Source: Clostridia bacterium (GTDB taxonomy: Bacteria; Bacillota; Clostridia; CAKSNL01; HGM11501). Taken from it: a DNA stretch of 64,000 nucleotides. Made by a program: the position numbers and the translations under genes. Every line of letters starts with the position of its first letter. Positions within the stretch are counted from its first letter, which is position 1. This document shows positions 1 to 64,000 of the stretch, one piece after another. The stretch spans positions 48,963 to 112,962 of the forward strand of contig JAZNEB010000024.1 in assembly GCA_045588365.1 (NCBI GenBank). Reading direction: 5' to 3'. The notes beneath the pieces are model-generated. The model ran no database searches. It had not been told where the DNA came from and saw only the letters and a list, made by a program, of their open reading frames with translations.

Positions 1-96
1 TATACGGAAGAAACAAGAAAAATCCAGCCCGAAAAAGCATTTTATTTAAATGCAGGCTATATCATAGACTGTATGATTAAGGAATAGTGCAAAAAT

Positions 97-128
97 AAAA
101 CCCGCCGTTCGGCGGGTTTTATTTTATT
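97..128. terminator. Rho-independent terminator hairpin (cccgcc-gttc-ggcggg + T-run) downstream of the minus-strand AraC gene
   Basis: GC stem 101-116 followed by tttt/attttatt; A-run upstream makes it bidirectional. Confidence 0.6.
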
Positions 129-949
129 ACCGATTTTTCATATACGCTGGGGGACATTCCCGTTCTTTGCTTAAAGCTCCTTGTAAAATGGTGTATGCTT
201 CCGTAGCCCAGTTTATCGGCTATCTGGGTGAAATTAAGTTCTTCCTTTCTTATTAAATGCTTGGCTTCTTTAATTTTCAGCTCTATATAATAGTCAATTA
301 TTCCTCTGCCCGTTTCACTTTTGAAGAGCCTTGAAAGATAGGACTTACTCATATTGTAATGAGCGCAAATATCCATAAGAGAAAGATTTTCATATATATT
401 TTCCGAAAGATAGTCCTTAATTGAATCCACAAAGGCATTTTCAATGTTCTTTTTTGCTTTACTTGACTCTTTTCCCTCTTTTTCCAAGGTTGGCTTTTCC
501 CTTAAGAGTGTTATCAGAAACTGTTCAAGATGTAACCCGCCAAGCTGAAAAGCATCTGTTTTCCCCTCTTTCCATCCAAACATTTCCTCTAAAAAAAGAG
601 AGAGTATTTTTTTATGATGCCCCGAAAGAGAAAATATCTTATTAGCAAAATAGCTCATGGCGGGACTTTTACATTCAAAGGAAGTTACCATAACATTGTG
701 AGGGTTTCCACCCGTGGAAGTAAAGGCGTGAAACTCCATGGGCTTATGAAAAATTACATCGCCCTGGGATAAAAGATAGCCTGTATTTTCCGCAACCACG
801 GAAATTTCCCCTTTATCAACATAAACCATCTCCCAGAAGTCGTGCCTTTCCCCGCTGAAACAGAAATTCTTTCCGTGCTCAAAATAGAAAAAACTGTAAA
901 ATCCCTTTATGTCTATAATCTTCTCAATCCGAGCTAATTTAAAAGCCAT
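119..949 (-). CDS. AraC family transcriptional regulator (cupin N-domain + AraC HTH C-domain)
   Basis: 276 aa; C-terminal AraC-type HTH (SYLSRLFK...GMSPSVY); N-terminal cupin-like region. Confidence 0.8.
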   Translation of the reverse strand: MAFKLARIEKIIDIKGFYSFFYFEHGKNFCFSGERHDFWEMVYVDKGEISVVAENTGYLLSQGDVIFHKPMEFHAFTSTGGNPHNVMVTSFECKSPAMSYFANKIFSLSGHHKKILSLFLEEMFGWKEGKTDAFQLGGLHLEQFLITLLREKPTLEKEGKESSKAKKNIENAFVDSIKDYLSENIYENLSLMDICAHYNMSKSYLSRLFKSETGRGIIDYYIELKIKEAKHLIRKEELNFTQIADKLGYGSIHHFTRSFKQRTGMSPSVYEKSVIK

Positions 950-1093
950 AAATACACCTCATACACTATATGTTAAATTTTTTCCACAATAATCCAAAGA
1001 CATACCGTGTTTTTAGTTATATACTGAAAACGCAAAGACGATTTTGCAAACAGTATATCACATAAAAAATATTTGTCAATGGGGAGTGTTATT

Positions 1094-1927
1094 ATGAAAC
1101 TGGCAATACAAAACACATCTTTTCCGGCAGGCTGGAGTTTAGAGGAAATCTTTTCTGCAACGTCCTCTGCGGGCTTTTCGGGAATCGAGCTTTCCTTCGA
1201 TTCAAAGGGAAAGGTCAGCTTAGAATCTTCCGAGGAAGATTTAAAAGGCGTAAAAGCTCTTGCCGAAAAGTACAACCTTGAGCTTCACAGCCTTACAAGC
1301 GGATTTTACTGGGGCAACTCCATCACGTCAGATGATGGGGAGGTACGCAAAAGAGCCCTGGAATTTTCAAAAAGCCACATAAAAGCCGCAAGTATTTTAA
1401 CCTGTGATACGGTACTTATCGTTCCTGGCTATGTAAGTGTTGATTTTATACCCAACTGCCCGATTGTAGATTATGACAAGGCATACGAAAGAGCGACTGA
1501 ATGGTTAAATGAAGTAAAGTCCGTGGCCGAAGAGTATAAGGTGAATATCGGCATAGAAAATGTATGGAATAATTTCCTTTTATCACCTCTTGAAATGAGG
1601 GATTTTATTGATAAGGCAGATAGCCCCTTTGTAGGCTCCTATTTTGATGTGGGAAACGTCCTTAAAACAGGCTACCCCCAGCAGTGGATTAAAATTCTTG
1701 GAAGCCGTATTAAAAAGGTGCATCTTAAGGATTACAAAACCAAGGTGGGAACTCTTTCAGGCTTTGTTGATCTTTTATCCGGAGATGTAAATTATCCTTT
1801 AGTTATTTCTGCATTAAAGGAAATCGGCTACGACGGCTATCTCACAGCTGAAATTCCTTTTAATCCAAATTATCCTTTAGTAAGTCTTAAAAATATGTAC
1901 GAAACCATGAGTGCACTCATAAAATAG
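1094..1927 (+). CDS. Sugar phosphate isomerase/epimerase (xylose isomerase-like TIM barrel)
   Basis: ORF 1073..1927; preferred start ATG 1094 preceded by GGGGAG RBS; TIM-barrel AP-endonuclease/xylose-isomerase-like sequence features. Confidence 0.7.
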   Translation: MKLAIQNTSFPAGWSLEEIFSATSSAGFSGIELSFDSKGKVSLESSEEDLKGVKALAEKYNLELHSLTSGFYWGNSITSDDGEVRKRALEFSKSHIKAASILTCDTVLIVPGYVSVDFIPNCPIVDYDKAYERATEWLNEVKSVAEEYKVNIGIENVWNNFLLSPLEMRDFIDKADSPFVGSYFDVGNVLKTGYPQQWIKILGSRIKKVHLKDYKTKVGTLSGFVDLLSGDVNYPLVISALKEIGYDGYLTAEIPFNPNYPLVSLKNMYETMSALIK

Positions 1928-1937
1928 GAGGATTATC

Positions 1938-2939
1938 ATGAATTATGCAATTATTGGCTATGGCGGTATCGGAAAATGTCATTTCGGAAATAAAGAGGAA
2001 ATAAAAAAAGCTCATCCCGATGTTAATCTTGTTGCTATATGCGACATAAACCCTGACAAATTCAAATCCAACGTTTCAACAAATTTGGGAAACGATACAA
2101 CTTCACTTAATTTTGCAGAATATAACACCTACACCGATGTTGAGGAAATGCTTAAAAAGGAAAAGCTTGATTTTGTTATTGCGGCAGTTCCCACTTTCCT
2201 GCATGATGAAATTTCCATCAGGGTTATGAAAAAAGGCGTCAATGTTCTTTGTGAAAAGCCCATGGCTATTTCAGTGGAAAGAGCGAAAAATATACTTTAT
2301 GCCTCTAAGGAATACGGCGTAAAGCTTATGATAGGTCAGTGTGTCCGTTTCTTCCCTGCCTACGAAAAGCTTAAGGAAATTATAGACAGTAAAAAGTACG
2401 GAAAGGTTGTAAAAGCCGAATTTCGAAGATTAAGTGCATCCCCTCTGTGGAGCTGGGAAAACTGGTACATGGACGGAAGCAAAAGCGGAGGCGCTGCATT
2501 GGATTTGCACGTTCATGATGTTGACTTTATAAACTATCTTTTCGGCAAGCCGAAGGCAGTAAGTTCTGTTGGCACAAATTATATTTGTGAGCACGACTCT
2601 ATAACCACCATTTATGACTATGATGATTTGGCGGTAGTTGCCACAGGCGACTGGGGTCTTCCCGGAAAATTCCCCTTCTCCCCCTCTTTTATCGTAAGAT
2701 TTGAAAAGGGTGCTGTCTTAATGGAAGGCGGTAAATTCAAAATTTATACCTCTGAAAGCGTTGAGGAAGTGGAGCTTGAAAAACACAGCGGTTATGCAAA
2801 AGAGGTAATCGATTTCATAAACTGTATCAAGGAAAATCGTGAGAGCGAAGTAAATCCCCCCGAAGAATCTCTTGTAACATTGGAAATTGCTCTTGCAGAA
2901 AAGGAATCTGCAAACCGTAACGAAAAAGTGATTTTATAA
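1938..2939 (+). CDS. Gfo/Idh/MocA family oxidoreductase (ThuB-like NAD-binding Rossmann + C-terminal alpha/beta)
   Basis: 333 aa; N-terminal IGYGGIGK Rossmann motif, EKP motif typical of Gfo/Idh/MocA. Confidence 0.8.
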   Translation: MNYAIIGYGGIGKCHFGNKEEIKKAHPDVNLVAICDINPDKFKSNVSTNLGNDTTSLNFAEYNTYTDVEEMLKKEKLDFVIAAVPTFLHDEISIRVMKKGVNVLCEKPMAISVERAKNILYASKEYGVKLMIGQCVRFFPAYEKLKEIIDSKKYGKVVKAEFRRLSASPLWSWENWYMDGSKSGGAALDLHVHDVDFINYLFGKPKAVSSVGTNYICEHDSITTIYDYDDLAVVATGDWGLPGKFPFSPSFIVRFEKGAVLMEGGKFKIYTSESVEEVELEKHSGYAKEVIDFINCIKENRESEVNPPEESLVTLEIALAEKESANRNEKVIL

Positions 2940-2941
2940 AT

Positions 2942-3036
2942 AAAAATTGCCTCGGACAAGTTCGAATCACTTTTTATTTTGCCAACAAAAAAACCGCCCA
3001 AAGGCGGCTTTTTTCTTGGCGTTCCCGAGGTGATTC
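2942..3036. repeat. Copy 1 of a 95-bp tandem repeat carrying a terminator hairpin and the 3'-terminal 20 nt of tRNA-Arg
   Basis: 95/95 identical to 3085..3179 except one c/g mismatch; ends with tggcgttcccgaggtgattc = revcomp of tRNA-Arg T-arm/acceptor/CCA. Confidence 0.85.
2986..3017. terminator. Rho-independent terminator (ccgcc-caaa-ggcgg + T6) inside repeat copy 1, downstream of Gfo/Idh/MocA gene
   Basis: A7-ccgcccaaaggcgg-cttttttctt; bidirectional. Confidence 0.65.
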
Positions 3037-3084
3037 TATGCAGGACTTTTCGTCCTGCACCCCGGCATTTTTCTCCTTCGGAGC

Positions 3085-3179
3085 AAAAATTGCCTCGGAC
3101 AAGTTCGAATCACTTTTTATTTTGCCAAGAAAAAAACCGCCCAAAGGCGGCTTTTTTCTTGGCGTTCCCGAGGTGATTC
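3085..3179. repeat. Copy 2 of the 95-bp repeat; its last 20 nt are the genuine 3' end of tRNA-Arg
   Basis: see copy 1; contains second copy of terminator hairpin 3129..3160. Confidence 0.85.
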
Positions 3180-3236
3180 GAACACCCGACCTACCGCTTA
3201 GGAGGCGGTCGCTCTATCCTGCTGAGCTACGGAAAC
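3160..3236 (-). tRNA. tRNA-Arg (anticodon CCT)
   Basis: Minus-strand read GTTTCCGTAGCTCAGCAGGATAGAGCGACCGCCTCCTAAGCGGTAGGTCGGGTGTTCGAATCACCTCGGGAACGCCA: 7-bp acceptor, D-arm, anticodon loop CTCCTAA, TPsiC loop TTCGAAT, CCA encoded. Confidence 0.85.
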
Positions 3237-3250
3237 ATAAACCATTAGAT

Positions 3251-3279
3251 ATTGTACCCCACGGTAAAGCTTTTGTCAA
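3251..3279 (-). promoter_or_regulatory. Sigma-A promoter for tRNA-Arg (TTGACA-17-TACAAT)
   Basis: revcomp of 3274-3279 = TTGACA, 17-nt spacer, revcomp of 3251-3256 = TACAAT; ~14 nt upstream of tRNA 5' end. Confidence 0.65.
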
Positions 3280-3318
3280 GAAGTTTCCCTTCCTTTTTTC
3301 TTTTCTCCAAAACTTATG

Positions 3319-3347
3319 TTGCAAAATGTGGCATATTATGGTATACT
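3319..3347 (+). promoter_or_regulatory. Sigma-A promoter for sufC-sufB/D operon (TTGCAA-17-TATACT with TG extension)
   Basis: ttgcaa 3319-3324, 17-nt spacer, tggtatact 3339-3347; ~65 nt upstream of sufC ATG. Confidence 0.55.
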
Positions 3348-3412
3348 AAAGTGATTAGTGGGAATTATTTAAATATCCATTATTTCTGACAATCACAAAA
3401 GAAAGGATAGAT

Positions 3413-4162
3413 ATGATGCTTGAACTCAAAAATCTTTCTTTCGAGGTTTCGGGCGAAAACTCCAAAAAGAAAATTATAGATAACATAAATCTCACCTTGG
3501 ACAGCGGGAAATTTGCCGTTATAACAGGTCCCAACGGCGGCGGTAAATCCACCCTTGCCAAGCTCATTATGGGTATCGAAAAGCCCACGGGCGGTAAAAT
3601 ATTTTTTGACGGAACCGATATAACCGACCTTTCTGTTACCGAGCGTGCCAATTTAGGCATAAGCTTCGCTTTTCAGCAGCCCGTACGTTTCAAGGGCATC
3701 GACGTTTTGGACCTTATGCGTCTTTCTGCAAAAAGACAGCTTTCTGTTTCCGACGCCTGCGAATATCTTTCTGCCGTTGGTCTTTGTGCAAAGGACTACA
3801 TCAACCGTGAAATCAATGCAAGTCTTTCGGGCGGCGAGCTTAAAAGAATTGAAATTGCCTCTGTCTTAGCCCGTGGCACACGCCTTTCTCTTTTTGATGA
3901 GCCTGAGGCAGGTATTGACCTCTGGAGCTTCAAAAACTTAATCGGCGTTTTTGAAAGAATGAGAAACAACATTAAAGACGGTACAATTTTAGTTATTCCC
4001 CATCAGGAGAGAATTCTTAATATTGCCGATGAAATCATCATTGTTGCCGACGGAAAGGTTGAAAAGCGTGGCAACTCAAGTGATGTTTTAACCGATATAT
4101 TAAAAACCGCAGATAAGGGCTTCTGCGAAAGATTAGAGAACGGAGGAAATGAAAATGCTTGA
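3413..4162 (+). CDS. sufC: Fe-S cluster assembly ATPase SufC
   Basis: 249 aa; Walker A GPNGGGKST, ABC signature LSGGE, Walker B LFDEPEAGID; SufC-type soluble ABC ATPase followed by SufB/D homolog. Confidence 0.8.
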   Translation: MMLELKNLSFEVSGENSKKKIIDNINLTLDSGKFAVITGPNGGGKSTLAKLIMGIEKPTGGKIFFDGTDITDLSVTERANLGISFAFQQPVRFKGIDVLDLMRLSAKRQLSVSDACEYLSAVGLCAKDYINREINASLSGGELKRIEIASVLARGTRLSLFDEPEAGIDLWSFKNLIGVFERMRNNIKDGTILVIPHQERILNIADEIIIVADGKVEKRGNSSDVLTDILKTADKGFCERLENGGNENA

Positions 4163-5075
4163 CGCTATAAAGAAAAATCTTCTCCGTGAAGTGGCAGATT
4201 TGCACGACATTCCCGAGGGCGCTTACAATATAAGGTCCAACGGCTCCTCGGAATCAAGAAACACCACCGCAAATATCGATATTGTAAATAAAACCGATGT
4301 CAGCGGTATCGACATTTATATAAAACCGGGCACTAAAAAGGAAAGCGTGCATATCCCCGTAATTTTAAGTGAAAGCGGAATTAAAGAAACCGTCTATAAC
4401 GACTTTCATATAGGCGAAGATGCGGATGTTGTAATTATCGCAGGCTGCGGAATTCACAACTGCGGAAATCAGGACTCCTCCCACGACGGAATTCACCGCT
4501 TTTTCCTCTCTAAAAACGCCCATGTAAAATACGTTGAAAAGCACTACGGCGAGGGAGACGGTAACGGAAAACGCATATTCAATCCCACCACCGAGGTTAC
4601 CATGGAGGAAGGCTCTTCCCTTGAGATGGAAATGGTGCAGATTAAGGGCGTTGACTCCACAATAAGAAAGTCCACCGTTAAAATGGCATCAGGCTCCCGC
4701 CTTTTGGTAAGAGAGCGTTTAATGACTCACGGAGAGCAGACAGCCATAAGCGACTATGTGGTTGAATTAAACGGAGAGGGTGCTTCTGCCGATGTGGTTT
4801 CCCGTTCCGTGGCAAAGGACAACTCCTACCAGAAGTTTGACTCTGAAATTATCGGAAACGGTCCTTGCACAGGTCATACTGAGTGCGACGCCATTATTAT
4901 GGATAACGCCAGGGTTGTGGCTGTTCCGTCTCTTACTGCAAACAACATTGACGCTTCATTGATTCACGAGGCGGCAATCGGCAAAATTGCAGGAGAACAG
5001 CTTATAAAGCTTATGACCTTAGGTCTCACCGAAGCCGAAGCCGAAGAACAGATTGTAAACGGATTTTTGAAATAA
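4155..5075 (+). CDS. Fe-S cluster assembly protein, SufB/SufD family (short SufBD form)
   Basis: ORF 4149..5075; preferred ATG 4155 (GGAGG 8 nt upstream); SufBD-like beta-helix C-terminal region; overlaps sufC stop. Confidence 0.7.
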   Translation: MLDAIKKNLLREVADLHDIPEGAYNIRSNGSSESRNTTANIDIVNKTDVSGIDIYIKPGTKKESVHIPVILSESGIKETVYNDFHIGEDADVVIIAGCGIHNCGNQDSSHDGIHRFFLSKNAHVKYVEKHYGEGDGNGKRIFNPTTEVTMEEGSSLEMEMVQIKGVDSTIRKSTVKMASGSRLLVRERLMTHGEQTAISDYVVELNGEGASADVVSRSVAKDNSYQKFDSEIIGNGPCTGHTECDAIIMDNARVVAVPSLTANNIDASLIHEAAIGKIAGEQLIKLMTLGLTEAEAEEQIVNGFLK

Positions 5076-5077
5076 AA

Positions 5078-5107
5078 AATAAAAGGTGGCATATGCCACC
5101 TTTTTAT
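5078..5107. terminator. Bidirectional terminator (ggtggcatatgccacc + T5) between convergent sufB/D and GH13 genes
   Basis: perfect 7-bp stem, A-run before and T-run after. Confidence 0.7.
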
Positions 5108-6402
5108 ATTTCTGCCGCTGCAAAGCCAAGAGGCGAGATTTTTATCTCGTCTTTTTCTGTTTTTGTTCCTCTTTCAATTATCATCTTTTTTATTCCGTCT
5201 GTCTTTATTGTTTTTTCTTCTTTCCCGAAGTTTATGGAAACTAAAATCCTTTTCTCTCCTTTAATTCTCTCAAAGGCAAGTAATTCCCCTTTATTTTCCT
5301 CTCTTAAAATAAGCTCTCCGTCATATAAAAGAGGATAGTTCATTCTCATTTTATTAAGTTCTTTCATTAAGGCAAGACGGCTCTGTCCCTCCACACTCAT
5401 GGCGTTGGACCAGTCTATTCCTATGTTCTTACCTGAGAATCTGTTAGAGAACATATTCTGTGTTCCCCTATCCAAAATTTCATTTCCGTTCCATATAAAG
5501 GGAACTCCGTCAACGGTGTATATAAGAAAATAGCATAAGTCTGTTATTTCGTGAGGATAAATCAAATCCATACGTCTTTCCTTGTGGTCGCTTGCCAGAT
5601 CGTGGCTTTCAAAAAGGTTAAGATGCTTATAACCAACTGAGGTAGTGAATTCCAGTGTCTTTTTAAAGGCCTCTGCCTTATCCTCCGAGTCCATAAAGGC
5701 GTGCCAGCCCATTCCTCCAAAAGCAGTACATCTGTAAGAAAGGTCGAAAACCCCGCTATTTACAAATTCGGGAGCTATTCCCTCATCAATCATAACAAGA
5801 TTTTCATTTATCTTCCTGCATCTTTTAATGCCCTCTTCCCAGAAATCCAGAGGTATGGCATCTCCCACATCGCACCTGAAGCCGTCAACCTTGTATTCTT
5901 TTAAGAAAAGCTCCATATTGGAGTAAAGATATTCCCTGACTTCATTATTTTCATAGTTTATTCTTGCGAAAGGCCAGTTGGCACCTACTAATGGCTTTCC
6001 GTCCTCATCCTGCTTCACCCAATCGGGATGCTCCTTTAAGAAAACCGCATTGACTCCGCAGTGAAGATATACAAGGTCGAACATTACCTTAAGTCCTTCC
6101 CTGTGTGCCTCGCATACAAAATCCAAAAGGTCTGAATTATCACCGTATTCCTCATCCACATTGAAATAATCCGCCATTTTATAGGGGTTTTTGGGGTTGT
6201 CTGCACCCGATGCAATTTGCCTGGGACTCCAGGTTGCTCTGTTTAAGTCAGCATCTGCCATCCATACGGGGCAAAGATAAATCCAGTTTACTCCAAGCTC
6301 CTTTATGTGATGGAGCATCTTTTTTGCAGCGTTAAGTGTTCCGTCAGGAGTTAATGCTCTTAGGGATATCTGATAAAGTATCCTATTTTCCACAAAAATC
6401 AC
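5104..6402 (-). CDS. Glycoside hydrolase family 13 (alpha-amylase family) enzyme, cytoplasmic
   Basis: 432 aa; GH13 conserved regions (DLVYLHCG, GFRCDVGD, EGI..., FESHD); no signal peptide. Confidence 0.8.
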   Translation of the reverse strand: MIFVENRILYQISLRALTPDGTLNAAKKMLHHIKELGVNWIYLCPVWMADADLNRATWSPRQIASGADNPKNPYKMADYFNVDEEYGDNSDLLDFVCEAHREGLKVMFDLVYLHCGVNAVFLKEHPDWVKQDEDGKPLVGANWPFARINYENNEVREYLYSNMELFLKEYKVDGFRCDVGDAIPLDFWEEGIKRCRKINENLVMIDEGIAPEFVNSGVFDLSYRCTAFGGMGWHAFMDSEDKAEAFKKTLEFTTSVGYKHLNLFESHDLASDHKERRMDLIYPHEITDLCYFLIYTVDGVPFIWNGNEILDRGTQNMFSNRFSGKNIGIDWSNAMSVEGQSRLALMKELNKMRMNYPLLYDGELILREENKGELLAFERIKGEKRILVSINFGKEEKTIKTDGIKKMIIERGTKTEKDEIKISPLGFAAAEI

Positions 6403-6524
6403 CTCGAATTCATATTAACCCAAAAAAATCACTTTTTCAAGGCTTATTATCGCAACAAGGTTTGATTTTCGCAACTTGATTTTATGTATATTTCGTGTTA
6501 TTATGTCTAAAAGAGGTGATTTTT

Positions 6525-7268
6525 GTGCGGTCTTATGTAACTTCCTTTCTGGGTGCTTTTACAAATATGCGAAAAAAAGGGGCTTTCCCTACAAATCCCA
6601 GGCCTTTCTCGGTGGTGAGCCTCCGCATACGGGGAAACGCCGTATTTTATGAAGAGAACAACACTACCTATGTTTCAGAGGGTGATGTTTTATTTGTTCC
6701 GGAAAACACCGCCTACTGGCAGGAATGTGATACGGATGACGAGGTTATTGCAATTCATCTTACATTGGATAAGCCTCTTTCTTCTAATATTTTCAAAATC
6801 TCTCCCGAAAACTTCCAATCGGTTCTTCCCCTTTTTAAAAAACTGGAGAAAATGTATGGAGAAAATAAAGAGGCAAACCATTTTGTCTGCCTCTCCCTGC
6901 TATATGAAATATTAAGCCTGTTTGATGAAAAAAATACTGCCGACCTTCCCCCTACACTGCTAAAAGCTGTTTCGGTTATTGATAAAAACTATATGAATCC
7001 CGATTTTTCTGTTTTTTCCCTTTCTGAAAAGCTTGGGGTAAGTCAGGCATACCTGAGACTTTTATTTAATAAACACCTTTCTACTTCACCCAACGCCTAT
7101 ATCCGCAGCTTAAGATTTAAAAGAGCCAAGGAGCTTTTATCCTCTAATTATTACTCTGTAAGTGAAGCTTCAATCATGTCAGGCTTTGCCAATGAAAAAA
7201 ACTTTTCCACCGCATTTCGTAAAGAGTTTGGCAAAACGCCCTCCGAATTTAAAAAATCCGCCCTTTGA
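6525..7268 (+). CDS. AraC family transcriptional regulator
   Basis: ORF 6495..7268; likely GTG start 6525 with AGAGGTG RBS; C-terminal AraC HTH (NYMNPDFSVFSLSEKLGVSQAYLRLLF...). Confidence 0.7.
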   Translation: MRSYVTSFLGAFTNMRKKGAFPTNPRPFSVVSLRIRGNAVFYEENNTTYVSEGDVLFVPENTAYWQECDTDDEVIAIHLTLDKPLSSNIFKISPENFQSVLPLFKKLEKMYGENKEANHFVCLSLLYEILSLFDEKNTADLPPTLLKAVSVIDKNYMNPDFSVFSLSEKLGVSQAYLRLLFNKHLSTSPNAYIRSLRFKRAKELLSSNYYSVSEASIMSGFANEKNFSTAFRKEFGKTPSEFKKSAL

Positions 7269-7439
7269 TTTAAAAAAGAAAAGCACCGCATTCTGGCAAA
7301 TACGATGCTTAAGGAGGGAAATAAAAATATGTATTAACTTGCTACAAGCATATTATAGCACCCAAAAACAAAGATTGCAATACTCAATTTAGTAGAAATG
7401 CACTAATAGTTTAAATATTTTTTGTGCAATATGCACAAA

Positions 7440-8663
7440 TCATTCCCCGCTATTTTCTATCAAATCCTTTAATACAAGATAAATCCCTGCTGTCCAACCC
7501 AACATTTCAGGCATTTTATACTCGTCCTTAACGTTGGTTGTTCCTTCCACAACATTATATTTCTCCCATAGTGCTCCTGTCTTTTCATTGATGTCCTCAA
7601 TAGCCTTCACATATTTGCATGCAATTCTTAATGCATCTTCCTTATAGCCATAACGCATCAGGGCGAAAACCACAATATAATGAAGGGGAGCCCATCCGTT
7701 GGGATAATCCCACTGATATACGGCGTTACGCTTTCCGTTTTCACAAACCGCAACACCAAATTCACACTCCAATCTATGAAGCTCTGCTACGGTTGATTCA
7801 GCCTGCTCTTTGGTGGCAATTCCTGCCCATAAGGGATAGAAGGATGCACAGGAAAAAATTTCAGAATGCTTTTTTTCCTTAAAGTTATAGTCCAGGAAAA
7901 CCTTGCCGTCAAACATCAATTCCTGCATAAGTGTATATCTTTTTTCTGCCCTTTTTTTCCATTCTTCTTCCTGGGGAAGTCCAAGCTCCCTGGCAAAATA
8001 CTCCATGTTATGCTCGTAAGAATACAAAATACTGTTTAAGTCAACCTTGTTAAAGGACGCTTGCTTCATTTCACATCTGGGATTAAAATCCCATCCGCTT
8101 TCTGCATCACTCATAACGTTATCAACAATGTCATAATCACTCATACCGCTAAAATCAAGCCCCGGAAGTCTTTTTCTTATCATATCGGCATAAGCTTTAA
8201 TATTACCCTCGTCCATATTATAACCATAACGGGCAAGTCCTGTTTCTGTAGTACGCTTAGCTTCCCAGAAGGAATATTCCTTGCATAAAATGCCGTAAGC
8301 CATAAAAAGCCACACCTTATCACGATAAATCCCGTACAAGTCCTTTACCATTTCACTTAAAAAGGGAGGCTGGCTTCTTCCAAGCAACGCCACATTGCTT
8401 CCGTTGGGCATATAACCGAATTTATCAACCATGTAAAACATATTTTCAACCGTACTTTTAACCAAAGCTTCTCTGCCGCAAAGATAAAGACCTTTAGAAG
8501 CAAAAAAGGTATCCCAGTAAAACATATCCTGAAAAGCATCTTTAATGGACGGTACAAAATATTCATAGGGCAGTCCCATATGAGTACCCTTATCTTCCCT
8601 TTCAAGTCTTACGGTGTTATCCCAATTTTTTTTAATAAAATCTCTCAATCCCATATTATCCAT
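7440..8663 (-). CDS. GH37-like trehalase family glycoside hydrolase
   Basis: 407 aa; motifs FQDMFYWDTFF (trehalase signature-1-like), AESGWDFNPR, QWDYPNGWAPL (matches trehalase signature 2 QWDxPx[GAV]W[PAS]P). Confidence 0.65.
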   Translation of the reverse strand: MDNMGLRDFIKKNWDNTVRLEREDKGTHMGLPYEYFVPSIKDAFQDMFYWDTFFASKGLYLCGREALVKSTVENMFYMVDKFGYMPNGSNVALLGRSQPPFLSEMVKDLYGIYRDKVWLFMAYGILCKEYSFWEAKRTTETGLARYGYNMDEGNIKAYADMIRKRLPGLDFSGMSDYDIVDNVMSDAESGWDFNPRCEMKQASFNKVDLNSILYSYEHNMEYFARELGLPQEEEWKKRAEKRYTLMQELMFDGKVFLDYNFKEKKHSEIFSCASFYPLWAGIATKEQAESTVAELHRLECEFGVAVCENGKRNAVYQWDYPNGWAPLHYIVVFALMRYGYKEDALRIACKYVKAIEDINEKTGALWEKYNVVEGTTNVKDEYKMPEMLGWTAGIYLVLKDLIENSGE

Positions 8664-8683
8664 CTTTCTTAAGTTAATATTAA

Positions 8684-8722
8684 CACAAGGCGGTACATTA
8701 TTGAAGTACCGCCTTGTATTTA
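8684..8722. terminator. Hairpin terminator (caaggcggtac-loop-gtaccgccttg + T-rich) between GH37 gene and isomerase gene
   Basis: 11-bp perfect stem followed by tatttattt. Confidence 0.5.
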
Positions 8723-8723
8723 T

Positions 8724-9560
8724 TTAAATTCCGTATTTTTCCTTTAAGAACTTTCTGCTTAAGCTTGCAGCTTCAAGGGGAGGCATATCGGGAGATTCAT
8801 CCTGCTCCACAATGAGAGTGTGAATCTTGGATTCCTCTGCTGCCTTTAAGATAGCATCAAAATCCTGTCTTCCCATGCCAAGAGGTCTGAACTTAAATTC
8901 ATTATCCGCCTTGGAGGGCTTTTCGCTTGCATTTCCTTCTGCATCAATAAGCGCATAAGCAGGGCCGCCTGCCAACTCTTTACAGTTAAAGTCCTTAAGA
9001 TGAAGAACGCTTAAGCGGTCAGCATATTTTCTTATGTACTCGGCAGGGTCATAGCCTGCATAGCAAACCCAGCAGGTATCTATCTGGGGATTTAAGATGC
9101 CTTCAAGAACAGAGTAAAGTCTGTCGAAAATTGTCATTCCGTCAATTTTATCAAATTCAAAGTCGTGATTGTGATAAATCATTTCCATACCGGCTTCCTT
9201 TATAGCCTCGCCGTACTTTTTGAAGTTTGAAATGGTTTCGTCCCAGACGGGTGTTCCGTATTCAAGCTTCTCCCTTTCATACCAGGGAATAGCAACATAT
9301 TTAACTCCAAGCTCAGCCATATAGTCGATAATTCCGTTTCCTTCATTTAAGAAAGGATCCATTCCCTGATGAACAGAAACACACTTTAAATCATACTTTG
9401 CTAAAATTTCTTTGATTTCTGCGGCACTTTTTCCGTAAAATCCGGCAAATTCCACATAATCATAGCCCATTTCCTTGACCTTTTTAAGTGTGCCTTCAAA
9501 ATCCTTTGCCATATCGTCTCTTACAGAATAAAGCTGCAGACCAACATTAAACTTTCTCAT
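8724..9560 (-). CDS. Sugar phosphate isomerase/epimerase (xylose isomerase-like TIM barrel)
   Basis: 278 aa; family resemblance to 1094..1927 product; sigma-A promoter TTGAAT-17-TATAAT on minus strand at ~9585-9615. Confidence 0.7.
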   Translation of the reverse strand: MRKFNVGLQLYSVRDDMAKDFEGTLKKVKEMGYDYVEFAGFYGKSAAEIKEILAKYDLKCVSVHQGMDPFLNEGNGIIDYMAELGVKYVAIPWYEREKLEYGTPVWDETISNFKKYGEAIKEAGMEMIYHNHDFEFDKIDGMTIFDRLYSVLEGILNPQIDTCWVCYAGYDPAEYIRKYADRLSVLHLKDFNCKELAGGPAYALIDAEGNASEKPSKADNEFKFRPLGMGRQDFDAILKAAEESKIHTLIVEQDESPDMPPLEAASLSRKFLKEKYGI

Positions 9561-9657
9561 ATAATAAAACTCCTTTTAATAAATTCAAGTTGATTATATC
9601 AAAAATGCCCTCTCAATTCAATAATAATATTGACTTATTTTTGCATTATTTTGACAT

Positions 9658-10497
9658 TCATCTGTATAGATAAAAGCCGTTTCCTATGATTTCGCTGCTC
9701 TCCGAAAAAATTGTAAATGCCTTTTCGTCAAGCGCTTTAACCCTTTCTTCAAAAAGAGGCATTTCCCTTTCCTTAAGGGCACAAATAAGCATATATTTGT
9801 CCTCAAAGGTATATCCGCCTTTAACATCTATGATTGTAACACCTCTGGGTGAATTTTCCGTTAAAAATTTTGCCATTTCCTCGCCCTTTTCCGTAACTAC
9901 AAAGGCAAGCTTTGAAACGTTGAGCTTTCTCATAAGCCAGTCAATGGCAAAGGTGGATATGAAAAGAGCAATTATGCCGTAAATGGTACGGTCAACCTCT
10001 CTGAAAGTAAGAAAAGCAAAGCCGATAATTACGGCATCCACAATCAAAATGAGCTTTCCTATCGGCATATGCGGAAGAAAATGCTGAAGTATTCTTCCCA
10101 AAATATCCGTTCCGCCGGTGGAGGCTCCCCCCACAAAGGTCAGGGAAATTCCAAATCCGTAAAGAGCCGCTCCCACTACGGATGCTAAAATTATATCATT
10201 GGTAACGGGGGGCAGATTTTCAAGCAGTCCCACCATAGCCGATACCAAAAGAGAGCCGATAATGGTTTTTATAATAAAGTTCTTTCCCAAAACCTTAAGT
10301 CCGAAAAGAAGTAAAACCACGTTGATTACCGCCAGTGAAATTCCGGCAGGAACAGAAAATACATGATAAAAAACCGTTGCGAGACCTGACGCTCCTCCTG
10401 ATACCACCTTATTGGGGACATAAAAAAGCGCTATTCCCACAGAAGTTAAAAAAGTGCCTACCAAAACAAGCATTAAAGATTTTAACTTTTCTTTCAA
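9658..10497 (-). CDS. YitT family membrane protein (DUF161 + DUF2179)
   Basis: 279 aa; polytopic N-terminal region with GGASG-type motif and soluble C-terminal DUF2179-like domain. Confidence 0.7.
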   Translation of the reverse strand: MKEKLKSLMLVLVGTFLTSVGIALFYVPNKVVSGGASGLATVFYHVFSVPAGISLAVINVVLLLFGLKVLGKNFIIKTIIGSLLVSAMVGLLENLPPVTNDIILASVVGAALYGFGISLTFVGGASTGGTDILGRILQHFLPHMPIGKLILIVDAVIIGFAFLTFREVDRTIYGIIALFISTFAIDWLMRKLNVSKLAFVVTEKGEEMAKFLTENSPRGVTIIDVKGGYTFEDKYMLICALKEREMPLFEERVKALDEKAFTIFSESSEIIGNGFYLYR

Positions 10498-10542
10498 AAA
10501 AATCCTCTCCCATAAACTTTTCTTACATAAATTATGTCTTAT

Positions 10543-10686
10543 TCATTCTGCTTCATAAGTCAAGGAATTCTTTTCTTCCATTTTATTTTTAAATTCCTCT
10601 TTACTGGGTAAATCCTTTACCGTAAACCATATTATAAAAGCAATATAGGCAATAAGTCCTATTATGGCTAAAATTCTCTTTTTCAT
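10543..10686 (-). CDS. Small single-TM protein (47 aa), not in ORF track
   Basis: ATG 10686 preceded by ATAGGAGGGG RBS; MKKRILAIIGLIAYIAFIIWFTVKDLPSKEEFKNKMEEKNSLTYEAE; starts 10 nt after AEC transporter stop. Confidence 0.35.
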   Translation of the reverse strand: MKKRILAIIGLIAYIAFIIWFTVKDLPSKEEFKNKMEEKNSLTYEAE

Positions 10687-10695
10687 AAGCCCCTC

Positions 10696-11667
10696 CTATA
10701 ACACGGGAGTGATAAACCCGAAATAAGTAAGTACGCTGACCCATAAAAATACGGTTATTATGGAAATCGCCGTGCCGAAAACCACCAGCTGCCCTGCTAA
10801 ATCCTCATCTGCTCCCATCTGCTGAGCCATTGTATAGCTTGAAACTGCTGCAGGAGATGTGTGCATCGCCAGTAAAATGGCAAGCTCCCTGTCCTTAAAT
10901 CCCAGTAAAATTGCCACCGTCATAAAGAAAAGTGGTGCCAACATAAGTTTTCCTGCTATTCCCCATACAAGGTATGCCAGATTTCCTTTTACCGATGAAA
11001 AATTGAGACTGGCTCCCAAAGATACCAGAGCCAGGGGAGTCGCTATACCTGCCAGAGATTTTACCGCACTGAAAAGAGGCGTCGGAACAAAAATGTTCAC
11101 ACCCTTAAGCCAGACAGCTATAAAGGCACAAACGGAGCCTATTATAAGGGGATTTTTTGCTATATTGAAAATGACCTTTTTAAGGTCCGTCTTTTTCCCT
11201 TTTAAGGACTCAAGGGTTATAACTGCCAGAACATTATAAACGGGAACTATAATGGCTATAATCACCGACGCTTTTCCCGAAAGGGAGCCGTCTCTAAAAA
11301 GACTCTCCGCCACAGGTATTCCGAATATAAGAAAATTACTTCTGAATACACCCTGAATCAAAACCCCACGGCTTTCCTTCTTTTTAACAAAAAACAAAGC
11401 CAGAATTACCATAAGTGCAAAGCACAAAACCACGCTCAGAACCCCATATGTAATGAGTTTTATATCAAAAACCTCGGAAATTTCCGATTCATATACGTTT
11501 TTAAATATGCTTAAGGGTAAAAATACGGTGAAAACCAGCTTGTTTAACATTTTTACCGAGGAAGCATCAATTACTTTACCTCTTTTTAATGAATATCCCA
11601 AAAAAAGAAGTACAAATATAGGAAATACCAGATTAAAAGAAAGCTTAAGACTCTCCGTAAAAATCAC
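10696..11667 (-). CDS. AEC (auxin efflux carrier) family transporter / malate permease-like
   Basis: 323 aa, ~10 TM, AEC family profile. Confidence 0.8.
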   Translation of the reverse strand: MIFTESLKLSFNLVFPIFVLLFLGYSLKRGKVIDASSVKMLNKLVFTVFLPLSIFKNVYESEISEVFDIKLITYGVLSVVLCFALMVILALFFVKKKESRGVLIQGVFRSNFLIFGIPVAESLFRDGSLSGKASVIIAIIVPVYNVLAVITLESLKGKKTDLKKVIFNIAKNPLIIGSVCAFIAVWLKGVNIFVPTPLFSAVKSLAGIATPLALVSLGASLNFSSVKGNLAYLVWGIAGKLMLAPLFFMTVAILLGFKDRELAILLAMHTSPAAVSSYTMAQQMGADEDLAGQLVVFGTAISIITVFLWVSVLTYFGFITPVL

Positions 11668-12676
11668 CTCCAGACTTGGAGCCGTATATTTTTTTATCTC
11701 CGACTCTTATCCCCGTTCCGTCTTCCGTAACGGTAACACTAAAGGCGTGATTCATTTTCTCATCTATCGCCTTGATGTTGCATCTTTTCTGCCCGTAAAG
11801 CTTTGACAAAAGCCTGTCTTCCGAAAAGATGTTCAAAAACTCAGGCTTTTCACTTTCCACATAGGAAAATATTCTTTTTAATATAAGCCTGCTTTTTGCC
11901 ATTTCTCCGAAGGATGGATGGAAAGGCCCTGCAATAAAGCTCTTTTTAAGGCTTTCTGAAGGCTGGAGACCCGTCCTTATTACAGAAATTCCCGCATTTT
12001 CGAATTTGTCCGTCAAAAGAGCCGTAAGCTCTACCGCCTCCTCCAAAGTCTGAGGATGATATTCTCCTTTTTTATACATTTCAAAAAGGCAGGTGTCCTC
12101 CAGAACCAAAGTAGGATAAATCCTTACCTCCTTAGGCTTCATTTTTATAAAATCGTGGCAGGTCTTTATATCAAGTTCATCATTTGCCAATGGCAGATGA
12201 GTCATCATCTGAAGACCTAAATTTATACCGCTTTCCCGTATAAGATTTGATGCATTTTCTATATCAAAAGAGGTATGTCCACGTCTGGCTGCCTTTAAGA
12301 CTGCATCAGAAGTGGACTGTGCACCAAGTTCAACGGTTGTAACCTTGTGTCTTAAAAGATTTTCAACTATACGGGGGTTTATATAATCAGGTCTTGTGGA
12401 AAGACGGATTCCCGTTATCTTTTCTCCGTCCACAAATTTTTCTGCCGCTTCCAAAAGCTCCGTCTGAAGCCTTTCGTCAATTCCAGTAAAGCTTCCACCG
12501 AAAAAAGCGATTTCTGCCTGACCTTTAATATAAGAAAGCCACTCTTTAACGATTTTTTCAACATCGCTTCCCGTAACATTTCCGCTGTGTCCCGTGATTT
12601 TTTTCTGATTGCAGAAAACACAGTCATTGGGACAGCCTAAATGAGACACGAAAACAGGAATATTCGCCCTTTTCAT
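11645..12676 (-). CDS. Radical SAM protein (Elp3-like, conserved downstream of rnc in Firmicutes)
   Basis: 343 aa; CPNDCVFC = CxxxCxxC radical-SAM cluster motif near N-terminus. Confidence 0.75.
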   Translation of the reverse strand: MKRANIPVFVSHLGCPNDCVFCNQKKITGHSGNVTGSDVEKIVKEWLSYIKGQAEIAFFGGSFTGIDERLQTELLEAAEKFVDGEKITGIRLSTRPDYINPRIVENLLRHKVTTVELGAQSTSDAVLKAARRGHTSFDIENASNLIRESGINLGLQMMTHLPLANDELDIKTCHDFIKMKPKEVRIYPTLVLEDTCLFEMYKKGEYHPQTLEEAVELTALLTDKFENAGISVIRTGLQPSESLKKSFIAGPFHPSFGEMAKSRLILKRIFSYVESEKPEFLNIFSEDRLLSKLYGQKRCNIKAIDEKMNHAFSVTVTEDGTGIRVGDKKIYGSKSGGDFYGES

Positions 12677-13341
12677 GTAAGAGCCTCCAGCGCCGCCTTT
12701 GCCGCCTGCTGTTCTGCTTCTTTCTTGGAGCCTGCCCTTCCCCTGCCTATAACCTTATCTCCGCTTAAAACCTCAAATTCAAAGCTTTTAAGATGGGCAG
12801 GGCCGCTTTCATCTGTCATACGGTAAGAAATTTTTTCCGTTGCACCGCTTTGTGCCAGCTCCTGAAGCTCCGTTTTATAGTCCTTGAATGCTTTTCCCGA
12901 AACAGCCTTATCTATAATGGGCTTTAAGTTTCTTAAGATCCACTCTCTCGCCTCTGAAAGTCCTGAATCCAGATATATTGCGGCTATAGTTGCCTCCACA
13001 ATGTCAGAAAGAATTGAGCTTCTTTCCCTTCCGCCAGTGGCTTCCTCTCCTTTGTTGAGAATTAAAAACTGTCCCAAAGAAAGTTTTTTTGCAACCTCAA
13101 AAAGGGAGCGCTCACAAACTGATGCGGCTCGCACCTTGGTAAGCTCTCCCTCCGGCATATCGGGATAGTTTTTGTAAAGATAATCTGAAACCACCAATGA
13201 AAGAATGGAATCACCTAAAAATTCCAGTCTTTCATAGCTTTTAACATCACGCTCATTAGCATAAGAGCTATGAGTAAGAGCTTCCTTTGCAAGAAGCTCA
13301 TTTTTAAAAGTATATCCTACGGCTTTATAAAAACCGTTCAT
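12673..13341 (-). CDS. rnc: Ribonuclease III
   Basis: 222 aa; RNase III signature ERLEFLGDS and C-terminal dsRBD; classic acpP-rnc arrangement. Confidence 0.9.
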   Translation of the reverse strand: MNGFYKAVGYTFKNELLAKEALTHSSYANERDVKSYERLEFLGDSILSLVVSDYLYKNYPDMPEGELTKVRAASVCERSLFEVAKKLSLGQFLILNKGEEATGGRERSSILSDIVEATIAAIYLDSGLSEAREWILRNLKPIIDKAVSGKAFKDYKTELQELAQSGATEKISYRMTDESGPAHLKSFEFEVLSGDKVIGRGRAGSKKEAEQQAAKAALEALT

Positions 13342-13375
13342 TTTTATCCCTCACTTTAAGCCAATGGGGTTCGAC

Positions 13376-13597
13376 TTAAGAATTTTGTACTATATATTCT
13401 GCGGCATCTCCCACAGTTTTAATCTTATTTGCATCCTCGTCTTCAATTTCCATGTCAAATTCTTCCTCAAGAGCCATAATAAGCTCAATTAAGTCCATAG
13501 AATCGCCAAGTTCTTTGAAAGGAGTTTCCTCTGTGATTGACTCTTCATCAATCCCGAACTGCTCTGCAATAATACTTCTTATCTTTTCAAATTCCAT
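13376..13597 (-). CDS. acpP: Acyl carrier protein
   Basis: 73 aa; phosphopantetheine attachment [10 protein letters not shown] motif. Confidence 0.9.
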
Positions 13598-13693
13598 AAT
13601 CTTCTTCCTTTCGTTTTTTTCAATAGTATATGCTATCCTAAAAAAAAAATCAATAGCTTTTTACAACAAAAATCATATTTTTATCAATTTCTT

Positions 13694-14398
13694 TCACTTT
13701 TCCATGCTGCATTTAAGCTTTTCAACTGCCTTTTTTTCTATTCTTGACACATATGAACGGGATATTCCCAGCATCTTTGCAATTTTTCTTTGCGGAATGC
13801 ACTTTCCGTCTTTAAGACCATATCGCATTTCCACAATCATTCTTTCCCGTTCCTCCAAAGAATCTCTGATGCCGTCATAAAGCTTTTTAATTTTAATCTT
13901 TTTTTCGTACTGTTCCTCTATTTCTTCTTCCTCTGACGGAAGTATATCCATCAAAGTAACCTCGTTACCCTCCTTATCGCTGCCGATTGTCTCCGATAAG
14001 GACACCTCTGAAACCGAATGCTTTCTCCCCCTTAAAACCATTAAAATTTCATTGTGGATGCATTTTGCAACATAGGTGGAAAGCCTGGTCTTTTTCTCTT
14101 TCGTAAAGGTATTTATCCCTTTTATAAGTCCGATTGTTCCTATAGACAGTAAATCATCTGCTTCTTCGGGGCTTGTGGCATATTTTTTCACTATATGAGC
14201 TACCAGTCTTAAGTTATGCTCAATCAGCTTGTTTTTTGCCTCCTGGTCGTTTTCCTTTTCATATTTCTCCAAAAGATATTCTTCTTCCTTTTCAGTAAGG
14301 GGCTTCGGAAAGCTTCCGCTGTGGATATGCCCCAGCATGAAAATCTTCTGAATGAGAGTATAAAGGATATAAAGCAAATCAAAATTCCTCCCTAACAT
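13694..14398 (-). CDS. sigK: RNA polymerase sporulation sigma factor SigK (pro-sigma-K, uninterrupted)
   Basis: 234 aa; near-identical blocks to B. subtilis SigK (LIEHNLRLVAHIVKKY, ISRSYVSRIEKKA) and hydrophobic N-terminal pro-sequence ending ...SFPKPL. Confidence 0.85.
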   Translation of the reverse strand: MLGRNFDLLYILYTLIQKIFMLGHIHSGSFPKPLTEKEEEYLLEKYEKENDQEAKNKLIEHNLRLVAHIVKKYATSPEEADDLLSIGTIGLIKGINTFTKEKKTRLSTYVAKCIHNEILMVLRGRKHSVSEVSLSETIGSDKEGNEVTLMDILPSEEEEIEEQYEKKIKIKKLYDGIRDSLEERERMIVEMRYGLKDGKCIPQRKIAKMLGISRSYVSRIEKKAVEKLKCSMEK

Positions 14399-14437
14399 CT
14401 TTTATTTTAAGATATTAGGGAAGGGTTGTACCTTATG

Positions 14438-15334
14438 CTAATTTAATAAATTAGCATTGTAGGTAAGGGGTGAAGAAAGATTTATTCCCCCTGCTTTTTC
14501 GGTTTTTTCTCCGTTTATAAAAAACTGTACCGCACTTATTTCAGGCAGACTTGTAAGAGTATTGACCACCGAATAGATTGAAAGTGCGCTGTCGTTTTCC
14601 GTTATGGACAAAAGTTCCTCTGAGAAGTTTACATAGCACAATCTGTCCTTGGTTTCAACTGATAAAAGCTTTACCAAAGGAGGTAATAAAGTTTTTCTTC
14701 CCTTTACCTCCGAACCTTTTAAAAGTTGTTCTATGGCTGTTTTTTCTAATGTTTCATTGTCCTTTATGTCCACAATGCGTTTTTCCATTTTCAAGGTTTT
14801 TTTATCTTCTGATGCAAAATAGAGCTCCAATGCTACAGTCATATTCCGCCCGATTTCATCGGCGGTTATAACATTATTCATGGAAAGTGCTCCTATTTCC
14901 TCATCCCTTGAATTATATTTTATACCTCTTCCGTTTACTGAAATTTTAACGGATTTTATTCCCTCCAAAACGCAAAGGGTATTGACCACCGAATAGATTG
15001 AAAGCAGTCTCTGAGCATCATTTTTTGTTTTTTCAAAATCCTGAGAAAGATTTACAAGTGCCACATTATCTTCAATCCTTAAGCCTATAAGAGCCGTATT
15101 TTCGGGTATAACCCTTTTGTGCTCCGCTTTTTTAGGGCCTTTTAAGAGGGCTTCTGTAACAGCTCTTGCGGTTTTTTCCAAGGAATCGGTTTTTTCTATA
15201 ACCACTTTTTCAGAGGAAAAGCCTTTGCCGTTTTCATCCGAAAAATATAAAATGTGCTTTTCTCTGTCTCCGATGCATCCGGCAAGGCCAAGAAGGAGAC
15301 TTAAAATAACAAGTATTGAAACACTTTTTTTCAT
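14438..15334 (-). CDS. gerM: GerM-like lipoprotein with two GerMN domains
   Basis: 298 aa; lipobox LLGLAGC; two repeated GerMN-like segments (each ...SIYSVVNTL...). Confidence 0.65.
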   Translation of the reverse strand: MKKSVSILVILSLLLGLAGCIGDREKHILYFSDENGKGFSSEKVVIEKTDSLEKTARAVTEALLKGPKKAEHKRVIPENTALIGLRIEDNVALVNLSQDFEKTKNDAQRLLSIYSVVNTLCVLEGIKSVKISVNGRGIKYNSRDEEIGALSMNNVITADEIGRNMTVALELYFASEDKKTLKMEKRIVDIKDNETLEKTAIEQLLKGSEVKGRKTLLPPLVKLLSVETKDRLCYVNFSEELLSITENDSALSIYSVVNTLTSLPEISAVQFFINGEKTEKAGGINLSSPLTYNANLLN

Positions 15335-15339
15335 ATCTC

Positions 15340-16734
15340 TTATGCCACGGGAAGATAAATCCTGAATATACTTCCCATGTTTTCCTCACTTTCCACATCG
15401 ATATGACCGCCGTGCATTTCCACAGCCGAAAGAGCGATGGACAGACCCAGTCCTGTACCGCCGGTCTCTCTGGAACGGGCTTTATCCACCCTGTAGAATC
15501 GGTCAAATATTTTGCTTATATCATCCCTGGATATGCCTATTCCCGTATCTCTTACGGTAATAATCGCATTGTCCACATCCCTCTCCAAAAAGATTTCCAC
15601 CTTTCCTCCATAGGGTGTATACTTTATGGCATTATCCGTTATGTTATATACCGCTTCCCATATTTTATTTTCCTCCATGAGCATAAAAACGTCGCTCACA
15701 CAGTTAAACTTAAGTCCCACGCCTTTTCTTATGGCAATTTTGGTCAACGCATCCGCAACACCTTTTACAACATCCTTAAGGCTTCCCGTTACAAACTTTT
15801 TGTTTTCGCTGTATTTGGATGCATCCATCCTTGTTAAATCCAGAAGGTCATTTACTATAACCGTAAGCCTGTCAACTTCCCGGTTCATATCTCCCAAAAA
15901 CTCTCTCACCATCTCAGGAGGGGCGTTATCTCCCGCCTCTATAATAGAATCACAGATGAGCTTTATGGAGCTTAAAGGAGTTTTAAGCTCATGGGATGCA
16001 TTTGATACAAAGGCTGTCCTTTTTTCCTCCTGGGACTCAAGTTCTTCAATGAGGTTATTGAAGCTTTTTACAAGCTCACCTATTTCACCTTTTGCATTGA
16101 ATTCTATCTTCATCTTTCTTTCCACGTTTTGCGCCTTTATTTTATTTATAAGCTTCGTTATGGGAGATAGGAAAAATCCCGCAAAGGCAAAGCTTAAGAA
16201 AACGGCAAAAACGCAAAGGAGCACTAAAAGATAATTCATACTTCTTTTTGTAGCCGATAAAACCTTGGTTATTTCATCTGCCGAGCTTTCCATATATGCT
16301 GCTCCGACTATTTCCCCGTTTTTCATAATGGGAACAGATGCGGCAGTTGTAACCTCACTATCATTTTCCGCCTTATTATAGGAGCTTTCACCCGAAAGGG
16401 CAGAAAGTACCATTGGCGAAAGTCTCACCTTGCCTTTTGAATTTGCATAGACATTTCCCGTATTGTCATAGACAATCACACCGTCGGTATTGGTGATTAT
16501 AATACGGCTGTCTCCTCCTATTGCCAGAAGAATTATATCTTCATACAGAGCCTTGGAAAGTCCCGCCTCGGGAACCGAGGCAATATCTGTGGCAATTATA
16601 TTTATTTTTGTAAGCATACTTATTTTATTGTCATTGTATAAGCTTTTGGAAAGAGCCGAGAACATATAAAACCTTATAACCGTTACAGAAAGAACTATGA
16701 TAATAATATAAGTGAATATAAGTCTGAATCTCAT
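15340..16734 (-). CDS. Sensor histidine kinase (two TM, HAMP, HisKA, HATPase_c)
   Basis: 464 aa; H-box SHELKTPL, N/G1/G2 boxes (TGIGISRDD, GGTGLGLSI). Confidence 0.85.
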   Translation of the reverse strand: MRFRLIFTYIIIIVLSVTVIRFYMFSALSKSLYNDNKISMLTKINIIATDIASVPEAGLSKALYEDIILLAIGGDSRIIITNTDGVIVYDNTGNVYANSKGKVRLSPMVLSALSGESSYNKAENDSEVTTAASVPIMKNGEIVGAAYMESSADEITKVLSATKRSMNYLLVLLCVFAVFLSFAFAGFFLSPITKLINKIKAQNVERKMKIEFNAKGEIGELVKSFNNLIEELESQEEKRTAFVSNASHELKTPLSSIKLICDSIIEAGDNAPPEMVREFLGDMNREVDRLTVIVNDLLDLTRMDASKYSENKKFVTGSLKDVVKGVADALTKIAIRKGVGLKFNCVSDVFMLMEENKIWEAVYNITDNAIKYTPYGGKVEIFLERDVDNAIITVRDTGIGISRDDISKIFDRFYRVDKARSRETGGTGLGLSIALSAVEMHGGHIDVESEENMGSIFRIYLPVA

Positions 16735-16801
16735 ACCTGAGGTTACTTCAGAAAGCTTTTCCCAAAGCTTTTTAAAAAGCTCTCTCTTCTCTTTTCCTTC
16801 T

Positions 16802-17485
16802 TTATTCTTCCTTAAAATAATAACCTACTCCCCACTTTGTGTTTATGTAAATAGGATTTGCGGGATCCGGCTCTATCTTCTCTCTGAGCCTTCTTATATG
16901 TACGTCCAGAGTTCTTATATCAGCAGGATAGTCATAGCCCCATATAATATCCAGAAGGTTTTCTCTTGTATAAACCTTGCCGGGGTTTGTTATGAACAAA
17001 TCCATAATTTCAAATTCCTTGGAGGTTAATTCCACATTCTTTCCGTTTACGGTAACACGTCTTAAATTATAGTCAATCTTTATTCCGCCACGGGTAAGGG
17101 TTGTATTGTTCTTTTTAACCTGATTTTGTCCGCTTCTTCTTATAATTGCCTTGACACGGAGCTTAAGCTCCAAAATATTGAAAGGCTTGGTCAGATAGTC
17201 ATCTGCTCCGTATTCAAGACCCATAATCCTGTCCATATCGTCAGTTTTTGCGGTAAGCATAATAATGGGCACGGAGGAAAAATCCCTTATGATACGGCAC
17301 ACTTCAAGACCGTCAAGCTTTGGCAGCATAAGGTCAAGGATGATAAGGTCGATTGTCTTATCTCTGGCAAGCTTTACAGCTTCCTCTCCGTCATAGGCGG
17401 TTTCCACTTCATATCCGTCCTGCTCGAAATTAAATTTCATGCCTTTAACCAACAATTTTTCATCGTCGACTATAAGTATTTTCAT
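16802..17485 (-). CDS. OmpR-family response regulator
   Basis: 227 aa; receiver DxxxD...K and winged-helix trans_reg_C (WGYDY...). Confidence 0.9.
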   Translation of the reverse strand: MKILIVDDEKLLVKGMKFNFEQDGYEVETAYDGEEAVKLARDKTIDLIILDLMLPKLDGLEVCRIIRDFSSVPIIMLTAKTDDMDRIMGLEYGADDYLTKPFNILELKLRVKAIIRRSGQNQVKKNNTTLTRGGIKIDYNLRRVTVNGKNVELTSKEFEIMDLFITNPGKVYTRENLLDIIWGYDYPADIRTLDVHIRRLREKIEPDPANPIYINTKWGVGYYFKEE

Positions 17486-17590
17486 AAATCATCCGTTCCT
17501 TCCAAAATTATCATACTTTCAAGATATATCATATCACAGAGTGGGAATAACTTCAATATTTTTTTGGTAAATATTTTGAATTTTTGCATC

Positions 17591-17628
17591 AAAAAACCGA
17601 GTGCAAAATGCACTCGGTTTTATTTTTA
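17591..17628. terminator. Bidirectional terminator (ccgagtgca-aaa-tgcactcgg + T-run)
   Basis: 9-bp stem flanked by A6 and T4ATTTTT. Confidence 0.7.
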
Positions 17629-18810
17629 TCAGTCAGCAAGTACGTATATATTACAGCTTCTTCTTCCGAACTGAATACACTCGTCGTAAGAGTCATAGAA
17701 AAGGTCAACTCTGTTACCCTTTATAAGTCCGCCTGTGTCTCCTGCAAGGCACACACCGTAGCTCCAGGAACCGTCTGTTGCTTCAATGTAAAGCCTGGTT
17801 CCCAAAGGAATTACTCTGGGGTCAACCGCAACTACGCCCACCTTGGAGCTTATGGAGGTTGCAGTCTTTCCCTTGTCGCAATAAGCCGTAGCCTTTGCGG
17901 AAATAACCTTGCTGTAGGGATAACCGTCAACAGTTCCTACTGCAGGAGCTGCATTCTGGTCATTTCTCTTTACGTTATAAACACCGCATTCAACAATTTT
18001 ATTTACTACAGGTCTTGTTATGGTTTCCTTTGTCTCAAAGCCTGCAATATTGCCGTTGTGGAATGTAACAATGTTGTCTCTCAGCATTTCGCCGTTTACA
18101 CCCTCCTGCACGGTAATCTCTGTATAGGGTGCAAGATTTTTGTTTATTCTGTATTCAACCTCATAGGGGATGGAAATATTTTCGCTGTCGCAGGTAACCG
18201 CAACTCTGGTTACATAAATTTCCATACCTGCATAAGCACCGGTTGTAAGCTCGGGATATACCAAATCGTTACCGTCAAGGGAAATATTAGCCGCCTCTAA
18301 TACAGAAGCAACGTCCCCCTCTGATACATCCACTATATAAGTAAAGTAATCAGCATAAATGTAAACGGGGAAAGCCACCTTGACTTCATATTCTCCGCCG
18401 TCAACGACAGTTCCCGCTTCGCCTGTTGCAGGGTCGATAACCGTGTTATTCTCTCCAACTTCTTCTCTTGCAGACTCTGCAAGCTCACCTGTGGTGATTG
18501 CATTGGTTTCCACTTCAAATCTTTCTTCGCCGTTAAAAAGGACAACATTCTTTAATGTCTTTACGTTGATTGTGGAATTTCCAGTAAGCTTAATGTCTTT
18601 GCCGGGGCTTACCACATCGCCTTCATTAAAGCTAAAGTCCCCTTCTTTTAATATATCTTCTACTGTGTCCGCCTTTGTTACCAAAGTTTTCTGTAAAATT
18701 CCGTCAACTTCGATATTTACCTGAATGTCATTTCCGTAAACAAAACTGTTAATTGAGGAAACAGCCAGTATCACAGCAAAGATAACTGCAGTAACTTTCT
18801 CTTTTAACAT
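17629..18810 (-). CDS. YabE-like cell-wall protein: DUF348 repeats + G5 domain + 3D (MltA-like) domain
   Basis: 393 aa; signal peptide, G5-like repeat region, C-terminal 3D motif AVDPRVIPLGTRLYIE...GDTGGLIKGNRVDLF. Confidence 0.75.
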   Translation of the reverse strand: MLKEKVTAVIFAVILAVSSINSFVYGNDIQVNIEVDGILQKTLVTKADTVEDILKEGDFSFNEGDVVSPGKDIKLTGNSTINVKTLKNVVLFNGEERFEVETNAITTGELAESAREEVGENNTVIDPATGEAGTVVDGGEYEVKVAFPVYIYADYFTYIVDVSEGDVASVLEAANISLDGNDLVYPELTTGAYAGMEIYVTRVAVTCDSENISIPYEVEYRINKNLAPYTEITVQEGVNGEMLRDNIVTFHNGNIAGFETKETITRPVVNKIVECGVYNVKRNDQNAAPAVGTVDGYPYSKVISAKATAYCDKGKTATSISSKVGVVAVDPRVIPLGTRLYIEATDGSWSYGVCLAGDTGGLIKGNRVDLFYDSYDECIQFGRRSCNIYVLAD

Positions 18811-18890
18811 AAATTTTCTTTCCTTTCTCTGTCATCCCGAAAAGGATGACACAGCCTTCTTTAGAGGGATTATATTCAATCGCCTCGTAA

Positions 18891-18919
18891 ATTATAACTA
18901 AATTATTACGAAATGTCAA
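18891..18919 (-). promoter_or_regulatory. Sigma-A promoter for yabE-like gene (TTGACA-17-TATAAT)
   Basis: revcomp 18914-18919 TTGACA, 17-nt spacer, revcomp 18891-18896 TATAAT; leaves ~74-nt leader containing hairpin GTCATCC-TTTTCG-GGATGAC. Confidence 0.6.
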
Positions 18920-19206
18920 CCACTTTTATTTTACTTTAGTGTTTTTTGCTATTTTTTAAGGTGCAAGCCCACTACATATAGTATGTTTTTTATTAAATTT
19001 TTTTAAATTTCTTAACATTTTCATTTAATTTTCGGCGAGTTTTTTTAGAGTATGTTATTTTTATCAGTCCCTTTTTCCATGGGTTTTTAATACTTTCTAA
19101 TCTATTTTAGATGATTCGTTTTTTAGATAATTTCACCCTTAAATTTGTAATAAATTCCCACTCAAACAATAGTATATATTATACCATTATATAAGGAGGG
19201 GATTAT

Positions 19207-20235
19207 TTGAAAAGAGGATTGCTTTTTACATCCGTGTTTACTTTTGTTTTTTTCCTCTTGTTTGTGCATAAGATAACATTTAATCCCTCTGAAAGACTTA
19301 TAACATTTTCCGTTTCCTCTTCCCTTTGTAATTATTTTCCGAAAAGTACACCCTTAGTATCCTTTTCAAAGGAGTCCCTTATCTTGCTCGGGACGCTGCC
19401 CCCTGCCTCAGAAAACAAAAAAAGAGAGACTTCCTTAAAAGAAAGCCTCACATTACAAAAGGAAAATAACGAAAGTCTCCCTCCCGGGATAAAGGAGATA
19501 ACCATTGAAACGGGAGGGACAAGTCTTTTCGGTGTCCAGATAAACAACGAAACTGAGTATAATCTGGAAAATGCCTTTTCAGAAAAGAAATTCTCCCCTT
19601 CTTCTCCCGTTCTTATAGTCCACACCCACACCTCAGAAGCCTACCGTCCCACCTTAAAAAACTTCTATGAGCCTAAAGACAACCAAAGAAGCGAAGATGT
19701 AAATTTCAATGTGGCAAAGGTGGGGGCTCATCTTTATGAAAGTTTAAAATCCAAAGGAATTGATGTTACCCACGATGATACCATAAATGACTATCCGTCA
19801 TATAACGGGTCTTACAGCAAAACTCTCCGCCTAATAGAAGCTCACCTTGAAAAAAATCCTTCCATAAATATAGTTCTGGATCTGCACCGTGATGCCATGG
19901 AAAAATCCGACGGGACAAAATTAAGCACCGTTTGCGAAATAAACGGAGAAAAAGCCGCCCAGATAATGATTGTGGTAGGCACAGACCAAAGCGGTCTTAC
20001 CCACAGTAACTGGAGGAGCAATTTTTCTTTCGCCGTTTGCCTCCAGAGAGCTTTGGATAAAAAATTTCCCGGTCTTATGCGTCCCATCAATGTAAGATGC
20101 GAGCGCTTCAACGGACACGTTTCAGAAAATCAGCTTATCATAGAAATCGGCACAACGGGAAATACTTTGGAAGAAGCCTTATTGAGTGCCGAAGCCTTGT
20201 CTATAGGTCTTTCGGATATTATAAAGGGTAGCTGA
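19207..20235 (+). CDS. spoIIP: Stage II sporulation protein P (SpoIIP)
   Basis: 342 aa; TTG start with GGAGGGG RBS; N-terminal TM, SpoIIP family blocks (IHTHTSEAY, VLDLHRDA...). Confidence 0.8.
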   Translation: MKRGLLFTSVFTFVFFLLFVHKITFNPSERLITFSVSSSLCNYFPKSTPLVSFSKESLILLGTLPPASENKKRETSLKESLTLQKENNESLPPGIKEITIETGGTSLFGVQINNETEYNLENAFSEKKFSPSSPVLIVHTHTSEAYRPTLKNFYEPKDNQRSEDVNFNVAKVGAHLYESLKSKGIDVTHDDTINDYPSYNGSYSKTLRLIEAHLEKNPSINIVLDLHRDAMEKSDGTKLSTVCEINGEKAAQIMIVVGTDQSGLTHSNWRSNFSFAVCLQRALDKKFPGLMRPINVRCERFNGHVSENQLIIEIGTTGNTLEEALLSAEALSIGLSDIIKGS

Positions 20236-20839
20236 TTACAAAAACCACAGAGCCAAGTATTTTTATATCATGCTCACGGGCATCATAAATTTTTATGTCG
20301 GGAGCCAGCGACTCATCTTTTATGGTTATTTCCGTACCTTTTATGAATATACGCCTGAGCACGGCTTCCTTTCCGTCAACACTCACCGCTCCGATTGTAC
20401 CCGATTCAAAGGGTATTGAGGGATTTATCAAGACCTTATCTCCCGCACCAATTTTTGCATAAATCATACTGTCATCTTTGGCTATAACAAAATAGCAAAG
20501 GTCCATATCCTCTCTGGAATAATTTCCCGTAATATGACCGATGGTATTTATATCCCTTATGTCCTCCCTGGAGGTAACCTTTTTAGGAAATTCCGCAAAT
20601 ATCGGGATTTTGGATATGGGCTCCGACATAAACGGGGCGTCAGATTCGCCCTTTATATAAGAGGAAGGAACACCCAGAGCCTTTGCTATTTTAATAACAT
20701 CCTCCTCTGTTGGAGCACTGTAATCGGTCAGATAGCGCTTAAGCGAAACCTCTCCTATTTCCGAGCGCTTTATAAGCTCCTCTTTTGGCATATTTCTGCT
20801 TTCCATTAAATGAAGTATTCGCTCTCCCATAGTTGCCAT
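20219..20839 (-). CDS. CI/LexA-like repressor: HTH_XRE N-domain + S24 peptidase C-domain
   Basis: ORF to 20848; preferred ATG 20839 (AAGGAA RBS); S24 catalytic motif AKDDSM ... K; N-terminal XRE-type HTH. Confidence 0.7.
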   Translation of the reverse strand: MATMGERILHLMESRNMPKEELIKRSEIGEVSLKRYLTDYSAPTEEDVIKIAKALGVPSSYIKGESDAPFMSEPISKIPIFAEFPKKVTSREDIRDINTIGHITGNYSREDMDLCYFVIAKDDSMIYAKIGAGDKVLINPSIPFESGTIGAVSVDGKEAVLRRIFIKGTEITIKDESLAPDIKIYDAREHDIKILGSVVFVISYPL

Positions 20840-20879
20840 AAAAATCATTCCTTTTATATCTTTTTATTTAGTATATCAT

Positions 20880-20920
20880 AAGGGAATATCCCTTAAAAGG
20901 CAATAAGGAATATTTCCTTA
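20880..20920. promoter_or_regulatory. Two related palindromic operator-like sites between divergent repressor genes
   Basis: AAGGGAATATCCCTT (20880-20894) and TAAGGAATATTTCCTTA (20904-20920) share half-site AAGG(G)AATAT. Confidence 0.5.
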
Positions 20921-20947
20921 TGTTAAGATAATTCAGAGGTGTTGAGA

Positions 20948-21169
20948 ATGAAACTCCGGATAAGAGATTTAAGAGAAGACCACGATCTGACTCAAAAAGA
21001 ACTTTCAGAGCTTTTGCATATACATCAGACAACCTATTCCGCCTATGAGCTGGGAGACGTAAATGTTCCCCTGCCTGTTTTATGCTTCTTAGCGGAATTT
21101 TACAAAACCAGCATTGACTATTTAGCAGGGATACCCGACGAACCTAATCCCTATCCGAAAGCAAAATAA
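20948..21169 (+). CDS. Cro-like XRE-family HTH regulator (73 aa)
   Basis: ATG 20948 with GAGGTG RBS; HTH_XRE (LTQKELSELLHIHQTTYSAYE). Confidence 0.7.
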   Translation: MKLRIRDLREDHDLTQKELSELLHIHQTTYSAYELGDVNVPLPVLCFLAEFYKTSIDYLAGIPDEPNPYPKAK

Positions 21170-21192
21170 AAAAAGCGGCTATGCCGCTTTTT

Positions 21193-22194
21193 TTATTTTG
21201 TAGTTACCGCTATTACGCCGTCATTTATTTCCGCCTTTGCATTTTCTCCGAAAAGAAGCTTGAATATATCCAGACCAACAAAGGTTCTGTCCTCAATTAT
21301 TTCGGGAGCTTTTTCGCTTTCACTAAAAATCTTCTTTCCGATTATTAAGGACTTTTCTGCTTCGCCTTTTTTAAGTGTTACTTCTCTTTCTTCCCCATTC
21401 CAGGAAATTTCAAAGCCGAGACCTTCTGCCAAAGAACGGAGAGGAATAAGTTCTTCCTTTAAGGAAAAGGACACTTCCATTTTTTCGCCGTCAAGTAAAA
21501 TACCTTCAATTTCTCCTGCCTTTCTTTCAGCCAAGGTGAGAACTGCTATTTTTTCTGCAGGGACATGAGCGGGAAGGCTCATTCCAACGGCAGAAGCAAA
21601 TACCAAAATCTCGGAGCCCTTTGTAATGTCCATGGCTCTTAACATAATTCTTATTCTGTGTGCAGTAACAGGTGTCAAATCTTCATATACCACACGGTAG
21701 GAGCCGTCTTCGGATAGAATAACCCCGTCCTTATTTTCGGACACTACCATATAGATGGGAGCAGAAATGGAATTTTCAGTATTTACCAAAATATAAAATG
21801 CATAGTTCTGGGGCGGCAGGCTCATTGTGGTCATTGTTGAAGTTACCGCACTTATCATATCTCCCACTTTGATTTCTGCAGGGTTTAAGTTGTAATCCGC
21901 AATATATGTATTTTGGTCAATGTTTAATCTTAAGTTACCGTCATTTACCATTATGTAATCTTCTGTAATTTCCGATACGACTCCGTGCTGCATCATCTTT
22001 TCAGGCATAACAAACTCCTTGGCGTCGGCTTCTTCAAAGTCTACAGCCTCTTCAATGGGCATTGTTGAATAAGGGTCATCCTCTATGCCAATGAGCATTG
22101 TTGCGTAGGGGTCCATTTCTTCATTGGCGGAGGCATACATACCAAAAGCAGTAAATACCATTAAAACCGCCAGCAATAAACTTGTCTTTTTCAT
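21193..22194 (-). CDS. Secreted protein with C-terminal copper-amine-oxidase N-terminal-like (stalk) domain
   Basis: Start ATG 22194 (AAGGAG RBS), signal peptide MKKTSLLLAVLMVFTAFGMYASA; C-terminal Cu_amine_oxidN1-like segment (IPLRSLAEGLGFEISWNGEEREVTL). Confidence 0.55.
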   Translation of the reverse strand: MKKTSLLLAVLMVFTAFGMYASANEEMDPYATMLIGIEDDPYSTMPIEEAVDFEEADAKEFVMPEKMMQHGVVSEITEDYIMVNDGNLRLNIDQNTYIADYNLNPAEIKVGDMISAVTSTMTTMSLPPQNYAFYILVNTENSISAPIYMVVSENKDGVILSEDGSYRVVYEDLTPVTAHRIRIMLRAMDITKGSEILVFASAVGMSLPAHVPAEKIAVLTLAERKAGEIEGILLDGEKMEVSFSLKEELIPLRSLAEGLGFEISWNGEEREVTLKKGEAEKSLIIGKKIFSESEKAPEIIEDRTFVGLDIFKLLFGENAKAEINDGVIAVTTK

Positions 22195-22291
22195 AAATTT
22201 ATTCTCCTTTTTTGTTTCTGTATATAATACAATTAAAAAAAGCAAAAGGTTGCATAAAAATTAAAATATTTTAAGAAAGGTATAAATTTTC

Positions 22292-22320
22292 TTGACAATA
22301 GGGTTTTTCCTCCTTATAAT
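22292..22320 (+). promoter_or_regulatory. Sigma-A promoter for argF (TTGACA-17-TATAAT)
   Basis: consensus hexamers, ~50 nt upstream of ATG. Confidence 0.6.
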
Positions 22321-22368
22321 ATACAAATATACTATCATTTCGTATATTTATACAAAAGGAGCAATATT

Positions 22369-23364
22369 ATGAAAAAAATAAACTTAAAGGGAAAAAGCTT
22401 TTTAAAGCTTTTGGATTTTTCCCCGGAAGAAATAAATTACCTTATAGATTTAGCCGCTGATTTTAAGGCTAAAAAGAAAAAGGGAATTCCCCACAGAATA
22501 TTAAAGGGTAAGAACATCGCCTTGATTTTTGAAAAAACCAGCACAAGAACCAGATGTGCCTTTGAGGTTGCCGCATCTGACCTTGGAATGAGTTCCACTT
22601 ACCTTGACCCCACAAGCTCTCAGCTTGGCAAAAAGGAAAGTATTCCTGATACCGCAAGAGTTATAGGCAGAATGTATGACGGCATAGAATACCGTGGCTT
22701 CGGTCAGGAGATTGTGGAAAAGCTGGCTTCTTTTGCGGGCGTTCCCGTGTGGAACGGACTTACAAACGAGTTCCACCCCACTCAGATTTTAGCTGATTTC
22801 CTTACCATAAAGGAGCATTTCGGTTCACTTTCGGGCAAAAAATTGGTTTATATGGGCGATGCCAGATACAATATGGGCAACTCTTTAATGGTTGGCTGTG
22901 CCAAGATGGGTATGAATTTCGTGGCGTGCACCAGCAAAAAGTATTTCCCTGACGAGACTTTAATAAATACCTGCAGGGAAATTGCCGAAAAAACAGGCGC
23001 AACCTTATCCTTTAACGAAGACCCCATAGAGGCAACAAAAGATGCTGATGTAATTTATACAGACGTGTGGGTTTCCATGGGCGAGCCTGAAGAAGTGTGG
23101 AAAGAAAGAATAGAGGACTTATCTCCCTATCGTGTTACAAAAGAAATTATGGATAACGCCGGTGAAAAGTGCCGCTTTATGCATTGTCTTCCTGCTTTCC
23201 ACAACCTGGATACCAAAATCAGCAAAGAAATTTACGATAAATTCGGCATTGATTCAATGGAAGTTACCGAAGAGGTTTTTGAAAGCGAAAAATCCATTGT
23301 ATTTGACGAAGCTGAAAACAGAATGCACACAATTAAGGCAGTTATGGCAGCTACATTAAAGTAA
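22369..23364 (+). CDS. argF: Ornithine carbamoyltransferase
   Basis: 331 aa; STRTR carbamoyl-phosphate motif, HCLP motif. Confidence 0.9.
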
Positions 23365-23412
23365 AATTTATTAAAAAAGCTTCCTCTTATGGAGTGTACT
23401 CTTAAGGACAGT

Positions 23413-23448
23413 AAACGGAGCAGTGAATTTCACTGCTCCGTTTCGCTA
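23413..23448 (+). terminator. Terminator hairpin after argF (cggagcagtg-aattt-cactgctccg)
   Basis: 10-bp stem; weak T tract. Confidence 0.5.
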
Positions 23449-23924
23449 TTATAAAAACAATCTTTTTCCCATCTTATCACATTTGTATCTATGTATTCCC
23501 ATATCTTTTGATAGTCTTTTTCACCGCGAATTATGTGGTCGTGATATGACCTTTGCCATATAGAATTACCTATTTCTTTTGCGACCATTGTTTTGAATGA
23601 ACGAACTATGGTTTCTATGTTCTTTGTAGGGGACGATGCCCTCATCGTCCCGTTAAGAAATATAATCAAATGAATATGATTTGGCATTATTACATATTTA
23701 TCAACTGTTACATTTTCATATTTTATGTTTATATTATTGATATATCTGTCACATATTAAACCGATTTCAGACAAATTATTTTGCGGGACGATGTGGGCAT
23801 CGTCCCCTACGATTTTAGACAACAATTGCTTTCTGTCTTTGACGCATATTGTAATAAAATATGCTCCCGGTGTTGAATAATCGTACCCTTTCAATCTTGC
23901 TGGTTTTCGTTTTGGTAAAGTCAT
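23430..23924 (-). CDS. IS200/IS605-type Y1 (HUH) transposase-like protein, RAYT-like (COG1943)
   Basis: 164 aa; HUH motif PNHIHLIIF, catalytic Tyr region WQRSYHDHIIR; start overlaps XRE stop (ATGA). Confidence 0.75.
   Translation of the reverse strand: MTLPKRKPARLKGYDYSTPGAYFITICVKDRKQLLSKIVGDDAHIVPQNNLSEIGLICDRYINNINIKYENVTVDKYVIMPNHIHLIIFLNGTMRASSPTKNIETIVRSFKTMVAKEIGNSIWQRSYHDHIIRGEKDYQKIWEYIDTNVIRWEKDCFYNSETEQ
23626..23652 (+). repeat. REP-like GTAG-headed GC-rich palindrome inside transposase ORF (copy B)
   Basis: GTAG-GGGACGATG-CCCT-CATCGTCCC-G; encodes GTMRASSP in-frame on minus strand. Confidence 0.7.
23784..23810 (-). repeat. REP-like GTAG-headed GC-rich palindrome inside transposase ORF (copy A, inverted orientation)
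   Basis: minus strand GTAG-GGGACGATG-CCCA-CATCGTCCC-G; encodes GDDAHIVP in a different frame from copy B. Confidence 0.7.
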
Positions 23925-24154
23925 AATATTTCCTCTAATTTTAAAACAAAGATACTCATTTTAATATCAAGAGCATTACAAATTCTATATAATGTTTCTA
24001 AAGTAGGTTTGCGCTCCCCTCTTTCTATGGCGCTCAGATGACTTCTGCCTATGTCAGCTAATCCACTTAACACTTCTTGTGAAATGCCTTTTTGCTGTCT
24101 GAAAAAAGCAACAGTTTTACCCACTTTAATAGAATCTAGTGTGGCTATATACAT
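23921..24154 (-). CDS. XRE-family HTH transcriptional regulator (77 aa)
   Basis: HTH_XRE (ISQEVLSGLADIGRSHLSAIERGE); translationally coupled to downstream transposase gene. Confidence 0.75.
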   Translation of the reverse strand: MYIATLDSIKVGKTVAFFRQQKGISQEVLSGLADIGRSHLSAIERGERKPTLETLYRICNALDIKMSIFVLKLEEIL

Positions 24155-24194
24155 ATTCTCACCTCAAGAATAGTATATGTCATTTCAAAAGAAC

Positions 24195-24250
24195 GTTTGA
24201 ACACATATGTTGACAATCGAACACTTATGTGTTATAATTTGATTGTCAAA
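24195..24250. promoter_or_regulatory. Divergent promoter region with sigma-A promoter (TTGACA-17-TATAAT, 24210-24238) and overlapping palindromic operator-like sites
   Basis: AACACATATGTT (24200-24211), ACACTTATGTGT (24220-24231), IR TTGACAATC/GATTGTCAA (24210-24218 / 24242-24250). Confidence 0.5.
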
Positions 24251-24272
24251 TTAAAAATGGAGGTAGAACAAA

Positions 24273-25061
24273 ATGAAAAAAGGATTACAGGGGTTAATTT
24301 CAGGTGTGTTGATTGGTGCAATGATGACAAGTGGGATGGTATTTGCAAAGCAAGCATCAGAAACAATTAATGTTATTTATGATAACATAAAAATTTTGAT
24401 TGACGGCAAAGAGTATCAACCGACAGATGCAAATGGCAATGTAGTTGAGCCGTTCATTTATAACGGAACTACATATCTTCCTGTAAGAGCAATAGCAACT
24501 GCCTTTGATAAAGAAGTTGATTGGGAAGCGCAGACAAGCACCGTTACATTAGGCAGTAAAAATTATGATTGGTTAGACCAGATGGGATATGTTGATTATG
24601 AATATAGTGCTATAGGAAATTCATTTTCTGCTTTGCCGGAGAACACAAAAATGTCGGATGATACGAAATTTAATAGAGGAATTATGTTTGAACTTTATGA
24701 TTACTTAGGAAATACAGGGGGTACGACGGAAAATAAAGATGGTTCATTTGGATGTAATGAAAGTATATCATATTTACTCAATGGTCAATATAAGTCCTTT
24801 CGCGGAACAATATCTCATAAAGAAAGTGGAAATACAAGAGTTGGAAATTCAGTAATAAAAATTTATGGCGATGGAAAGTTGCTATACACTTCTCCCGCAG
24901 TGTCATATGGAATGAAGTCAACAAATTTTGATATTTCGGTTGAAAGTGTTAAATTATTAAAAATTGATGTAGAATTTTTGAACACCATCGGAACAACAGC
25001 TGTATCAAATACAAAGAAGTCATTTCCCTGTATTGCTGATGCAAGATTATGTAAAAAATAA
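24273..25061 (+). CDS. Secreted protein: copper-amine-oxidase N-terminal-like domain + NPCBM-like carbohydrate-binding domain
   Basis: 262 aa; signal peptide; segment NGTTYLPVRAIATAFDKEVDW typical of Cu_amine_oxidN1; C-terminal NPCBM/NEW2-like. Confidence 0.5.
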   Translation: MKKGLQGLISGVLIGAMMTSGMVFAKQASETINVIYDNIKILIDGKEYQPTDANGNVVEPFIYNGTTYLPVRAIATAFDKEVDWEAQTSTVTLGSKNYDWLDQMGYVDYEYSAIGNSFSALPENTKMSDDTKFNRGIMFELYDYLGNTGGTTENKDGSFGCNESISYLLNGQYKSFRGTISHKESGNTRVGNSVIKIYGDGKLLYTSPAVSYGMKSTNFDISVESVKLLKIDVEFLNTIGTTAVSNTKKSFPCIADARLCKK

Positions 25062-25164
25062 TGTCCGGGACTGTAACAAGCAGGGAAAATGTATATCATT
25101 TTCCGAGATATTTTAGAATATCCTAAGACCTTAAAATGGGCGATTCGTGAATCTCCCCTACGAT

Positions 25165-25203
25165 AAAAGGCTGAACGAAATCAATCGTTCAGCCTTTCAA
25201 AAT
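25165..25203 (-). terminator. Terminator hairpin (aggctgaacga-loop-tcgttcagcct) downstream of relQ-like gene
   Basis: 11-bp stem; T tract on minus-strand side. Confidence 0.5.
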
Positions 25204-25226
25204 TACTGTCCTTAACAGTACACCTC

Positions 25227-25934
25227 TTATGAGGAAGCTTTTTTATCATATACACATTCTCTCAGGTGGTCCATGGTTTTGTCAAGCTTTGCGCTCATCT
25301 TGGCACAAAGAAGCAAATCCTCGGACATTTCCTTTGTAAATTCCACGTCTTTTTTATATTTAAGCTGATGCTCTAATGCAGCCCAGGAGTCCATGGCAAT
25401 GGTACGAAGCTGAATTTCAACCTTCATATATCTTTTTTCATCAATTAAGAAAATGGGCACGGAAACAATAAGGTGCAGACTTCTGTAGCCGTTTGGCTTC
25501 GGCTTTTTTATATAGTCCTTTTTCTTTATAAGGGTAATGTCATCCTGGCTTAAAAGTGCCGATGCAATCTTATATACATCCTCAGTAAAGGTGCATATAA
25601 CTCTGACTCCCGCCACGTCATTTAAGTTTTCTTCAATGGACGGAAGAGATATATCAAACCCGTTTTTGGAAAGCTTTGTCCTTATACTTTCGGGATTTTT
25701 AAGTCTCGATTTTATACTGTTTATGGGATTTCTGTCATACCTTAAGGAAAACTGTTCATTTAATACATTAAGCTTCGTTTCAATTTCCATAAGAGCGCAC
25801 TTATAATACGCCATAAGTCTGTTATAGCTTTCCAGGTATTCCCTCAGCTTTTCTCCCGCATCGGTTTCCCTGAAAAAGGAAACTATCATATCCTGCTGTC
25901 TTTTATCTCCAAGCTGTATTGTTTCAGACATCAA
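25227..25934 (-). CDS. Small alarmone synthetase (RelQ/RelP-type GTP pyrophosphokinase)
   Basis: 235 aa; RelA/SpoT synthetase domain (GVRVICTF, RSLHLIV) without hydrolase or regulatory domains. Confidence 0.8.
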   Translation of the reverse strand: MMSETIQLGDKRQQDMIVSFFRETDAGEKLREYLESYNRLMAYYKCALMEIETKLNVLNEQFSLRYDRNPINSIKSRLKNPESIRTKLSKNGFDISLPSIEENLNDVAGVRVICTFTEDVYKIASALLSQDDITLIKKKDYIKKPKPNGYRSLHLIVSVPIFLIDEKRYMKVEIQLRTIAMDSWAALEHQLKYKKDVEFTKEMSEDLLLCAKMSAKLDKTMDHLRECVYDKKASS

Positions 25935-26006
25935 AACACCTCCCTTATATAAATATCATAATATAAATGAAGTAAATAGTCAAGGTTACTTATGTTAATT
26001 AAATGT

Positions 26007-26046
26007 AAAAAAATAAGTATCGCAAAGCGATACTTATTTTTTTATT
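26007..26046. terminator. Bidirectional terminator (ataagtatcgc-aaa-gcgatacttat + T7)
   Basis: 11-bp stem with A7 before and T7 after. Confidence 0.7.
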
Positions 26047-26653
26047 CAATAGGTTCAAAATCATCTTTCCCGTGCTTGCATATAGGACAAATAAAGTCAT
26101 CGGGCAAATTTTCGCCCTCGTAAACATATCCGCAAATTTTACACCTGAAGCCTTTTTTCTTTGTATCATCAGGCTTTGGCTTAACGTTTTTATGATAGTA
26201 GGCATAGGTCATGGAGGGCTCATCGGAAATCACATGAGCCTCCGTAACAGAGCAGACGAAAAGACCGTGGGAGCCCATATCGTGGTAGGCATCTACCGAA
26301 AGAGAAATAACCGAATTTATAAAATCCCTTAAGCACATAAGTCCGTTTTTAGTTCTCCATGCAAAAACGTCCTCGAATTTATCTGCATCTTTTCCCGACT
26401 TAAAACCGAAATTTTGAAAAAGAGAAAAAGGAGCTTCTTCCGTAAGACAGCAAACATTCATTTTCCTCGTATTCTTTATTATATCGTGAGAATAATTTTT
26501 CTTGTTTACAGAAACCGTTAAAGTCAAAGGATTATCAGCAACCTGAATTACTGTATTTACGATAAGTCCGTTGTCTTTTTCTCCGTCATTGGTACTAACC
26601 ACATAAAGACCGTAACCAAGCTTAAAAAGTGCACTTTTATCAATAGCTTCCAT
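26042..26653 (-). CDS. High-molecular-weight rubredoxin (flavin reductase-like domain + C-terminal rubredoxin)
   Basis: 203 aa; flavin_reduct domain then CKICGY...CPIC rubredoxin Cys4 motif. Confidence 0.8.
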
Positions 26654-26665
26654 AATAAAACTCCT

Positions 26666-27457
26666 TTATTTTATAAAGTCTTCGTATAACGCCCTTATAT
26701 TTTTATAAATGTATTGGGGTTTTACATCACTTTTTTCCACATCCTCCATTGTTCCTTCGCCGCTTAAAACGAAGACCGTGGAAATCCCCGCATTAACTCC
26801 CGATGCAATGTCCGTATAGAGTCTGTCCCCCATCATAAGGGTTTCCTCCTTGGAATAGCCCGTCTTTTCCATGGCTAAGAGTGCCATAGTCGGTTCAGGC
26901 TTGCCGATGAAAACCGGACGTCTTTTGGTTGCCGTTTCAAGTATCTGGGCAATTGAGCCGCAATCGGGTACATAACCGTACCAGGTGGGACAAACCCAGT
27001 CGGGATTTGTAGCTATGTAATCAACGCCTCTTCCTAAAAGTATGCAGGCATCCTCCAGCTTCTTAAAGGAAAGCTCCGTATCAAAGCCCATTAAAAGACA
27101 GTCTATGTCATCCTCTAAAGCCTCGGTAATGGGAAGATTTGCTTTTTTAAGCTGCTCCTTAAAGGAGGTGGTTCCAAAGGCATATATCTTTTTATAAGTC
27201 TTCTTTTTAAGATGGAGAATTGTAGCATCAGTGGAGGTTAAAAAATCCTCTGCCGTAGTCTCTATCCCCATAGATGCCAGCTTCTCTATGTATTTTTCCA
27301 CGCTTTTGGAAGAATTATTTGTAAGGAAGATGTATCTTCCTCCGATTTTTTTAACGTAGGACAAAAAATCCAGCGTTCCGTCAAAAAGGTCGTTGTCAAG
27401 ATAAATGGTACCGTCCATATCAAGTAAAAAAAGCTTTATATCTTTAAGATTACTCAT
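26666..27457 (-). CDS. HAD-IIA family hydrolase (NagD/YutF-like)
   Basis: 263 aa; motif I LLDMDGTIY, HAD-IIA cap and motif IV GDRLYTDI. Confidence 0.75.
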   Translation of the reverse strand: MSNLKDIKLFLLDMDGTIYLDNDLFDGTLDFLSYVKKIGGRYIFLTNNSSKSVEKYIEKLASMGIETTAEDFLTSTDATILHLKKKTYKKIYAFGTTSFKEQLKKANLPITEALEDDIDCLLMGFDTELSFKKLEDACILLGRGVDYIATNPDWVCPTWYGYVPDCGSIAQILETATKRRPVFIGKPEPTMALLAMEKTGYSKEETLMMGDRLYTDIASGVNAGISTVFVLSGEGTMEDVEKSDVKPQYIYKNIRALYEDFIK

Positions 27458-27578
27458 AAGCGCCCCCGTATTTGTTTTTTCTTTATAATACTAAATAAAT
27501 CACTTTAAGTCAATGATTTTTGCGCCTGTTTTTTGCATAATAACAAAAACAGATGCATATTAAGCCATGAATTCAATG

Positions 27579-27607
27579 TTGATATTATATTTTCCCTATG
27601 CTATAAT
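27579..27607 (+). promoter_or_regulatory. Sigma-A promoter for czcD-like gene (TTGATA-17-TATAAT)
   Basis: hexamers at 27579-27584 and 27602-27607. Confidence 0.55.
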
Positions 27608-27641
27608 ATCCTTATATAAAAACTTTTTAAAAGGAGTAGCC

Positions 27642-28538
27642 ATGAAAACAGAAAAAAATATTCTTTTTGCATTTTTATTGAATCTCTTTTTCTCCGTATT
27701 TGAATTTGTCGGGGGAATATTTACGGGAAGCATCGCAATCATTTCCGATTCTCTTCACGATTTAGGTGATGCATTGGGTATCGGCATTTCCTATTTTCTT
27801 GAGAGAAAAAGCAAAAAACAGCCTGATGGCAAATATACCTACGGCTATATGCGCTTTTCTGTTTTGGGAAGCCTTATAACCACGTTTATTCTTCTTATCG
27901 GCTCTTTAACGGTAATCTACGCCTCTTTCTTCAGAATTATGAACCCTTCCCAAATAAATTACAAGGGTATGATTGTATTTGCCGTTATAGGCTTTTTGGT
28001 AAATTCGGGGGCGGCATTTTTCACCCACGGCGGAAAATCACTTAATCAGAAGGCTGTCCATCTCCATATGCTTGAAGATGTTCTTGGCTGGGCGGTTGTC
28101 CTTATAGGTGCATTGGTAATGAATTTTACCGATATTTCCCTTATCGATCCTTTAATGTCAATGGGCGTGGCTTTGTTCATCTTGGTTAACGCCATAAAGA
28201 ATTTAATCTGTGTCCTTGACCTTTTCTTAGAAAAAGTCCCCCACGGGATTGACGTGGAAGAAATAAAAAAACACATTTTGGAATTAGAGGGAGTAAAGGA
28301 TGTTCATCATATACACATACGAAGCATAGACGGTGAAATCAATCACGCCACCATGCACATTGTTTCAAACGAAAACCCCCATAAAATAAAGGAAGCCGTA
28401 AGAAAAGAGCTCCTTGAACACGGCATTTCTCATGTAACCATTGAGCTGGAAGAAGAAAACGAAGATTGCCACGAGCATAACTGCCATATAAATACAAGCG
28501 AGTCTCCCCATCACCATCATCACCATCATCACCATTAA
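27642..28538 (+). CDS. Cation diffusion facilitator family transporter (CzcD-like) with C-terminal poly-His tail
   Basis: ORF 27567..28538; start ATG 27642 (AGGAG RBS); 6 TM, HDxxD-type motifs (DSLHDLGD), C-terminal HHHHHHHHH. Confidence 0.85.
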   Translation: MKTEKNILFAFLLNLFFSVFEFVGGIFTGSIAIISDSLHDLGDALGIGISYFLERKSKKQPDGKYTYGYMRFSVLGSLITTFILLIGSLTVIYASFFRIMNPSQINYKGMIVFAVIGFLVNSGAAFFTHGGKSLNQKAVHLHMLEDVLGWAVVLIGALVMNFTDISLIDPLMSMGVALFILVNAIKNLICVLDLFLEKVPHGIDVEEIKKHILELEGVKDVHHIHIRSIDGEINHATMHIVSNENPHKIKEAVRKELLEHGISHVTIELEEENEDCHEHNCHINTSESPHHHHHHHHH

Positions 28539-28571
28539 AAAAATCCCACAACGGTTGTTGTGGGATTTTTT
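28537..28571. terminator. 34-bp palindromic terminator, copy 1 (A6-tcccacaac-GGTT-gttgtggga-T6 + gattt)
   Basis: 15-bp stem including A/T runs; terminates czcD (+) and the HATPase gene (-). Confidence 0.75.
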
Positions 28572-28575
28572 GATT

Positions 28576-29598
28576 TTATTCTGCCTCAGATTTTATAACG
28601 TGGTTATACATTTTAGTTACATCTTCATTCATATTAACAGGAATAAGCCGAATTTCAGGATGCTGATTTTTGTAAAGAACAAAAATTTGATGTGCAAATC
28701 CCTGTCCCATCCATTCTATCCCGTAAAAATCAAGGATAACCTCCTGAAACTTTTCAAGTCTCATAAGAACTCTCTTTGCCTGAGACCTTGATACCGGAGA
28801 AGCATCAAATATATTTTTAAGCGGTACTTTCGTTTTTGCAAAGCTGCCATCATCATCTGAATACATATCAAACACTTCTTTGCTTTTTTTATGAGAGTAA
28901 TTTGACAGCGACATAATGACCATTGTGCCATTTTGGTGATTTTCCGGAAAATTAACTACATTACTTCTGTCAAATTTATCTGCCGCAAAAATTTTATCGC
29001 TTGAGACAATGAGGAAGTAATCCATCAATTTAGAACTAAAGAAAATTCCCTCTCCTGAATGATTTTTCTTATCTGTTGTAAGCTTGCCCTTAAATAATTC
29101 GCATATAGCATCATCCAGCGATGGCAATTCAAAGTGATTTTTTATTTTCTCGAAAATTCCAACACCGTTATCACTTATAATAACTTCTGTTTTTAAGTAG
29201 TTTTTTCTGATTATAACAAAAAGCCTTTCCGCACCCGAATGGTCGATAACATTATTCACCATCTCACTAAAGCTATATTCCCAAATTTCCTTTACATTTG
29301 AAGGCAAATCTTCTATATGTTTTTTCAGGGTCTCATTATATATCTCTGTTTCACTGTTTATTTCTTGTGCTTCTTTTTGGAAACAATATTCAAATGAAGT
29401 GTCTGACAATTCATATATTCCACGCTTCACACGTTTTATTACATTATTTTCAACCAATTCATTGATATAAGTATGCACAGTGTTGCGGTTGACTAAAAAG
29501 GTTTCCGCTACAATCTGAGAGGGATTTTCAACCTTTTGATCAATTTTTTCAAGAAGATACATTATTATGCGCCTCTTCTTTTCTTCGTTAAACTTCAT
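28576..29598 (-). CDS. Fusion protein: N-terminal winged-HTH + histidine-kinase-like ATPase (HATPase_c, RsbW-like) + C-terminal STAS-like (DUF4325-like) domain
   Basis: 340 aa; wHTH segment (ETFLVNRNTVHTYINELVENNVIKRV), GHKL-like N/G boxes (VNNVIDHSG...ISDNGVGIF...HSGEGIF), C-terminal STAS-like region. Confidence 0.55.
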   Translation of the reverse strand: MKFNEEKKRRIIMYLLEKIDQKVENPSQIVAETFLVNRNTVHTYINELVENNVIKRVKRGIYELSDTSFEYCFQKEAQEINSETEIYNETLKKHIEDLPSNVKEIWEYSFSEMVNNVIDHSGAERLFVIIRKNYLKTEVIISDNGVGIFEKIKNHFELPSLDDAICELFKGKLTTDKKNHSGEGIFFSSKLMDYFLIVSSDKIFAADKFDRSNVVNFPENHQNGTMVIMSLSNYSHKKSKEVFDMYSDDDGSFAKTKVPLKNIFDASPVSRSQAKRVLMRLEKFQEVILDFYGIEWMGQGFAHQIFVLYKNQHPEIRLIPVNMNEDVTKMYNHVIKSEAE

Positions 29599-29628
29599 AC
29601 CAACACCTCATTATAATATTATGCCTTT

Positions 29629-29718
29629 ATTCTATAACATAATTCTCAAAAAGTCAACAGTTATTCGTTTTAATTAAAAAGTTATTCGTTTTAATTTCCG
29701 TCAAAGCGAATAACTATA
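29629..29718 (-). promoter_or_regulatory. Promoter (TTGACT-17-TAGAAT) of the wHTH-HATPase-STAS gene with three upstream repeat sites
   Basis: revcomp 29652-29657 TTGACT, revcomp 29629-29634 TAGAAT; direct repeats GTTATTCGTTTTAATT at 29660-29675 and 29681-29696, inverted half-site GCGAATAAC 29706-29714. Confidence 0.5.
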
Positions 29719-29751
29719 AAAAATCCCACAACAACCGTTGTGGGATTTTTT
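29718..29751. terminator. 34-bp palindromic terminator, copy 2 (A6-tcccacaac-AACC-gttgtggga-T6 + gattt), loop inverted relative to copy 1
   Basis: identical stem and flanks to 28537..28571; terminates rpsI (-). Confidence 0.75.
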
Positions 29752-29771
29752 GATTTGCGAAATAATATAGG

Positions 29772-30167
29772 TTATCTCTTTGAGAACTGGGGTGCACGAC
29801 GAGCTGCCTTTAAGCCGTACTTCTTTCTTTCCTTCATTCTGGGGTCTCTTGTTAAGAAACCTGCAGCTTTTAATGCGGGTCTGAAAGTTTCTTCTACTTT
29901 AAGAAGAGCTCTTGCTACACCATGACGGATTGCGCCTGCCTGTCCGGAAACGCCACCGCCTGAAACTGTGCAGATAACGTCAAACTTTGAAAGTGTGCTT
30001 GTTGCATTTAAAGGCTGGCGAACGATAACCTTTAATGTTTCAAGACCGAAATAATCGTCGATATCTCTGCCATTGATTGTGATTTTACCTGTGCCGGGTA
30101 CAAGTCTTACTCTGGCAACAGATTCTTTTCTTCTGCCTGTTCCGTAGAACATTGTCTTTTCTGCCAT
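29772..30167 (-). CDS. rpsI: 30S ribosomal protein S9
   Basis: 131 aa; conserved C-terminus [14 protein letters not shown]. Confidence 0.95.
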
Positions 30168-30182
30168 TATCGTTTACCTCCT

Positions 30183-30620
30183 TTACTTAATTTCGCCTGC
30201 CCATGCCTCGGGCTTCTGAGCCTCGTGAACATGGTTTGCGTCTTTATACACTCTGAGTCTTGTAAGCTCGTTTGCACCTAAGGTGTTGTGAGGAAGCATA
30301 CCCTTAACTGCAAGATACATTGCACGTTCGGGCTTGATTTCCATCATTATCTTAGCCTGAGTTTCCTTAAGGCCGCCTACATAACCTGTGTGTCTTCTGT
30401 AATACTTCTGTTCCATCTTCTTACCTGTGAGAACTGCGTCCTTACAGTTTACGATGATAACGTGATCGCCACAATCAACATTGGGTGTGAAAGTGGGCTT
30501 ATGCTTGCCCCTGAGAATGCTTGCTGCAACTGCTGCTGTACGGCCTAAGGGCTTTCCAGCTGCATCTATGATATACCATTTTCTCTCAACGGCAGAGCTC
30601 TTTTCAAGATATGTGCTCAT
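30183..30620 (-). CDS. rplM: 50S ribosomal protein L13
   Basis: ORF to 30686 but start ATG 30620 (GGAGGT RBS) gives 145 aa canonical L13 (MSTYLEKSSAVERKWYIIDA...). Confidence 0.95.
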   Translation of the reverse strand: MSTYLEKSSAVERKWYIIDAAGKPLGRTAAVAASILRGKHKPTFTPNVDCGDHVIIVNCKDAVLTGKKMEQKYYRRHTGYVGGLKETQAKIMMEIKPERAMYLAVKGMLPHNTLGANELTRLRVYKDANHVHEAQKPEAWAGEIK

Positions 30621-30654
30621 AAAAATACCTCCGTTCTTTTTTTCAACATTTGCT

Positions 30655-30683
30655 ATTGTAATATATTTTTTCCAGCTTGTCAA
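30655..30683 (-). promoter_or_regulatory. Sigma-A promoter for rplM-rpsI (TTGACA-17-TACAAT)
   Basis: revcomp 30678-30683 TTGACA; revcomp 30655-30660 TACAAT. Confidence 0.6.
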
Positions 30684-30828
30684 CAACTTTTTTCATTTTT
30701 TTAAATTTGTATTTTCAAAGCTTCGTTTTTCTTTCGTTTTCTCCGTTTTTCTCTTTTTTTCTCATTTTCAATTTTCACTTGCCAAACAGTATTTTTTGTT
30801 ATATTATATTGTAAACGAGGTAATTTAT

Positions 30829-31473
30829 ATGGAAAAAGACTATTCTTTAATGATTTTTGATTTAGACGGAACGCTGATCGATTCCATATCCGTATGGGAG
30901 GACGTTGACATACGCTGGCTCAAACGCCACGGCATCACTCCTACCAAAGAAATTTTAGAGGATTTCAAGACCATGGACTTTTCGGATGCGGTAATTTATG
31001 CAAAGACACACCTTGGCATAAAGGAAGAAAAAGAGGTTTTATTTTCCGAATGGACCGAAATGGTCCTTTCCGCCTACTCAAACGATATATTGCTTAAGCC
31101 CTTTGCAAAGGAAATTTTGGAAAAGTATAAAAAGGAAGGCAAAAAGCTCTATCTTGCCACCTCCTGCCAGAAGGATTGTTGCTTTGCGGTGCTTGAAAAC
31201 CTGGGCATTGAATGTTACTTTGAAAAGATTTTCTTTACGCAGGACATCGGAAAGGGAAAAGCATTTCCCGATATATACGAAGAATGTGTAAAGGAATCTG
31301 GTGTTTTGAGAGACAAAATTTTAGTTTTTGACGATATTTATGATGCACTTGTCTCTTCCCACACGGCAGGTCTCGATTTTTGCTGTGTATATGATGAAAA
31401 AACAAGCAAGCCCCTTTCTTTGCTTAAAGAAAAGTCAGAATATTTTATCGAAAGCTTCAAAGAACTGTTATAA
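30829..31473 (+). CDS. HAD-IA family hydrolase
   Basis: 214 aa; start ATG 30829 (GAGGT RBS); motif I MIFDLDGTLIDS, motif IV VFDDIYDAL. Confidence 0.8.
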   Translation: MEKDYSLMIFDLDGTLIDSISVWEDVDIRWLKRHGITPTKEILEDFKTMDFSDAVIYAKTHLGIKEEKEVLFSEWTEMVLSAYSNDILLKPFAKEILEKYKKEGKKLYLATSCQKDCCFAVLENLGIECYFEKIFFTQDIGKGKAFPDIYEECVKESGVLRDKILVFDDIYDALVSSHTAGLDFCCVYDEKTSKPLSLLKEKSEYFIESFKELL

Positions 31474-31484
31474 GGAAGATTATA

Positions 31485-32774
31485 ATGACTAAGAAAACCT
31501 TTGCCGTTCACACCTTGGGATGCAAGGTGAACACCTACGAATCCAACCTAATTTCAGCCCTTTTTGAAAAAGAAGGGCTTTTTAAGGTGGATTTTTGCGA
31601 CAAGGCAGACATATATGTAATAAACACCTGTTCCGTTACCAATACGGGGGATAAAAAATCCCGCCAGGCAATTCACAGGGCAAGGAGGCAAAATCCCGAG
31701 GCTTTTATTGCGGTTTTAGGTTGCTTCGCACAAGTGAATCCCGAGGCTGTGAAAAAAAGCGGAGCTGACCTTATTTTAGGTACTGACCAAAGAGAAAAGC
31801 TGGTTTCCCTTGCTCTTTCGGGAACTTCAGAAACCTTGGTAAGAGATATATCCAGGGTATCTGAATTTGAATATCTTCCAGCTACAGATACATCGGAACG
31901 TACAAGAGCCTATATAAAAATTCAGGACGGCTGCAACAACTTCTGCTCCTACTGTATAATTCCATATACCAGAGGCAGAGTGAGAAGCAAGGACGCCGAC
32001 ACAATTATATATGAAGCTAAAAAATTAAAAGAGGCTCACTACAGAGAAATTGTTTTAACGGGCATAGAGGTTGCAAGCTACGGTAAGGACAAGGGGGATA
32101 TTGGCTTAATTGACTTACTTGAGCGCCTTTCAAGCGAGGTTTCCTTTGAAAGAATACGTCTAAGCTCCATTGACCCCAGAGCTTTTTCGGATGATTTTAT
32201 AAAAAGGCTTTCGAAAATAAGAGGGCTTTGTCATCACTTCCACATTTCAGCTCAGTCAGGCTCGGATGAAACCTTAAAACGTATGAACCGCCATTACACG
32301 GGAGAAGAATTTCTCAAAATTCTTGAAAAAATAAGAAAATTCATGCCCGATGCTGCCATCACCACAGATATTATAACGGGCTTTCCCGGGGAAACCGAGG
32401 AGGAATTTTCCGCCACCCGTTCCTTCATAGAAAAAGCCGCCTTTTCACGGTTACACGTCTTCCCCTACTCGGAAAGACAAGGAACAAAAGCCGCCGATAT
32501 GGAGCAAATTCCCGTAAATATCCGTTCGGAACGTGCTAAAATTTTAATAAACGACGGAAAAAAACTGGCACAAAGCTTCAGCGAAAATCATATGGGCAAA
32601 ATATGTAACGTTCTTTTCGAGGAAGGAACAGACGGTGTATATGAGGGCTATACCGAAAACTACTTAAAGGTTGCAGTTACAAGCAAAGAGGATATTTCAG
32701 GGGAAATTTTACCCGTTAAAATCACAAAAATATCCCAAAACGGGCTTCTTTTCGGAGTTATTGACAATTTTTAG
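31485..32774 (+). CDS. mtaB: tRNA (N6-threonylcarbamoyladenosine37) methylthiotransferase MtaB (MiaB-like radical SAM)
   Basis: 429 aa; MTTase N-domain Cys triad, radical SAM CNNFCSYC, TRAM C-terminal domain. Confidence 0.8.
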   Translation: MTKKTFAVHTLGCKVNTYESNLISALFEKEGLFKVDFCDKADIYVINTCSVTNTGDKKSRQAIHRARRQNPEAFIAVLGCFAQVNPEAVKKSGADLILGTDQREKLVSLALSGTSETLVRDISRVSEFEYLPATDTSERTRAYIKIQDGCNNFCSYCIIPYTRGRVRSKDADTIIYEAKKLKEAHYREIVLTGIEVASYGKDKGDIGLIDLLERLSSEVSFERIRLSSIDPRAFSDDFIKRLSKIRGLCHHFHISAQSGSDETLKRMNRHYTGEEFLKILEKIRKFMPDAAITTDIITGFPGETEEEFSATRSFIEKAAFSRLHVFPYSERQGTKAADMEQIPVNIRSERAKILINDGKKLAQSFSENHMGKICNVLFEEGTDGVYEGYTENYLKVAVTSKEDISGEILPVKITKISQNGLLFGVIDNF

Positions 32775-32820
32775 TTTAGGGTTTATAATATAATTATACT
32801 TTTACTACGGAGGAAAATCC

Positions 32821-33249
32821 ATGGATATAAATTCACTTAAAAAAACCGCATTCGGCGGCTATACCAAAAAAAGCGTACACGATTTTTTGGAAGAGCTTTC
32901 TTTAGAAAACTCAGTAAAGCTTTCTGCTTTAGCTGAAGAAAAAGGTCAGCTCATGGATAAAATTGCGGCTTTAGAAGAAAAAATTGCCGAGCTGGAATCT
33001 TCTTTGGGTGCCTCTGAAAAGGAAAAAGATTACGTGGCAAATGCCATTGTTTCCGCTGAAAAAGAAGCAGCAAAGATTTTGGCTGACGCCCGTATCAAGG
33101 CCGAGGAAATAAAGGAATCCACAATAAAAGAGCTTTCGGGCGAGCGGGAGCAGATTAAGGATTTAAGGATTTCCACCCTCCAGGCAATGCAGGGTTATAA
33201 AGATAAGCTTGATGCCATTTCAAAAAGACTTGGAATTGACGAAAAATAA
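32821..33249 (+). CDS. DivIVA domain-containing protein
   Basis: 142 aa; N-terminal DivIVA motif (LKKTAFGGYTKKSVHDFLEEL) plus coiled coil. Confidence 0.7.
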   Translation: MDINSLKKTAFGGYTKKSVHDFLEELSLENSVKLSALAEEKGQLMDKIAALEEKIAELESSLGASEKEKDYVANAIVSAEKEAAKILADARIKAEEIKESTIKELSGEREQIKDLRISTLQAMQGYKDKLDAISKRLGIDEK

Positions 33250-33291
33250 AAAAAAGCGTAACGGATTGTATCGTTACGCTCATTTATTTTC
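33249..33291. terminator. Bidirectional terminator (agcgtaacg-gattgtat-cgttacgct + T-rich) between convergent genes
   Basis: 9-bp stem, A8 upstream, tttatttt downstream. Confidence 0.65.
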
Positions 33292-33931
33292 TTCCCATAA
33301 TTCTTATATATCGGCAGACAAGTCTTCCCCCTGCACTTTTAACCGTTTGGTAGGAAGCTTCATTTTCTCTTCTGCATTCGTATAAAACCCTTTTACCGTC
33401 TTCTTTAAGGTGGTTACAAAGTGCCATAAGGCAGGCTTTGGCATATCCCCTTTTTCTGAAGGAGGGTGCCGTTTCAATGTGAATTTGTGCCACATCACCG
33501 TCAATTACAGCTCCCGCCAGGGAAACAACCTTGCCACTTTCACAAATTCCGTAAACAGGACCTTTGGAAAGAAGATAGGGTATATCAGATAAAAGTGCGT
33601 CTTCTTCGTCGCCTCTTAAAAGGACAGCCTCACTCTTATCCCCTGCCCTCGTTAAATCAAAGCAGTTAATTATACTTACATTTTTATCCGGCACTAAATT
33701 TTTACCTCTCATATATAAGGAAGCTATAACCTTAAGCCTTTCTATTACACTTTTATCAAAAAGACAGGTTTCTTTTTTCAGAAACGGCATAAATTCTGCC
33801 ACGGCAGAGCAGTAGTATTTTCCCTGGGCTTCTACTATGGTGCAGGGCTCCGAGATGAAATCAAGCTCGTCCTCTCTTAAGGAAAAGGCCTCTTTTTTCA
33901 CTTTAAGAAACGAAAGACAATAATCCAACAT
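33284..33931 (-). CDS. GNAT family N-acetyltransferase with N-terminal extension
   Basis: 215 aa; C-terminal acetyl-CoA-binding-like motif (RKRGYAKACLMALCNHLKEDGKRVLYEC). Confidence 0.55.
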   Translation of the reverse strand: MLDYCLSFLKVKKEAFSLREDELDFISEPCTIVEAQGKYYCSAVAEFMPFLKKETCLFDKSVIERLKVIASLYMRGKNLVPDKNVSIINCFDLTRAGDKSEAVLLRGDEEDALLSDIPYLLSKGPVYGICESGKVVSLAGAVIDGDVAQIHIETAPSFRKRGYAKACLMALCNHLKEDGKRVLYECRRENEASYQTVKSAGGRLVCRYIRIMGRK

Positions 33932-33986
33932 AAAATCACCTTTAATATAATACTATAAAAGAACTCAAAAGTAAAGGGGGAAGAAA

Positions 33987-34865
33987 ATGAAAATCGCAAT
34001 AATCGACTTAGGCTCAAATTCCGCCAGAATGACCATCTGGAACTGCAGCGAAAACAAGAGGGAAGTCATTTCAAACAGCCGTATTTATGTAAGGCTTTCA
34101 GAAGGACTCGCAGAAGACAACCTCTTAAAAAAAGAGCCAATGGCCCGTGCCTTATCAGCTCTTTCTTCCTTTTCGGAAATACTTCACAGAGAAAAGTGCG
34201 ACCATGTAATTTCCGTGGCAACGGAAGCTTTAAGGAGAGCTGAAAACAGAGATGACTTTCTCCTTATGGCAAAGAGCCTGGGCTTTTCCATTAGCATCCT
34301 CTCAGGGGATGATGAAGCTAAATACGACTTTTTTGCCGCCAAGGACCTGGTAGGACAAAACTCCGCTCTTTTAATGGATGTGGGCGGCGGAAGTCTCGAG
34401 CTTATACGGATTGATGAAGGGCAGCTTTCAGGCCACGTCTGTCTGCCTTTTGGCGCTGTGGTTATGAGTGATAAATTTGCAAATGATAAAAGAGCACTGG
34501 AAAGCTTTTTCAAGGAGACTTTTTCAACTCTTCCTCTTATTCATAATTTAAAAAATCATTTCATAGTAGGTCTCGGAGGTTCAATCCGTTCACTTTTCGC
34601 CTCTTCCTTGGGAATAAATGACGGAAATAGCCTTTCAAAAGAAGCTTTTTTGAATATTTATGAAAAAATCACTTCAACCGACAGGGAAGAATTAAAAAAA
34701 GTTCCTGCCTTTAACGACAGATATGACATAATAAACGCAGGACTTGCACCTTTTCATTCGCTTTTCACTCTTTATAATGCAGAAAAAATCGTAATCTGCA
34801 ACAAAGGTGTAAGGGAGGGTATTTTAACGGAATGTCTGGAACAAATGAACTTAAAAAAAGAATAA
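33987..34865 (+). CDS. Ppx/GppA family phosphatase (exopolyphosphatase-like)
   Basis: 292 aa; N-terminal IAIIDLGSNSARM actin-like ATPase fold motif. Confidence 0.8.
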   Translation: MKIAIIDLGSNSARMTIWNCSENKREVISNSRIYVRLSEGLAEDNLLKKEPMARALSALSSFSEILHREKCDHVISVATEALRRAENRDDFLLMAKSLGFSISILSGDDEAKYDFFAAKDLVGQNSALLMDVGGGSLELIRIDEGQLSGHVCLPFGAVVMSDKFANDKRALESFFKETFSTLPLIHNLKNHFIVGLGGSIRSLFASSLGINDGNSLSKEAFLNIYEKITSTDREELKKVPAFNDRYDIINAGLAPFHSLFTLYNAEKIVICNKGVREGILTECLEQMNLKKE

Positions 34866-35605
34866 TAAAAACCGCCGCTTCTCTGGGCATAGAGGAAATC
34901 GGCTTTTGTATCCATAAGGGCAAATCCTGCATCACCTGTCTTTTTCCCTACTATTTCAAGGACGAGAAAGACGGTAATATTTCCATGTATGCAAGAGGTC
35001 GGGATTATCATCTGGTTGCAAAAAATATTTTAGAAAAAATTCTTTCTCCATATACGGATAATTTTGAAATTTTTGCTGATATCGGCCCTTTGGACAATAT
35101 ATATGTGGCGCAAAAATCAGGTCTCGGCATAATCGGTAAAAACGGCCTTTTGATAAACGAACGTTTAGGCTCTTACTTCTTTATCGGCTATGCACTTACA
35201 GACCTTTCAATAGCTCCCGATTCTCCCTTGACTTTTTCGTGCCTTTCCTGCAATTTATGCATTAAAGAGTGCCCCGGAGGAGCTCTGTCGGAAAATTCTT
35301 TTTCCATAGAAAAATGTGCCAGTCATATTTCTCAGAAAAAAGGGGAGCTTAAAGAAGAAGAAATCAGCATCCTTAAAAAAAGCAAACTCATCTTCGGTTG
35401 CGACATCTGTCAGAAGGTTTGCCCCATGAATAAAGATAAAGGCTCCTGCCTTTCTGAATTTAAAAAGGACAGAATCAGCACCTTGAAAAAAGAGGATTTA
35501 ATTCATCTTTCCAACAGGGAATTTATTGAAAAATATGGCGACCGTGCCTTTTCCTGGCGTGGAAAGAACGTTCTTCTTCGTAACCTTGACCTTTTGGAGG
35601 ATTAA
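34832..35605 (+). CDS. QueG-like 4Fe-4S protein (epoxyqueuosine reductase family, DUF1730 + ferredoxin motifs)
   Basis: 257 aa; CLSCNLCIKECP and CDICQKVCP cluster motifs; overlaps ppx-like gene end. Confidence 0.55.
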   Translation: MSGTNELKKRIIKTAASLGIEEIGFCIHKGKSCITCLFPYYFKDEKDGNISMYARGRDYHLVAKNILEKILSPYTDNFEIFADIGPLDNIYVAQKSGLGIIGKNGLLINERLGSYFFIGYALTDLSIAPDSPLTFSCLSCNLCIKECPGGALSENSFSIEKCASHISQKKGELKEEEISILKKSKLIFGCDICQKVCPMNKDKGSCLSEFKKDRISTLKKEDLIHLSNREFIEKYGDRAFSWRGKNVLLRNLDLLED

Positions 35606-35633
35606 GAAAAATTTAAAAACACAAAAAAAATGC

Positions 35634-35662
35634 TTGACAAACCCATTCACTTATGCTATTAT
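35634..35662 (+). promoter_or_regulatory. Sigma-A promoter for tRNA-Thr/tRNA-Tyr (TTGACA-17-TATTAT)
   Basis: hexamers 35634-35639 and 35657-35662; tRNA starts 12 nt downstream. Confidence 0.65.
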
Positions 35663-35673
35663 TTAGTTGTTGC

Positions 35674-35749
35674 GCTGGTGTAGCTCAATTGGCAGAGCAG
35701 CTGATTTGTAATCAGCAGGTTGCGGGTTCGAGTCCCATCACCAGCTCCA
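35674..35749 (+). tRNA. tRNA-Thr (anticodon TGT)
   Basis: GCTGGTG acceptor / CACCAGC, D-arm GCTCAATTGGCAGAGC, anticodon loop TTTGTAA, TTCGAGT T-loop, CCA; one C-A mismatch in T-stem. Confidence 0.75.
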
Positions 35750-35758
35750 ATTAAATAT

Positions 35759-35842
35759 GGGGAGGTTCCCGAGTGGCCAAAGGGGACAGACTGTAAATCT
35801 GCTGCTTCTAGCTTCGGTGGTTCGAATCCACCTCTCCCCACC
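35759..35842 (+). tRNA. tRNA-Tyr (anticodon GTA), long variable arm
   Basis: GGGGAGG...anticodon loop CTGTAAA...variable arm...GGTTCGAATCC...TCTCCCCACCA. Confidence 0.85.
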
Positions 35843-35880
35843 AAAAAAACAGATGTCCTTTTGGGCGTCTGTTTTTTTAT
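35843..35880 (+). terminator. Terminator after tRNA-Tyr (acagatgtcc-tttt-gggcgtctgt + T7)
   Basis: 10-bp stem with 2 G-U pairs, followed by T7. Confidence 0.65.
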
Positions 35881-35962
35881 TTGATGGAGGATTCGAACCG
35901 GTGGTAGTGAATGACAGTCCGGTGGACTGTCAGAGCCACCGGATGGCTTTTCCGCAGAAAAG

Positions 35963-35987
35963 CGAATCCACCTCTCCCCACCAAAAC
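35963..35987 (+). repeat. Duplicated 3'-terminal 21 nt of tRNA-Tyr (+aaaa): 25-nt direct repeat of 35822..35846
   Basis: cgaatccacctctccccaccaaaaa identical in both places; begins inside T-loop. Confidence 0.8.
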
Positions 35988-35990
35988 AAA

Positions 35991-36022
35991 TAAAAGCCAA
36001 TGCTTTCGCATTGGCTTTTTAC
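35991..36022. terminator. Bidirectional terminator (aaagccaatgc-tttc-gcattggcttt + T5)
   Basis: 11-bp stem; overlaps stop of minus-strand Toprim gene. Confidence 0.65.
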
Positions 36023-36591
36023 ATTATCCTTTCTTTAATTTCCCGATACTCTTCAGGTGTATAGAGCCTGTTTATAACCAGTAAAAGCTCCTTTGCGGAA
36101 AGTCTTTTGGGAAGATTTGCTTCCTTTGAGAATTTTTCTCTCTTCTCCCTGCTTCCCAGTCCTCCTGCAAAGCCGTCGGTATAAAATTCATAATAGGAAA
36201 CCTCTTTTTTCTTTTCACTTTTGGAATCGGCCTCGGACAAAAGACGGATTAAAACCTCATCCTCCATGCCCTCGACACCCAAAAGGCCCTCTTTCGAAGG
36301 CTCATCCTTGCGTTTTTCCACGCCTTTTACATCAGGGATATAGAGGTTTATAATTTCCCCCTCTTTTACAAAGCCCTTTATATGATTTCTTATAACAAAG
36401 CCTGCCCTGTCAGAATCTGTAAGAATAATAATTCCTATTTTCTTGGCCAGAGCCGAAATCATATCCTTCATGGCTTTATCCCTGAAAATCCGAAATCCGC
36501 CCGTAGCAATTATATGGGCGTCAACCAGCTTATTTAATTTTATTTTATCGTAGTTTCCCTCAACAATAATTGTTCTTTCTATCTTAAGCAT
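36019..36591 (-). CDS. Toprim-domain protein, ribonuclease M5 (RnmV)-like
   Basis: 190 aa; Toprim motifs IIVEGNYDK...ILTDSDRAG. Confidence 0.6.
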   Translation of the reverse strand: MLKIERTIIVEGNYDKIKLNKLVDAHIIATGGFRIFRDKAMKDMISALAKKIGIIILTDSDRAGFVIRNHIKGFVKEGEIINLYIPDVKGVEKRKDEPSKEGLLGVEGMEDEVLIRLLSEADSKSEKKKEVSYYEFYTDGFAGGLGSREKREKFSKEANLPKRLSAKELLLVINRLYTPEEYREIKERIM

Positions 36592-36599
36592 ATGGTCTC

Positions 36600-37823
36600 C
36601 TAAAAATTTATAATCGTTCGGTACACCTTTTCTGCATAGGAGTCGCTCATTCCCGAAATGTAGTCAACTATCGCTCTTGCAAAATCTTCCTTGCTGTCTC
36701 TTACGTTATATACATTTTTATTCTTTAAGTTTTCTGCCCTTACTTCCTCCAGATCCCAGTACTGGGCTATCCAATGAAGAAAGCTTTGCATAAAGGGATA
36801 GTATTTTGCCGCCTTCATAATTTCCTCTGCAGTTTTCTCCCCTTGATAGGTCTTTAATAAGGTATCAAAAATTTTGTTAAGTGCCATAAAGGCATATTCC
36901 TTGTAGCCCTCTAATCTGTAATGCCCGTAAATATGCTTATAGTTAAATTCCTTTATAAGCTTCATTAAATGAACCCTCTGAGGAGACAAGCATATACCTT
37001 CTTCGGGAGAAGAATTCTTGCATACATCAGAAATAAATTCACTTATAAGGACGGTATTATTTATATGCTCTAAGCTGACTCCCGAAAGCCTGTCGTCGTC
37101 CTTTAAGATTTTCACAAGCTCCTTTATCTCATCTTTGGTTAAAATCTTAAGTATCAGAGCATCCTCCAAGTCTCTTCCCAGATAAGATATTTTATCCGCC
37201 AGCTTAACCACACAACCCTCCCAGGTATAGGGAGCGTAGTCTGATGCCTTCTTAAAGCTTTCAAGGCTCACAGCCTCACTTCTGGGGAAAAGGTGATTCT
37301 CATCAACCTCCCCGCAATGAGACAGAATTCCGTCTCTTACGGCGTAGGTCAAGTTCATGTTTTTACGAAAGCTTTTATCGTCCTCCAAAAGCTCCAGATC
37401 GTCAACCAGATGAAGTGAATTCCGCTCGTGCCAGAAGCCCTCTTTAATGCCGTTTTTTAATGCAATTTCATTAAGCACCCATTCTCCTGCATGACCAAAA
37501 GGGGCATGACCTAAATCGTGTCCCACGGAAATAGCCTTGGTAAGCTCCGTATTAAGCCCCAGATAGTTTCCTATCGTAAAGCTTACAGACTCCACATGGC
37601 AGACGTGCTCTATTCTTGTGCATATATGGTCGCTCTGCGGTGAGAAAAAAACCTGAGTTTTGTGCTTTAAGCGACGGTATGCCATAGAGTGTATTATTCT
37701 TGTATAATCCCTCCCGAAAGGAGTCCTCACATCTTCTTCCCTGTTATAAATGGGAAGTTCTCTTTTTATTGCATTTTCCCATTTTTCGTTTCCTGAAAAT
37801 GCAGCTTCGTTTCTGAATTTCAT
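36600..37823 (-). CDS. dGTP triphosphohydrolase-like HD-domain protein
   Basis: 407 aa; RTPFGRDYTRIIHSMAYRRLKHKTQVF dGTPase N-motif, HD motif (HDLGHAPFGH). Confidence 0.8.
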   Translation of the reverse strand: MKFRNEAAFSGNEKWENAIKRELPIYNREEDVRTPFGRDYTRIIHSMAYRRLKHKTQVFFSPQSDHICTRIEHVCHVESVSFTIGNYLGLNTELTKAISVGHDLGHAPFGHAGEWVLNEIALKNGIKEGFWHERNSLHLVDDLELLEDDKSFRKNMNLTYAVRDGILSHCGEVDENHLFPRSEAVSLESFKKASDYAPYTWEGCVVKLADKISYLGRDLEDALILKILTKDEIKELVKILKDDDRLSGVSLEHINNTVLISEFISDVCKNSSPEEGICLSPQRVHLMKLIKEFNYKHIYGHYRLEGYKEYAFMALNKIFDTLLKTYQGEKTAEEIMKAAKYYPFMQSFLHWIAQYWDLEEVRAENLKNKNVYNVRDSKEDFARAIVDYISGMSDSYAEKVYRTIINF

Positions 37824-38479
37824 TTGTTACTCCTTATTATTTTAATAAGTTCATCGGGACTGTCTATGATAATTTTTGCTCCTGCTTCTGAAAGCTCTTC
37901 CCTGCTTCTGAACCCCCAGCTTACCCCGATGGGAAAAAGCCCCGCATTTATTCCAGTTTTTATGTCAACATAGGTATCTCCAACGAAAAAGGATTTTTCC
38001 CTTTTTCCTTTAAGCTCATCTAAAATTTCATTTACACTCTGAGGGTCGGGCTTTAACGGAACATCCTTTTTCCCGCCACGGCAAATATCTATAAGCTCAT
38101 TTCCTAAAAGCTTTCCCACCACATCAATAGTGGCTTCGTGGGGTTTATTCGATAAAACTGCCGTTTTTATTCCATCTTTTTTAAGTTCTTTCAGCATATC
38201 TTTAATGCCGTCAAAGGGCTTCGTGAGATATAATGTATCCGCATTATATATTTCATTGTATAAGGTGAAAACCTTGTTAAAATTTTCCTCTGTAAGCTCT
38301 CCCTGGGCATCTAACGCCCTTTCTATAAGCAAAACTGCACCGTTACCCACAAAATATTTATATCTGTCCTCGGGAAAAGTCTTAAAGCCGTACTCCGAAA
38401 GAGCTTTATTTCCGTAATAAGTGATGGTTTTTATTGTATTCAAAAGTGTTCCGTCCAGGTCAAAAATAACAGTGCTCAT
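37820..38479 (-). CDS. HAD family hydrolase (phosphoglycolate phosphatase-like)
   Basis: 219 aa; motif I VIFDLDGTLLNT, motif IV VGDTYVDI. Confidence 0.75.
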   Translation of the reverse strand: MSTVIFDLDGTLLNTIKTITYYGNKALSEYGFKTFPEDRYKYFVGNGAVLLIERALDAQGELTEENFNKVFTLYNEIYNADTLYLTKPFDGIKDMLKELKKDGIKTAVLSNKPHEATIDVVGKLLGNELIDICRGGKKDVPLKPDPQSVNEILDELKGKREKSFFVGDTYVDIKTGINAGLFPIGVSWGFRSREELSEAGAKIIIDSPDELIKIIRSNK

Positions 38480-38533
38480 AAAAGTTCCTCTTTAAAAGTT
38501 TTTTCTTAATTATATATTAAAGAAGTTCCTTTG

Positions 38534-41065
38534 TCAACTTTTAAGCCTTCTTAAAAGCTTTGATATTTCACTTACAAAAAGGGGCACAAGAGAAAATAAA
38601 AACACATATATCCAGCCTTTTAAATCCAAAGGTACGGTTTTGAATATTTTGCATAAAAACGGAGTGCCTGAGGATATATACTGAAGAAAACCCCCTATGA
38701 AAAATGACCCTATGAGATAGAAATTATGATTTTCATTTTTAAACACACTGTTTTCAGTTCTCACACAAAAGGCATGGATAAGCTGTGATATACTCAAGGT
38801 ACAAAATGCCATGGTTCTTCCAAGGGCTTCCCCTCCTCCAAGGCGGGTATTTCCAAAGGTAAATGCCGTATAAGCCAAAGCTCCTATAAGCGCTCCTTCA
38901 AATATTATTTCAGATAAAAGCCCATCTCCGAAAAAGCTGCTTTCAGGATTTCTCGGCTTTTTAAGCATAATGTCTGAAGACGGCTTATCCATTCCCAAAG
39001 CTATTGCAGGAAGCGAGTCCGTTATTAAATTCACCCATAAAAGCTGAACGGGGAAAAGTATTGCACCGTTTCCCAAAAGAAAGCCGACCATCATTAAAAT
39101 TATTTCTCCCATATTGGAGGACAAAAGAAAATGAATTGCCTTTCTTATGTTGGAAAAAAGTCCTCTTCCCTCTTTTACGGCTTTTACGATAGTTGCAAAA
39201 TTATCGTCTGTCAATATCATATCCGAGGCACATCTTGCCACATCGGTTCCGCTTTTTCCCATGGCAATCCCTATATCTGCCGAGGATAAGGCAGGTCCGT
39301 CATTTACCCCGTCTCCCGTCATTGCCACAATGTGGCCCTCTTTTTTCAGCGCCTTTACAATTTTCATTTTATGCTCGGGCAAAACCCTTGCAAATATGGA
39401 AACCTCTTTAAGGGCACCTTTCAGCTCCTCCTGGCTCATATGCTCAATTTCCGACCCTTCAATTACCCCTCCTTTATGAATTCCCAGCTCACGTCCTATA
39501 GAAAGGGCGGTTTTTTTATGGTCTCCCGTTATCATTACCACTTTGATTCCCGCATCCAGGCTTTCTTTAACCGCCTTTTTAGCCTCTTTTCTTAAAGGGT
39601 CGCTCAATGCCGCCATCCCAATAAAGGTTAAATTCTCTTCGTCATATTCGGGAGAGTCGGTTATCTTACATGCCAGGGCTATAATCCTCATTCCCGATTC
39701 TGCCATACTGTCATTTTCCTTTTTCAGCCTCTTTAATACCTCACTTGTCATGGGCTTTTTATGTCCGTTTATTTCAGCAAAGGTGCAAAAGGGTATAATT
39801 ATGTCAAAAGCCCCTTTAACCAAAGTTATGTATTTATCCTTATGGGCGTTTACGGTCATCATCCTTTTTCTCTTTGATGAAAAGGGAATCTCTTTTATCC
39901 TTTTATACTCCTTATCAAGCATCTCCTTGTCAAGACCTGAAGCTTTCAATATGGCTTTTTCCGTGGGATTTTCTCCATTCCCAGAGCATACTGCCATAAA
40001 CTTTATAACCTTTTCCCTGTCCCCAGTAACTGTCTTTACCGTCATTTTATTTTCTGTCAGAGTCCCTGTTTTGTCGGTACATATAAAAGTGGCACTTCCC
40101 AAGGTTTCCACCGCAGGCAGGTTTCTTACAACCGCTCCGCTTTTTGCCATTTTGGAAACGGATAATGCCAGCATTACCGTTACTATGGCGGATAAACCCT
40201 CAGGAATTGCCGCCACTGCCAAGGTTACAGAGGTCATGAACATAAAAAGAGGGTCATATTTTTTCAAAACTCCTATAATGAACAGAATTACACAGCAAAA
40301 AACCGCACAGAGAACCATCACCTTGCTTGAGGCATTAAGCTTTTCGGCAAGGGGAGTCTTTTCTGTGCCTTCCGTTTCTATCATGGATGCTAAAAGACCT
40401 ACTTTAGTCTCCATACCCGTTGCTATAACCAGGGCAACGGCGTGTCCCTCCGAAATAAGTGTTGAAGAAAAAAGGATGTTCGCCATTTTAGTTATGGGCG
40501 TATTTTCCCCTGAAACACCCGCTTCATCCTTTGCCACACTTTCAGATTCTCCCGTAAGGGAGGATTCATTAACCATAAGGGAGCTTTCCGTAAGTATCAT
40601 ACAGTCCGCAGGCACCATATCTCCCGTCTCTAAATATAAAATATCTCCCGGCACGATTTTTTCAGAAGGAGTTATTTTTATTTCGCCGTCTCTCATAACC
40701 CTGCTCTTCGGAGCACTTATACTTTTAAGGGCTTCAATTGCCGATATTGCACGGCTTTCCTGAACCACGCCTATTACAGCATTCAATATAACTATTGCCA
40801 GAATTATTAAAGGCTCTAAAATTTCCTTTTCTCCCGAGATATAAGAAATTCCGAAAGAAACCGCTGATGAAACAATCAAAGCAATTATGGAAAAGTCAGA
40901 AAACTGACTTAAAAATCTTTTTATGATACCTTTTTTCTTTTTCCCTTCTATTTTGTTTTCCCCGTACATAAGAAGTCTTCTTTCCGCCTCTTTCGTTGAA
41001 AGCCCGTTTGCCGACGAATTAAGCTCCTTTAACGCCTCGTCCTTTTTCATGGTATAAAAGTACAT
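38534..41065 (-). CDS. Calcium-translocating P-type ATPase (P2A/PMCA-SERCA-like)
   Basis: 843 aa; DKTGTLT phosphorylation site, TGDHKKTA, GDGVNDGPAL hinge motif, 10 TM. Confidence 0.9.
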   Translation of the reverse strand: MYFYTMKKDEALKELNSSANGLSTKEAERRLLMYGENKIEGKKKKGIIKRFLSQFSDFSIIALIVSSAVSFGISYISGEKEILEPLIILAIVILNAVIGVVQESRAISAIEALKSISAPKSRVMRDGEIKITPSEKIVPGDILYLETGDMVPADCMILTESSLMVNESSLTGESESVAKDEAGVSGENTPITKMANILFSSTLISEGHAVALVIATGMETKVGLLASMIETEGTEKTPLAEKLNASSKVMVLCAVFCCVILFIIGVLKKYDPLFMFMTSVTLAVAAIPEGLSAIVTVMLALSVSKMAKSGAVVRNLPAVETLGSATFICTDKTGTLTENKMTVKTVTGDREKVIKFMAVCSGNGENPTEKAILKASGLDKEMLDKEYKRIKEIPFSSKRKRMMTVNAHKDKYITLVKGAFDIIIPFCTFAEINGHKKPMTSEVLKRLKKENDSMAESGMRIIALACKITDSPEYDEENLTFIGMAALSDPLRKEAKKAVKESLDAGIKVVMITGDHKKTALSIGRELGIHKGGVIEGSEIEHMSQEELKGALKEVSIFARVLPEHKMKIVKALKKEGHIVAMTGDGVNDGPALSSADIGIAMGKSGTDVARCASDMILTDDNFATIVKAVKEGRGLFSNIRKAIHFLLSSNMGEIILMMVGFLLGNGAILFPVQLLWVNLITDSLPAIALGMDKPSSDIMLKKPRNPESSFFGDGLLSEIIFEGALIGALAYTAFTFGNTRLGGGEALGRTMAFCTLSISQLIHAFCVRTENSVFKNENHNFYLIGSFFIGGFLQYISSGTPFLCKIFKTVPLDLKGWIYVFLFSLVPLFVSEISKLLRRLKS

Positions 41066-41193
41066 CTTCTCATCCTCCCTTAAATTATAGTTATTCTCCT
41101 TTTTGTTTTGCTATGATATAAAAAAAATCTTTCTTTTTTCTTATATTTATGTTATAATTAAAGATAATATAATTTTTAAGGATGTGCAAAAAA

Positions 41194-41937
41194 ATGAGAA
41201 TTGACGGAAGAGATTTTAACAAGACAAGACCCTGCAGAATAACAAGGGATTTTACAAAATATGCCAAAGGCAGCGTTTTGATTGAAACAGGCGAAACCAA
41301 GGTTATTGTTACAGCCTCGGTGGATGAAAAGGTTCCACCTTTCAAGAAGGATACAGGCTCGGGCTTTATCACGGCGGAATATTCCATGCTTCCTTCTGCC
41401 ACAAAGGAGAGAAACAGCCGTGATATATCAAAGCTCAAACTAAACGGAAGAAGTGCGGAAATACAGCGTCTTATAGGTCGCTGTATCCGTGCGGGCTTTG
41501 ACCTTGATAAAATAGGCGAACGTACCATACAGATAGACTGTGATGTAATTCAGGCTGACGGCGGAACCAGAACCGCTTCCATAACGGGAGCTTTTGTTGC
41601 CACCCTTATTGCCGTTTCCCGTCTTATGGAAGAAGGGCTGATTTCGGAAAATCCCGTAAAGAGCCAGATTGCCGCAGTGAGCCTTGGCATTGTTGACGGG
41701 GTTGCTTTAACTGACCTTTGCTACGAGGAAGACTGCCGTGCAGGAGTTGATATGAATCTTATACTTGATTCTGACCTTAATATAGTGGAAATCCAGGGTG
41801 CTGCAGAGCACGGAACCTATTCAAAGGCAGAGCTTGATGCTCTTTTCAATCTGGGAGTGGAGTCCATTAAATATCTTTTCTCCTGTCAGGAGTCTGTACT
41901 CACAGAAAATGAGCTTAAATTACTTAAAAGGATTTGA
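41194..41937 (+). CDS. rph: Ribonuclease PH
   Basis: ORF 41182..41937; canonical RNase PH N-terminus MRIDGR begins at 41194; classic rph-rdgB pair. Confidence 0.85.
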   Translation: MRIDGRDFNKTRPCRITRDFTKYAKGSVLIETGETKVIVTASVDEKVPPFKKDTGSGFITAEYSMLPSATKERNSRDISKLKLNGRSAEIQRLIGRCIRAGFDLDKIGERTIQIDCDVIQADGGTRTASITGAFVATLIAVSRLMEEGLISENPVKSQIAAVSLGIVDGVALTDLCYEEDCRAGVDMNLILDSDLNIVEIQGAAEHGTYSKAELDALFNLGVESIKYLFSCQESVLTENELKLLKRI

Positions 41938-41941
41938 TTTT

Positions 41942-42529
41942 ATGAAACTTATTATGGCGACCAACAACCAGGGCAAGGTTTTGGAGCTTTCCTCCTATCT
42001 CGGAAATAATTTTGAGGTTATGACTCTGAAGGATGCAGGCTACGAAATCGAGGTTGAGGAAGACGGTAAAACCTTTCGTGAAAATGCAATAAAAAAGGCA
42101 CTCGAAACCTATAAAGTAACAAAAATCCCCTCTATCGGAGACGACTCGGGGCTCTGTGTTGATGCATTATCAGGTGCTCCCGGCATCTATTCCGCCCGTT
42201 GGGCTGGAGAGGGTGCAACTCAGGATATGCTTATAAATAAGCTCTGGTCAGAGCTTTCGGGAAAGGATTTAAAAACCGCAAAATTTGTTTCTGTGGTAGC
42301 ACTTGCCTTTTCCCAGGAGGATATCCTTATCGCTGAGGGTGAATGTAAGGGCATTATAATAGACGAAAAAAGAGGCAACGGTGGCTTTGGCTATGACCCT
42401 GTATTTTTTGTGGAGTCCTTGGGCAAAACCTTTTCAGAGCTTTCTTTAGAAGAAAAAAACAAGATAAGCCACAGAGCCAACGCCTTATTTAATCTTTGTG
42501 AAAAATTAAAGGAGCGGGGCATCATTTAA
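41942..42529 (+). CDS. rdgB: Non-canonical purine NTP pyrophosphatase (RdgB/Ham1)
   Basis: 196 aa; start ATG 41942 (AAGGA RBS); Ham1 motifs ATNNQGK, FGYDPVFF. Confidence 0.9.
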   Translation: MKLIMATNNQGKVLELSSYLGNNFEVMTLKDAGYEIEVEEDGKTFRENAIKKALETYKVTKIPSIGDDSGLCVDALSGAPGIYSARWAGEGATQDMLINKLWSELSGKDLKTAKFVSVVALAFSQEDILIAEGECKGIIIDEKRGNGGFGYDPVFFVESLGKTFSELSLEEKNKISHRANALFNLCEKLKERGII

Positions 42530-42562
42530 AAAGGAAAAAGCCGCTTAAAGCGGCTTTTTAAT
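42530..42562. terminator. Bidirectional terminator (agccgc-ttaaa-gcggct + T5)
   Basis: between rdgB (+) and Cys-rich peptide gene (-). Confidence 0.65.
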
Positions 42563-42565
42563 CCT

Positions 42566-42703
42566 TTAGCAGAGGCAGCCGCCTCCGCATGTGCAGTTAT
42601 CAGTTGTATTTCCGCAGGAGCCGCCGTTATTGCAGCAGCAAAGGATAAGTATGATAAGAATGATGATCCAGAGACATCCGCAGCCATTTGAGTTACCGAA
42701 CAT
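42566..42703 (-). CDS. Cys/Gly/Asn-rich tiny TM peptide (45 aa), YjcZ-like; not in ORF track
   Basis: ATG 42703 preceded by GGAG-7nt; MFGNSNGCGCLWIIILIILILCCCNNGGSCGNTTDNCTCGGGCLC; the 64-aa track ORF 42526..42720 is a different frame running through the terminator hairpin. Confidence 0.5.
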   Translation of the reverse strand: MFGNSNGCGCLWIIILIILILCCCNNGGSCGNTTDNCTCGGGCLC

Positions 42704-42784
42704 AATTTTACTCCTTTCAAAATGAAAACAATTGTTTAAGGAAGATTTTTCCCACCCTCCCTTAAAAGGGAGGGCATGGAGTTT

Positions 42785-42907
42785 TTAGCAGCCGCAGGAA
42801 TTATTGCATTCGCATCCGCATCCGTTATTCTGGAAATTTCCGTTCCCGAATAACACAATTAAGATTAAAATTATAATTATCCATGAGCCATTATTTCCGC
42901 AAAACAT
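42785..42907 (-). CDS. Paralogous Cys/Gly/Asn-rich tiny TM peptide (40 aa), YjcZ-like; not in ORF track
   Basis: ATG 42907 preceded by AAGGAGG-6nt; MFCGNNGSWIIIILILIVLFGNGNFQNNGCGCECNNSCGC. Confidence 0.5.
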   Translation of the reverse strand: MFCGNNGSWIIIILILIVLFGNGNFQNNGCGCECNNSCGC

Positions 42908-43027
42908 AAAAATCCTCCTTGGCTTATTTACTATTTATTTCAAGGGAGTTTTGCCTCCCACAACATATTATGTCAAATTCCATTTTCTGTTACATTTTTC
43001 AAGTAATAAAAAATCGAGGTGTTAATC

Positions 43028-44161
43028 ATGAAGTTTCTAATCCTATCCGTAACTGCAGGGCAAGGGCATCATCAGTGTGCCAAAGCCACTATGGAGGCCC
43101 TTTTGGAAAAAGGCCACAAGGCAGAAATTCTTGATGTTTACAAGGCAGTTTCCTCTCCTTTGGGAGAAACCATTGACAAGGGCTATCTTTTATCCACCAA
43201 ATACGCCCCTGACCTTTACGGAAAATTTTATCAGATTGCGGATGAAAAGGGCCTTGGTTCAGCCATTACAAAAGAAGCACAGAAGCTGGTTTATAAAAAG
43301 ATTGCGGAATTTATAAACGCCTTTGACCCTGACTGTATTATATGCACCCATGTATTCCCTGCCATAATGATTACCTCAGCCATAAAGCATAAAAAAATAA
43401 AGCCCCTTCCGTCCATAGGAATAATAACGGACTTTACCGTACATCCCTATTGGCAGAAGAGCAATCTTTCCGCCTATGTGGTTCCCAGTGAATTTTTGGG
43501 CTATCAATGCAAAATGAAAAACATTCCCGAAGAAAAAATCTGTCCTCTGGGAATTCCAATTTCAAAGAAATTTTCAGAGAAAAAGGATAAAAAAGAAGCA
43601 AGAGAAATCCTTTCAATTCCCGATAAAGACACTATTTTACTTATGACGGGAAGCATGGGCTTTGGCGATGTCCCTTCTCTTTTATCGGAAATTGATTCCA
43701 TAAGCGGAGACTTCCAGATTATCTGTGTCTGCGGAAACAACAAATCCAGTTACGAATTGATTTCATCTTCTTTATATTATCATGATGTATATACTTACGG
43801 TTTTGTGAACAACATAGACATAATGATGGACGCTTCCGACTTTATAATTACAAAACCCGGCGGACTTTCGGTTTCCGAAAGCCTGGCAAAAAATCTCCCC
43901 ATGATTCTGGTAAATCCCATTCCCGGGCAGGAAACCAGAAACCGTGAATTTTTATTGAATTCAGGTCTTGCTCTCGCAGTAAGCCGCACTCTTCCCATTG
44001 GAGAAGCCGTTTACAGGCTTCATAAAAACAAGGGTGTAAGGGAAGCTATGGAAAAGCTCACCTCCTTTTACGCCCATCCCGACTCTGCCGAACAAGTGGC
44101 AGACCTTGCCATAGAGCAGGCTAAAAATGCGATACAGCAGAAAGGAAACAGCCATGAATAA
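43028..44161 (+). CDS. MGDG-synthase/UgtP-like diacylglycerol glycosyltransferase (GT28)
   Basis: 377 aa from ATG 43028 (GAGGTG RBS); N-terminal MGDG_synth domain (ILSVTAGQGHHQ), C-terminal Glyco_tran_28_C. Confidence 0.8.
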   Translation: MKFLILSVTAGQGHHQCAKATMEALLEKGHKAEILDVYKAVSSPLGETIDKGYLLSTKYAPDLYGKFYQIADEKGLGSAITKEAQKLVYKKIAEFINAFDPDCIICTHVFPAIMITSAIKHKKIKPLPSIGIITDFTVHPYWQKSNLSAYVVPSEFLGYQCKMKNIPEEKICPLGIPISKKFSEKKDKKEAREILSIPDKDTILLMTGSMGFGDVPSLLSEIDSISGDFQIICVCGNNKSSYELISSSLYYHDVYTYGFVNNIDIMMDASDFIITKPGGLSVSESLAKNLPMILVNPIPGQETRNREFLLNSGLALAVSRTLPIGEAVYRLHKNKGVREAMEKLTSFYAHPDSAEQVADLAIEQAKNAIQQKGNSHE

Positions 44162-45395
44162 AATAACCTTAAAGCAAGGAATAAATTTATATCTCATTCC
44201 TGATAAAAAGTTCAAAACCTATTTTGCCGGAATATACCTTCATGCCCCTCTTAATGAGAATACCGTTACGGAAAATGCCCTTTTACCTCTTTTACTTAAA
44301 AGAGGCAGCAAGACCTATCCTACAAAGGCGGCAATTTCAGAAAAACTGGATATGCTCATGGGTGCTTCTTTTTCTTCACATGCCAGAAAAAGCGGTGAAA
44401 TACAAACCCTTTCTTTTAGCATAAGCGGCGTTTCGGATGCCTTTTCTCCCTTTGACCATTGCTTCAGGGACGGACTTTCCCTTCTTTCGGATATAGTTTT
44501 CAATCCCCTTATTCCTTTTTCGGAAGAATTTTTAGAAAGCGAAAAGCTTCACCTTTCTGAGCTTATCGAAAGCGAAAAAAATGACAAAAGAGCCTACGCC
44601 TCTTTAAGATGCCGTCAGGAAATGAACAAGGGTACTGCCTATGCCGTTCCTGAACACGGCTATGCTAAAAAGCTTCCATCCATTACAAAAGAAAGCTTAA
44701 AATCCCGTTACGACTCCTTGATTTCAAGCTGTCCTTTGGACATTATTGTTTCAGGCAATTTTAATGAAGCTGATGCCATTAAATTCTTTGATTCCTTAAA
44801 GGATTCCCTTAAGGAAAGAGATGCTTCTCTTCCTTTGACAAAGCTTTCTGTGGAAGGTGAGCTTTCAACCGTTACCGAAACCATGGATATTTCCCAGGGC
44901 AAGCTTTGTATAGGATTTTGTGCTCCCGACAAAGAGGAATATGCCAAAATGACCGTGTATAACTCTGTTTTCGGCGGTGGAGCTCATTCCAAGCTTTTTA
45001 ACAATGTAAGAGAAAAATTGAGTCTTGCCTATTATGCAGGCAGCACCTATGACCCCTTAAAGGGAATTATTCTTGTTTCCTCCGGTATTGAAACAGGAAA
45101 CTTTGAAAAGGCAAGGGATGAAATTCTTCTTCAGCACAAGGCCATGACCTTGGGAGAAATTTCTCAAAACGAGCTTGCCGTTGCCAAAAAAAGCATCATA
45201 AATTCCCTGGTTTCCATGGGTGATTCCGTTACAGGCTTAGCCTCTTTGAAGCTTTCCAGAATTTTAAGAGACGACACAACCGAGACTAAGGATTTAATAG
45301 AAAAAATCGAAAATGTAACTTTGGAGGATCTTTTATCCATAGGCAAAAAGGTTACTCCCAAGCTTATATATCTTTTGAAAGGAGCCGAGAGATAA
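44154..45395 (+). CDS. M16-family peptidase-like protein, probably non-catalytic subunit
   Basis: 413 aa; insulinase fold but no HxxEH; overlaps upstream stop and downstream start. Confidence 0.7.
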   Translation: MNKITLKQGINLYLIPDKKFKTYFAGIYLHAPLNENTVTENALLPLLLKRGSKTYPTKAAISEKLDMLMGASFSSHARKSGEIQTLSFSISGVSDAFSPFDHCFRDGLSLLSDIVFNPLIPFSEEFLESEKLHLSELIESEKNDKRAYASLRCRQEMNKGTAYAVPEHGYAKKLPSITKESLKSRYDSLISSCPLDIIVSGNFNEADAIKFFDSLKDSLKERDASLPLTKLSVEGELSTVTETMDISQGKLCIGFCAPDKEEYAKMTVYNSVFGGGAHSKLFNNVREKLSLAYYAGSTYDPLKGIILVSSGIETGNFEKARDEILLQHKAMTLGEISQNELAVAKKSIINSLVSMGDSVTGLASLKLSRILRDDTTETKDLIEKIENVTLEDLLSIGKKVTPKLIYLLKGAER

Positions 45396-46690
45396 TGTAT
45401 TTTACAGAACACCATTACTCCGATATGAAGGAAACTTTGTATGTGGCAGAGCATAAAAGCGGTATGAAAATATATGTTCTTCCAAAGGCGGGATTTACCA
45501 AAAGCTACGCAATACTTGCTACCCGCTACGGCTCTGTGAACAATCACTTTACAGCTCCCAATGATACCGAAAGTACAAAAATTCCCGATGGAATTGCACA
45601 CTTTTTAGAGCATAAGATGTTTGACCAGAAGGACGGCTCAAATGTATTTGACAAATTTTCAAAATACGGAGCAAATGCCAATGCTTTTACGGGCTTTACC
45701 ATGACAGCCTATCTTTTCTCCGCATCCTCTTACTTTTATGAGAATCTTGAGACACTCCTTGATTATACCTTAAATCCCTATTATACCGACGAAACCGTAG
45801 AAAAGGAGCAGGGTATAATCGGTCAGGAAATAAGGATGTACGAGGATGACCCTGAGTGGAACGTATATTTCAATGCCCTTCGTGCCATGTATCTTGAAAA
45901 TCCAGTTAATATTGATATAGCAGGCACAGTTGAGTCCATCGCTGAAATTACCAAAGAAAAGCTTTATAAATGCTATAACACCTTTTACCACCCATCAAAC
46001 ATGGTACTCTTCTGTATAGGCGCAGTAACTCCCGCCAAGGTGGGAAGCTATGCAGAAAAGCTTATAGGTGCAGAAGAAAATCCGGGAGAAATAATAAATC
46101 ACTTCCCCAAAGAGCCCAAAAAGGTGGCAAAAAAGACAGTAAAGGAATTTTTCGATATAGGCACTCCTCAGTTTGTAATCGCCTACAAGGATGTAAATCT
46201 TCCGAAAAACGGAGATGACTTTATAAAAAAAGACGCCCGTATGAGTATTTTGCTTGAAATAATCGGAGGCAGAGGAAGCCGTCTTTATAACGACCTTTAT
46301 GACAAAAACCTTATAAATGACAGCTTTAGCTTCGCCTATGAGGGTGAGCTGACCTATGCTTTTTCTCTTTTCTCTGGCGAAAGCAGTGACCCTGACAAGG
46401 TTTTCTCCGCCATAAACGAAGAAATTACACGTCTTAAGGCAGAGGGCATATCCCCCGAGCTTTTCAAAAGAGCAAAAAGGGTTTGCTACGGCAGGGCTGT
46501 TTCAATGTTTGACAGACAGGAGAGCTTTGCAAATAACTTCTGTCAGTTTGCCGTAAAGGGTGCAGATTTAATGACCTATCCCCAGATAATCGACAAAACA
46601 GAGCTTTCGGATATTGAGAACTGTCTTAAGGCAATGGACAACGACCTTTCTGTCCTTTCTGCCATCTATCCCAAAAAGGAGGAAAACTGA
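45395..46690 (+). CDS. M16-family zinc peptidase (active subunit)
   Basis: 431 aa; inverzincin motif HFLEH plus downstream E. Confidence 0.8.
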   Translation: MYFTEHHYSDMKETLYVAEHKSGMKIYVLPKAGFTKSYAILATRYGSVNNHFTAPNDTESTKIPDGIAHFLEHKMFDQKDGSNVFDKFSKYGANANAFTGFTMTAYLFSASSYFYENLETLLDYTLNPYYTDETVEKEQGIIGQEIRMYEDDPEWNVYFNALRAMYLENPVNIDIAGTVESIAEITKEKLYKCYNTFYHPSNMVLFCIGAVTPAKVGSYAEKLIGAEENPGEIINHFPKEPKKVAKKTVKEFFDIGTPQFVIAYKDVNLPKNGDDFIKKDARMSILLEIIGGRGSRLYNDLYDKNLINDSFSFAYEGELTYAFSLFSGESSDPDKVFSAINEEITRLKAEGISPELFKRAKRVCYGRAVSMFDRQESFANNFCQFAVKGADLMTYPQIIDKTELSDIENCLKAMDNDLSVLSAIYPKKEEN

Positions 46691-47505
46691 TGAAAACCCA
46701 TGTGGCTTTCCCCAATTTGGGGCTTGACATGACCTTAAACAGAAGACTCGTTGAATTTGACGCTTTCGGAGGAGGCATATATTACTATGCACTCATAATT
46801 TGCGCAGGCTTTATTTTAGCCTGGCTTTACATAAGTCATGAAGACAAAAAGCTTAAGGGAAAAAACGACCGTATTTTGGATATGGTACTTATAGGACTTC
46901 CCGTATCCATTATTTTTGCAAGGGCCTATTATGTAATTTTCTCCTTTGATTCATACAAGGACAACCTTTTGGATATTTTTAAGGTATGGAATGGCGGAAT
47001 TGCCATTTACGGCGGAATTATCGGTGCTTTTCTTACCGTATTTTTATACTGCAGAAAAAATGAGCTGTCCGTTATTTATTATCTGGATTTGCTTGCCCCT
47101 GCCCTTATGATAGGACAGGCCCTTGGCAGATGGGGTAACTTCGTTAACGGGGAAGCCTTCGGCTCCCTCACTTCGGAAAATTACCTTCTGGGTATGATGG
47201 TAAACGGTGAAGGTCCCTATCATCCCACATTTTTCTACGAATCAATGGGTAATGCCCTTGGCTTTTTAATTCTTCATTCAATCACAAGAAAGTCCCGTTT
47301 TTCAGGGTTTAGGCTGTATTTTTATATGATATGGTACGGAGCCTTAAGATTCTTTGTGGAAGCTTTAAGAACAGACAGTCTTTACATTCCTGATACGGAT
47401 ATAAGAGTCTCCTCTCTCCTTTCAGCTTTGATTTTTATAACGGGCTTATGTCTTATGATTACAGGTTATATGAAAAACAGACAAAAAAACACTTCTTTTG
47501 AATAA
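46690..47505 (+). CDS. lgt: Prolipoprotein diacylglyceryl transferase
   Basis: 271 aa; Lgt signature GQALGRWGNFVNGEAFG. Confidence 0.9.
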   Translation: MKTHVAFPNLGLDMTLNRRLVEFDAFGGGIYYYALIICAGFILAWLYISHEDKKLKGKNDRILDMVLIGLPVSIIFARAYYVIFSFDSYKDNLLDIFKVWNGGIAIYGGIIGAFLTVFLYCRKNELSVIYYLDLLAPALMIGQALGRWGNFVNGEAFGSLTSENYLLGMMVNGEGPYHPTFFYESMGNALGFLILHSITRKSRFSGFRLYFYMIWYGALRFFVEALRTDSLYIPDTDIRVSSLLSALIFITGLCLMITGYMKNRQKNTSFE

Positions 47506-47512
47506 AATTCCT

Positions 47513-47541
47513 TTGACTTTAGATAGTAACTATGGTATTAT
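47513..47541 (+). promoter_or_regulatory. Sigma-A promoter for SLH protein gene (TTGACT-17-TATTAT)
   Basis: hexamers 47513-47518 / 47536-47541; AAGGAGG RBS follows. Confidence 0.55.
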
Positions 47542-47583
47542 TATAGTACATTGGATACTATGTGCATTTAAGGAGGTAAATAT

Positions 47584-50500
47584 ATGCAGTCAGTAAAAAA
47601 ACTACTTTGTCTGGGACTGGTTTTTTCCATGCTTTTAACATCTTTCTGCTTTGTTTCGGCAGATGATACCGTTCCCGCAGAAGATACTGCAGTAAATGAT
47701 GCTACATCTTCCACAGAAATTACCGAAGCGGAGGCTCTCCCCACGGAATTTTCTGATATAGACTATGATTCGGTTATGGGAAAAGCCGTTGATTCGTTAA
47801 CAAACAAGGGAATAATCTCAGGCTATCAGGACGGCACCTTCAAGTCCGACCAGACCTTGACCCGTGCCGAGTTCGCAAAAATTATCGTATGCTTCAAGGA
47901 CGCCTCTTTATCTTCCTCGGAGCCTTCAGGCTTTCCTGATGTTGATGATGTGGGCGGAAGCGCTCACTGGGCACAGTCCTACATAAAAATAGCCAAGGAC
48001 ATGGGTATTATTTCAGGCTTCCCGGACGGTTCCTTCAGCCCTGATGCCCCCGTTACATATGAGCAGGCAACAAAAATGATTTTGTGCTCCTTAGGCTATA
48101 CAAATCTGGCTTATCCCCAGGGCTACATTCAGACAGCAGGTCAGAAAAGACTTTTTGTAAATTCTACCCATAAGGGTGCCACAAGCGACCCCATCACCAG
48201 AGGAACAACCGCTATTTTAGTAAATAACGCCTTTACCGTTCCTCAGAACAACAACATCTCAACAGAGACTCCCGGAACTACCGGCGGTGGCGGCGGTGGT
48301 TCCTTCGGCGACTCTTCTGCCGGCGGCGGTGGAGGTGGAGGCGGAGGCGGCGGAAACATCAAGCTTCCCGACGACCTTATCGAAAACCCCGTTGTAAAAA
48401 CAATGTACGGTGTTGTATGGGGCACTTTCTCCACAATGCTCGACACCACAAGAAGCTCCCTTTACGAAAATCAGATTTCTCTTCTTTGCGAAATCAAGGA
48501 CAAGGACACCAATGCAGTTTCCTACGAAAAGAAAACCTATTTCTTCCCCGAAAGCATGATTGGAAAATACGACAAGTATCTGGGTAAATACGTTAAAATA
48601 ACCCTATCCAGAGACGATGAGGGCGAAGAATATGTTTCTAAAATAGATTCCAACTTCCCCAAGAAGAATTATTCTGTTGACATTAAATTGGAGGATTTTA
48701 TACGCTTCTATGATGAAAATGCGGAAGATGATGATCCCTCCAATGACGAAACACAGAATTATATCCTTTCCTACTACAATTCCAAGGATAAAAAGGATAC
48801 TCTTAAATTCACCAACCCCGATGAGCTTTACGTTATTTATAACGGCAAGTCTATAAATACCGAAGAGGCTGAAGAATATTTATTCAATCCCGATTTCGTA
48901 GGGAACACCGCTATAGGCTCCTTTAAGTTCTTATCCTACGACGGAGATAAGAAAATAGACGTAATACTGGTTGATTCTTATAAGACCGCAGTGGTAAGCT
49001 CTAAAAACAAAAATACGGGCATTATAACCTTCCTTGACGGAAGCAAGCTTGATCTCACAAAAAATGATGCGGAATCCGACAGAGAAAGTGTCATTCTTAC
49101 CGACTCTACCACAGGTAAAAACATCACAATTTCAGACATTACCAAGTATGACGTAGTTGACTATAAGGAATCACTGGACGGTCTTTTATTATCTGCCTAT
49201 GTAACTCCCGTGAAGTCTGCCGCTTCAGGTTCGGTTTCCAAAATCAAGTTTGCATCCGAGGAGGTTTCTCCCGATGTTACAAGACCCATAATTGATGATG
49301 ACAGCTTTATTGAAATCAAAAATTCCACAACAAAGAAATCTTACAAATTCAACCCCTATTTCAAGGAAAGCTTCAATGCAAATCTGGCAGAGGATAAATA
49401 TATCCCCATGGTTGACGATACATTAAAGCTCTACCTTGATAAAGACGGAAAAATAGCTCACATGGAATATACGCTCACTACCGCAAATTCCAAATACGGT
49501 TATATAACCGATATGGCATTCAAGGTAGCTGAAAGAGACGATGAATATATCACAAATCCTGACGATGTAACTGAAGAAGATATCCCTGTTCTTAAAATGT
49601 ATCAGATATCTTCAAAGTCCTATACAAAAACTCCTGTTCCCGTTGCATCAAAGGTTATAGTTGACGGAAATATATATCGTAACAATCCCGTTGCGGTTTA
49701 CGAAAGACTTGTCCTGGCAGCTACAGTTGCAAACAGAGGTAAGCTTGATGCTAAGAACCAGAATATGACCTTTGCTTCCTTTGTCCGTTACGAAGTTACG
49801 GGCAGTGAAATAACCGTAATTGATACAATCTTGGATAAGGAAGGACACCTTTCCACAGAAACCGACGATCGCTACAATCTTTTGGTAAGAAGCGAAAAGT
49901 ACGTTTACGACGAGAGAGATTCTGCTCCCGGTAAGCTTTATGATTACGGAGGACAGCACATCTTCTGCACCTCTCCCTCCGCAGGCTTCCACACAGAAGG
50001 AACCTCCAAGCGTTTCAGAGTTAATTCCTCTACAAATATACTCTTTGTTCCCGGCAACAGATTGAGCGGAGCAGAATATTCGGTAGCTAAATATTCCTCT
50101 TCCAATTTTATTGCCTATATGAAATATTATGTAGAGGCATATAACCTTGATGCAAGTAACTATGCGGAATTTGTTCTTCAGTATATGACAGCAGGAAACG
50201 AGCAGATAACAGCTTATTCACAGACATCAACTCTCGGTGTTATAACTGAAATTTTAGACCCCGATATGGATGAAGTAGATGAATTTACTGTTAAGTACAG
50301 AACAAATTCAAGCACTTCTGTTTTAAGCATACTGATAAAAGACGATTATCCCGCTTACGCTAAGAGAGATAATCTTAAAGCGGGCGATGTAATCCTCTTC
50401 TCCAAATCAAGAGATAAGACATCAATTTACGATTACTACCACTCACTTGATGTAAATAATCTTCCCGTAAAGAGAATAGATGATACTGATCTTTTCTACT

Positions 50501-51498
50501 GTAAGAGCAATATAGATGACAGAAGAATTAAAGGCTTTGCAACATATCCCACCGACACAACGCAGGATTATACCGATGATGCAAGGTACAGAACAATTTA
50601 CGGAACTGCAGTTGAGTATGTTTCTTCAGACTCCACTCTTATAGTAAATCCTGCTCTTTCTACAGACTATCTTGCCCCCGATCACAATTTCGACGAAAGC
50701 TTCCTTGTTTCAAGCTCCACAAGACTCCTTGTTTATGACGAAGATGCAGAAACAATTACAGCCTATACCTCCTCTACCGCTACTACCTTAAAGGAATTCC
50801 TGTCAGGAGACGGAGGCGATGAGCAGGGTCTTTTAACAGCGGCTGACAACGGCGATTCTTTCGAGGGTTCGGACCATGTATTTGTTTACACCTCACTTAA
50901 TAATACTGCAAAGATAATCTATGTAATCCGTTCTTCTTCACAGAGAAATCCCGCTCCCTACAGCGACGATGTTGACGTATTGAACGGAGTGAGACAATCA
51001 GCAAAGAATTCTCTGGATTCTCATGTAAATCTCTCTTTATATGAAGAAATAGCAACCGCCATAAACGAAGTTATAGCTCAGGGTAAAGACGCAATTGATG
51101 AAGCAGAATCTTCAGAGGCTATCGAAGAGGCAACTATACTTGCCAAGGGCAAGATGGACGCTATCACCAATCTTTACTCCTATGTGGCTCCTGACGAATA
51201 CGAGGAGATTGCCGCAGATTTAAGGACTTTGGTTTCAGAGGGTATAGAAGCCATTAAAAATGCAGAAACAGTTTTCGATGCGGAAACTATCTGCTCTGAC
51301 TATAAAAACTCAATAGATGAGGCAATTGCAGCTTTAGAAGAACCTTCCGAAGAACTTGAAGAAGAGCCTTCCCAAGAACCTGAAGAAGAACCTTCCCAAG
51401 AACCTGAAGAAGAGCCTTCCCAAGAACCTGACGAAGAACTCGAGCCCGAACCCGAGACTGAGCCCGAGACTGAGCCTTCCGAGGAATTAACTGAATAA
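47584..51498 (+). CDS. Large S-layer-homology (SLH) domain surface protein with poly-Gly linker and acidic C-terminal repeats
   Basis: 1304 aa; signal peptide; SLH repeats near N-terminus (…ISGYQDGTFKSDQTLTRAEFAKII…, …ISGFPDGSFSPDAPVTYEQATKMIL…); G-run ~48280-48360; EEPSQEPE x3 24-bp tandem repeats ~51355-51430. Confidence 0.8.
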   Translation: MQSVKKLLCLGLVFSMLLTSFCFVSADDTVPAEDTAVNDATSSTEITEAEALPTEFSDIDYDSVMGKAVDSLTNKGIISGYQDGTFKSDQTLTRAEFAKIIVCFKDASLSSSEPSGFPDVDDVGGSAHWAQSYIKIAKDMGIISGFPDGSFSPDAPVTYEQATKMILCSLGYTNLAYPQGYIQTAGQKRLFVNSTHKGATSDPITRGTTAILVNNAFTVPQNNNISTETPGTTGGGGGGSFGDSSAGGGGGGGGGGGNIKLPDDLIENPVVKTMYGVVWGTFSTMLDTTRSSLYENQISLLCEIKDKDTNAVSYEKKTYFFPESMIGKYDKYLGKYVKITLSRDDEGEEYVSKIDSNFPKKNYSVDIKLEDFIRFYDENAEDDDPSNDETQNYILSYYNSKDKKDTLKFTNPDELYVIYNGKSINTEEAEEYLFNPDFVGNTAIGSFKFLSYDGDKKIDVILVDSYKTAVVSSKNKNTGIITFLDGSKLDLTKNDAESDRESVILTDSTTGKNITISDITKYDVVDYKESLDGLLLSAYVTPVKSAASGSVSKIKFASEEVSPDVTRPIIDDDSFIEIKNSTTKKSYKFNPYFKESFNANLAEDKYIPMVDDTLKLYLDKDGKIAHMEYTLTTANSKYGYITDMAFKVAERDDEYITNPDDVTEEDIPVLKMYQISSKSYTKTPVPVASKVIVDGNIYRNNPVAVYERLVLAATVANRGKLDAKNQNMTFASFVRYEVTGSEITVIDTILDKEGHLSTETDDRYNLLVRSEKYVYDERDSAPGKLYDYGGQHIFCTSPSAGFHTEGTSKRFRVNSSTNILFVPGNRLSGAEYSVAKYSSSNFIAYMKYYVEAYNLDASNYAEFVLQYMTAGNEQITAYSQTSTLGVITEILDPDMDEVDEFTVKYRTNSSTSVLSILIKDDYPAYAKRDNLKAGDVILFSKSRDKTSIYDYYHSLDVNNLPVKRIDDTDLFYCKSNIDDRRIKGFATYPTDTTQDYTDDARYRTIYGTAVEYVSSDSTLIVNPALSTDYLAPDHNFDESFLVSSSTRLLVYDEDAETITAYTSSTATTLKEFLSGDGGDEQGLLTAADNGDSFEGSDHVFVYTSLNNTAKIIYVIRSSSQRNPAPYSDDVDVLNGVRQSAKNSLDSHVNLSLYEEIATAINEVIAQGKDAIDEAESSEAIEEATILAKGKMDAITNLYSYVAPDEYEEIAADLRTLVSEGIEAIKNAETVFDAETICSDYKNSIDEAIAALEEPSEELEEEPSQEPEEEPSQEPEEEPSQEPDEELEPEPETEPETEPSEELTE

Positions 51499-51500
51499 CA

Positions 51501-51540
51501 AAATAAAAGCTTGTTTCTTTCGAAACAAGCTTTTATTTTC
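51501..51540. terminator. Bidirectional terminator (gcttgtttc-tttc-gaaacaagc + T-run)
   Basis: 9-bp stem, A-rich before, ttttatttt after. Confidence 0.7.
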
Positions 51541-51542
51541 CC

Positions 51543-51803
51543 CTACTTTTCAACGTGAATTCTTATGTCCAGTTTATTATCCTTTTTATCTTCCTCCAAT
51601 GCCTTGCCTCCTTTACCAAAGGAAAGCTCTGTAATCCATCTTAATATATCCGTTCTTATTTTAAGCTGCACCTCTTCATCAAAGGCTATGCGCTCCAGTT
51701 CCTTTAATGACTTTCTGGACAGAGCAGTAATCTCTTTTACATCGGCCTTTGTTTTTTTTAATGTCTTTTTTATAAGCTCATTCTTCTCTTTCATATTCAT
51801 CAT
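51543..51803 (-). CDS. Hypothetical small charged protein (86 aa)
   Basis: ORF with Lys/Glu-rich helical sequence; no recognisable motif. Confidence 0.35.
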   Translation of the reverse strand: MMNMKEKNELIKKTLKKTKADVKEITALSRKSLKELERIAFDEEVQLKIRTDILRWITELSFGKGGKALEEDKKDNKLDIRIHVEK

Positions 51804-52046
51804 CCTCCCTGTTGCAAGACTTATAAATCAAGCCCCCGAAAAGAACCCTGTTTTCCAGGTTAGCTTTTCCGGATATTTCCCCAAACTTCAGCACTTCACT
51901 TATTTCAGGATGCTCCAATTCTAAAATAAAACCACTCCTTTTTTAACTTAAAACGTCATTACATGGACAGAAAAATGCACCAACAGCCGTTGATGCTCCT
52001 GTATATTATATCACATTTTTACCGACTTGTCAAGTTATATATCAAA

Positions 52047-52085
52047 TAAAAATATTGCGGGGTAAATCCCCGCAATATTTTACAC
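52047..52085. terminator. Terminator (atattgcgggg-taaat-ccccgcaatat) at end of darA-containing operon
   Basis: 11-bp stem; T-run on minus-strand side. Confidence 0.65.
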
Positions 52086-52397
52086 TTTCCCGAATTCTGA
52101 AACATCCATTACAAAATAGGTTGCCCCGCCTACCAATATTTCCTTTGTTACACTTCCGTTGTGAAGTCCTCCGCCAATCTCCGGCTTTTTCTGTGTCCTC
52201 TGGGAACAGAATTTTGCAAGGAGCTCCTTTATTTTGGCAACCTTGTCATCCTCGGTTCCTATTAAAAGAGTTTTATTTCCCGTGTTCAGAAATCCCCCTG
52301 TTGTAGATAATGTTGTTACAAAAAAACCTTCATTTGTAAGAGCCGATGTGATTATGGCTCCATCGTCATTGTTTACTACTGCCAATACCAATTTCAT
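52080..52397 (-). CDS. darA: PII-like c-di-AMP receptor DarA (YaaQ/DUF970)
   Basis: 105 aa; aligns along whole length with B. subtilis DarA (MKL..A.V..D...TTGGFL..GN.T..G..DD...GGAT.FVM). Confidence 0.75.
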   Translation of the reverse strand: MKLVLAVVNNDDGAIITSALTNEGFFVTTLSTTGGFLNTGNKTLLIGTEDDKVAKIKELLAKFCSQRTQKKPEIGGGLHNGSVTKEILVGGATYFVMDVSEFGKV

Positions 52398-52415
52398 TTA
52401 ATAATTACCTCCTAA

Positions 52416-52922
52416 TTATAAATCAGTTGCTATAAGCTTGAAGCTTCCCCTGTCAAGCTTTTCAAAATCAACAATTTCATATCTGTTATCATTTGAGTCC
52501 TTGATTAAAACTCTGTTATCCTGAATGACCTTTATGTCAGTTTGTCGGTTTCTTATTTCAAATTCTCTTATGCCACGGTCGGTTAAAACCTCCCATTTAA
52601 GAACCCCGAATTTTTCGCTTCTTCCCAGAATCTTACTGATTTTAGGAATCATATAGTATTCTTCCAGTGCTTTTCGCAAGGCATTTCCCGATTCGGGCAT
52701 CAACGTATTTATATCCCTTACCACTGCAATCTCGCTTCCCTTTTCATCCAGGAGCGATATATATCTGTCAGGTCCCGTTATTGGGAAAAGACGTCTCGCC
52801 TCCACGTTTTTAAATCCGGTTCCGTCAAAAAATTCAATATCAAGTAAAAACGCTTCCGATGGGCTTATCTTAACCTCGTCGGCATTTATAAAAACTCTTG
52901 CCATAGCTACCCCTCCAATCAA
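52416..52922 (-). CDS. Hypothetical protein (DUF1854-like), translationally coupled to ABC exporter
   Basis: 168 aa; start overlaps ABC gene stop (ATGA); family assignment from memory only. Confidence 0.4.
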   Translation of the reverse strand: MIGGVAMARVFINADEVKISPSEAFLLDIEFFDGTGFKNVEARRLFPITGPDRYISLLDEKGSEIAVVRDINTLMPESGNALRKALEEYYMIPKISKILGRSEKFGVLKWEVLTDRGIREFEIRNRQTDIKVIQDNRVLIKDSNDNRYEIVDFEKLDRGSFKLIATDL

Positions 52923-55186
52923 AGCTTGATTTCATCTTCGGTAAGCTTTGAGCCGATAGACTGTATCCTGATTAAATTATAATACTTTCCTTTTTTAGCC
53001 ATAAGCTCCTCGTGGCTTCCGTTTTCTATAATTCTTCCGTTATCCACAACTAAAATTCTGTTAGCCTTTCTTAATGTAGAAAGTCTGTGAGCTATCATAA
53101 GTGTGGTTCTTCCGCTTATAAGATTGTCTATGGCATTCTGAATCATGGATTCAGTTTCCGAGTCAACCGCCGCAGTAGCTTCGTCGAAAATCAAAATAGC
53201 GGGATTTTTAAGTATTGCACGGGCTATTGATATTCTCTGCTTTTCGCCGCCAGAAAGACCAACGCCTCTTTCTCCCAGCATAGAATCATAGCCGTCAGGC
53301 TGCTTTATTATAAAGCCGTGGGCATTTGCTACATCCGCAGCATTCATTACCGCTTCAGGAGAAGCGGCAGGATCGCCATAGGCTATATTCTGATAGATAG
53401 TATCCGAAAACATCATTGGCTCCTGCTGAACATATCCCAGGTGGTCTCGGTAGCTTTGCAAATCCAGTTCCCTTATATCAACGCCGTCAAGCAGAATCTG
53501 ACCTTCATAATTGTCGTAATAGCGTAAAAGAAGATTTATGAGTGTGGTTTTTCCGCTTCCCGTTGTACCCACTATTCCCACTATATCTCCCGCATTTATG
53601 GTGAAGTTAACATCTGTGAGAACTTTTTTTGTTTTATCAAAGGCAAAGTTTACATTCTTGAATTCAATTTTTCCTTTTACTGTATCAGGCTTTATTCCGT
53701 CTTCTCTGTTTGCCTCAGGCTCTGCATCTATAACATCAAGCAATCTTTCAACGGATGCCAGTGCCGACTGGTAGGAATCTCCCAAAGATGAAAAGTACCT
53801 CACGGGAGCATAGAACATTGAAGTATAGGAAATAAAAGATACCAGTGTTCCTGCAGTAAGCCCTCCTGCTCCGTCTGCTCCGATTATCCAGAAGCCGCCG
53901 ATTGCCCAGATGGAAAGACCGCCGATTGTAATTAAAAATCCCATTATTTCAGGAAAAGCCGATGCAATTTTTGCCGTTTTATACTCGGTTTTAAGCCACT
54001 CGTTTGTGTAGAAATCAAATTTGTTTACTGCCGATTTTTCCCCTGAAAATGCCTTTACCACTCTTATGCAGGGGATACTGTCTGTAAGGATAGATGTAAC
54101 CCTCGCCCACTTACGCCATATTCTTCTGTAATAAGGCGCTATAACTTTGGCGAACAATCTTCCTATAAAAACAACAAAGGGCACGGGAATTAAGGCAAGC
54201 AAGGTAAGTCGCCAGTTCATCAAAAGCATAATAACCGCAATACCAATAAGCAAAAGTGCCTGATTTAATGCTGACTGGCTTATATTAAGCATAAATGACT
54301 GTATTGTTCCCGTATCACTGCTTATTCGGTTTATAACCTGGCCCGTGGGAGTTTTATCGTAAAATTTCATTGGCAGGAACTGTGCCTTTTTATACACATC
54401 ATTTCTTATTCTCGTTACAATTCTTGCCCCTGCTTTTCTTAAAGTAAAGTTTTTGAATATCATTACACCGTAATGATATATGTAGCAAAGAAGCATGAAA
54501 ATAACCAGCTTGATGAGCCCTATTCCATCCCCCTTTGGCAAAATGTCGTCAACGATAATCTTTGTGGCTATAGGGGGCAGAAGCTCAATTATTATAAGGG
54601 AAATTGAAATTAAAACACAAGCTATAAGCCTTCCGATTTCAGGCTTTATGTAGGGAATAAATTTACCGAATGCCTTGCTCTTTGAGGAACATTTTATGCA
54701 GGTTGCTCCAGGATGCAAAAGAGTTCTTCCGCACTTGGGACACACTCTCATAAGCTTTTCGTAGGTTCCCTCAACTCTTTCTATCTCCTCAGAAAAGTTT
54801 CCGCCACCGGATAAAGCATTTATAAAGGAAGAAGCCATATCCATAAGTGCCGCCACTGAGAAGGTATATCTCATAATGACTTTTTTATCTCCGTCCTTAG
54901 TAAAAAGCCTCATATATGCGTTTCCGTAAAGACGCTTAACCATGGTTTTTTCCACGTCGGAGATGAAATATTCCATAACATCTTCTTTATCTAAATCCAA
55001 AATAAAAAACCTTTTCTCGCTGACCACAAGGGCGCATCTTCCGTATTTAGCTTCCGGAGTGAGATCGCCTATTACAGCAAAAAGAAAAGGTTCGTCCTCT
55101 CTGTAAAACGGTTTTAAAAGCCCTTCCATATTTTCGGGGGCAGCCTTATTTATGAGCATAGAATCCATAAACGTCATATAAAACAC
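52919..55186 (-). CDS. ABC exporter (fused permease + ATPase) with ~180-aa N-terminal cytoplasmic extension containing a zinc ribbon
   Basis: 755 aa; N-terminal CPKCGRTL...CIKC; 6-TM ABC_membrane; Walker A GTTGSGKTT, LSGGEKQR, Walker B ILIFDEATAA. Confidence 0.85.
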   Translation of the reverse strand: MFYMTFMDSMLINKAAPENMEGLLKPFYREDEPFLFAVIGDLTPEAKYGRCALVVSEKRFFILDLDKEDVMEYFISDVEKTMVKRLYGNAYMRLFTKDGDKKVIMRYTFSVAALMDMASSFINALSGGGNFSEEIERVEGTYEKLMRVCPKCGRTLLHPGATCIKCSSKSKAFGKFIPYIKPEIGRLIACVLISISLIIIELLPPIATKIIVDDILPKGDGIGLIKLVIFMLLCYIYHYGVMIFKNFTLRKAGARIVTRIRNDVYKKAQFLPMKFYDKTPTGQVINRISSDTGTIQSFMLNISQSALNQALLLIGIAVIMLLMNWRLTLLALIPVPFVVFIGRLFAKVIAPYYRRIWRKWARVTSILTDSIPCIRVVKAFSGEKSAVNKFDFYTNEWLKTEYKTAKIASAFPEIMGFLITIGGLSIWAIGGFWIIGADGAGGLTAGTLVSFISYTSMFYAPVRYFSSLGDSYQSALASVERLLDVIDAEPEANREDGIKPDTVKGKIEFKNVNFAFDKTKKVLTDVNFTINAGDIVGIVGTTGSGKTTLINLLLRYYDNYEGQILLDGVDIRELDLQSYRDHLGYVQQEPMMFSDTIYQNIAYGDPAASPEAVMNAADVANAHGFIIKQPDGYDSMLGERGVGLSGGEKQRISIARAILKNPAILIFDEATAAVDSETESMIQNAIDNLISGRTTLMIAHRLSTLRKANRILVVDNGRIIENGSHEELMAKKGKYYNLIRIQSIGSKLTEDEIKL

Positions 55187-55201
55187 CTCGTTTTCTAATT
55201 G

Positions 55202-55218
55202 TGAATGACAAGCATTCA
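55202..55218. promoter_or_regulatory. Perfect palindrome TGAATG-ACAAG-CATTCA in leader of ABC operon (possible operator)
   Basis: between promoter (TTGACA-16-TATAAT, 55248-55275 minus) and RBS. Confidence 0.35.
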
Positions 55219-55308
55219 GTTAGTTACCAAGTATTTATTTTTACTTGATTATAACAGAGTTTTTTCACTTGTCAAGGTGTTTTTGCAATTTTTGTAACCT
55301 TTTTTGTC

Positions 55309-55346
55309 AAAAAAAATAAGGAAGCTAAGGCTTCCTTATTTTTAAT
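55309..55346. terminator. Terminator (aaggaagc-taag-gcttcctt + T-run) after zinc-ribbon membrane protein gene
   Basis: A8 before, atttttaat after. Confidence 0.65.
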
Positions 55347-56242
55347 CAATATACTTTTTCCATACCTACGGTAATTTCATATCTCATATTCATTTCCGTT
55401 ACGGTTTTGTCGTAGGTATATTCGTAAGTGCCCCCGGAAATTATACCCTCTGAGTCCATGGAAACAGGAATTCTGACGGTTAAAGGTTCACTTCCTCCGG
55501 GTGCGATAAACTTCTGCTCCGTACCCTTAAACTGCAATGCCAGATTTCCGTTTTCGTACCATGCCAAAAACGCTTCGGGAGTGCTTCCCGGCTGAAGCGC
55601 CGCACCGTCAACGGTCATAACATCGGGTGTCAGGACTGCCGCCATGTGGTTGTTTCCTTTGTCGGCAAAATATACCGTTCCCAAAGACTCGATTATCTCT
55701 GTAACAGTTTCATAGTCTCCCGATAAATCAGAATCCCAGTTTTTCTTTAATCTGTATGTATAATTCCATTCGCCCTCTATGGTTTCGGAATTTAAGAATA
55801 CGGGAGTTTCGGGTACATTGGTCAAAGGAGCTTCTTCTATCACCTGCTCCTGCCCAGCACCTATATATCCAAGCTTATTTAAAACCAAAACTGTGTTTTC
55901 TGCAAGGAATAAAACCAAAAGAATAATTGCCATGCTTGCCCACACTTTACCTCTTTTAAGCTTTTTCTTTATTTTCTTGTCCTCTTTTAAGCTTTTCTCC
56001 TTTATTCTTACAGCCAGAGGAGAAGTTCTCATTCTGTCCTCTTCTGTTTCCTTTAAGGTAACAGGTGCTTTCTTTTCTTCCTGGGAGTTTTCTTCAACTT
56101 TTTCCTCTTTTACCTCATCAGATGCTTCCAAAGCTGCATTTGAAACGGCTAAAAGCTCCGCTTCTGTAAGAATGTCCTCTCCGCACTTCTTGCAGTAGGT
56201 TGCACCCTCTTTATTTTCAGTTCCGCATTTTTCACAGAGCAT
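55346..56242 (-). CDS. Zinc-ribbon domain membrane protein (N-terminal CxxC-x10-CxxC, one TM, extracytoplasmic domain)
   Basis: 298 aa; MLCEKCGTENKEGATYCKKCG; Lys/Glu-rich linker; TM ASMAIILLVLFLA. Confidence 0.6.
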   Translation of the reverse strand: MLCEKCGTENKEGATYCKKCGEDILTEAELLAVSNAALEASDEVKEEKVEENSQEEKKAPVTLKETEEDRMRTSPLAVRIKEKSLKEDKKIKKKLKRGKVWASMAIILLVLFLAENTVLVLNKLGYIGAGQEQVIEEAPLTNVPETPVFLNSETIEGEWNYTYRLKKNWDSDLSGDYETVTEIIESLGTVYFADKGNNHMAAVLTPDVMTVDGAALQPGSTPEAFLAWYENGNLALQFKGTEQKFIAPGGSEPLTVRIPVSMDSEGIISGGTYEYTYDKTVTEMNMRYEITVGMEKVY

Positions 56243-56348
56243 ATAATCAATCCTCTCTTTCGTACTATACTTTTATTATACAATATCCGACAGAAAAATG
56301 CAATATAAAAAGGCTCGCAAAACAAAAGTTTTACGAACCTTTTATTAT

Positions 56349-59300
56349 TTAATTTTTCTTAACACCGATTACGGTCTTTTCGCCGTTTACCTTGATTTCA
56401 GCCTCTATTTCGGTATTCTCTCCGTAGAAGAAGCTATCTACAAGACAAACATCTGCAATTTCAGCTTCATTTTTCTTCATAACTGCTGAAATTCCATCGT
56501 TACTACTCTGATATACGCATATTCTGTCCATAACCTCAAAGCCCGAATTCTTTCTCATCTTCTGGATGTTTGAGATAATTTCTCTCACGCTTCCTTCCTC
56601 GATAAGCTCGGGAGTAAGATGAGTATCAAGTGCAACGGTAATGCCATAGTCAGAAGCAGCTTCAAAACCCTCTGTCTTCTTGGTTTCGATAATAAGATCT
56701 TCTTTTTCAAGCAATACTGCAACGCCTGAGGGAAGTGTTACCTTATAGTGTCCGTCGCCTTCTATTGCAGAAACGATCTCTCCACCATCAGCTTTATTGA
56801 TAATTCCGATAAGCATTCCCATTTCGTTCGGATATTTAGCCCTTAAGGAATCAAACTTAGGCTTTACATTATAGCTTACAAGGTTTCCTAAATCCGAAGT
56901 AAACTCTACATTCTTAACATTGATTTCTTCTTTTATTATATCCGTGCAGAAAGAAGGAAGAACACCCTCTGCCTTTACAATCATTCTTGATAAAGGCTGT
57001 TTAGTCTTGATGTTTGCAGAATTTCTTACGCTTCTTCCCAAAACAACAATGTCCAAAACCTCTTCCATTTCCTTTTCAAGCTTTTCATCTATAAAGGACT
57101 CGTCGCATTCCGGATAGTCGCAAAGATGTATGCTTATGGGAGCAGATTTATCCACAGAGCATACCAGATTTCTGTATATATCCTCTGTCATAAAGGGAAT
57201 CATGGGAGCTGCCAATTTTGAAACTGTAACCAAAGCGGTGTAAAGTGTCATATAGGCATTTATCTTATCCTCTGTCATTTCCTTGCCCCAGAAACGTTCA
57301 CGGCTGCGGCGGACATACCAGTTGGAAAGCTCATCCACAAAATCAGAAAGTGCCTTTGCAGGCTCTGTAATTCTGTAGTCTGCAAGATAGTTATCAACAG
57401 TCTTTGTAAGAGTATTGAGCTTTGATAAAAGCCACTTATCCATGGTAGATAAGCTGTCCTTATTAAGAGTATATTTCGTAGGATCAAACTGGTCGATTTC
57501 GGCATAAAGCACATAGAAAGCATAGGTGTTCCAGAGTGTACCCATAAACTTTCTCTGTCCCTCGGTTACCGCAGCATCGTGATAGCGGTTGGGAAGCCAG
57601 GGAGCGGAGTTTGAATAGAAGTACCAGCGAACTGCGTCAGCTCCGTGCTTTTCAAGGGTTTCAAAGGGGTCAACCGCATTTCCCTTGGACTTACTCATCT
57701 TCTGTCCGTTTTCGTCCTGAACGTGTCCTAAAACGATAACGTTCTTATAAGGTGCCTTGTTGAATAAAAGCGTGGAAATTGCAAGAAGCGAATAGAACCA
57801 GCCTCTTGTCTGGTCCACTGCTTCGCTTATAAAGTTTGCAGGGAAGTTATCTTCAAAAATATCAGCATTTTCAAAGGGATAATGCCACTGAGCAAAGGGC
57901 ATTGCACCAGAGTCAAACCAGCAGTCAATAACCTCTTTAACTCTCTTCATTGTTCCGCCACAGGCAGGACACTTTATTGTTACCGCATCAACAAAGGGAC
58001 GGTGAAGCTCTATATTTTCGGGACAGTTATCGGACATTTCACGAAGCTCCGCAATAGAACCGATGGAATGACGGTGTCCGCAGGAGCATTCCCATATATT
58101 TAAGGGAGTTCCCCAGTATCTGTCTCGGCTTACGCCCCAGTCCTGAACGTTTTTAAGCCAGTCTCCGAATCTTCCCTCACCGATGGTTTTGGGAATCCAG
58201 TTTACGGTGTTATTGTTTCTTATAAGGTCATCCCTTACCTCTGTCATCTTTATGAACCATGACTCTCTTGCATAGTAAATCAAGGGAGTATCGCATCTCC
58301 AGCAGAAAGGATAGGAGTGTTCAAAGGGAAGCGCTGCAAAAAGCAAGCCTGCATCAGAAAGTGCCTTAAACACTTCCTTGTCTGCATCCTTACAGAACAT
58401 TCCGCTCCAGGGAGTCTCCTCTGTCATTTCACCCTTGGCATTTACAAGCTGCAGGAAGGGCAAATCATAATTTCTTCCCACATTGGCGTCATCTTCACCA
58501 AAGGCAGGAGCTATATGAACGATACCTGTACCGTCGGTAAGAGTTACATAGTTATCGCAGGTAACATAATAAGCCTTTTTATCAAGCTTGTCCTTAACGA
58601 AATCAAACAAAGGCTCATATTCCTTATATTCAAGTTCTTTACCCTTATAGCTCTCAAGAACCTCATACTCTCCGTCAATTACGCTCTGTACTAAAGCTTC
58701 TGCGAGAATGTACTTTTCGTCCCCTGCTTTTATCTTAACATAGGTTTCTTCGGGATTTACGCAAAGAGCAACGTTGGAGGGAAGTGTCCAGGGCGTGGTT
58801 GTCCAAGCCAAAAAGTATGACTTTTCCTCCCCGGGAATCTTAAACTTCGCAATTGCGCTCTTTTCTTTAACATCTTTATATCCCTGAGCAACCTCGTGGC
58901 TTGATAAGGGGGTGCCGCAACGGGGGCAGTAGGGAACAATTTTAAATCCCTTATATAAAAGGTTCTTTTCCCAGATTTGCTTAAGTGCCCACCATTCAGA
59001 CTCAATAAAGTTGTTGTCATAGGTTACATAAGGGTCATCCATGTCAGCCCAGAAGCCTACTGTTCCTGAGAAATCTTCCCACATTCCCTTATATTTCCAT
59101 ACACTTTCCTTACATTCGCCTATAAAAGCTTCAAGGCCATAGCTTTCAATCTGCTCTTTTCCGTCAATGCCCAGCTTTTTCTCAACCTCTAATTCAACGG
59201 GAAGTCCGTGAGTATCCCAGCCTGCCTTACGAAGAACCTTATAGCCCTTCATTGTGCGGTATCTGGGAATCATATCTTTGATTACACGGGTCAGAACGTG

Positions 59301-59471
59301 TCCTATATGAGGCTTACCGTTGGCTGTGGGAGGCCCGTCATAGAAGGTATAGGTTTCGCCGTCTGCCCTTTCTTCAATACTCTTTTCAAAAATTCTTTCG
59401 TCCTTCCAGAATTTAAGGACATTTTTTTCTCTTTCCTGGAAATTTAAATCCGGAGAAACTTTTTCGTACAT
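56349..59471 (-). CDS. ileS: Isoleucine--tRNA ligase
   Basis: 1040 aa; HIGH (PHIGHVL) and KMSKS motifs, editing domain, C-terminal zinc-binding region. Confidence 0.95.
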   Translation of the reverse strand: MYEKVSPDLNFQEREKNVLKFWKDERIFEKSIEERADGETYTFYDGPPTANGKPHIGHVLTRVIKDMIPRYRTMKGYKVLRKAGWDTHGLPVELEVEKKLGIDGKEQIESYGLEAFIGECKESVWKYKGMWEDFSGTVGFWADMDDPYVTYDNNFIESEWWALKQIWEKNLLYKGFKIVPYCPRCGTPLSSHEVAQGYKDVKEKSAIAKFKIPGEEKSYFLAWTTTPWTLPSNVALCVNPEETYVKIKAGDEKYILAEALVQSVIDGEYEVLESYKGKELEYKEYEPLFDFVKDKLDKKAYYVTCDNYVTLTDGTGIVHIAPAFGEDDANVGRNYDLPFLQLVNAKGEMTEETPWSGMFCKDADKEVFKALSDAGLLFAALPFEHSYPFCWRCDTPLIYYARESWFIKMTEVRDDLIRNNNTVNWIPKTIGEGRFGDWLKNVQDWGVSRDRYWGTPLNIWECSCGHRHSIGSIAELREMSDNCPENIELHRPFVDAVTIKCPACGGTMKRVKEVIDCWFDSGAMPFAQWHYPFENADIFEDNFPANFISEAVDQTRGWFYSLLAISTLLFNKAPYKNVIVLGHVQDENGQKMSKSKGNAVDPFETLEKHGADAVRWYFYSNSAPWLPNRYHDAAVTEGQRKFMGTLWNTYAFYVLYAEIDQFDPTKYTLNKDSLSTMDKWLLSKLNTLTKTVDNYLADYRITEPAKALSDFVDELSNWYVRRSRERFWGKEMTEDKINAYMTLYTALVTVSKLAAPMIPFMTEDIYRNLVCSVDKSAPISIHLCDYPECDESFIDEKLEKEMEEVLDIVVLGRSVRNSANIKTKQPLSRMIVKAEGVLPSFCTDIIKEEINVKNVEFTSDLGNLVSYNVKPKFDSLRAKYPNEMGMLIGIINKADGGEIVSAIEGDGHYKVTLPSGVAVLLEKEDLIIETKKTEGFEAASDYGITVALDTHLTPELIEEGSVREIISNIQKMRKNSGFEVMDRICVYQSSNDGISAVMKKNEAEIADVCLVDSFFYGENTEIEAEIKVNGEKTVIGVKKN

Positions 59472-59477
59472 TTTGAG

Positions 59478-59745
59478 ATTCCCTCCTTGAAATTAAAAAC
59501 TCCGTCCTTGCAGCAAGGACGGAGTTACCGTTTTAACCACCTTCTGCGCATACTCCCATAAAGGTTCATATGCCGCCTTACTTACGCAAAGGCTCTCGTC
59601 GCCGCCTACTTGATTCGGAGCGCTGCTCAGAAGTGATTTTCCCTTTCGGTTAATAATTATCGGGCTTCCACCATCCCCGACTCGCTTGAACTTTCGCCGA
59701 AAGCTACTGTCTTCGTCATCGCTTTTACATATTTAATCGGAATAA
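59478..59745 (-). promoter_or_regulatory. T-box riboswitch leader (Ile) upstream of ileS, with promoter TTGACA-17-TATAAT (59745-59773) and intrinsic terminator (59478-59512)
   Basis: minus-strand leader ~267 nt: stem I GCGAUGACGAAGACAGUAGC, specifier region CCGAAUCAAG (AUC Ile codon + A), GGUGGU T-box-like segment, terminator CUCCGUCCUUG-CUGC-AAGGACGGAG + U5. Confidence 0.6.
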
Positions 59746-59780
59746 TTATAATATAATTTTTACCTTTTGTCAACCTTTAA

Positions 59781-60662
59781 TTACTTGGAGAATTTATGGG
59801 GAGTAACCTTTGTCTTTTCCTTGAAAATCTTTGAAAAATAGCTGACGGAGGAAAAGCCGCATTCTTTGGCTATTTCAGCAACGCTTTTTGTGGTAGATGT
59901 AAGCATAAGCTTTGCTTCGCTTATCCTTATTGTATTGACGTATTCGTTGAAATTTTCACCCATAATCCTTTTGAACAGCCTTGAAAAATAGCTGTAGCTT
60001 AAATTACAAAGCTCAGATGCTTCCTTAACCGATGCGGAAGCGAAATTCTTCTGTGCATATTCCATGGCTTTCTTTATACATTTCATATTGTCCGCATTTA
60101 CCAAATCAACGGGAATTTCCGCACCCTTTTCCTTTTTCCATTCCCGTAAGAGCCAGAGGGCAATCTGGGTAATATAAGCTCTCAGGGCTATTTCATAGGC
60201 GTAATTTTTCTCCTCCCACTCACCTATTATCTTTTCCATTAAGAAGGGAATCTGAGTTTTTTGAAGCTCAGGCTTATAAAACACATCCCTTTTATTCATA
60301 TCTCTGGAGATAAAGGGCAGATTGTATTTGAATTCAAATACCGACTGTTCAGCGGCGTACAAAATCTGGGGCACAAATTTTATAACAAGATATCTGCTCT
60401 TTTTTGTCTTCGACATAACATCATGGGCAGTTTTCGATGTTATTATGCAAAAATCCCCGCTTTTTACATCTATGCATTTTCCGTCTATCCACACACTTAT
60501 ATCACAGTCAATTCCGTAAAGAAATTCAACATATTCGTGGTAGTGCTTGAAATTAAATTCTTTTTTCTTGTCTTCAAGGGTTTTTAAAATGCACTGAACG
60601 GGAATTTCAAAGCCGCCTATTCTGGCTTTTCCCTCGTCAATAAAATTTGTCAAATTTCTCAC
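59781..60662 (-). CDS. AraC family transcriptional regulator
   Basis: 293 aa; C-terminal AraC HTH (LCNLSYSYFSRLFKRIMGENFNEYV). Confidence 0.8.
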   Translation of the reverse strand: MRNLTNFIDEGKARIGGFEIPVQCILKTLEDKKKEFNFKHYHEYVEFLYGIDCDISVWIDGKCIDVKSGDFCIITSKTAHDVMSKTKKSRYLVIKFVPQILYAAEQSVFEFKYNLPFISRDMNKRDVFYKPELQKTQIPFLMEKIIGEWEEKNYAYEIALRAYITQIALWLLREWKKEKGAEIPVDLVNADNMKCIKKAMEYAQKNFASASVKEASELCNLSYSYFSRLFKRIMGENFNEYVNTIRISEAKLMLTSTTKSVAEIAKECGFSSVSYFSKIFKEKTKVTPHKFSK

Positions 60663-60687
60663 CTCCGGTTAAAAGTTCTTATTTGAA

Positions 60688-61407
60688 TTACTTACCTATT
60701 TTCTTTATATTAGGGCAGGATAAAACCCCTCTTACTGTGGGATAAGCCCATTTTACGGCATTTTTTATAATAGTCTGTACGTTTTCATCATAGAATGTGG
60801 GAAATGTTTCATGTCCAGGCTGGAAATAGAAGACCTTTCCCATTCCCCTATTATAGCATACTCCCGAGCGGAAAATCTCACCGCCCTCATACCATCCACC
60901 GAAAACAAGCTCGTCAGGCTCGGGTATATCAAAGGGCTCTGCATAGGTTTCCTCGTGAGGAAGCTCAAAATAACGGTCAATTCCCTGAGCTATGGGATGA
61001 GCCTGCTTTATAACCCACAGTCTTTCCATATCCCCGTCTTCCCTCCAGCCTAAGTTACAGGTTGTACCCATTAAAAGACGGAAGGGCTTGGAGTGATGTG
61101 CTGAGTGCAAAAAAATTGCCCCCATACCCGAAAGCACCGCCCTTTGCACCTTTACGGCAACCTCATCGGGAACCAGATGGTGAGCCATATGTCCCCACCA
61201 TATTAAAACGTCCGTATCAGAAAGCAATTCATCTGTAATTCCACAGTTTTCATCATCTAATGTTACACATTTAACCTGATTTCCGTCTTCCTCTAAAAAA
61301 CCGGAAATTGCCTTATGTATTCCTTCGGGATATATTTCCTTTACTTTATCAGATTTTTTTTCATGCTTGAATTCATTAAAAATAAGTACTTTTGTCAAAT
61401 CAGTCAC
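60688..61407 (-). CDS. ThuA-like (trehalose utilisation) class-I glutamine-amidotransferase-like protein
   Basis: 239 aa; ThuA family sequence (DVLIWWGHMAHHLVPDE...). Confidence 0.65.
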   Translation of the reverse strand: MTDLTKVLIFNEFKHEKKSDKVKEIYPEGIHKAISGFLEEDGNQVKCVTLDDENCGITDELLSDTDVLIWWGHMAHHLVPDEVAVKVQRAVLSGMGAIFLHSAHHSKPFRLLMGTTCNLGWREDGDMERLWVIKQAHPIAQGIDRYFELPHEETYAEPFDIPEPDELVFGGWYEGGEIFRSGVCYNRGMGKVFYFQPGHETFPTFYDENVQTIIKNAVKWAYPTVRGVLSCPNIKKIGK

Positions 61408-61506
61408 TCCCTAACTTAAAGTTTGATTAAATTATAACACTCTTTCAAAAAAAAGTCCATAGTTTTTTCTCAAAAAAAGATATTTTTTTGTCATTTTAAA
61501 TTTTAC

Positions 61507-61535
61507 TTGAAGAATTATAAAATGAGTGATATAAT
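61507..61535 (+). promoter_or_regulatory. Sigma-A promoter (TTGAAG-17-TATAAT) of kinase-PqqD-peptidase operon
   Basis: hexamers 61507-61512 / 61530-61535. Confidence 0.5.
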
Positions 61536-61567
61536 GGAAAAGAGATGTATATAAAGGGGCGGTGAGA

Positions 61568-62263
61568 GTGGAAAGAATAAAGCTTTGCGATTTTGTGTTT
61601 GACCTTGATGCCAGATATGGATATACAAAAAACTATGTAAAAGACTATGTTGTTGCCTCAGAAAAAGCTGATTTTTACGTTTCTGTAAGTGATGAAGAAA
61701 TCACAGCCGCTCAAAAAAAGTACCCGTCCTTTGGCAAAGGCTATCTTGAAAGCCTTCTGTTTTATAAAAAAATATGTCTTCTTTTATCGGAAAAAAACTG
61801 CTTTATGATGCATTCTTCCGCTGTGGTCAAGGACGGCTTTGCCTTTATCTTTTCCGCCAAGAGCGGAACGGGAAAAACCACACATTCCAAGCTTTGGCTT
61901 AAGCTTTTCCCCTCCTCCTTCATTATAAACGGGGACAAGCCCTTATTCAGCCTTACAGAAGACACCTTTTATGTGCACGGCGCTCCCTGGTCAGGAAAAG
62001 AAACATACAATAAAAATACAAAAGCTCCCGTTAAGGCACTTTGCTTTTTGGAAAGGGCAGATGAAAACTTTATCAGACCCCTTTCAAAAAAAGAAACACT
62101 TAAAAAAATCTTTCACCAGGTCTATCTCACGGAGGATAAGGCTGCGGGAGATAAGATACTTACTCTTTTAGATTGCTTTTTGGAGAAAGTTCCCTCCTAT
62201 CTTTTGGGATGCACTATTTCCGATGAGGCTGCCATGCTTTCAGAAAAAACCATGAATTCATGA
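61568..62263 (+). CDS. HPr kinase C-terminal-domain-like P-loop kinase (HprK-related kinase, as found in RiPP/lasso clusters)
   Basis: ORF 61562..62263 (GTG); preferred GTG 61568 with AAGGGG RBS; Walker A SAKSGTGKTT followed by INGDKP, similar to HprK C-domain. Confidence 0.55.
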   Translation: MERIKLCDFVFDLDARYGYTKNYVKDYVVASEKADFYVSVSDEEITAAQKKYPSFGKGYLESLLFYKKICLLLSEKNCFMMHSSAVVKDGFAFIFSAKSGTGKTTHSKLWLKLFPSSFIINGDKPLFSLTEDTFYVHGAPWSGKETYNKNTKAPVKALCFLERADENFIRPLSKKETLKKIFHQVYLTEDKAAGDKILTLLDCFLEKVPSYLLGCTISDEAAMLSEKTMNS

Positions 62264-62279
62264 GAAAGGATTTTTGTTT

Positions 62280-62549
62280 ATGAAAATGAAAACAGAGTAT
62301 ATCTTAAAAAATATCGGGGGCGAAAATATTCTGATGCTTCTGTCCAAGGAACATGAGCGAAAAATTATCACCTTAAACGAAACGGCTCTTTTCATTTTCA
62401 ATCTTATAGCAGAGGGAAAAGACCGTGATGCCATTATAGCTTCTCTTCTGGCTGAATATGAAACAGATGAAAAAACTATAACAGGCGATGTTGATTCATT
62501 TATAAAAATTCTTAAAGATGCAGATATCCTGGAGGATTTGGATGAATAA
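62280..62549 (+). CDS. PqqD-family protein (RiPP recognition element, RRE)
   Basis: 89 aa; canonical PqqD fold sequence (ILKNIGGENILMLLSKEHERKIITLNETALFIFNLIAEGKD...). Confidence 0.75.
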   Translation: MKMKTEYILKNIGGENILMLLSKEHERKIITLNETALFIFNLIAEGKDRDAIIASLLAEYETDEKTITGDVDSFIKILKDADILEDLDE

Positions 62550-62997
62550 GTATATTCCTCTCAAGGATTTGGAGCCTTTAATAAGAGAAACATTAAAAAA
62601 AGGCTTTTCCTTCCCCATCCTCCCTCACGGTCAGAGTATGCTCCCTCTTCTGCGACCGGGAGTTGACGAGGTTCATCTTTCCCCGCTTCCCTCTTGTCTT
62701 TCCGAAGGAGATATAATTCTTTACAAAAGGGAAGACGGCTCTTTTGTAATTCACAGGCTTATGAAAATAAAGAACTCTCTTTATACATTTTGCGGTGATA
62801 GTCAGGTTATTTTCGAGAAGGGCATAAAAAGAAATCAGTTAATTGCCATTGTAACTAAGATAGTCAGAGATGGCGAAAAAATCGACCTTTCTCAGAACAA
62901 AAAATACCTTGCCTATAAAAAAAGACTTTTAGCAGAAAAGAAGCTTAATTTCTTTATTTACAGGGTAAAACAAAATATAAAAAGATTTTTTACCTGA
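62542..62997 (+). CDS. S24/S26-type serine peptidase-like protein (signal-peptidase/LexA-like fold), soluble
   Basis: 151 aa from ATG 62542 (GGAGGA RBS), overlapping PqqD gene end; GQSMLP (Ser) ... VIHRLMKIK (Lys) dyad-like motifs. Confidence 0.5.
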   Translation: MNKYIPLKDLEPLIRETLKKGFSFPILPHGQSMLPLLRPGVDEVHLSPLPSCLSEGDIILYKREDGSFVIHRLMKIKNSLYTFCGDSQVIFEKGIKRNQLIAIVTKIVRDGEKIDLSQNKKYLAYKKRLLAEKKLNFFIYRVKQNIKRFFT

Positions 62998-63023
62998 TAA
63001 TTTTTCATAAACGGGGTGATTAA

Positions 63024-63803
63024 ATGTTTAAAAGGGAACTTTGCCCTCCCCTTAAAATCACGAATATTCATTCTTTTTCCCAGAATTATTTCAAAAGCAA
63101 GCTTACGGTAAATTCCACCTGCTCCATCTCTTTAAGATTTAATTCTGATGCAAAGTTTATAACCAAAGGCAATGTCTTTTCCGTAAAAACAGGGGACATA
63201 TGCTTTATCCCGAGTAATTTAGAATATATAAGAGAATGCACCAAAGACAACGTCATAGTAATAGCCTTTGATTGTTTCGAGTGTGAATTTTCCGAAGTTT
63301 CGGTCTTCAGTCCCAATAATTTAGAAAAATATTTTGATTTATTCAATGAAATTTTAGAAAAGTGGATAAGAAAGGATGCAGGCTACAGAGCTGAATGCAC
63401 CTCTTTACTTTATAAAATAATATCTTTAATTCAGCACGATGTAAATAAAAAAGAAATGCGTTCTCTTCCCAAGGCCCTTGCAGATTCGGTTGCCTTTATA
63501 AATGACAACTTTTCAAATCCCGACCTTTCCATCTCTGATATAGCAAAGGAAATTTTTGTGAGCGAAGGGCATTTAAGACATCTTTTCTCCAAGCACTTTA
63601 ATACCTCCCCCCAGAAATATATAAGAGATGTAAGAATGAAACGTGCTCTTTCCATGATGGAAAGTCTTGCCTATTCGGTAAAGGAAATTTCCATTAAGTG
63701 CGGTTTTTCAGACTGCTCCTATTTTTCCTATGTATTCCGTAAAATGCACGGCATAAGCCCCACTAAGTACATAGAAGAAAAAATTAAAGATTTACCAATG
63801 TAA
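63024..63803 (+). CDS. AraC family transcriptional regulator
   Basis: 259 aa; C-terminal AraC HTH (ISDIAKEIFVSEGHLRHLFSKHF). Confidence 0.8.
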   Translation: MFKRELCPPLKITNIHSFSQNYFKSKLTVNSTCSISLRFNSDAKFITKGNVFSVKTGDICFIPSNLEYIRECTKDNVIVIAFDCFECEFSEVSVFSPNNLEKYFDLFNEILEKWIRKDAGYRAECTSLLYKIISLIQHDVNKKEMRSLPKALADSVAFINDNFSNPDLSISDIAKEIFVSEGHLRHLFSKHFNTSPQKYIRDVRMKRALSMMESLAYSVKEISIKCGFSDCSYFSYVFRKMHGISPTKYIEEKIKDLPM

Positions 63804-63838
63804 AAAAGGGTGGTACTTGACCACCCTTTTTTTATTTT
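63802..63838. terminator. Bidirectional terminator (gggtggt-acttg-accaccc + T7)
   Basis: A6 upstream, T7ATTTT downstream; between convergent genes. Confidence 0.7.
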
Positions 63839-64000
63839 GTCAATATGGAATATATAATCTCGGCAAACTCTGCCCTTGTTATATCTTCAAGGGGTCTTAA
63901 TGCTCCCCCTGCTTCTATGTGTCCTTTTTCAGTCATAGCAGAAGCTGCTCCCCTTGCCCAGAAGGATATCTTTTCAGCATCGGATAAAGAAGCAAGACTG
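63833..64000 (-). CDS. Partial CDS (3' end only): protein with C-terminal SLH domain
   Basis: C-terminal ...ISFWARGAASAMTEKGHIEAGGALRPLEDITRAEFAEIIYSILTK matches SLH consensus (W-A...G...P...ITRAEFA). Confidence 0.45.

Follow-up and report, generated by a model that had tools for sequence, protein, structure and literature searches.

A terminal-inverted-repeat cassette at the tip of a split argF/relQ terminator hairpin in Clostridia, with a RAYT-type Y1 nuclease as its candidate mobilizer

Between the convergent argF and relQ-like genes of a Clostridia bacterium lies a segment of three genes, one of them coding for a Y1/HUH nuclease, that is enclosed by a long inverted repeat (Table 1). An earlier note, made from the DNA alone, took the 42-nt repeats as the boundaries of an unusual unit that might be mobile, mobilizable, or invertible. 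The locus therefore raises the question of what the repeats are, whether the segment has moved as a unit, and which enzyme could have moved it. We use "the window" for the whole stretch of DNA analyzed, which is 64,000 nucleotides (64 kb) long.

Table 1. Features of the argF-relQ interval, with positions counted from the first letter of the window
Feature	Position	Strand	Description or basis
argF	22369-23364	+	Gene call
5' stem half of the bidirectional argF/relQ terminator, AAAAAAGCTTCCTC	23373-23386	+	Host DNA; contiguous with its partner in L019
Left loop copy, TTAT	23387-23390	+	Once in the empty site, twice in the window
Left TIR, GGAGTGTACTCTTAAGGACAGTAA	23391-23414	+	24 nt; 20-nt core kept in ~70 Clostridia genomes, outer flanks vary by locus
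Subterminal perfect hairpin A	23413-23443		15-bp stem; -16.3 kcal/mol, z = -10
Y1/HUH nuclease gene, RAYT (TnpA_REP) type	23430-23924	-	164 aa; Pfam Y1_Tnp
GTAG-tagged REP-like hairpin in Y1 ORF	23626-23651	+	Encodes GTMRASSP, just past HUH motif; -10.4 kcal/mol
Second GTAG-tagged hairpin in Y1 ORF	23785-23810	-	Inverted, another frame (VGDDAHIVP); hairpin scan
XRE-family HTH regulator	23921-24154	-	77 aa; Pfam HTH_3, E = 3.6e-15
Divergent control region	24155-24272		Short palindromes; holds promoter for secreted-protein gene
Secreted Cu_amine_oxidN1 + NPCBM-like protein (cargo)	24273-25061	+	262 aa; Pfam
Conserved noncoding module	25068-25137	+	GTAACAAGCAGG, hairpin 25084-25104, palindrome TTAGAATATCCTAA, GACCTT
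Third GTAG-tagged REP-like hairpin	25138-25161	-	Stem type unlike the two in-ORF ones
Subterminal perfect hairpin B	25166-25197		13-bp stem; -14.3 kcal/mol, z = -9.9
Right TIR, GAGGTGTACTGTTAAGGACAGTAA (minus-strand reading)	25203-25226	-	Repeat search and family comparison
Right loop copy, TTAT	25227-25230	+	TA at 25228-25229; also relQ stop codon on minus strand
3' stem half of host terminator, GAGGAAGCTTTTTT	25231-25244	+	Minus strand codes native relQ C terminus KKASS
relQ-like gene, RelA_SpoT small synthetase	25227-25931	-	Gene call and domain

A repeat search returned arms of 43 nt (23372-23414 and 25203-25245) that are 88% complementary and form by far the longest inverted repeat of the region. 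Read directly, 23373-23414 and the reverse complement of 25203-25244 are identical at 37 of 42 positions, just as the note had it, with mismatches at positions 15, 18, 20, 21, and 29; no such match is expected by chance. The 42-mer had no further copy in the 64-kb window at three or fewer mismatches, none of 100 shuffles gave a match, and its inner 13-mer occurs at just two sites in the window, one per arm. We rejected the 42-mer as a dispersed REP-like repeat because the window holds no other copy. The repeat is a composite in which the outer 14 nt are a split host terminator stem and the inner 24 nt alone are the terminal inverted repeat (TIR) of the element, which corrects the note, where the full 42 bp were taken to bound the cassette. 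The left and right TIR cores have one difference in 20 positions.

The stem is unsplit in a related species (L019; GCA_045123995.1), which has no cassette. Gene order there is the same, both flanks match the window at 81 to 82% DNA identity, and argF and relQ abut across a whole hairpin, AAAAAAGCTTCCTC-TTAT-GAGGAAGCTTTTTT, which is the empty site that the note had proposed to look for. The alignment stops at window positions 23391 and 25223-25226. In folding analysis the intact argF/relQ terminator hairpin reached -14 kcal/mol (z = -7.5), and the host stem halves that flank the cassette are still perfect complements. Because L019 has an intact hairpin and no cassette, the 1.84-kb segment has, on this comparison, been precisely inserted at the tip of the hairpin or precisely excised from it. 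The codons for KKASS* at the end of relQ, which the note had ascribed to the right-hand repeat of the element, belong to the stem and loop of the host terminator, and cassette-free relatives share them exactly: KKASS terminates P0122 to P0124, of which P0123 is the relQ product of L019. The TA of the left loop copy, at 23388-23389, sits where the family described below has its invariant flanking dinucleotide. A general 4-bp duplication was rejected, with the same 4-mer standing on both sides in just 3 of about 15 intact pairs and TA alone being invariant. Since a single empty site was found, a TA duplication is indistinguishable from a target-motif copy brought in by the element. We sought a second empty site via the MetA gene flanking locus L050 and found the element in all 22 contigs examined from that species; relatives at 89 to 90% identity have other downstream synteny and another hairpin.

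We scanned 185,579 species genomes with the 20-nt TIR core and obtained 84 stretches, of which uncultured Clostridia account for about 70. Some 17 matches are expected by chance for a 36-bit pattern in 596 Gb, and about 13 matches in Bacteroidota, archaea, cyanobacteria, and others were discarded as chance. Among 93 unique TIR ends, 87 have TA at -7/-6, and 87 have an A-run upstream. The split-hairpin flanks of TIR pairs vary between loci, and in 19 of 30 pairs at least 8 of the 10 nt just beyond the junction can pair with each other, compared with 2.3% of mismatched-locus controls. Element length runs from 68 bp to 3.8 kb, including miniature forms of 68 to 211 bp, and elements contain Y1 alone, Y1 together with regulator and secreted-protein genes as in the window, or other cargo (restriction-modification, NERD, Fic, VanW). 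Y1 is the sole gene of the 688-bp element L074, and the 68-bp element L102 consists of TIR, hairpin, and TIR. The 24-bp TIRs bound the window unit and eight further Y1 loci. Close Y1 relatives (83 to 90% identity) occupy at least six unrelated contexts, with many more contexts for cargo copies, and some MAGs hold multiple copies (six contigs in JAZQIO). One end is degraded at some loci (L007, L009), and the flanks do not match at others. A blastn search of the plasmid collection gave no match, and tblastn against the phage collection gave a single Y1 homologue, of 40% identity, from a phage-like contig that carries no annotation; four IMG/VR matches to the TIR pattern lacked the TA and hairpin context and were set aside as chance.

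These results show a 1,836-bp unit (23391-25226) with 24-bp TIRs in the TTAT loop between convergent argF and relQ, flanked by a direct repeat of TA (formally TTAT), and a family with a common TIR, a preference for TA at a hairpin tip, a noncoding module, and interchangeable cargo. This family of gut-Clostridia cassettes with varied cargo, to which the unit belongs, is apparently undescribed. A nucleotide-precise empty site in a relative and copies in differing contexts are the generic marks of a transposable element, and together with the recurrence of the three-gene module and inner repeat in unrelated contexts elsewhere they bear out the note's picture of a discrete mobile or mobilizable module between argF and relQ.

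The predicted Y1 protein scored 29 bits with Pfam Y1_Tnp (PF01797; cutoff, 23). Its best-scoring model was NCBIfam REP_Tyr_transpos (NF047646), at 62.9 bits, which is under that model's cutoff of 80; the NCBIfam IS200 model gave 18.4 bits (cutoff, 55). The top PDB match was E. coli TnpA_REP (4ER8; E = 0.004), aligned over the HUH to Y region. We found 7,391 homologues, and in two homologue alignments the motifs PNHIHLI, IWQR, and EYIDTN(V/P) are conserved; the HUH, WQ, and Y...N(P) motifs of the window protein are intact, with V where the final P stands in most homologues. The model scores agree with the 164-aa HUH/Y1 transposase-like gene of the note. Judged by sequence, the protein is a divergent RAYT relative, closer to RAYT than to IS200 transposases, and when placed by the published signature it resembles subclass 2.4, having NHIH, WQ, and YIDTN(P) as well as GTAG hairpins within the ORF in every homologue examined.

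The pair of in-ORF hairpins keeps the same positions in all homologues examined, and the stems co-vary within each gene. In most elements with Y1 and the secreted protein, an equivalent of the third GTAG hairpin follows hairpin B; L069, L047, and L096 have none. GTAG-GGG hairpins in the 64-kb window are confined to the cassette; the other window match of the GTAG-hairpin scan (16802-16828) has an A+T-rich stem and is at shuffle background. GTAG REPs flank more distant Y1 homologues. We dismissed sub-threshold matches of Rfam plant miRNA-precursor models to the long fold-back inside Y1.

The remainder of the cassette is laid out as the note described it, with coupled XRE and Y1 genes, a divergent secreted-protein gene, and a promoter among palindromes. 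The XRE stop codon overlaps the Y1 start (ATGA), and L001 and L007 have an HTH gene at the same position. A promoter scan placed TTGACA-17-TATAAT with an upstream TG at 24210-24238 on the plus strand, matching at 12 of 12 hexamer positions. The divergent promoters are probably under repression by the XRE protein. The NPCBM-like secreted protein is the second commonest interior protein of the family (12 ends). The noncoding module is present in about 50 family elements, including cargo-only and 189-bp forms, and its hairpin shows compensatory changes at 5 of 9 pairs; Rfam has no family for the cassette or for this module. Subterminal hairpins A and B look terminator-like, A for Y1 and argF read-through and B for the secreted-protein gene and relQ read-through. 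Hairpin A fails the T-tail criterion of the terminator scanner, and related elements have hairpins of other sequence at its position.

No enzyme but Y1 recurs within the elements (20 ends), and most of the remaining interior proteins are singletons. Clustering of interior ORFs and two Pfam scans of 20 large interior proteins found no DDE transposase within or beside the elements, these large proteins being cargo or host genes. In the 10 TIR-linked Y1 genes measured, the stop codon lies 15 to 29 nt from the inner edge of the TIR, and these proteins share 48 to 85% identity while the TIR core is nearly invariant. A rough NJ tree puts the TIR-linked Y1s in two clades, with a TIR in 0 of about 58 other homologues. 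A Y1-based metagenome search (80 loci, 37 to 62% identity) found a TIR beside one homologue only, L105, so the TIR is clade specific and not a trait of the whole Y1 family. One Y1 homologue of 83% identity that has no TIR ends a housekeeping operon (L015); this gene, like the fixation of the element in the 22 L050-species contigs, is compatible with a domesticated gene that seldom moves.

On balance we lean toward the reading that the cassette, a family member at the dyad center of the terminator loop, was moved by its RAYT-type Y1 protein. The nuclease coded beside one TIR would cut and rejoin the ends, acting in cis here and in trans on cargo-only and miniature copies. Its substrate would be single-stranded or extruded hairpin DNA that presents the target TA in its loop. 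The TIRs and the split host stem could zip into a helix of about 42 bp, with the two junctions brought face to face in a short unpaired stretch; this 8-nt junction contains all but one of the five mismatches of the inverted repeat. The cassette splits the host terminator, and a strong hairpin just inside each TIR can stop read-through from the host genes as well as from its own. We infer the mobilizing role of Y1 from its being the sole recurrent interior enzyme, from its fixed spacing to the TIR, its intact motifs, and the Y1-only element L074, and from the 68-bp element, which shares a MAG with a Y1 element (L065). Several observations count against this role. The tetranucleotide beside the subterminal hairpins is GTAA and not the RAYT-recognized GT[AG]G, the hairpin sequence at one end is not that at the other, and the window has one cassette copy only. 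Moreover, characterized Y1 elements (IS200/IS605) lack TIRs and target duplication, and TA flanks with TIRs are what typifies DDE elements of the IS630/Tc1-mariner kind. Still more tentatively, and at somewhat less than an even chance, the cassettes may make up an unrecognized class of HUH (RAYT-type Y1) transposons with true TIRs, TA targets in terminator-hairpin loops of extruded or single-stranded DNA, hairpins of their own in place of the terminators they split, and a role as vehicles for cargo of one or several genes, restriction-modification systems among it.

TIRs with TA at 87 of 93 ends would also be produced by a nonautonomous, MITE-like cargo unit moved by an IS630/Tc1-mariner-like DDE transposase coded elsewhere, with Y1 as cargo or a domesticated gene, and we regard this as unlikely while giving it real weight. 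Many cassettes have no Y1, miniature forms exist, the cognate GTAG REP hairpins of the Y1 family are unrelated to the TIR, the Y1 of L015 has no TIR, and RAYTs are generally held to be domesticated and vertically inherited (PMC5581495). However, no other transposase lies between or beside the approximately 93 TIR ends from the species genomes, and the plasmid and phage collections point to no other vehicle. MITEs normally have TIRs in common with a parent element that is autonomous, but we saw no such parent. The position and orientation of Y1 beside one TIR are also fixed across deep protein divergence.

The single copy in the window and the fixation in the L050 species, along with the degraded ends and nonmatching flanks at some loci and the fact that the window and L019, at 81 to 82% identity, come from different species, could instead reflect one old insertion by any mechanism that is now an immobile, vertically inherited island. 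This seems improbable to us, given intact ORFs and catalytic motifs, nearly identical TIR cores, perfect host stem halves, and the spread of close Y1 relatives over several contexts with multiple copies in some MAGs. The note had also allowed for an invertible module, and a phase-variable unit flipping between the 42-bp repeats would suit their placement around divergent promoters. We give this very little credence: the segment has no invertase gene, in no locus did we see an opposite-orientation copy at the same site, the outer 14 nt are host terminator DNA, and TIRs plus a split hairpin explain the repeat.

RAYT/TnpA_REP genes occur in about one-quarter of bacterial species and are treated as domesticated and single copy (PMC6006769; PMC5581495). 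The locus provides a nucleotide-precise pair of filled and empty sites for a RAYT-bearing unit, with the 24-bp end and the target defined, and natural mini-substrates of 68 and 189 bp, which together allow a direct test of whether, and how, RAYT-type enzymes transpose DNA. If the cassettes do make up such a class of HUH transposons, this would be the first RAYT-family enzyme tied to precise gene-carrying transposition and not to REP spread or domestication. Should Y1 prove to be the mobilizer, the family would also be a cassette system through which defense and accessory genes spread among gut Clostridia with host transcription units left unharmed. Should it not, some transposase acting in trans, with an unusual specificity for hairpin tips, would have to be sought. 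Apparently new are the TA target at a hairpin tip, the empty site, and the cargo cassettes.

Among known systems, IS200/IS605 elements (IS608, ISDra2) have a Y1 HUH enzyme and subterminal hairpins, with a target tetranucleotide abutting one end and a similar motif at the other. The cassette has the same kind of enzyme and subterminal hairpins, and the single-stranded chemistry of these elements (summarized in PMC6006769) would suit hairpin-loop targets. However, IS200/IS605 elements have no TIRs, have alike end hairpins on one strand and a Y...Q motif, and reach high copy numbers; the cassette has TIRs, Y...N(P), and unlike end hairpins A and B, which places it outside this group. IS630/Tc1-mariner elements and bacterial MITEs have TIRs, TA at both flanks, and short nonautonomous derivatives, as the cassettes do, but they encode, or depend on, a DDE transposase with the same TIRs, and we found none within or beside the cassettes. 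To our knowledge their TIR sequences are unrelated to the cassette TIR, and a preference for terminator-hairpin tips has not been described for them. IS1397 and ISKpn1 (IS3 family) insert in REP/PU palindromes, at the loop, and for IS110/IS1111 elements the target is a REP or attC hairpin; as with the cassette, the center of a palindrome is targeted and its halves end up flanking the element. These elements encode their own DDE or DEDD transposases, use REP or attC targets and not ordinary terminators, and are not known to form a family of cargo cassettes.

The note considered a Y1 unit bounded by inverted repeats unusual, but there is precedent in the RAYT-like genes flanked by TIRs for which Di Nocera et al. 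introduced the name TIRYT/TIRtrons in 2013 (PMC3733652) and which Quentin et al. discussed in 2018 (PMC6006769). Both TIR-flanked RAYT genes and GTAG hairpins inside a RAYT ORF were already known. Like TIRtrons, the cassette has a RAYT-like Y1 gene flanked by long TIRs, unrelated to REPs, with L074 as the minimal form; TIRtron TIRs can also form small repeat families (PMC3733652). The TIRtron TIR motif GGGGWSAS resembles the start of the cassette TIR (GGGGTG in L001, GGAGTG and GAGGTG in the window), the family TIRs beginning GGGGTGTA, GGAGTGTA, or GAGGTGTA with a fit limited to the first six positions. Published TIRtrons are mostly of subclass 2.1, about 238 aa with a C-terminal HTH, from Proteobacteria and Acidobacteria, whereas the cassette Y1 has 164 aa and no C-terminal domain, is subclass 2.4-like, and is accompanied by a separate XRE gene. 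The TIRtron papers contain no analysis of target sites, duplications, empty sites, or cargo (PMC3733652, PMC6006769), and the words "target site," "duplication," and "terminator" are absent from PMC3733652. REPtrons of subclass 2.4 (Bertels group 4; PMC6006769) share with the cassette Y1 the NH[IFV]H, WQ, and YI..NP motifs, GTAG hairpins whose stem base has three G-C pairs, in-ORF REPs that keep the reading frame, and low copy number. Within the cassette, one GTAG hairpin (25138-25161) borders the gene region, and the ORF contains two more. For REPtrons there is "no formal evidence for autonomous mobility" (PMC6006769). Canonical REPtrons are flanked by genome-dispersed REPs or REPINs, whereas the cassette Y1 lies in a TIR-bounded unit with an empty site.

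A repeat search returned, as the longest inverted repeat of the region, two 43-nt arms at 23372 to 23414 and 25203 to 25245 that are 88% complementary. By direct reading, 23373 to 23414 is identical to the reverse complement of 25203 to 25244 at 37 of 42 positions (mismatches at positions 15, 18, 20, 21, and 29), so the 42-nt inverted repeat claimed in an earlier note on this DNA was borne out, as was the gene content given there (argF, Y1, XRE, a secreted NPCBM protein, and relQ). The 64-kb window contained no further copy of the 42-mer with three or fewer mismatches, and none of 100 shuffles gave one. The secreted-protein gene is preceded by a perfect TTGACA-17-TATAAT promoter; its NPCBM-like product is cargo, and the XRE gene is probably a regulator of the divergent promoters. 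Just upstream of argF, at 20939 to 22245, a host XRE HTH gene (76 aa) and a secreted Cu_amine_oxidN1 protein (350 aa) have the same two domain types as the cassette; L019, a relative without the cassette, has both genes as well.

Features of the window and of related elements (window coordinates unless a locus handle beginning with L is given)
Feature	Location	Strand	Remark
argF	22369-23364	+	
Y1_Tnp protein (Y1)	23430-23924	-	164 aa
XRE HTH protein	23921-24154	-	77 aa; stop overlaps Y1 start (ATGA)
Cu_amine_oxidN1 + NPCBM protein	24273-25061	+	262 aa
RelA_SpoT small alarmone synthetase (relQ)	25227-25931	-	
GTAG hairpin pair in Y1 ORF	23626-23651 and 23785-23810		read in different frames
Third GTAG hairpin of the cassette	25138-25161		
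Subterminal hairpin, argF side	23413-23443		-16.3 kcal/mol
Subterminal hairpin B, relQ side	25166-25197		-14.3 kcal/mol
Conserved ~70-nt module	25068-25137; L069:3943-4020; L047:2981-3058		
Complete-element cargo	L047		DpnII-type restriction-modification system
Complete-element cargo	L079, L096		operons with N6-methylase-like and specificity-subunit-like ORFs (ORF translations only)
Complete-element cargo	L061		NERD protein
Complete-element cargo	L086		Fic protein
Complete-element cargo	L038		VanW protein
Complete-element cargo	L043, L045		multi-pass membrane proteins (ORF translations only)
Complete-element cargo	L070		LRR-like repeat protein (ORF translation only)
Complete-element cargo	L092		hexapeptide acetyltransferase-like protein (ORF translation only)
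Minimal form	L074		688 bp; Y1 only
Minimal form	L069		189 bp; TIR - hairpin - conserved module - hairpin - TIR
Minimal form	L102		68 bp; TIR - hairpin - TIR; same MAG as full Y1 element L065

The metagenome contig L001 encodes a Y1 protein 90% identical to that of the window within the same three-gene module, likewise flanked by an inverted repeat, in an unrelated neighborhood (tRNA/TspO on one side and TPR/AspRS on the other). The inner 24 nt of the repeat (GGRGTGTACTSTTAAGGAYAGTAA), the terminal inverted repeat (TIR), are common to both loci, and the outer 14 nt (AAAAAAGCTTCCTC in the window and AAAAAAGACTATTC in L001) are mutually inverted within each locus. Because these outer parts are locus specific yet inverted, we predicted that they are the halves of a host hairpin split by insertion in its loop. 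L019 (GCA_045123995.1) confirmed this prediction. Its contig has the gene order of the window (HAD hydrolase, flavin reductase-rubredoxin, relQ, argF, Cu_amine_oxidN1 protein, and HTH gene) with a relQ-argF spacer of only 22 nt, which in window orientation reads ...aag taa aatttatt AAAAAAGCTTCCTC TTAT GAGGAAGCTTTTTT atcat... and forms an intact bidirectional terminator hairpin (-14 kcal/mol; z = -7.5). The reconstructed cassette-free site is ...AAAAAAGCTTCCTCTTATGAGGAAGCTTTTTT....

In blastn, L019 and the window were 81 to 82% identical on either side of the cassette, with breaks at 23391 and 25223 to 25226. With the intact hairpin, these breaks show that the cassette is a nucleotide-precise insertion or was precisely excised in the other lineage, the unit gained or lost being 1,836 bp (23391 to 25226) together with a duplicate of the loop TTAT. 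The cassette is thus a discrete, TIR-bounded element, present or absent at a precise site in the TA-containing loop of a terminator hairpin, and that it is a mobile insertion at all is very probable. The empty site, with argF directly next to relQ, is the arrangement that the earlier note had proposed to look for. Its claim that the right repeat of the element supplies the last codons of relQ was refuted: relQ homologues at 92 to 93% identity, including the one encoded by L019, also end in KKASS, so these codons and the stop are host sequence. A third relative, L020 (GCA_965319795.1), is also without the element. There, relQ alone is flipped relative to the window and L019 (L020:5948-6693 versus window 25239 to 25984) and is flanked by the argF terminator region and by the hairpin that comes next; the argF-relQ spacer contains neither hairpin nor element.

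We scanned one genome per species (185,579 species) for the TIR core TGTAYTNTTAAGGAYAGTAA and obtained 84 matching stretches. About 13 of these, in unrelated phyla and with no context features at all, were rejected as chance matches, of which about 17 were expected. The remainder are from uncultured Clostridia, namely Acutalibacteraceae, Oscillospiraceae, and MAGs labeled "Clostridia bacterium," and most come from the guts of ruminants or other animals. Over 93 unique TIR ends, the core is almost unchanged and the four adjoining outward positions are G-R-G-K, followed by A or T and then by TA at 87 ends; an A-run lies farther outward, also at 87 of the 93. Plus/minus TIR pairs (n = 30) span 68 bp to 3.8 kb. 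In 19 of the 30, at least 8 of the 10 positions outside one junction are complementary to those outside the other, versus 2.3% of controls with flanks from different loci, and the flanking stems differ at each locus. This combination of TA with complementary, locus-specific flanks indicates that the target of the family is a TA located at the dyad of A-run/T-run hairpins, in other words intergenic intrinsic terminators. The two junctions have only TA in common. Identical flanking 4-mers like those of the window are exceptional; the two 4-mers differ in L032 (GTAT/ATAA), L047 (GTAA/TTAT), L054 (TTAA/ATAG), and L069 (ATAT/TTAA).

Two species carry cassettes with unlike cargo, an LRR protein (L070:2862-4611) and Y1 plus a secreted protein (L099:4495-6231), in the same neighborhood (sporulation-type sigma-factor gene/452-aa conserved gene) but in different hairpins. 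Two strains (L007:3282-3954 and L009:2379-3522) have a common cassette beside IleRS that has lost the TIR at the secreted-protein end, with half of hairpin B remaining; the adjoining DNA holds additional GTAG hairpins, one inverted doublet among them. The L007 cassette abuts prophage-type lysis genes (Amidase_2 and holin), and the L009 cassette abuts a GerAC gene.

Many other sets of cargo genes lie between the same ends. When all ORFs of at least 90 aa inside TIR ends were clustered, only two families were frequent, Y1 (20 ends) and the NPCBM-like protein (12 ends), and the other 58 clusters had one or two members. Pfam analysis found no transposase among 20 large interior proteins, several of which are clearly host genes past a degraded second end, and the elements encode no DDE enzyme in cis. 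One MAG, JAZQIO (SGB_917), has TIR matches on six contigs (L025, L030, L034, L055, L078, and L080). These belong to a variant subfamily whose subterminal hairpin arises by pairing of the inner TIR bases with CTATCCTT farther downstream. MITE-like members, 197 and 463 bp long, have an internal CCGCTGTCCGCGGGG motif in common, and hairpin halves are not obvious in their flanks.

A module of about 70 nt, consisting of GTAACAAGCAGG, a hairpin, and the palindrome TTAGGA-N-CCTAA, recurs in about 50 elements of all cargo classes and in the 189-bp form. Its hairpin shows compensatory changes in 5 of 9 pairs, and no Rfam family matched it. The orientation of the module relative to the cargo genes varies by element type, an argument for action at the level of DNA, and the module probably serves as a DNA site. 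A strong hairpin lies just inside each TIR, constant in position and variable in sequence by end and element. These subterminal hairpins resemble substitute terminators that would serve both the element's own genes and the host genes that lost their shared terminator to the split, although they fail the strict T-tail rule of the terminator scanner.

The profile check proposed for the 164-aa protein supported a REP-associated tyrosine transposase (RAYT) in part: Y1 scored 62.9 bits against NCBIfam REP_Tyr_transpos, below the cutoff of 80, versus 18.4 bits against the IS200 model. The top PDB match was Escherichia coli TnpA_REP (4ER8), and the motifs NHIH, WQ, and YIDTN(P) form the class 2 "Y...NP" signature. 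Judged by its sequence, Y1 is a relative of RAYTs and not of IS200 transposases, and by published motif signatures it fits subclass 2.4 of Quentin et al. (2018; PMC6006769). In all homologues examined, the Y1 ORF contains two GTAG-tagged hairpins in inverted orientation that flank the HUH motif at constant positions; the equivalent pair is at the same ORF positions in L007, L015, L032, L050, L062, L065, and L084, with stems that match (covary) within a gene and are unlike between homologues. In-frame REP insertions in tnpA_REP have been published as a hallmark of subclass 2.4, so the hairpins in the Y1 ORF are not new in kind; the account of that subclass does not note a fixed inverted pair (PMC6006769). 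The only other GTAG-hairpin match in the window (16802 to 16828) has an A+T-rich stem and is at shuffle background. A 190-nt fold-back in the Y1 ORF gave subthreshold miRNA-precursor matches in Rfam.

A search for Y1 homologues gave 7391 matches. Among 80 metagenomic homologues (37 to 62% identity), only L105 had a TIR, and many were flanked by GTAG REPs instead. In a rough neighbor-joining tree, influenced by variable loops, TIR-linked Y1 genes fell in two clades; L015, an 83%-identity homologue inside one of these, has no TIR and lies at the end of a radical-SAM/DUF2344 operon.

We lean, by a modest degree, toward Y1 as the transposase of these elements. It is the sole recurrent enzyme inside them, Y1-only elements exist, and the TIR association is restricted to certain clades. 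The stop codons of the TIR-linked Y1 genes measured lie 15 to 29 nt from the inner TIR edge, a spacing kept at 48 to 85% Y1 identity to that of the window, with the TIR barely changed. HUH enzymes cut single-stranded DNA, and a hairpin loop provides such DNA. When single stranded, both TIRs together with the split stem of the host can anneal as a single helix of about 42 bp, with the junctions facing each other in a small unpaired region, the site of four of the five repeat mismatches. Such a geometry would suit concerted cleavage and rejoining with restoration of the host hairpin. The single empty site, in L019, fits either of two variants: symmetrical nicking of both cruciform loops, which would yield a 2-bp TA duplication, or an IS200/IS605-like single-strand reaction in which the target tetranucleotide is also borne by the element itself.

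Several observations count against Y1. TA flanks with TIRs are classic features of IS630/mariner (DDE) elements, the tetranucleotide beside the subterminal hairpins is GTAA and not GT[AG]G, and Y1 is also found without TIRs. Moreover, all 22 contigs compared for the L050 species (L189 and 21 similar ones from different samples) carry the cassette beside metA, so this cassette is fixed rather than polymorphic in that species. The alternative, that some other transposase moves the cassettes in trans, we consider rather unlikely.

TIR-flanked RAYT-like genes have been named TIRYT or TIRtrons, with the TIR motif GGGGWSAS (Di Nocera et al. 2013; PMC3733652), and most were equated with subclass 2.1 proteins bearing a C-terminal HTH by Quentin et al. 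(PMC6006769), who note that there is no formal evidence that these elements are mobile. RAYTs have been described as domesticated and vertically inherited (Bertels et al. 2017; PMC5581495). Full-text searches found TIRYT or TIRtron only in Di Nocera et al. and Quentin et al., neither of which analyzed targets, duplications, empty sites, or cargo, and a search combining HUH, transposase, and terminator-hairpin insertion found nothing. The cassette is best regarded as a TIRtron-type unit with a subclass 2.4-like RAYT at its core. It goes beyond TIRtrons in its defined TA target at the hairpin tip, its demonstrated empty site, and its conserved noncoding scaffold, and its family adds cargo-carrying and miniature derivatives.

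Follow-up and report, generated by a model that had tools for sequence, protein, structure and literature searches.

Described systems with GTAG-type REPs

To our knowledge, it is unsettled how REPs spread and how they stay matched to the RAYT, and we know of no study where the activity of a RAYT on REPs has been shown directly in vivo. The E. coli TnpAREP enzyme, with its REPtron, is reportedly described in Ton-Hoang 2012 and Messing 2012.

In the classification of TnpAY1 proteins by Quentin et al. 2018 (BMC Genomics 19:475, PMC6006769), in-frame REP insertions were already reported for the tnpAREP genes of subclass 2.4, which is the same as RAYT group 4 of Bertels et al. 2017. The REPs given for this subclass in Table S1 of the paper are of the GTAGGGGCGA.../GTAGGGGCGG... 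type, with GTAGGGGCGACC... and GTAGGGGCGGGTT... as examples. E. coli TnpAREP belongs to subclass 2.2, and its REPs/BIMEs flank the gene and are not found inside it. In Nunvar 2010, Bertels 2017 and Corneloup 2021, term searches turned up no relevant passage about REPs inside RAYT genes, and another search of full texts found them described in Quentin 2018 (PMC6006769) only.

Intragenic GTAG REPs have also been observed in frame in unrelated ORFs, singly or as dimers, where the short peptides they encode were assumed to be placed in linkers or loops (Di Nocera et al. 2013, PMC3733652). Those REPs are sporadic insertions in varied genes, in contrast to the two sites described below, which are conserved across the family, within the gene of the REP-handling enzyme itself. 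A term search of the supplementary files of that paper (PMC3733652), including the table of intragenic REPs, showed no transposase or IS200 gene. The core phenomenon has been known since 2018, and the gene described here is a further example with added regularities. The initial annotation of the locus had regarded the placement inside the gene as an exception to the rule of flanking REPs; this view has to be given up, as the text of Quentin 2018 (PMC6006769) presents such placement as the norm for this RAYT subclass.

The gene and its two palindromes

The features of the locus are collected in Table 1, with positions counted in the window, that is, the whole 64-kb stretch of DNA that was analysed.

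Table 1. Features of the RAYT-like gene, its two REP copies and the upstream gene.
Feature	Position	Strand	Description
RAYT / TnpAREP-like Y1 HUH gene	23430..23924	-	164 aa; Pfam, NCBIfam, PDB sequence and fold matches
REP copy B	23626-23652	+	GTAGGGGACGATGCCCTCATCGTCCCG; GTAG + 9-bp stem / 4-nt loop (CCCT); GTAG on the template strand; encodes G92-T100 (GTMRASSPT)
REP copy A	23784-23810	-	GTAGGGGACGATGCCCACATCGTCCCG; GTAG + 9-bp stem / 4-nt loop (CCCA); GTAG on the coding strand; encodes V39-P47 (VGDDAHIVP)
Interval between the REPs	23653..23783	-	131 nt; encodes aa 48-91: helix 53-68, strand 72-79, HUH strand
HUH motif codons H83-I84-H85	23670..23678	-	H83 and H85 invariant (60-sequence alignment); align to the HUH of 4ER8
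Presumed catalytic Tyr codon Y144, motif Y-x3-N148	23493..23495	-	Aligned to E. coli TnpAREP Y115; N148 to N119
HTH_3 (XRE-type) gene	23921..24154	-	77 aa; upstream, overlaps the RAYT start codon by 4 nt

Pfam PF01797 Y1_Tnp matches the protein at 29.1 bits, as compared to a cut-off of 23, over profile positions 7-120 of 121. The NCBIfam equivalog NF047646 REP_Tyr_transpos scores 62.9 bits, under its cut-off of 80 bits, which shows that the protein is divergent from the reference RAYTs behind that model. A profile of 60 homologs found E. coli TnpAREP (4ER8) at E=1.5e-12, as compared to around 1e-4 for IS200/IS605 transposases including ISDra2 TnpA. The AF2 model of the 164-aa protein has a pLDDT of 91.5, and with this model Foldseek placed 4ER8 at the top, the probability being 1.0 to 4ER8, ISDra2 and IS608 TnpA; the protein thus has an IS200-like fold, with a single catalytic Tyr on a C-terminal helix. 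The identity to E. coli TnpAREP 4ER8 is about 21%, and the catalytic and the GTAG-binding residues align, with W123/Q124/D129/H130/R133 at the positions of the E. coli GTAG-binding residues W94/Q95/E100/H101/R104. Q124 is invariant in the 60-sequence alignment, and R133, Y144, N148 and a set of N-terminal residues (R6, K7, R10, L11, Y16, G20, Y22 and F23) are conserved to at least 90%. The tyrosine motif reads Y144-IDT-N148 followed by a V, a position that is P in many homologs and in the HMM consensus, and the protein ends 20 aa past Y144 with no C-terminal extension. The sequence and structure comparisons support that the host gene encodes a RAYT-like Y1 HUH enzyme, with E. coli TnpAREP 4ER8 as the best solved relative.

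The gene upstream, of the HTH_3 type, is probably co-transcribed with the RAYT gene. It was considered as a conserved partner of the RAYT and rejected as such, since it adjoins a RAYT paralogue in only one of 80 related loci, L007, where the nucleotide identity is 83% over the HTH gene.

The two palindromes share the architecture GTAG-GGGACGATG...CATCGTCCC and lie within one ORF in opposite orientations and different reading frames. Along the coding strand, the reading is GTA GGG GAC GAT GCC CAC ATC GTC CCG for copy A, giving V39-GDDAHIVP47, and C GGG ACG ATG AGG GCA TCG TCC CCT AC for copy B, giving G92-TMRASSP-T100. The folding energy of each copy, computed with DNA parameters, is -10.2 to -10.7 kcal/mol, with z -4.2 to -5.3 as compared to shuffles; RNA stems would be stronger. 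The GC content of the window is 39.6%. Both copies fall under the definition of the GTAG superfamily of REPs, a GC-rich palindrome of 20-40 nt with a 5' GTAG. The two GTAG palindromes of the initial annotation, with their positions and their 9-bp stems and 4-nt loops, agree with sequence and folding. Its further statements, that they are embedded in a RAYT-like transposase gene and that the peptides GTMRASSP and GDDAHIVP come from different frames and opposite orientations, are borne out by the Y1_Tnp match together with 4ER8 and by the reading of the codons.

Allowing up to three mismatches, the element matches nothing but copies A and B within the 64-kb window, and the pattern was absent from all of 100 dinucleotide-preserving shuffles. 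When the same 64 kb were scanned in a relaxed way, for any GT[AG]G with a GC-rich hairpin after it, none besides these two came up, and there is no flanking REP or other REP copy at the gene in the window scanned.

In the AF2 model, copy A is located at the tip of a beta-hairpin, residues 36-51, past strand beta1 (the beta1/alphaA loop). Copy B is located in a low-confidence loop (residues 91-100, pLDDT about 66) that connects the HUH strand to the helix after it. As predicted by the model, both copies are in peripheral elements of the protein. The alignment to E. coli TnpAREP has a gap of 8 aa exactly at site B.

Compared with subclass 2.4 as it is described in the text, legends and Table S1 of Quentin 2018 (PMC6006769), the gene has much in common. 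Both have a class-2 Y1 HUH domain with Y-x3-N, the W/Q/R contacts to GTAG and a conserved N-terminal motif, and both lack a C-terminal extension. The REPs share GT[AG]G and a GGG/CCC foot of the stem, which makes three G-C pairs, and the element here is of the same GTAGGGGCG... type as those of Table S1. The REPs lie inside the coding sequence and leave the frame unbroken, and a variable insertion, regarded as peripheral with respect to the DNA-binding site, follows the HUH strand (beta3/alphaC); short repeats that expand the beta3/alphaC loop in some members are also like subclass 2.4. Set beside subclass 2.4, the gene here has no flanking REPs within the 64-kb window. The protein has the listed features of subclass 2.4 / RAYT group 4 and is a putative member by its sequence, the assignment being made by the published feature list. 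In its text and legends, Quentin 2018 (PMC6006769) makes no mention of the upstream site (beta1/alphaA), of a fixed inverted pair A/B that brackets the HUH codons, of concerted or compensatory change of the two copies, or of a REP class that tracks the protein clade.

The pair also resembles a REPIN (Bertels & Rainey 2011), with two inverted REPs and GTAG at the outer ends. Unlike in a REPIN, the spacer inside the gene is 131 nt of essential coding sequence and not a short non-coding stretch, and there is no sign that the pair moves as a unit. Including both copies, the module is 185 bp with the HUH codons inside. It is conceivable that such a pair works as a programmed DNA switch, where the module is inverted or excised by the RAYT or by recombination, which would turn the gene off or give 'double-foot' REPs. 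Inverted repeats of 26-27 nt that bracket the HUH-coding segment are what this idea would need, but among 200 loci there was no inverted or precisely deleted A-B interval, and we regard it as very unlikely. The lone opposite-strand tblastn match in these loci, at L005, is an artefact of the palindromes themselves and was discarded as an inversion.

Homologous genes and dispersed copies

The homologs amount to 7382 proteins at E<=1e-5, and to 22,332 representatives at 50% identity at E<=1e-3. The 120 closest, with 75-100% identity, keep both segments and vary at the residues encoded by the hairpin loops, which are H/Y/R/L/G in A and R/K/W/M in B. Among 150 of the 50%-identity representatives, the A and B peptides covary and are completely different between types. 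VGDDAHIVP is found with GTMRASSPT, VGDAALGVP with GTPKAASPT, VGADIIRP with GRMISAPT, VGAIINRP with GRLIIAPT, VGRDAHIPP with GGMKASRPT, and VGEGLAPP with GGASPSPT. In some of the 150, one or both segments are missing and the catalytic motifs are intact. Some homologs, and E. coli TnpAREP too, do without the segments, which shows that the 8-9 residues encoded there are tolerated passengers.

The comparison at the DNA level used 80 loci with 41-84% amino acid identity and 78 full-length genes; the loci came from species-representative genomes, most of which are Clostridia MAGs. GTAG hairpins are present at both sites in 69 of the 78 full-length genes; site A is occupied in 70 and site B in 76. 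The hairpin at site A is on the coding strand at around nt 105-135, the one at site B is on the template strand and ends at around nt 275-340, and the HUH codons are between them. There are 45 different stem sequences among these genes. The stems of A and B are the same in 39 genes, and in 21 of them the loop is identical too. Where the two stems are unequal, they stay self-complementary or nearly so, as in L022 (GGGGCGATG and GGACCGATG), and in some REP classes a single mismatch in the stem is shared, and kept, by the two copies. The architecture classes that could be distinguished were 9/4 CGATG, 9/4 with a conserved G.A mismatch, 8/3, 8/4 'cacg' and 7/8 GGGAGGG, and they follow the clades of a protein tree made from an alignment where both REP-coded segments were masked. 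In the sequences compared, the two copies and the enzyme clade are shown to change together. One gene, at L064, is chimeric with different REP classes at A and B, which hints at replacement of a REP.

In 12 genes of the CGATG class, with 52-84% amino acid identity, the conservation at third codon positions of the stems was 100% in A and 98.6% in B, as compared to 61% for the remainder of the gene. A compensated pair, GAC..GTC to GGC..GCC, is the change that recurs in the stems of these genes; uncompensated single changes were observed in L001 and L002. The third-codon conservation and the mostly compensatory changes in the stems support, at the level of sequence comparison, that the hairpins in the gene are maintained at the DNA level and not at the peptide level. 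The only point in favour of an origin in selection on the two peptides, or in chance, is that the two segments are translated. From lineage to lineage the peptides are entirely different, whereas hairpin and GTAG persist through the 45 stems, synonymous stem positions are essentially invariant, and the expected number of chance matches is 0. With both sites occupied in the homologs and the third codons of the stems conserved, such an origin is effectively refuted.

These comparisons bear on three points of the initial annotation. Its proposal of conservation at the level of DNA and hairpin holds for third codons, compensatory changes and the number of stems. The 8-aa segments, suspected to be lineage-variable insertions, are indeed missing from some homologs and in the E. 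coli alignment at site B, and the occupancy of both sites argues that the palindromes are not a coincidence of one allele.

Copies of the element also exist outside RAYT genes. Scanning metagenome contigs for the exact pattern GTAGGGGACGATG-N4-CATCGTCCC gave at least 120 stretches with at least 122 copies, and at least 118 of these at least 122 listed copies were outside RAYT-like ORFs, in at least 67 distinct flank contexts. Among the matches listed, the copies often adjoin other GTAG hairpins as inverted doublets, and the open stretches around them have a median of 123 aa, as compared to 327 aa at random positions. Such short open stretches suggest that the metagenome copies are mostly extragenic. 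It is supported by the sequence matches that the palindromes are copies of a GTAG-type REP, as the initial annotation had it. The dispersed occurrence that it proposed to look for was observed in the metagenomes, where the copies are probably mostly extragenic, and not in the 64-kb window, which has no further copy.

The 80 genome loci had 94 GTAG hairpins outside RAYT genes in 1.1 Mb, as compared to 124 inside them in 52 kb. The outside hairpins are often inverted doublets, and flanking REPs were observed at about 12 of the 80 loci. Dispersed doublets of the same REP types in related genomes are REPIN-like. The stem of an outside REP matched that of the local RAYT gene in 9 of 82 cases, with 3.1 +/- 1.6 expected, which is a modest enrichment. 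Several REP classes occur in single loci, and several loci have more than one RAYT-like gene; because of this mixture, the test of stem matching leaves the idea of a 'master copy' undecided.

Another possibility is that the hairpins act in the mRNA, for instance by making translation pause, which would help folding, or by shielding the transcript from RNases, and that the likeness to REPs is incidental. The transcript would contain stable GC stems of 9 bp, and extragenic REPs are known as mRNA stabilisers (PMC3733652). A role in RNA only would leave unexplained why both copies, in their opposite orientations, strictly keep GTAG/CTAC, why the element is identical to dispersed extragenic REPs, and why the stem class covaries with the enzyme clade. 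Furthermore, an Rfam scan of positions 22000-26000 at E<=1 showed no known RNA family at the locus. We find this possibility improbable.

Explanation of the in-gene pair

It is likely that the palindromes are GTAG-type REP copies, in frame and inverted, in a RAYT/TnpAREP-type gene of a subclass where in-gene REPs are typical, and that they are explained by recognition of GTAG hairpins, ancestral entry into the gene and maintenance in step with the cognate REPs. The enzyme would recognise GTAG and hairpin on ssDNA as E. coli TnpAREP does, the type of substrate, a GTAG 5' of a GC-rich hairpin, being by analogy the same. REPs may have entered two permissive loops of the gene in the ancestor of the clade. 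The copies in the gene would then follow the cognate REP class because a hairpin that can fold and be recognised is selected for or, alternatively or in addition, because REPs of the dispersed population replace or convert them in a RAYT-dependent manner. Counting against this explanation are the window without any other GTAG hairpin, the NF047646 score below the cut-off and the weak matching of stems within the own locus.

The regularity of the pattern, with two fixed sites, fixed orientation and compensatory changes, exceeds what would be predicted for purely neutral passengers. Since the pattern is stronger and more regular than a neutral model predicts, the view of tolerated passengers may understate a function. 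A tentative suggestion, which we consider possible but rather doubtful, is that the pair is a functional cis-element, where the RAYT binds or nicks the hairpins of its own gene, either for autoregulation or because they are protected master copies, arranged as a REPIN-like doublet, which seed the dispersed REPs. Copy A would then be accessible on the non-template strand, with copy B accessible on the template or the lagging-strand template. The sites and the orientation do not vary among 69 of 78 genes, GTAG is kept at both copies, stem changes are compensatory, some classes conserve a stem mismatch in both copies, and the REP class tracks the protein clade. Dispersed inverted doublets also pair 'A-type' and 'B-type' loop variants like the gene does, for instance 5253/5300 in L064 and 11529/11575 in L001. 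Moreover, some homologs among the 150 representatives have tandem expansions exactly at the two sites, which suggest local breakage and rejoining of the DNA. On the other hand, the homologs without one or both hairpins keep their catalytic motifs intact, the outside REPs match the stem of their own locus weakly, and conversion could yield concerted evolution without any function. In its widest form the suggestion would be that, in a large and mainly clostridial clade of subclass-2.4-like RAYTs, the gene permanently carries a functional, REPIN-like inverted pair of cognate REPs that brackets the HUH segment, as a master copy or as an autoregulatory or self-targeting site; in this form, too, we hold it to be somewhat unlikely.

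The value of the observation as a discovery is incremental, as in-frame REPs in tnpAREP genes of subclass 2.4 were published in 2018 (PMC6006769). Many short, GC-rich 'low-complexity' peptide segments in these RAYT proteins are REPs that have been translated, and protein phylogenies should be built with these segments masked. A RAYT clade where the enzyme and two presumed copies of its substrate are found within 500 bp is a compact system for tests of the recognition between RAYT and REP and of their co-evolution. If the pair is indeed functional, the specificity of the enzyme and the sequence of its substrate would be inherited, and would co-evolve, as one physical unit.

Genes and hairpins in the window

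The RAYT gene, which encodes a 164-aa Y1 HUH enzyme, is preceded in the window by an XRE-type HTH gene, and the two overlap by 4 nt (ATGA) at the RAYT start. The stretch 8580-9433 of locus L007, fetched for comparison, contains an HTH gene that is 83% identical to this one at the nucleotide level, followed by a diverged RAYT paralogue; thus the HTH gene has been kept and the RAYT sequence downstream of it has not. At its other end the RAYT gene faces a convergent ORF. The hairpin between them, GGAGCAGTG-AATTT-CACTGCTCC, probably acts as terminator for both and overlaps the stop codon of the RAYT gene.

Another hairpin (stem TCCCACAAC/GTTGTGGGA) is found twice in the window, inverted, and each copy has A6 and T6 at its flanks. 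From their sequence the two copies look like bidirectional terminators. They enclose a single ORF of 340 aa, which may be an inserted gene cassette.

Features of the window near the RAYT gene and around the 340-aa ORF
Feature	Coordinates	Strand	Remark
Ornithine carbamoyltransferase-like ORF (in appearance)	22369..23364	+	convergent with RAYT gene
Hairpin	23417-23439		at RAYT stop codon
XRE-type HTH gene	23921-24154	-	upstream of RAYT gene
323-aa ORF	27567..28538	+	His-rich tail; neighbour on one side of 340-aa ORF
Hairpin, first copy	28544-28565
340-aa ORF	28576..29598	-	sole ORF between the hairpins
Hairpin, second copy	29724-29745
131-aa ORF	29772..30167	-	ribosomal protein S9-like in appearance; neighbour on other side

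REPs outside the RAYT genes

The 20-kb locus L040, from a Synergistaceae MAG, contains 17 GTAG hairpins. Units of about 136 bp are arranged there in a tandem array (3900-4380) with one GTAG REP (GTAGGGGCGGCTTGTAGCCGCCC) per unit, and the local RAYT homolog has no in-gene hairpin under our hairpin criteria. In metagenome loci such as L183, L090, L093 and L190, the REP stem of the window's RAYT gene is found with either CTTG or CTCG as its loop, in longer conserved surroundings of the form …ttgcaaatgattt[REP]gc…gggccttgcc…. Among the flanks there is one cluster with 32 members, and the motif recurs in several smaller clusters, which may represent a larger composite repeat or a single locus sampled repeatedly.

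REPs inside the RAYT genes

In some in-gene REP classes the stem has one position that is conserved but not Watson-Crick paired, e.g. GGGACGGCG tcct CGACGTCCC, and in these mismatch classes the irregularity is identical in both copies of a gene (L019, L006/L007, L020, L032, L048, L014, L038 and L057). This is reminiscent of the E. coli REPs, where stem irregularities matter for recognition.

The gene at 10001-10582 of L064 is chimeric, with an 8/4 'cacg' class REP (GGGCGATT) at site A, the beta1/alphaA loop, and a 9/4 mismatch-class REP (GGGACGGCG) at site B, the loop after the HUH strand. This suggests that one in-gene REP was replaced, rather than that the pair drifted gradually together. 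In five homologous proteins (P0136, P0153, P0191, P0208 and P0215) the REP-coded peptide units are expanded in tandem at one of the two sites, A or B, as in (IVGDAPP)n and (GRLIIAPT...)n. They resemble the 'short repeats' described by Quentin et al. 2018 in their TnpAREP subclass 2.4. Such expansions suggest that both sites would be liable to local duplication.

Follow-up and report, generated by a model that had tools for sequence, protein, structure and literature searches.

The gene located between czcD and rpsI in this Clostridia bacterium, here called gene X, is best explained as part of a single-gene module that was inserted at a terminator hairpin common to czcD and rpsI, with duplication of that hairpin. 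We give this reading a probability of about 0.6. All positions refer to the window, i.e. the whole 64,000-nucleotide stretch of DNA that was analysed.

The palindrome AAAAAATCCCACAAC-NNNN-GTTGTGGGATTTTTT occurs exactly twice in the window, at 28538-28571 (copy 1) and 29718-29751 (copy 2). Each copy is a perfect palindrome of 34 nt, and the 15-bp stems are identical. The plus-strand loops are GGTT in copy 1 and AACC in copy 2, so that one is the reverse complement of the other. Both palindromes are followed by GATTT, generating a 39-nt direct repeat (28538-28576 and 29718-29756) that differs solely at the four loop bases. The number of copies expected by chance in the 64-kb window is zero, also when three mismatches are allowed. 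An earlier note on this DNA had placed two identical palindromes at 28537-28571 and 29718-29751; the stems, loops and GATTT are exactly as described there, but the first palindrome begins one nucleotide later, at 28538. The perfect palindromy of the stem also makes each 34-mer an exact inverted repeat of the other, and at 85% identity the inverted alignment of the copies can be continued to 53 nt. The sequences beyond the repeats, CACCATTA and GATTTGCG, show no direct repetition.

Read in any of the four directions, the copies have calculated folding energies of approximately -20 kcal/mol (z = -4 to -8), and a U-run comes after the hairpin each time. With a stable fold and a U-run in each direction, both copies are predicted to be capable of acting as bidirectional intrinsic terminators, having a GC-containing stem-loop, a U-run on both strands and a position after convergent genes. 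Copy 1 would thus terminate both czcD (plus strand) and gene X (minus strand).

On the left the module is bounded by a czcD-type cation diffusion facilitator gene with a His-rich tail (27642-28538, plus strand; Pfam Cation_efflux 2.4e-36, and ZT_dimer), the TAA stop codon of which runs into the A-tract of hairpin copy 1. The right boundary is rpsI, encoding ribosomal protein S9 (29772-30167, minus strand; Pfam Ribosomal_S9 1.3e-50), with rplM (30183-30620) after it. Gene X (28576-29598, minus strand, 340 aa) is the only long ORF between the hairpins. Its GC content of 33.1% is the lowest among the 53 ORFs of the window (mean 39.8%, z = -2.7). A ribosome-binding site, GAGGTG (29604-29609, minus strand), can be read from the sequence 5 nt 5′ of the ATG. 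The gene had been proposed to have its own promoter, and a sigma-70-like promoter is indeed found at 29657-29629 on the minus strand, with TTGACT at -35, a 17-nt spacer and TAGAAT at -10. This -35/-10 arrangement is kept in homologues from other genomic contexts. Upstream of the promoter lies an operator block (29660-29714) comprising three half-sites of the form AAA(A/G)CGAATAAC. Two are direct repeats 21 nt apart on the minus strand (29660-29671 and 29681-29692), the promoter-proximal one abutting the -35 box, while the third is inverted (29703-29714, plus strand). There are no other exact copies in the 64 kb. The block is kept at the same position in seven further loci (L039, L040, L044, L063, L089, L148 and L149), and the motif differs in more distant clades of homologues.

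The empty site is seen in the closest sequenced relative, GCA_045123995.1, whose sequence aligns collinearly with the window for 7 kb on the side of czcD and for 10.4 kb on that of rpsI, with 82-83% nucleotide identity in both flanks. On the czcD side (L151) the collinearity continues as far as 28552, the exact end of the left hairpin arm, and on the rpsI side (L154) it runs from 40132 down to 29725. The two genes converge on one hairpin, one arm being kept by each, and gene X is absent from that locus. One palindrome and no gene had been predicted here for a relative, and the locus agrees, the single hairpin being itself split in its loop by a 29.8-kb serine-recombinase element. Both copies in the window show the derived flanking states GATTT and a run of six T; the corresponding states are GATAA and a run of five T in the relative and in the outgroups. 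The shared derived states point to duplication after the split from the relative, or to gene conversion.

By sequence comparison the hairpin is a predicted rpsI terminator that is conserved in a Clostridia clade. The same stem lies 20-30 nt after rpsI in 15 other species, with one copy per genome. Stems of the same type also appear sporadically in unrelated phyla. Copy 2, with the loop reading GGUU in the rpsI transcript, is taken to be the ancestral hairpin because its stem is that of the conserved rpsI terminator.

We propose that a module consisting of three putative operator half-sites, a sigma-70 promoter and the ORF of a regulator in one polypeptide entered the single bidirectional terminator hairpin shared by czcD and rpsI, and that the insertion duplicated 39 nt, comprising the hairpin and the 5 nt after it. 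As a result rpsI, gene X and czcD would each retain a strong terminator, and the module would be shielded from transcription on either side. Insertion is preferred to loss on the basis of GC content, parsimony and two to three derived characters in the flanks.

Gene X is also found downstream of rpsI in L039 (75% identity) and L150 (69%), and probably in L148. The L148 gene (93% identical in amino acids and 92.8% in nucleotides) has an rpsI-type hairpin directly upstream, with the same terminator-to-operator junction as in the window, on a contig of 1,210 nt, from the organism in SRR24653744, that ends before rpsI. Its downstream terminator is different, and the similarity to the window stops ~15 nt ahead of the stop codon. 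In L039 the hairpin recurs behind gene X and again behind the gene that follows, and in L150 the 3′ end of rpsI and its terminator form a gene-free tandem array of 184 nt. Since gene X follows rpsI in other genomes and the downstream terminator in L148 is different, the history comprises more than one clean insertion. The earlier interpretation is supported in part. From L039, L150 and L148, the second hairpin copy may be later than the arrival of gene X, or there may have been several arrivals at one site.

These same loci lend some weight to the opposite direction of change, which we consider possible though rather unlikely. Gene X with two hairpins would have been present in the common ancestor, the window would preserve an old and stable arrangement, and the lineage of GCA_045123995.1 would have lost the gene by recombination between the 39-nt repeats. 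Such recombination deletes the gene precisely and leaves exactly one hairpin; moreover gene X follows rpsI in L039 and L150, the L148 junction is that of the window, and L039 has its additional hairpin copies. Against this, gene X has the lowest GC content in the window, resembling the other proven insertion, a segment at 23393-25222 that is absent from the relative and contains the ORFs of second- and third-lowest GC content. The derived flank states are present in both copies and missing from the relative and outgroups. The L148 module is the nearest to that of the window (92.8% nucleotide identity, compared with 82-83% for the flanks of GCA_045123995.1) yet has no second copy. The rpsI genes of L039 and L150 are no closer to that of the window than are those of the 15 hairpin-bearing species that lack gene X, and another relative, L155, has different genes after rpsI.

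It is improbable that the second hairpin is the product of a later local duplication. In that case gene X would already have lain beside the rpsI terminator, a copy of which came to stand after the stop codon of gene X through template switching, gene conversion or a rearrangement joining czcD, and was retained as an insulator. The arrangement in L148, with an rpsI-type hairpin upstream, a different terminator downstream and similarity ending just before the stop codon, agrees with this. The gene-free tandem array of L150 likewise fits, as does a repeat in L044 that overlaps the last 14 nt of the gene X ORF. However, the junction between czcD and the hairpin is shared with L151 of the relative, so that a hairpin must already have stood at the czcD end before the split, and did not originate behind gene X. 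The single hairpin without a gene in the relative is also left unexplained.

That the palindromes are the terminal inverted repeats of a transposon or an invertible segment, with gene X moved or flipped by recombination between them, is very improbable. With the flipped loop the 34-mers are exact inverted repeats, and the inverted alignment reaches beyond them. However, the differing outer flanks contain no target-site duplication, and no recombinase or other mobility gene, and no terminal inverted repeats with target duplication, were found in the module or the window; this includes any transposase or invertase. The GATTT flank suits a direct and not an inverted repeat, the hairpin is the rpsI terminator of the host, and gene X has one and the same orientation with respect to the rpsI-type terminator in four of four genomes. 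A transposon with terminal inverted repeats was rejected also because the duplicated segments range from 33 to 105 nt between lineages and are not of fixed length. Chance, or a common terminator or REP-like repeat scattered in the genome, is the least credible explanation: the sporadic stems in other phyla might suggest it, but two copies in 64 kb where none is expected, and one per stem-carrying genome elsewhere (by rpsI in 15 cases), exclude a dispersed element and dispose of the earlier concern that the palindrome is simply a terminator common to many loci. Two further candidates were rejected. Insertion into the loop followed by correction of the palindrome, modelled on the serine-recombinase elements, accounts neither for the shared 5-nt flank nor for the duplication of long non-palindromic flanks in L044 and L099. 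An integron attC or Xer/dif-like site does not match a perfect palindrome with 15-bp arms and a U-tract that is identical to the rpsI terminator, and no integrase was seen in the neighbourhood of gene X.

Duplicated terminators are a recurrent feature of the gene X family. Flanking direct repeats (score at least 25) are present at 12 of 52 distinct gene X loci, compared with none of 168 neighbouring genes. In at least five other lineages the homologues are flanked by 33-105-nt duplications of their own local upstream terminators, of unrelated sequence; the repeats are 105 nt in L044, 103 nt in L063, 81 nt in L099, 35 nt in L039 and 33 nt in L118, compared with 39 nt in the window. They can take in the 3′ end of the upstream gene (PPDK in L044, rpsI in L150). 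Not every flanking repeat is the footprint of an insertion: what is repeated in L063 and L089 consists of, or contains, the operator block, which is conserved between species and probably functional. A hairpin pair in L127 was discarded as a duplication event, its similarity being too weak.

The family is also widely dispersed. There are 38 classes of genomic context among 70 distinct proteins, and for pairs of homologues at 70-79% identity the upstream neighbour is the same in 2 of 17 and the downstream neighbour in 0 of 16, taking all flanking ORFs into the count. Distant homologues are found immediately 5′ of the small terminase gene in prophage-like contigs. Since members of the family turn up in many contexts and repeatedly have a copy of the local terminator on either side, the duplication appears to belong to the way in which the module arrives. 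It is a more speculative and rather doubtful step to regard the wHTH-ATPase-STAS genes as a new single-gene mobile unit whose insertion targets intrinsic terminators and causes their duplication over 33-105 nt. The route might be a circular intermediate of terminator plus gene, or template switching at the hairpin, and the DNA-binding ATPase and the operator blocks (on both sides of the gene in some clades) might take part. We know of no transposition chemistry that fits a variable duplication of 33-105 nt, and a literature search on duplicated terminators at insertions found nothing relevant.

The flipped loop had been attributed to the insertion process itself. This is contradicted by the duplicated terminators of L118, L099, L044 and L063, in which the loops have the same orientation. 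The flip was thus probably a secondary event, and is most simply explained by a later inversion inside the perfect 15-bp palindrome. Alternatively, the two loops could derive from two genomes, the module having recombined, together with the hairpin copy of its donor, through the conserved hairpin. Template switching within a perfect palindrome can produce minute loop inversions in hairpins, and the best-documented cases come from chloroplast non-coding DNA and quasipalindrome mutagenesis. The situation here is similar in that the stems are identical and the 4-nt loop alone is reverse-complemented, and differs in that two paralogous copies are compared within one genome. A literature search on loop inversion in bacterial terminators found nothing relevant.

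The gene X protein combines a winged helix (~aa 1-75), a GHKL ATPase domain similar to RsbW and SpoIIAB (~aa 95-235) and a STAS-like DUF4325 domain (~aa 250-337). This is the architecture that had been suggested from the sequence, and Pfam and the structure model agree with it. In the Pfam search DUF4325 scores 52.3 bits, above its cut-off of 23, but HATPase_c (24.9 against 26.4) and HTH_45 (22.7 against 25.5) both fall slightly under theirs. The N-terminal 75 residues are modelled with a pLDDT of 93-95 as three helices and a beta wing. The ATPase domain has a Bergerat fold with the N-box, G1 and G2 ATP-binding motifs of the RsbW/SpoIIAB type, and the C-terminal domain has a STAS fold. Alignment of the latter with SpoIIAA and RsbV by hhalign gave a non-significant probability of 0.3%; in it W-M-G-Q-G-F lies opposite F-M-D-S-S-G, with no serine where RsbV/SpoIIAA antagonists have a phosphorylatable Ser/Thr at the N-terminus of helix alpha-2. 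The invariant S270 and S272 precede another helix.

The family is large (644 clusters at 50% identity) and uncharacterised. An exact look-up of the protein returned no record, a cluster look-up gave no names and an NCBIfam search gave nothing over the cut-off. The PHROGs match is to phrog_3364, a family of unknown function, and a PDB sequence search gave weak matches of the DesK type only. A known defence system was rejected, as PADLOC yields only weak AbiEi-like winged-helix matches. A literature search on DUF4325 found no functional work.

The predicted winged helix and the repeated putative sites at its own promoter suggest an autoregulator. Most likely the protein uses its winged helix to bind its own operator (AAANCGAATAAC) and acts as a repressor of its own promoter, with DNA binding probably switched internally by the ATPase together with the fused STAS-like domain; from the fold, we infer a self-contained partner switch.

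Taken with the empty site of its congener, the filled site in the window identifies a housekeeping terminator hairpin as an entry point for new genes, in which duplication of the terminator leaves no neighbouring transcription unit without an end. In this genus the palindromic bidirectional terminators of convergent genes serve as hot spots for integration, with three independent events seen, including integration of the serine-recombinase element and of the 1.83-kb element of the window (23393-25222). Such sites should be useful for the annotation of islands in Clostridia MAGs. Should a dedicated mechanism lie behind the signature, genes would have a new way of moving for which the mobile unit itself need not carry a recombinase. 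The family itself joins predicted direct DNA binding to an internal pair of anti-sigma kinase and STAS domain.

The closest partner-switching systems are RsbW/RsbV, SpoIIAB/SpoIIAA and the fused multidomain Rv1364c of M. tuberculosis. Gene X differs from these in having no evident sigma factor partner (no sigma factor gene is adjacent, the neighbours being czcD and rpsI) and no PP2C phosphatase, and in the W-M-G-Q-G-F reading at the phospho-serine position, as far as the non-significant alignment places it. The N-terminal winged helix is fused to the switch, so the output is probably direct DNA binding. In its genetic organization the module resembles phage morons, being a self-contained one-gene transcription unit of low GC content located between unrelated genes with stem-loop terminators at its ends. 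It differs in being chromosomal and placed between housekeeping genes, and its bounding terminators are copies of the host's own, which lies outside the definition of a moron. An integron gene cassette is a promoterless ORF with an imperfect attC containing R and L boxes, arrayed by intI and attI, whereas gene X has a promoter and a perfect 34-nt palindrome. The 33-105-nt direct repeats resemble the attL and attR of integrative elements that repeat the 3′ end and terminator of a housekeeping gene, both tyrosine- or serine-recombinase elements and non-autonomous CIME-like derivatives. A site-specific integrative element carries its recombinase and has a constant att core; the gene X module has no recombinase in or near it, and the repeated sequence is different in every lineage, so that a fixed att specificity is not the explanation. 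The elements with a serine recombinase interrupt the hairpin at the loop without duplicating it, whereas at gene X the hairpin is duplicated.

The czcD (27642-28538, forward strand) and rpsI (29772-30167, reverse strand) genes of the window are separated by two perfect 34-nt palindromes, and gene X (28576-29598, reverse strand), encoding a regulator of 340 amino acids, is the sole ORF filling the interval between them. Copy 1 (28538-28571) reads AAAAAATCCCACAAC-GGTT-GTTGTGGGATTTTTT, and copy 2 (29718-29751) has the same stems with the loop AACC, so the earlier description of identical stems with reverse-complemented loops around one gene holds. GATTT directly follows each palindrome. The direct-repeat unit is thus 39 nt, the copies being unlike at the four loop bases only; in inverted orientation the 34-mers match exactly. 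Even allowing three mismatches, no further copy turned up in the 64 kb, and the chance expectation is zero. All four transcripts able to enter the two copies are predicted to fold with about -20 kcal/mol ahead of a U-run, and therefore both copies could act as bidirectional intrinsic terminators. The RNA hairpin with the GGUU loop ends both the czcD and rpsI transcripts, each read in its own direction, and the AACC version ends that of gene X. We note that the czcD product has nine consecutive histidines (HHHHHHHHH; 28511-28535) at its end, the stop codon being merged with the A-tract of the terminator.

Gene X has a ribosome-binding site (GAGGTG) and, as had been claimed, its own promoter (TTGACT-17-TAGAAT, 29657-29629). 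Upstream of the ORF lie three half-sites AAA(A/G)CGAATAAC, the only exact copies in the window. Two, of which the one nearer the promoter abuts the -35 box, are direct and spaced by 21 nt; the third is inverted. In the protein, Pfam places the STAS-like DUF4325 domain above cut-off, and HATPase_c and a winged helix slightly below. An AlphaFold model (pLDDT 78, pTM 0.71; input of 19 homologues) compares with RsbV (8.5) and TM1442 (7.8) in the C-terminal domain and with winged helices (about 8) at the N-terminus, in agreement with the proposed architecture of winged helix, RsbW-like ATPase and STAS-like domain. The N-box, G1 and G2 ATP-binding residues are invariant. In a non-significant profile alignment of the STAS-like domain, W-M-G-Q-G-F stands opposite F-M-D-S-S-G of SpoIIAA. 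A word-indexed search matched more than 7,000 proteins, with 644 representatives at 50% identity (E <= 1e-30), nearly all of 330-360 amino acids and matched over their full length. The family was not found to belong to any known defence system, and we found neither a solved structure of a close relative nor functional literature on the family. We infer that the protein binds its own three half-sites and represses its own promoter, and that DNA binding would be switched by ATP binding or hydrolysis in the RsbW-like domain and interaction with the fused STAS-like domain.

Searching 185,579 species genomes for exact matches to the 11-bp stem core gave 38 loci, one per genome; the sole exception is an unrelated locus with two copies close together. 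At 15 of the 38, all in Clostridia metagenome-assembled genomes with RpsI 74-81% identical to that of the window, rpsI is followed by the hairpin at a distance of 20-30 nt, with variable loops and a conserved flank, (T)ATC-AAAA. Copy 2 is thus the clade's ancestral rpsI terminator and no dispersed repeat. In the rpsI terminators of loci L002-L037, L148 and L154 the stem is conserved across species and the 4-nt loop is variable. Reverse-complementary loops occur in one pair of close relatives (ATTC in L148, GAAT in L154), a hint that this hairpin has undergone loop inversion repeatedly.

The closest matches to czcD (79% identity) and RpsI (98%) both lie on one 141,787-nt contig of a relative, GCA_045123995.1. 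This contig is collinear with the window at the nucleotide level over 19817-23391 (82.3%), 25223-28552 (82.3%) and 40132-29725 (83.3% over 10.4 kb), and the czcD-side alignment runs to the final base of the left hairpin arm (28552) and no further. The relative reads TAAATAAAAAAATCCCACAAC|ATTTGCATCGGGTTCCTAAGGACAGTT after czcD and ATCAAAAATCCCACAAC|GAATGTGTTGGGTTGCTAAGGACATT after rpsI, each gene keeping one hairpin arm. Between the arms, in the loop of the czcD/rpsI terminator, is a 29.8-kb element with inverted ends (L154 10425-20396 and L151 6917-12897, contig JBGVKY010000012.1). It carries a large serine recombinase (Resolvase, Recombinase, Zn_ribbon_recom, DUF4368), relaxase and ParB at its rpsI end, TnpV at its czcD end, and transporter cargo. 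With this element removed, czcD and rpsI converge on a single hairpin and gene X is absent, which is the empty site that the earlier note anticipated. A further relative (RpsI 94%) has another rpsI terminator and unrelated genes up to a flavin reductase gene; the czcD-rpsI interval is therefore a variable hot spot.

A 1.83-kb element of low GC content in the window (23393-25222) is likewise absent from the relative, where a single perfect hairpin, AAAAAAGCTTCCTC-TTAT-GAGGAAGCTTTTTT, lies between the convergent genes for ornithine carbamoyltransferase and a RelA_SpoT-like protein. Within the window, the element occupies the loop of that hairpin and has TTAT at either side. It has 25-nt terminal inverted repeats (GGAGTGTACTCTTAAGGACAGTAA), similar to the ends of the 29.8-kb element (GGGTTsCTAAGGACA). 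Its gene products are an IS200-like Y1_Tnp protein, one with HTH_3 and one with Cu_amine_oxidN1/NPCBM. Elements of this family may use the terminator hairpins of convergent genes as attB sites.

The empty site alone gives no direction, because recombination between the two hairpin copies would remove gene X precisely. We favour insertion of gene X with duplication of the terminator in the window's lineage, with a probability of about 0.6, since three observations point that way. The GC content of gene X (33.1%) is the lowest of the 53 window ORFs of at least 150 amino acids (mean 39.8%, s.d. 2.5%), the next two being ORFs of the 23393-25222 segment. Both copies have T6 followed by GATTT, whereas the relative has T5 and GATAA, and outgroups also have a GATAA-type flank. 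Moreover, the hairpin is present without gene X in species whose rpsI is as close to the window's as those of L039 and L150, two loci where a homologue (75 and 69% identity) follows rpsI. The same observations weigh against loss of gene X from the relative by exact deletion, which would account for the empty site but is unlikely. A later local duplication of the terminator is very improbable. Yet the insertion does not look like a single clean event. In L148 a homologue (93% amino acid, 92.8% nucleotide identity) has an rpsI-type hairpin and the same terminator-to-operator junction, on a contig of 1,210 nt that ends short of rpsI; downstream is a different terminator, and similarity to the window stops about 15 nt before the stop codon. 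This and the arrangements in L039 and L150 count against one.

Homologues elsewhere were sampled by fetching 100 further loci, with several more from exact protein look-up. The 70 distinct proteins occupy 38 different contexts, and pairs at 70-79% identity share the upstream neighbour in 2 of 17 cases and the downstream neighbour in 0 of 16. Conservation of the unit invariably begins with the first operator half-site and runs out in the last few codons. When the 500 nt on either side of each gene were compared with each other (direct-repeat score of at least 25), a direct repeat flanks 12 of 52 distinct gene X loci and 0 of 168 neighbouring genes in the same loci. The repeats are unrelated sequences in separate lineages. 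In L044-47 the repeat (105 nt) comprises the last 21 nt of an upstream pyruvate-phosphate dikinase gene and its terminator, overlapping the last 14 nt of the gene X ORF; in the L063 group (103 nt) it is the terminator plus operator block; in L099 (81 nt) it includes a terminator hairpin; and in L118, where the homologue is only 44% identical, it is a perfect 33-nt hairpin. In L039 a 35-nt identity joins the rpsI terminator before gene X (5843-5877) to a copy (8725-8760) after the next gene, which encodes 522 amino acids without a Pfam match; the hairpin between (7050-7080), after gene X, has diverged A/T tracts, making three within 3 kb. L150 has a tandem array between rpsI and gene X (2629-3024; period 184 nt, 2.2 copies, 92% identity), whose unit contains roughly the last 30 nt of rpsI, the terminator and 110 nt of unknown sequence. 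In all other duplicated-terminator cases the two loops have the same orientation, so the flipped loop, which the earlier note took as a product of insertion, is not a general mark of it; the remainder of that interpretation (domains, promoter, empty site) largely stands, save for the partner-switch function, which is putative.

In the L089 clade the operator block alone is repeated downstream of gene X. Across species this downstream copy keeps its three half-sites but not its spacers, and it is not followed by a promoter, so it is probably a functional second operator. Such blocks (L089 6063-6121; L063 6014-6117, also with no promoter behind) suggest that the protein may bind both sides of its own gene. 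L062 has a 229-nt MITE-like insert (2768-2996) right after the stop codon of its gene X homologue, with a 7-nt target duplication (ATACTGA); L050 has a related sequence ahead of gene X. Homologues of 42-48% identity occur on prophage-like viral contigs (L130-L145, e.g. L130 5001-6050), with a Lin1244-type replication gene region on one side and the small terminase gene on the other, where Firmicutes phages usually have their late-gene regulators; the promoter of these homologues is covered by another repeated motif (TTTTAACTTTAC / TATAGTTAAAAA).

A transposase with a fixed stagger fits poorly with duplications that vary from 33 to 105 nt and always include the hairpin. The module (operator block, promoter and ORF) might instead have entered by template switching at a stalled hairpin with re-entry upstream of it; by one-sided homologous anchoring in the conserved upstream gene and an illegitimate second join; or by Campbell-type integration of a circular terminator-plus-module intermediate through the conserved hairpin. 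The second and third routes would also account for several species having gene X behind rpsI. They could likewise yield two copies with different loops, provided that the loops of donor and recipient were in opposite orientation, as those of L148 (ATTC) and the relative (GAAT) are; a simple loop inversion inside the perfect palindrome is just as possible.

A new type of single-gene mobility behind the pattern is, in our estimation, quite unlikely. The flanking repeats resemble the attL and attR of integrative elements, but gene X units have no recombinase and no constant core. Like Rv1364c, the protein would combine a partner-switching pair in one chain, although its output is DNA binding and there is no sigma factor; the defining phospho-serine of partner-switching families was not confirmed in its STAS-like domain. 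As a whole the unit can be likened to a phage moron, with distant homologues lying directly upstream of the small terminase gene.
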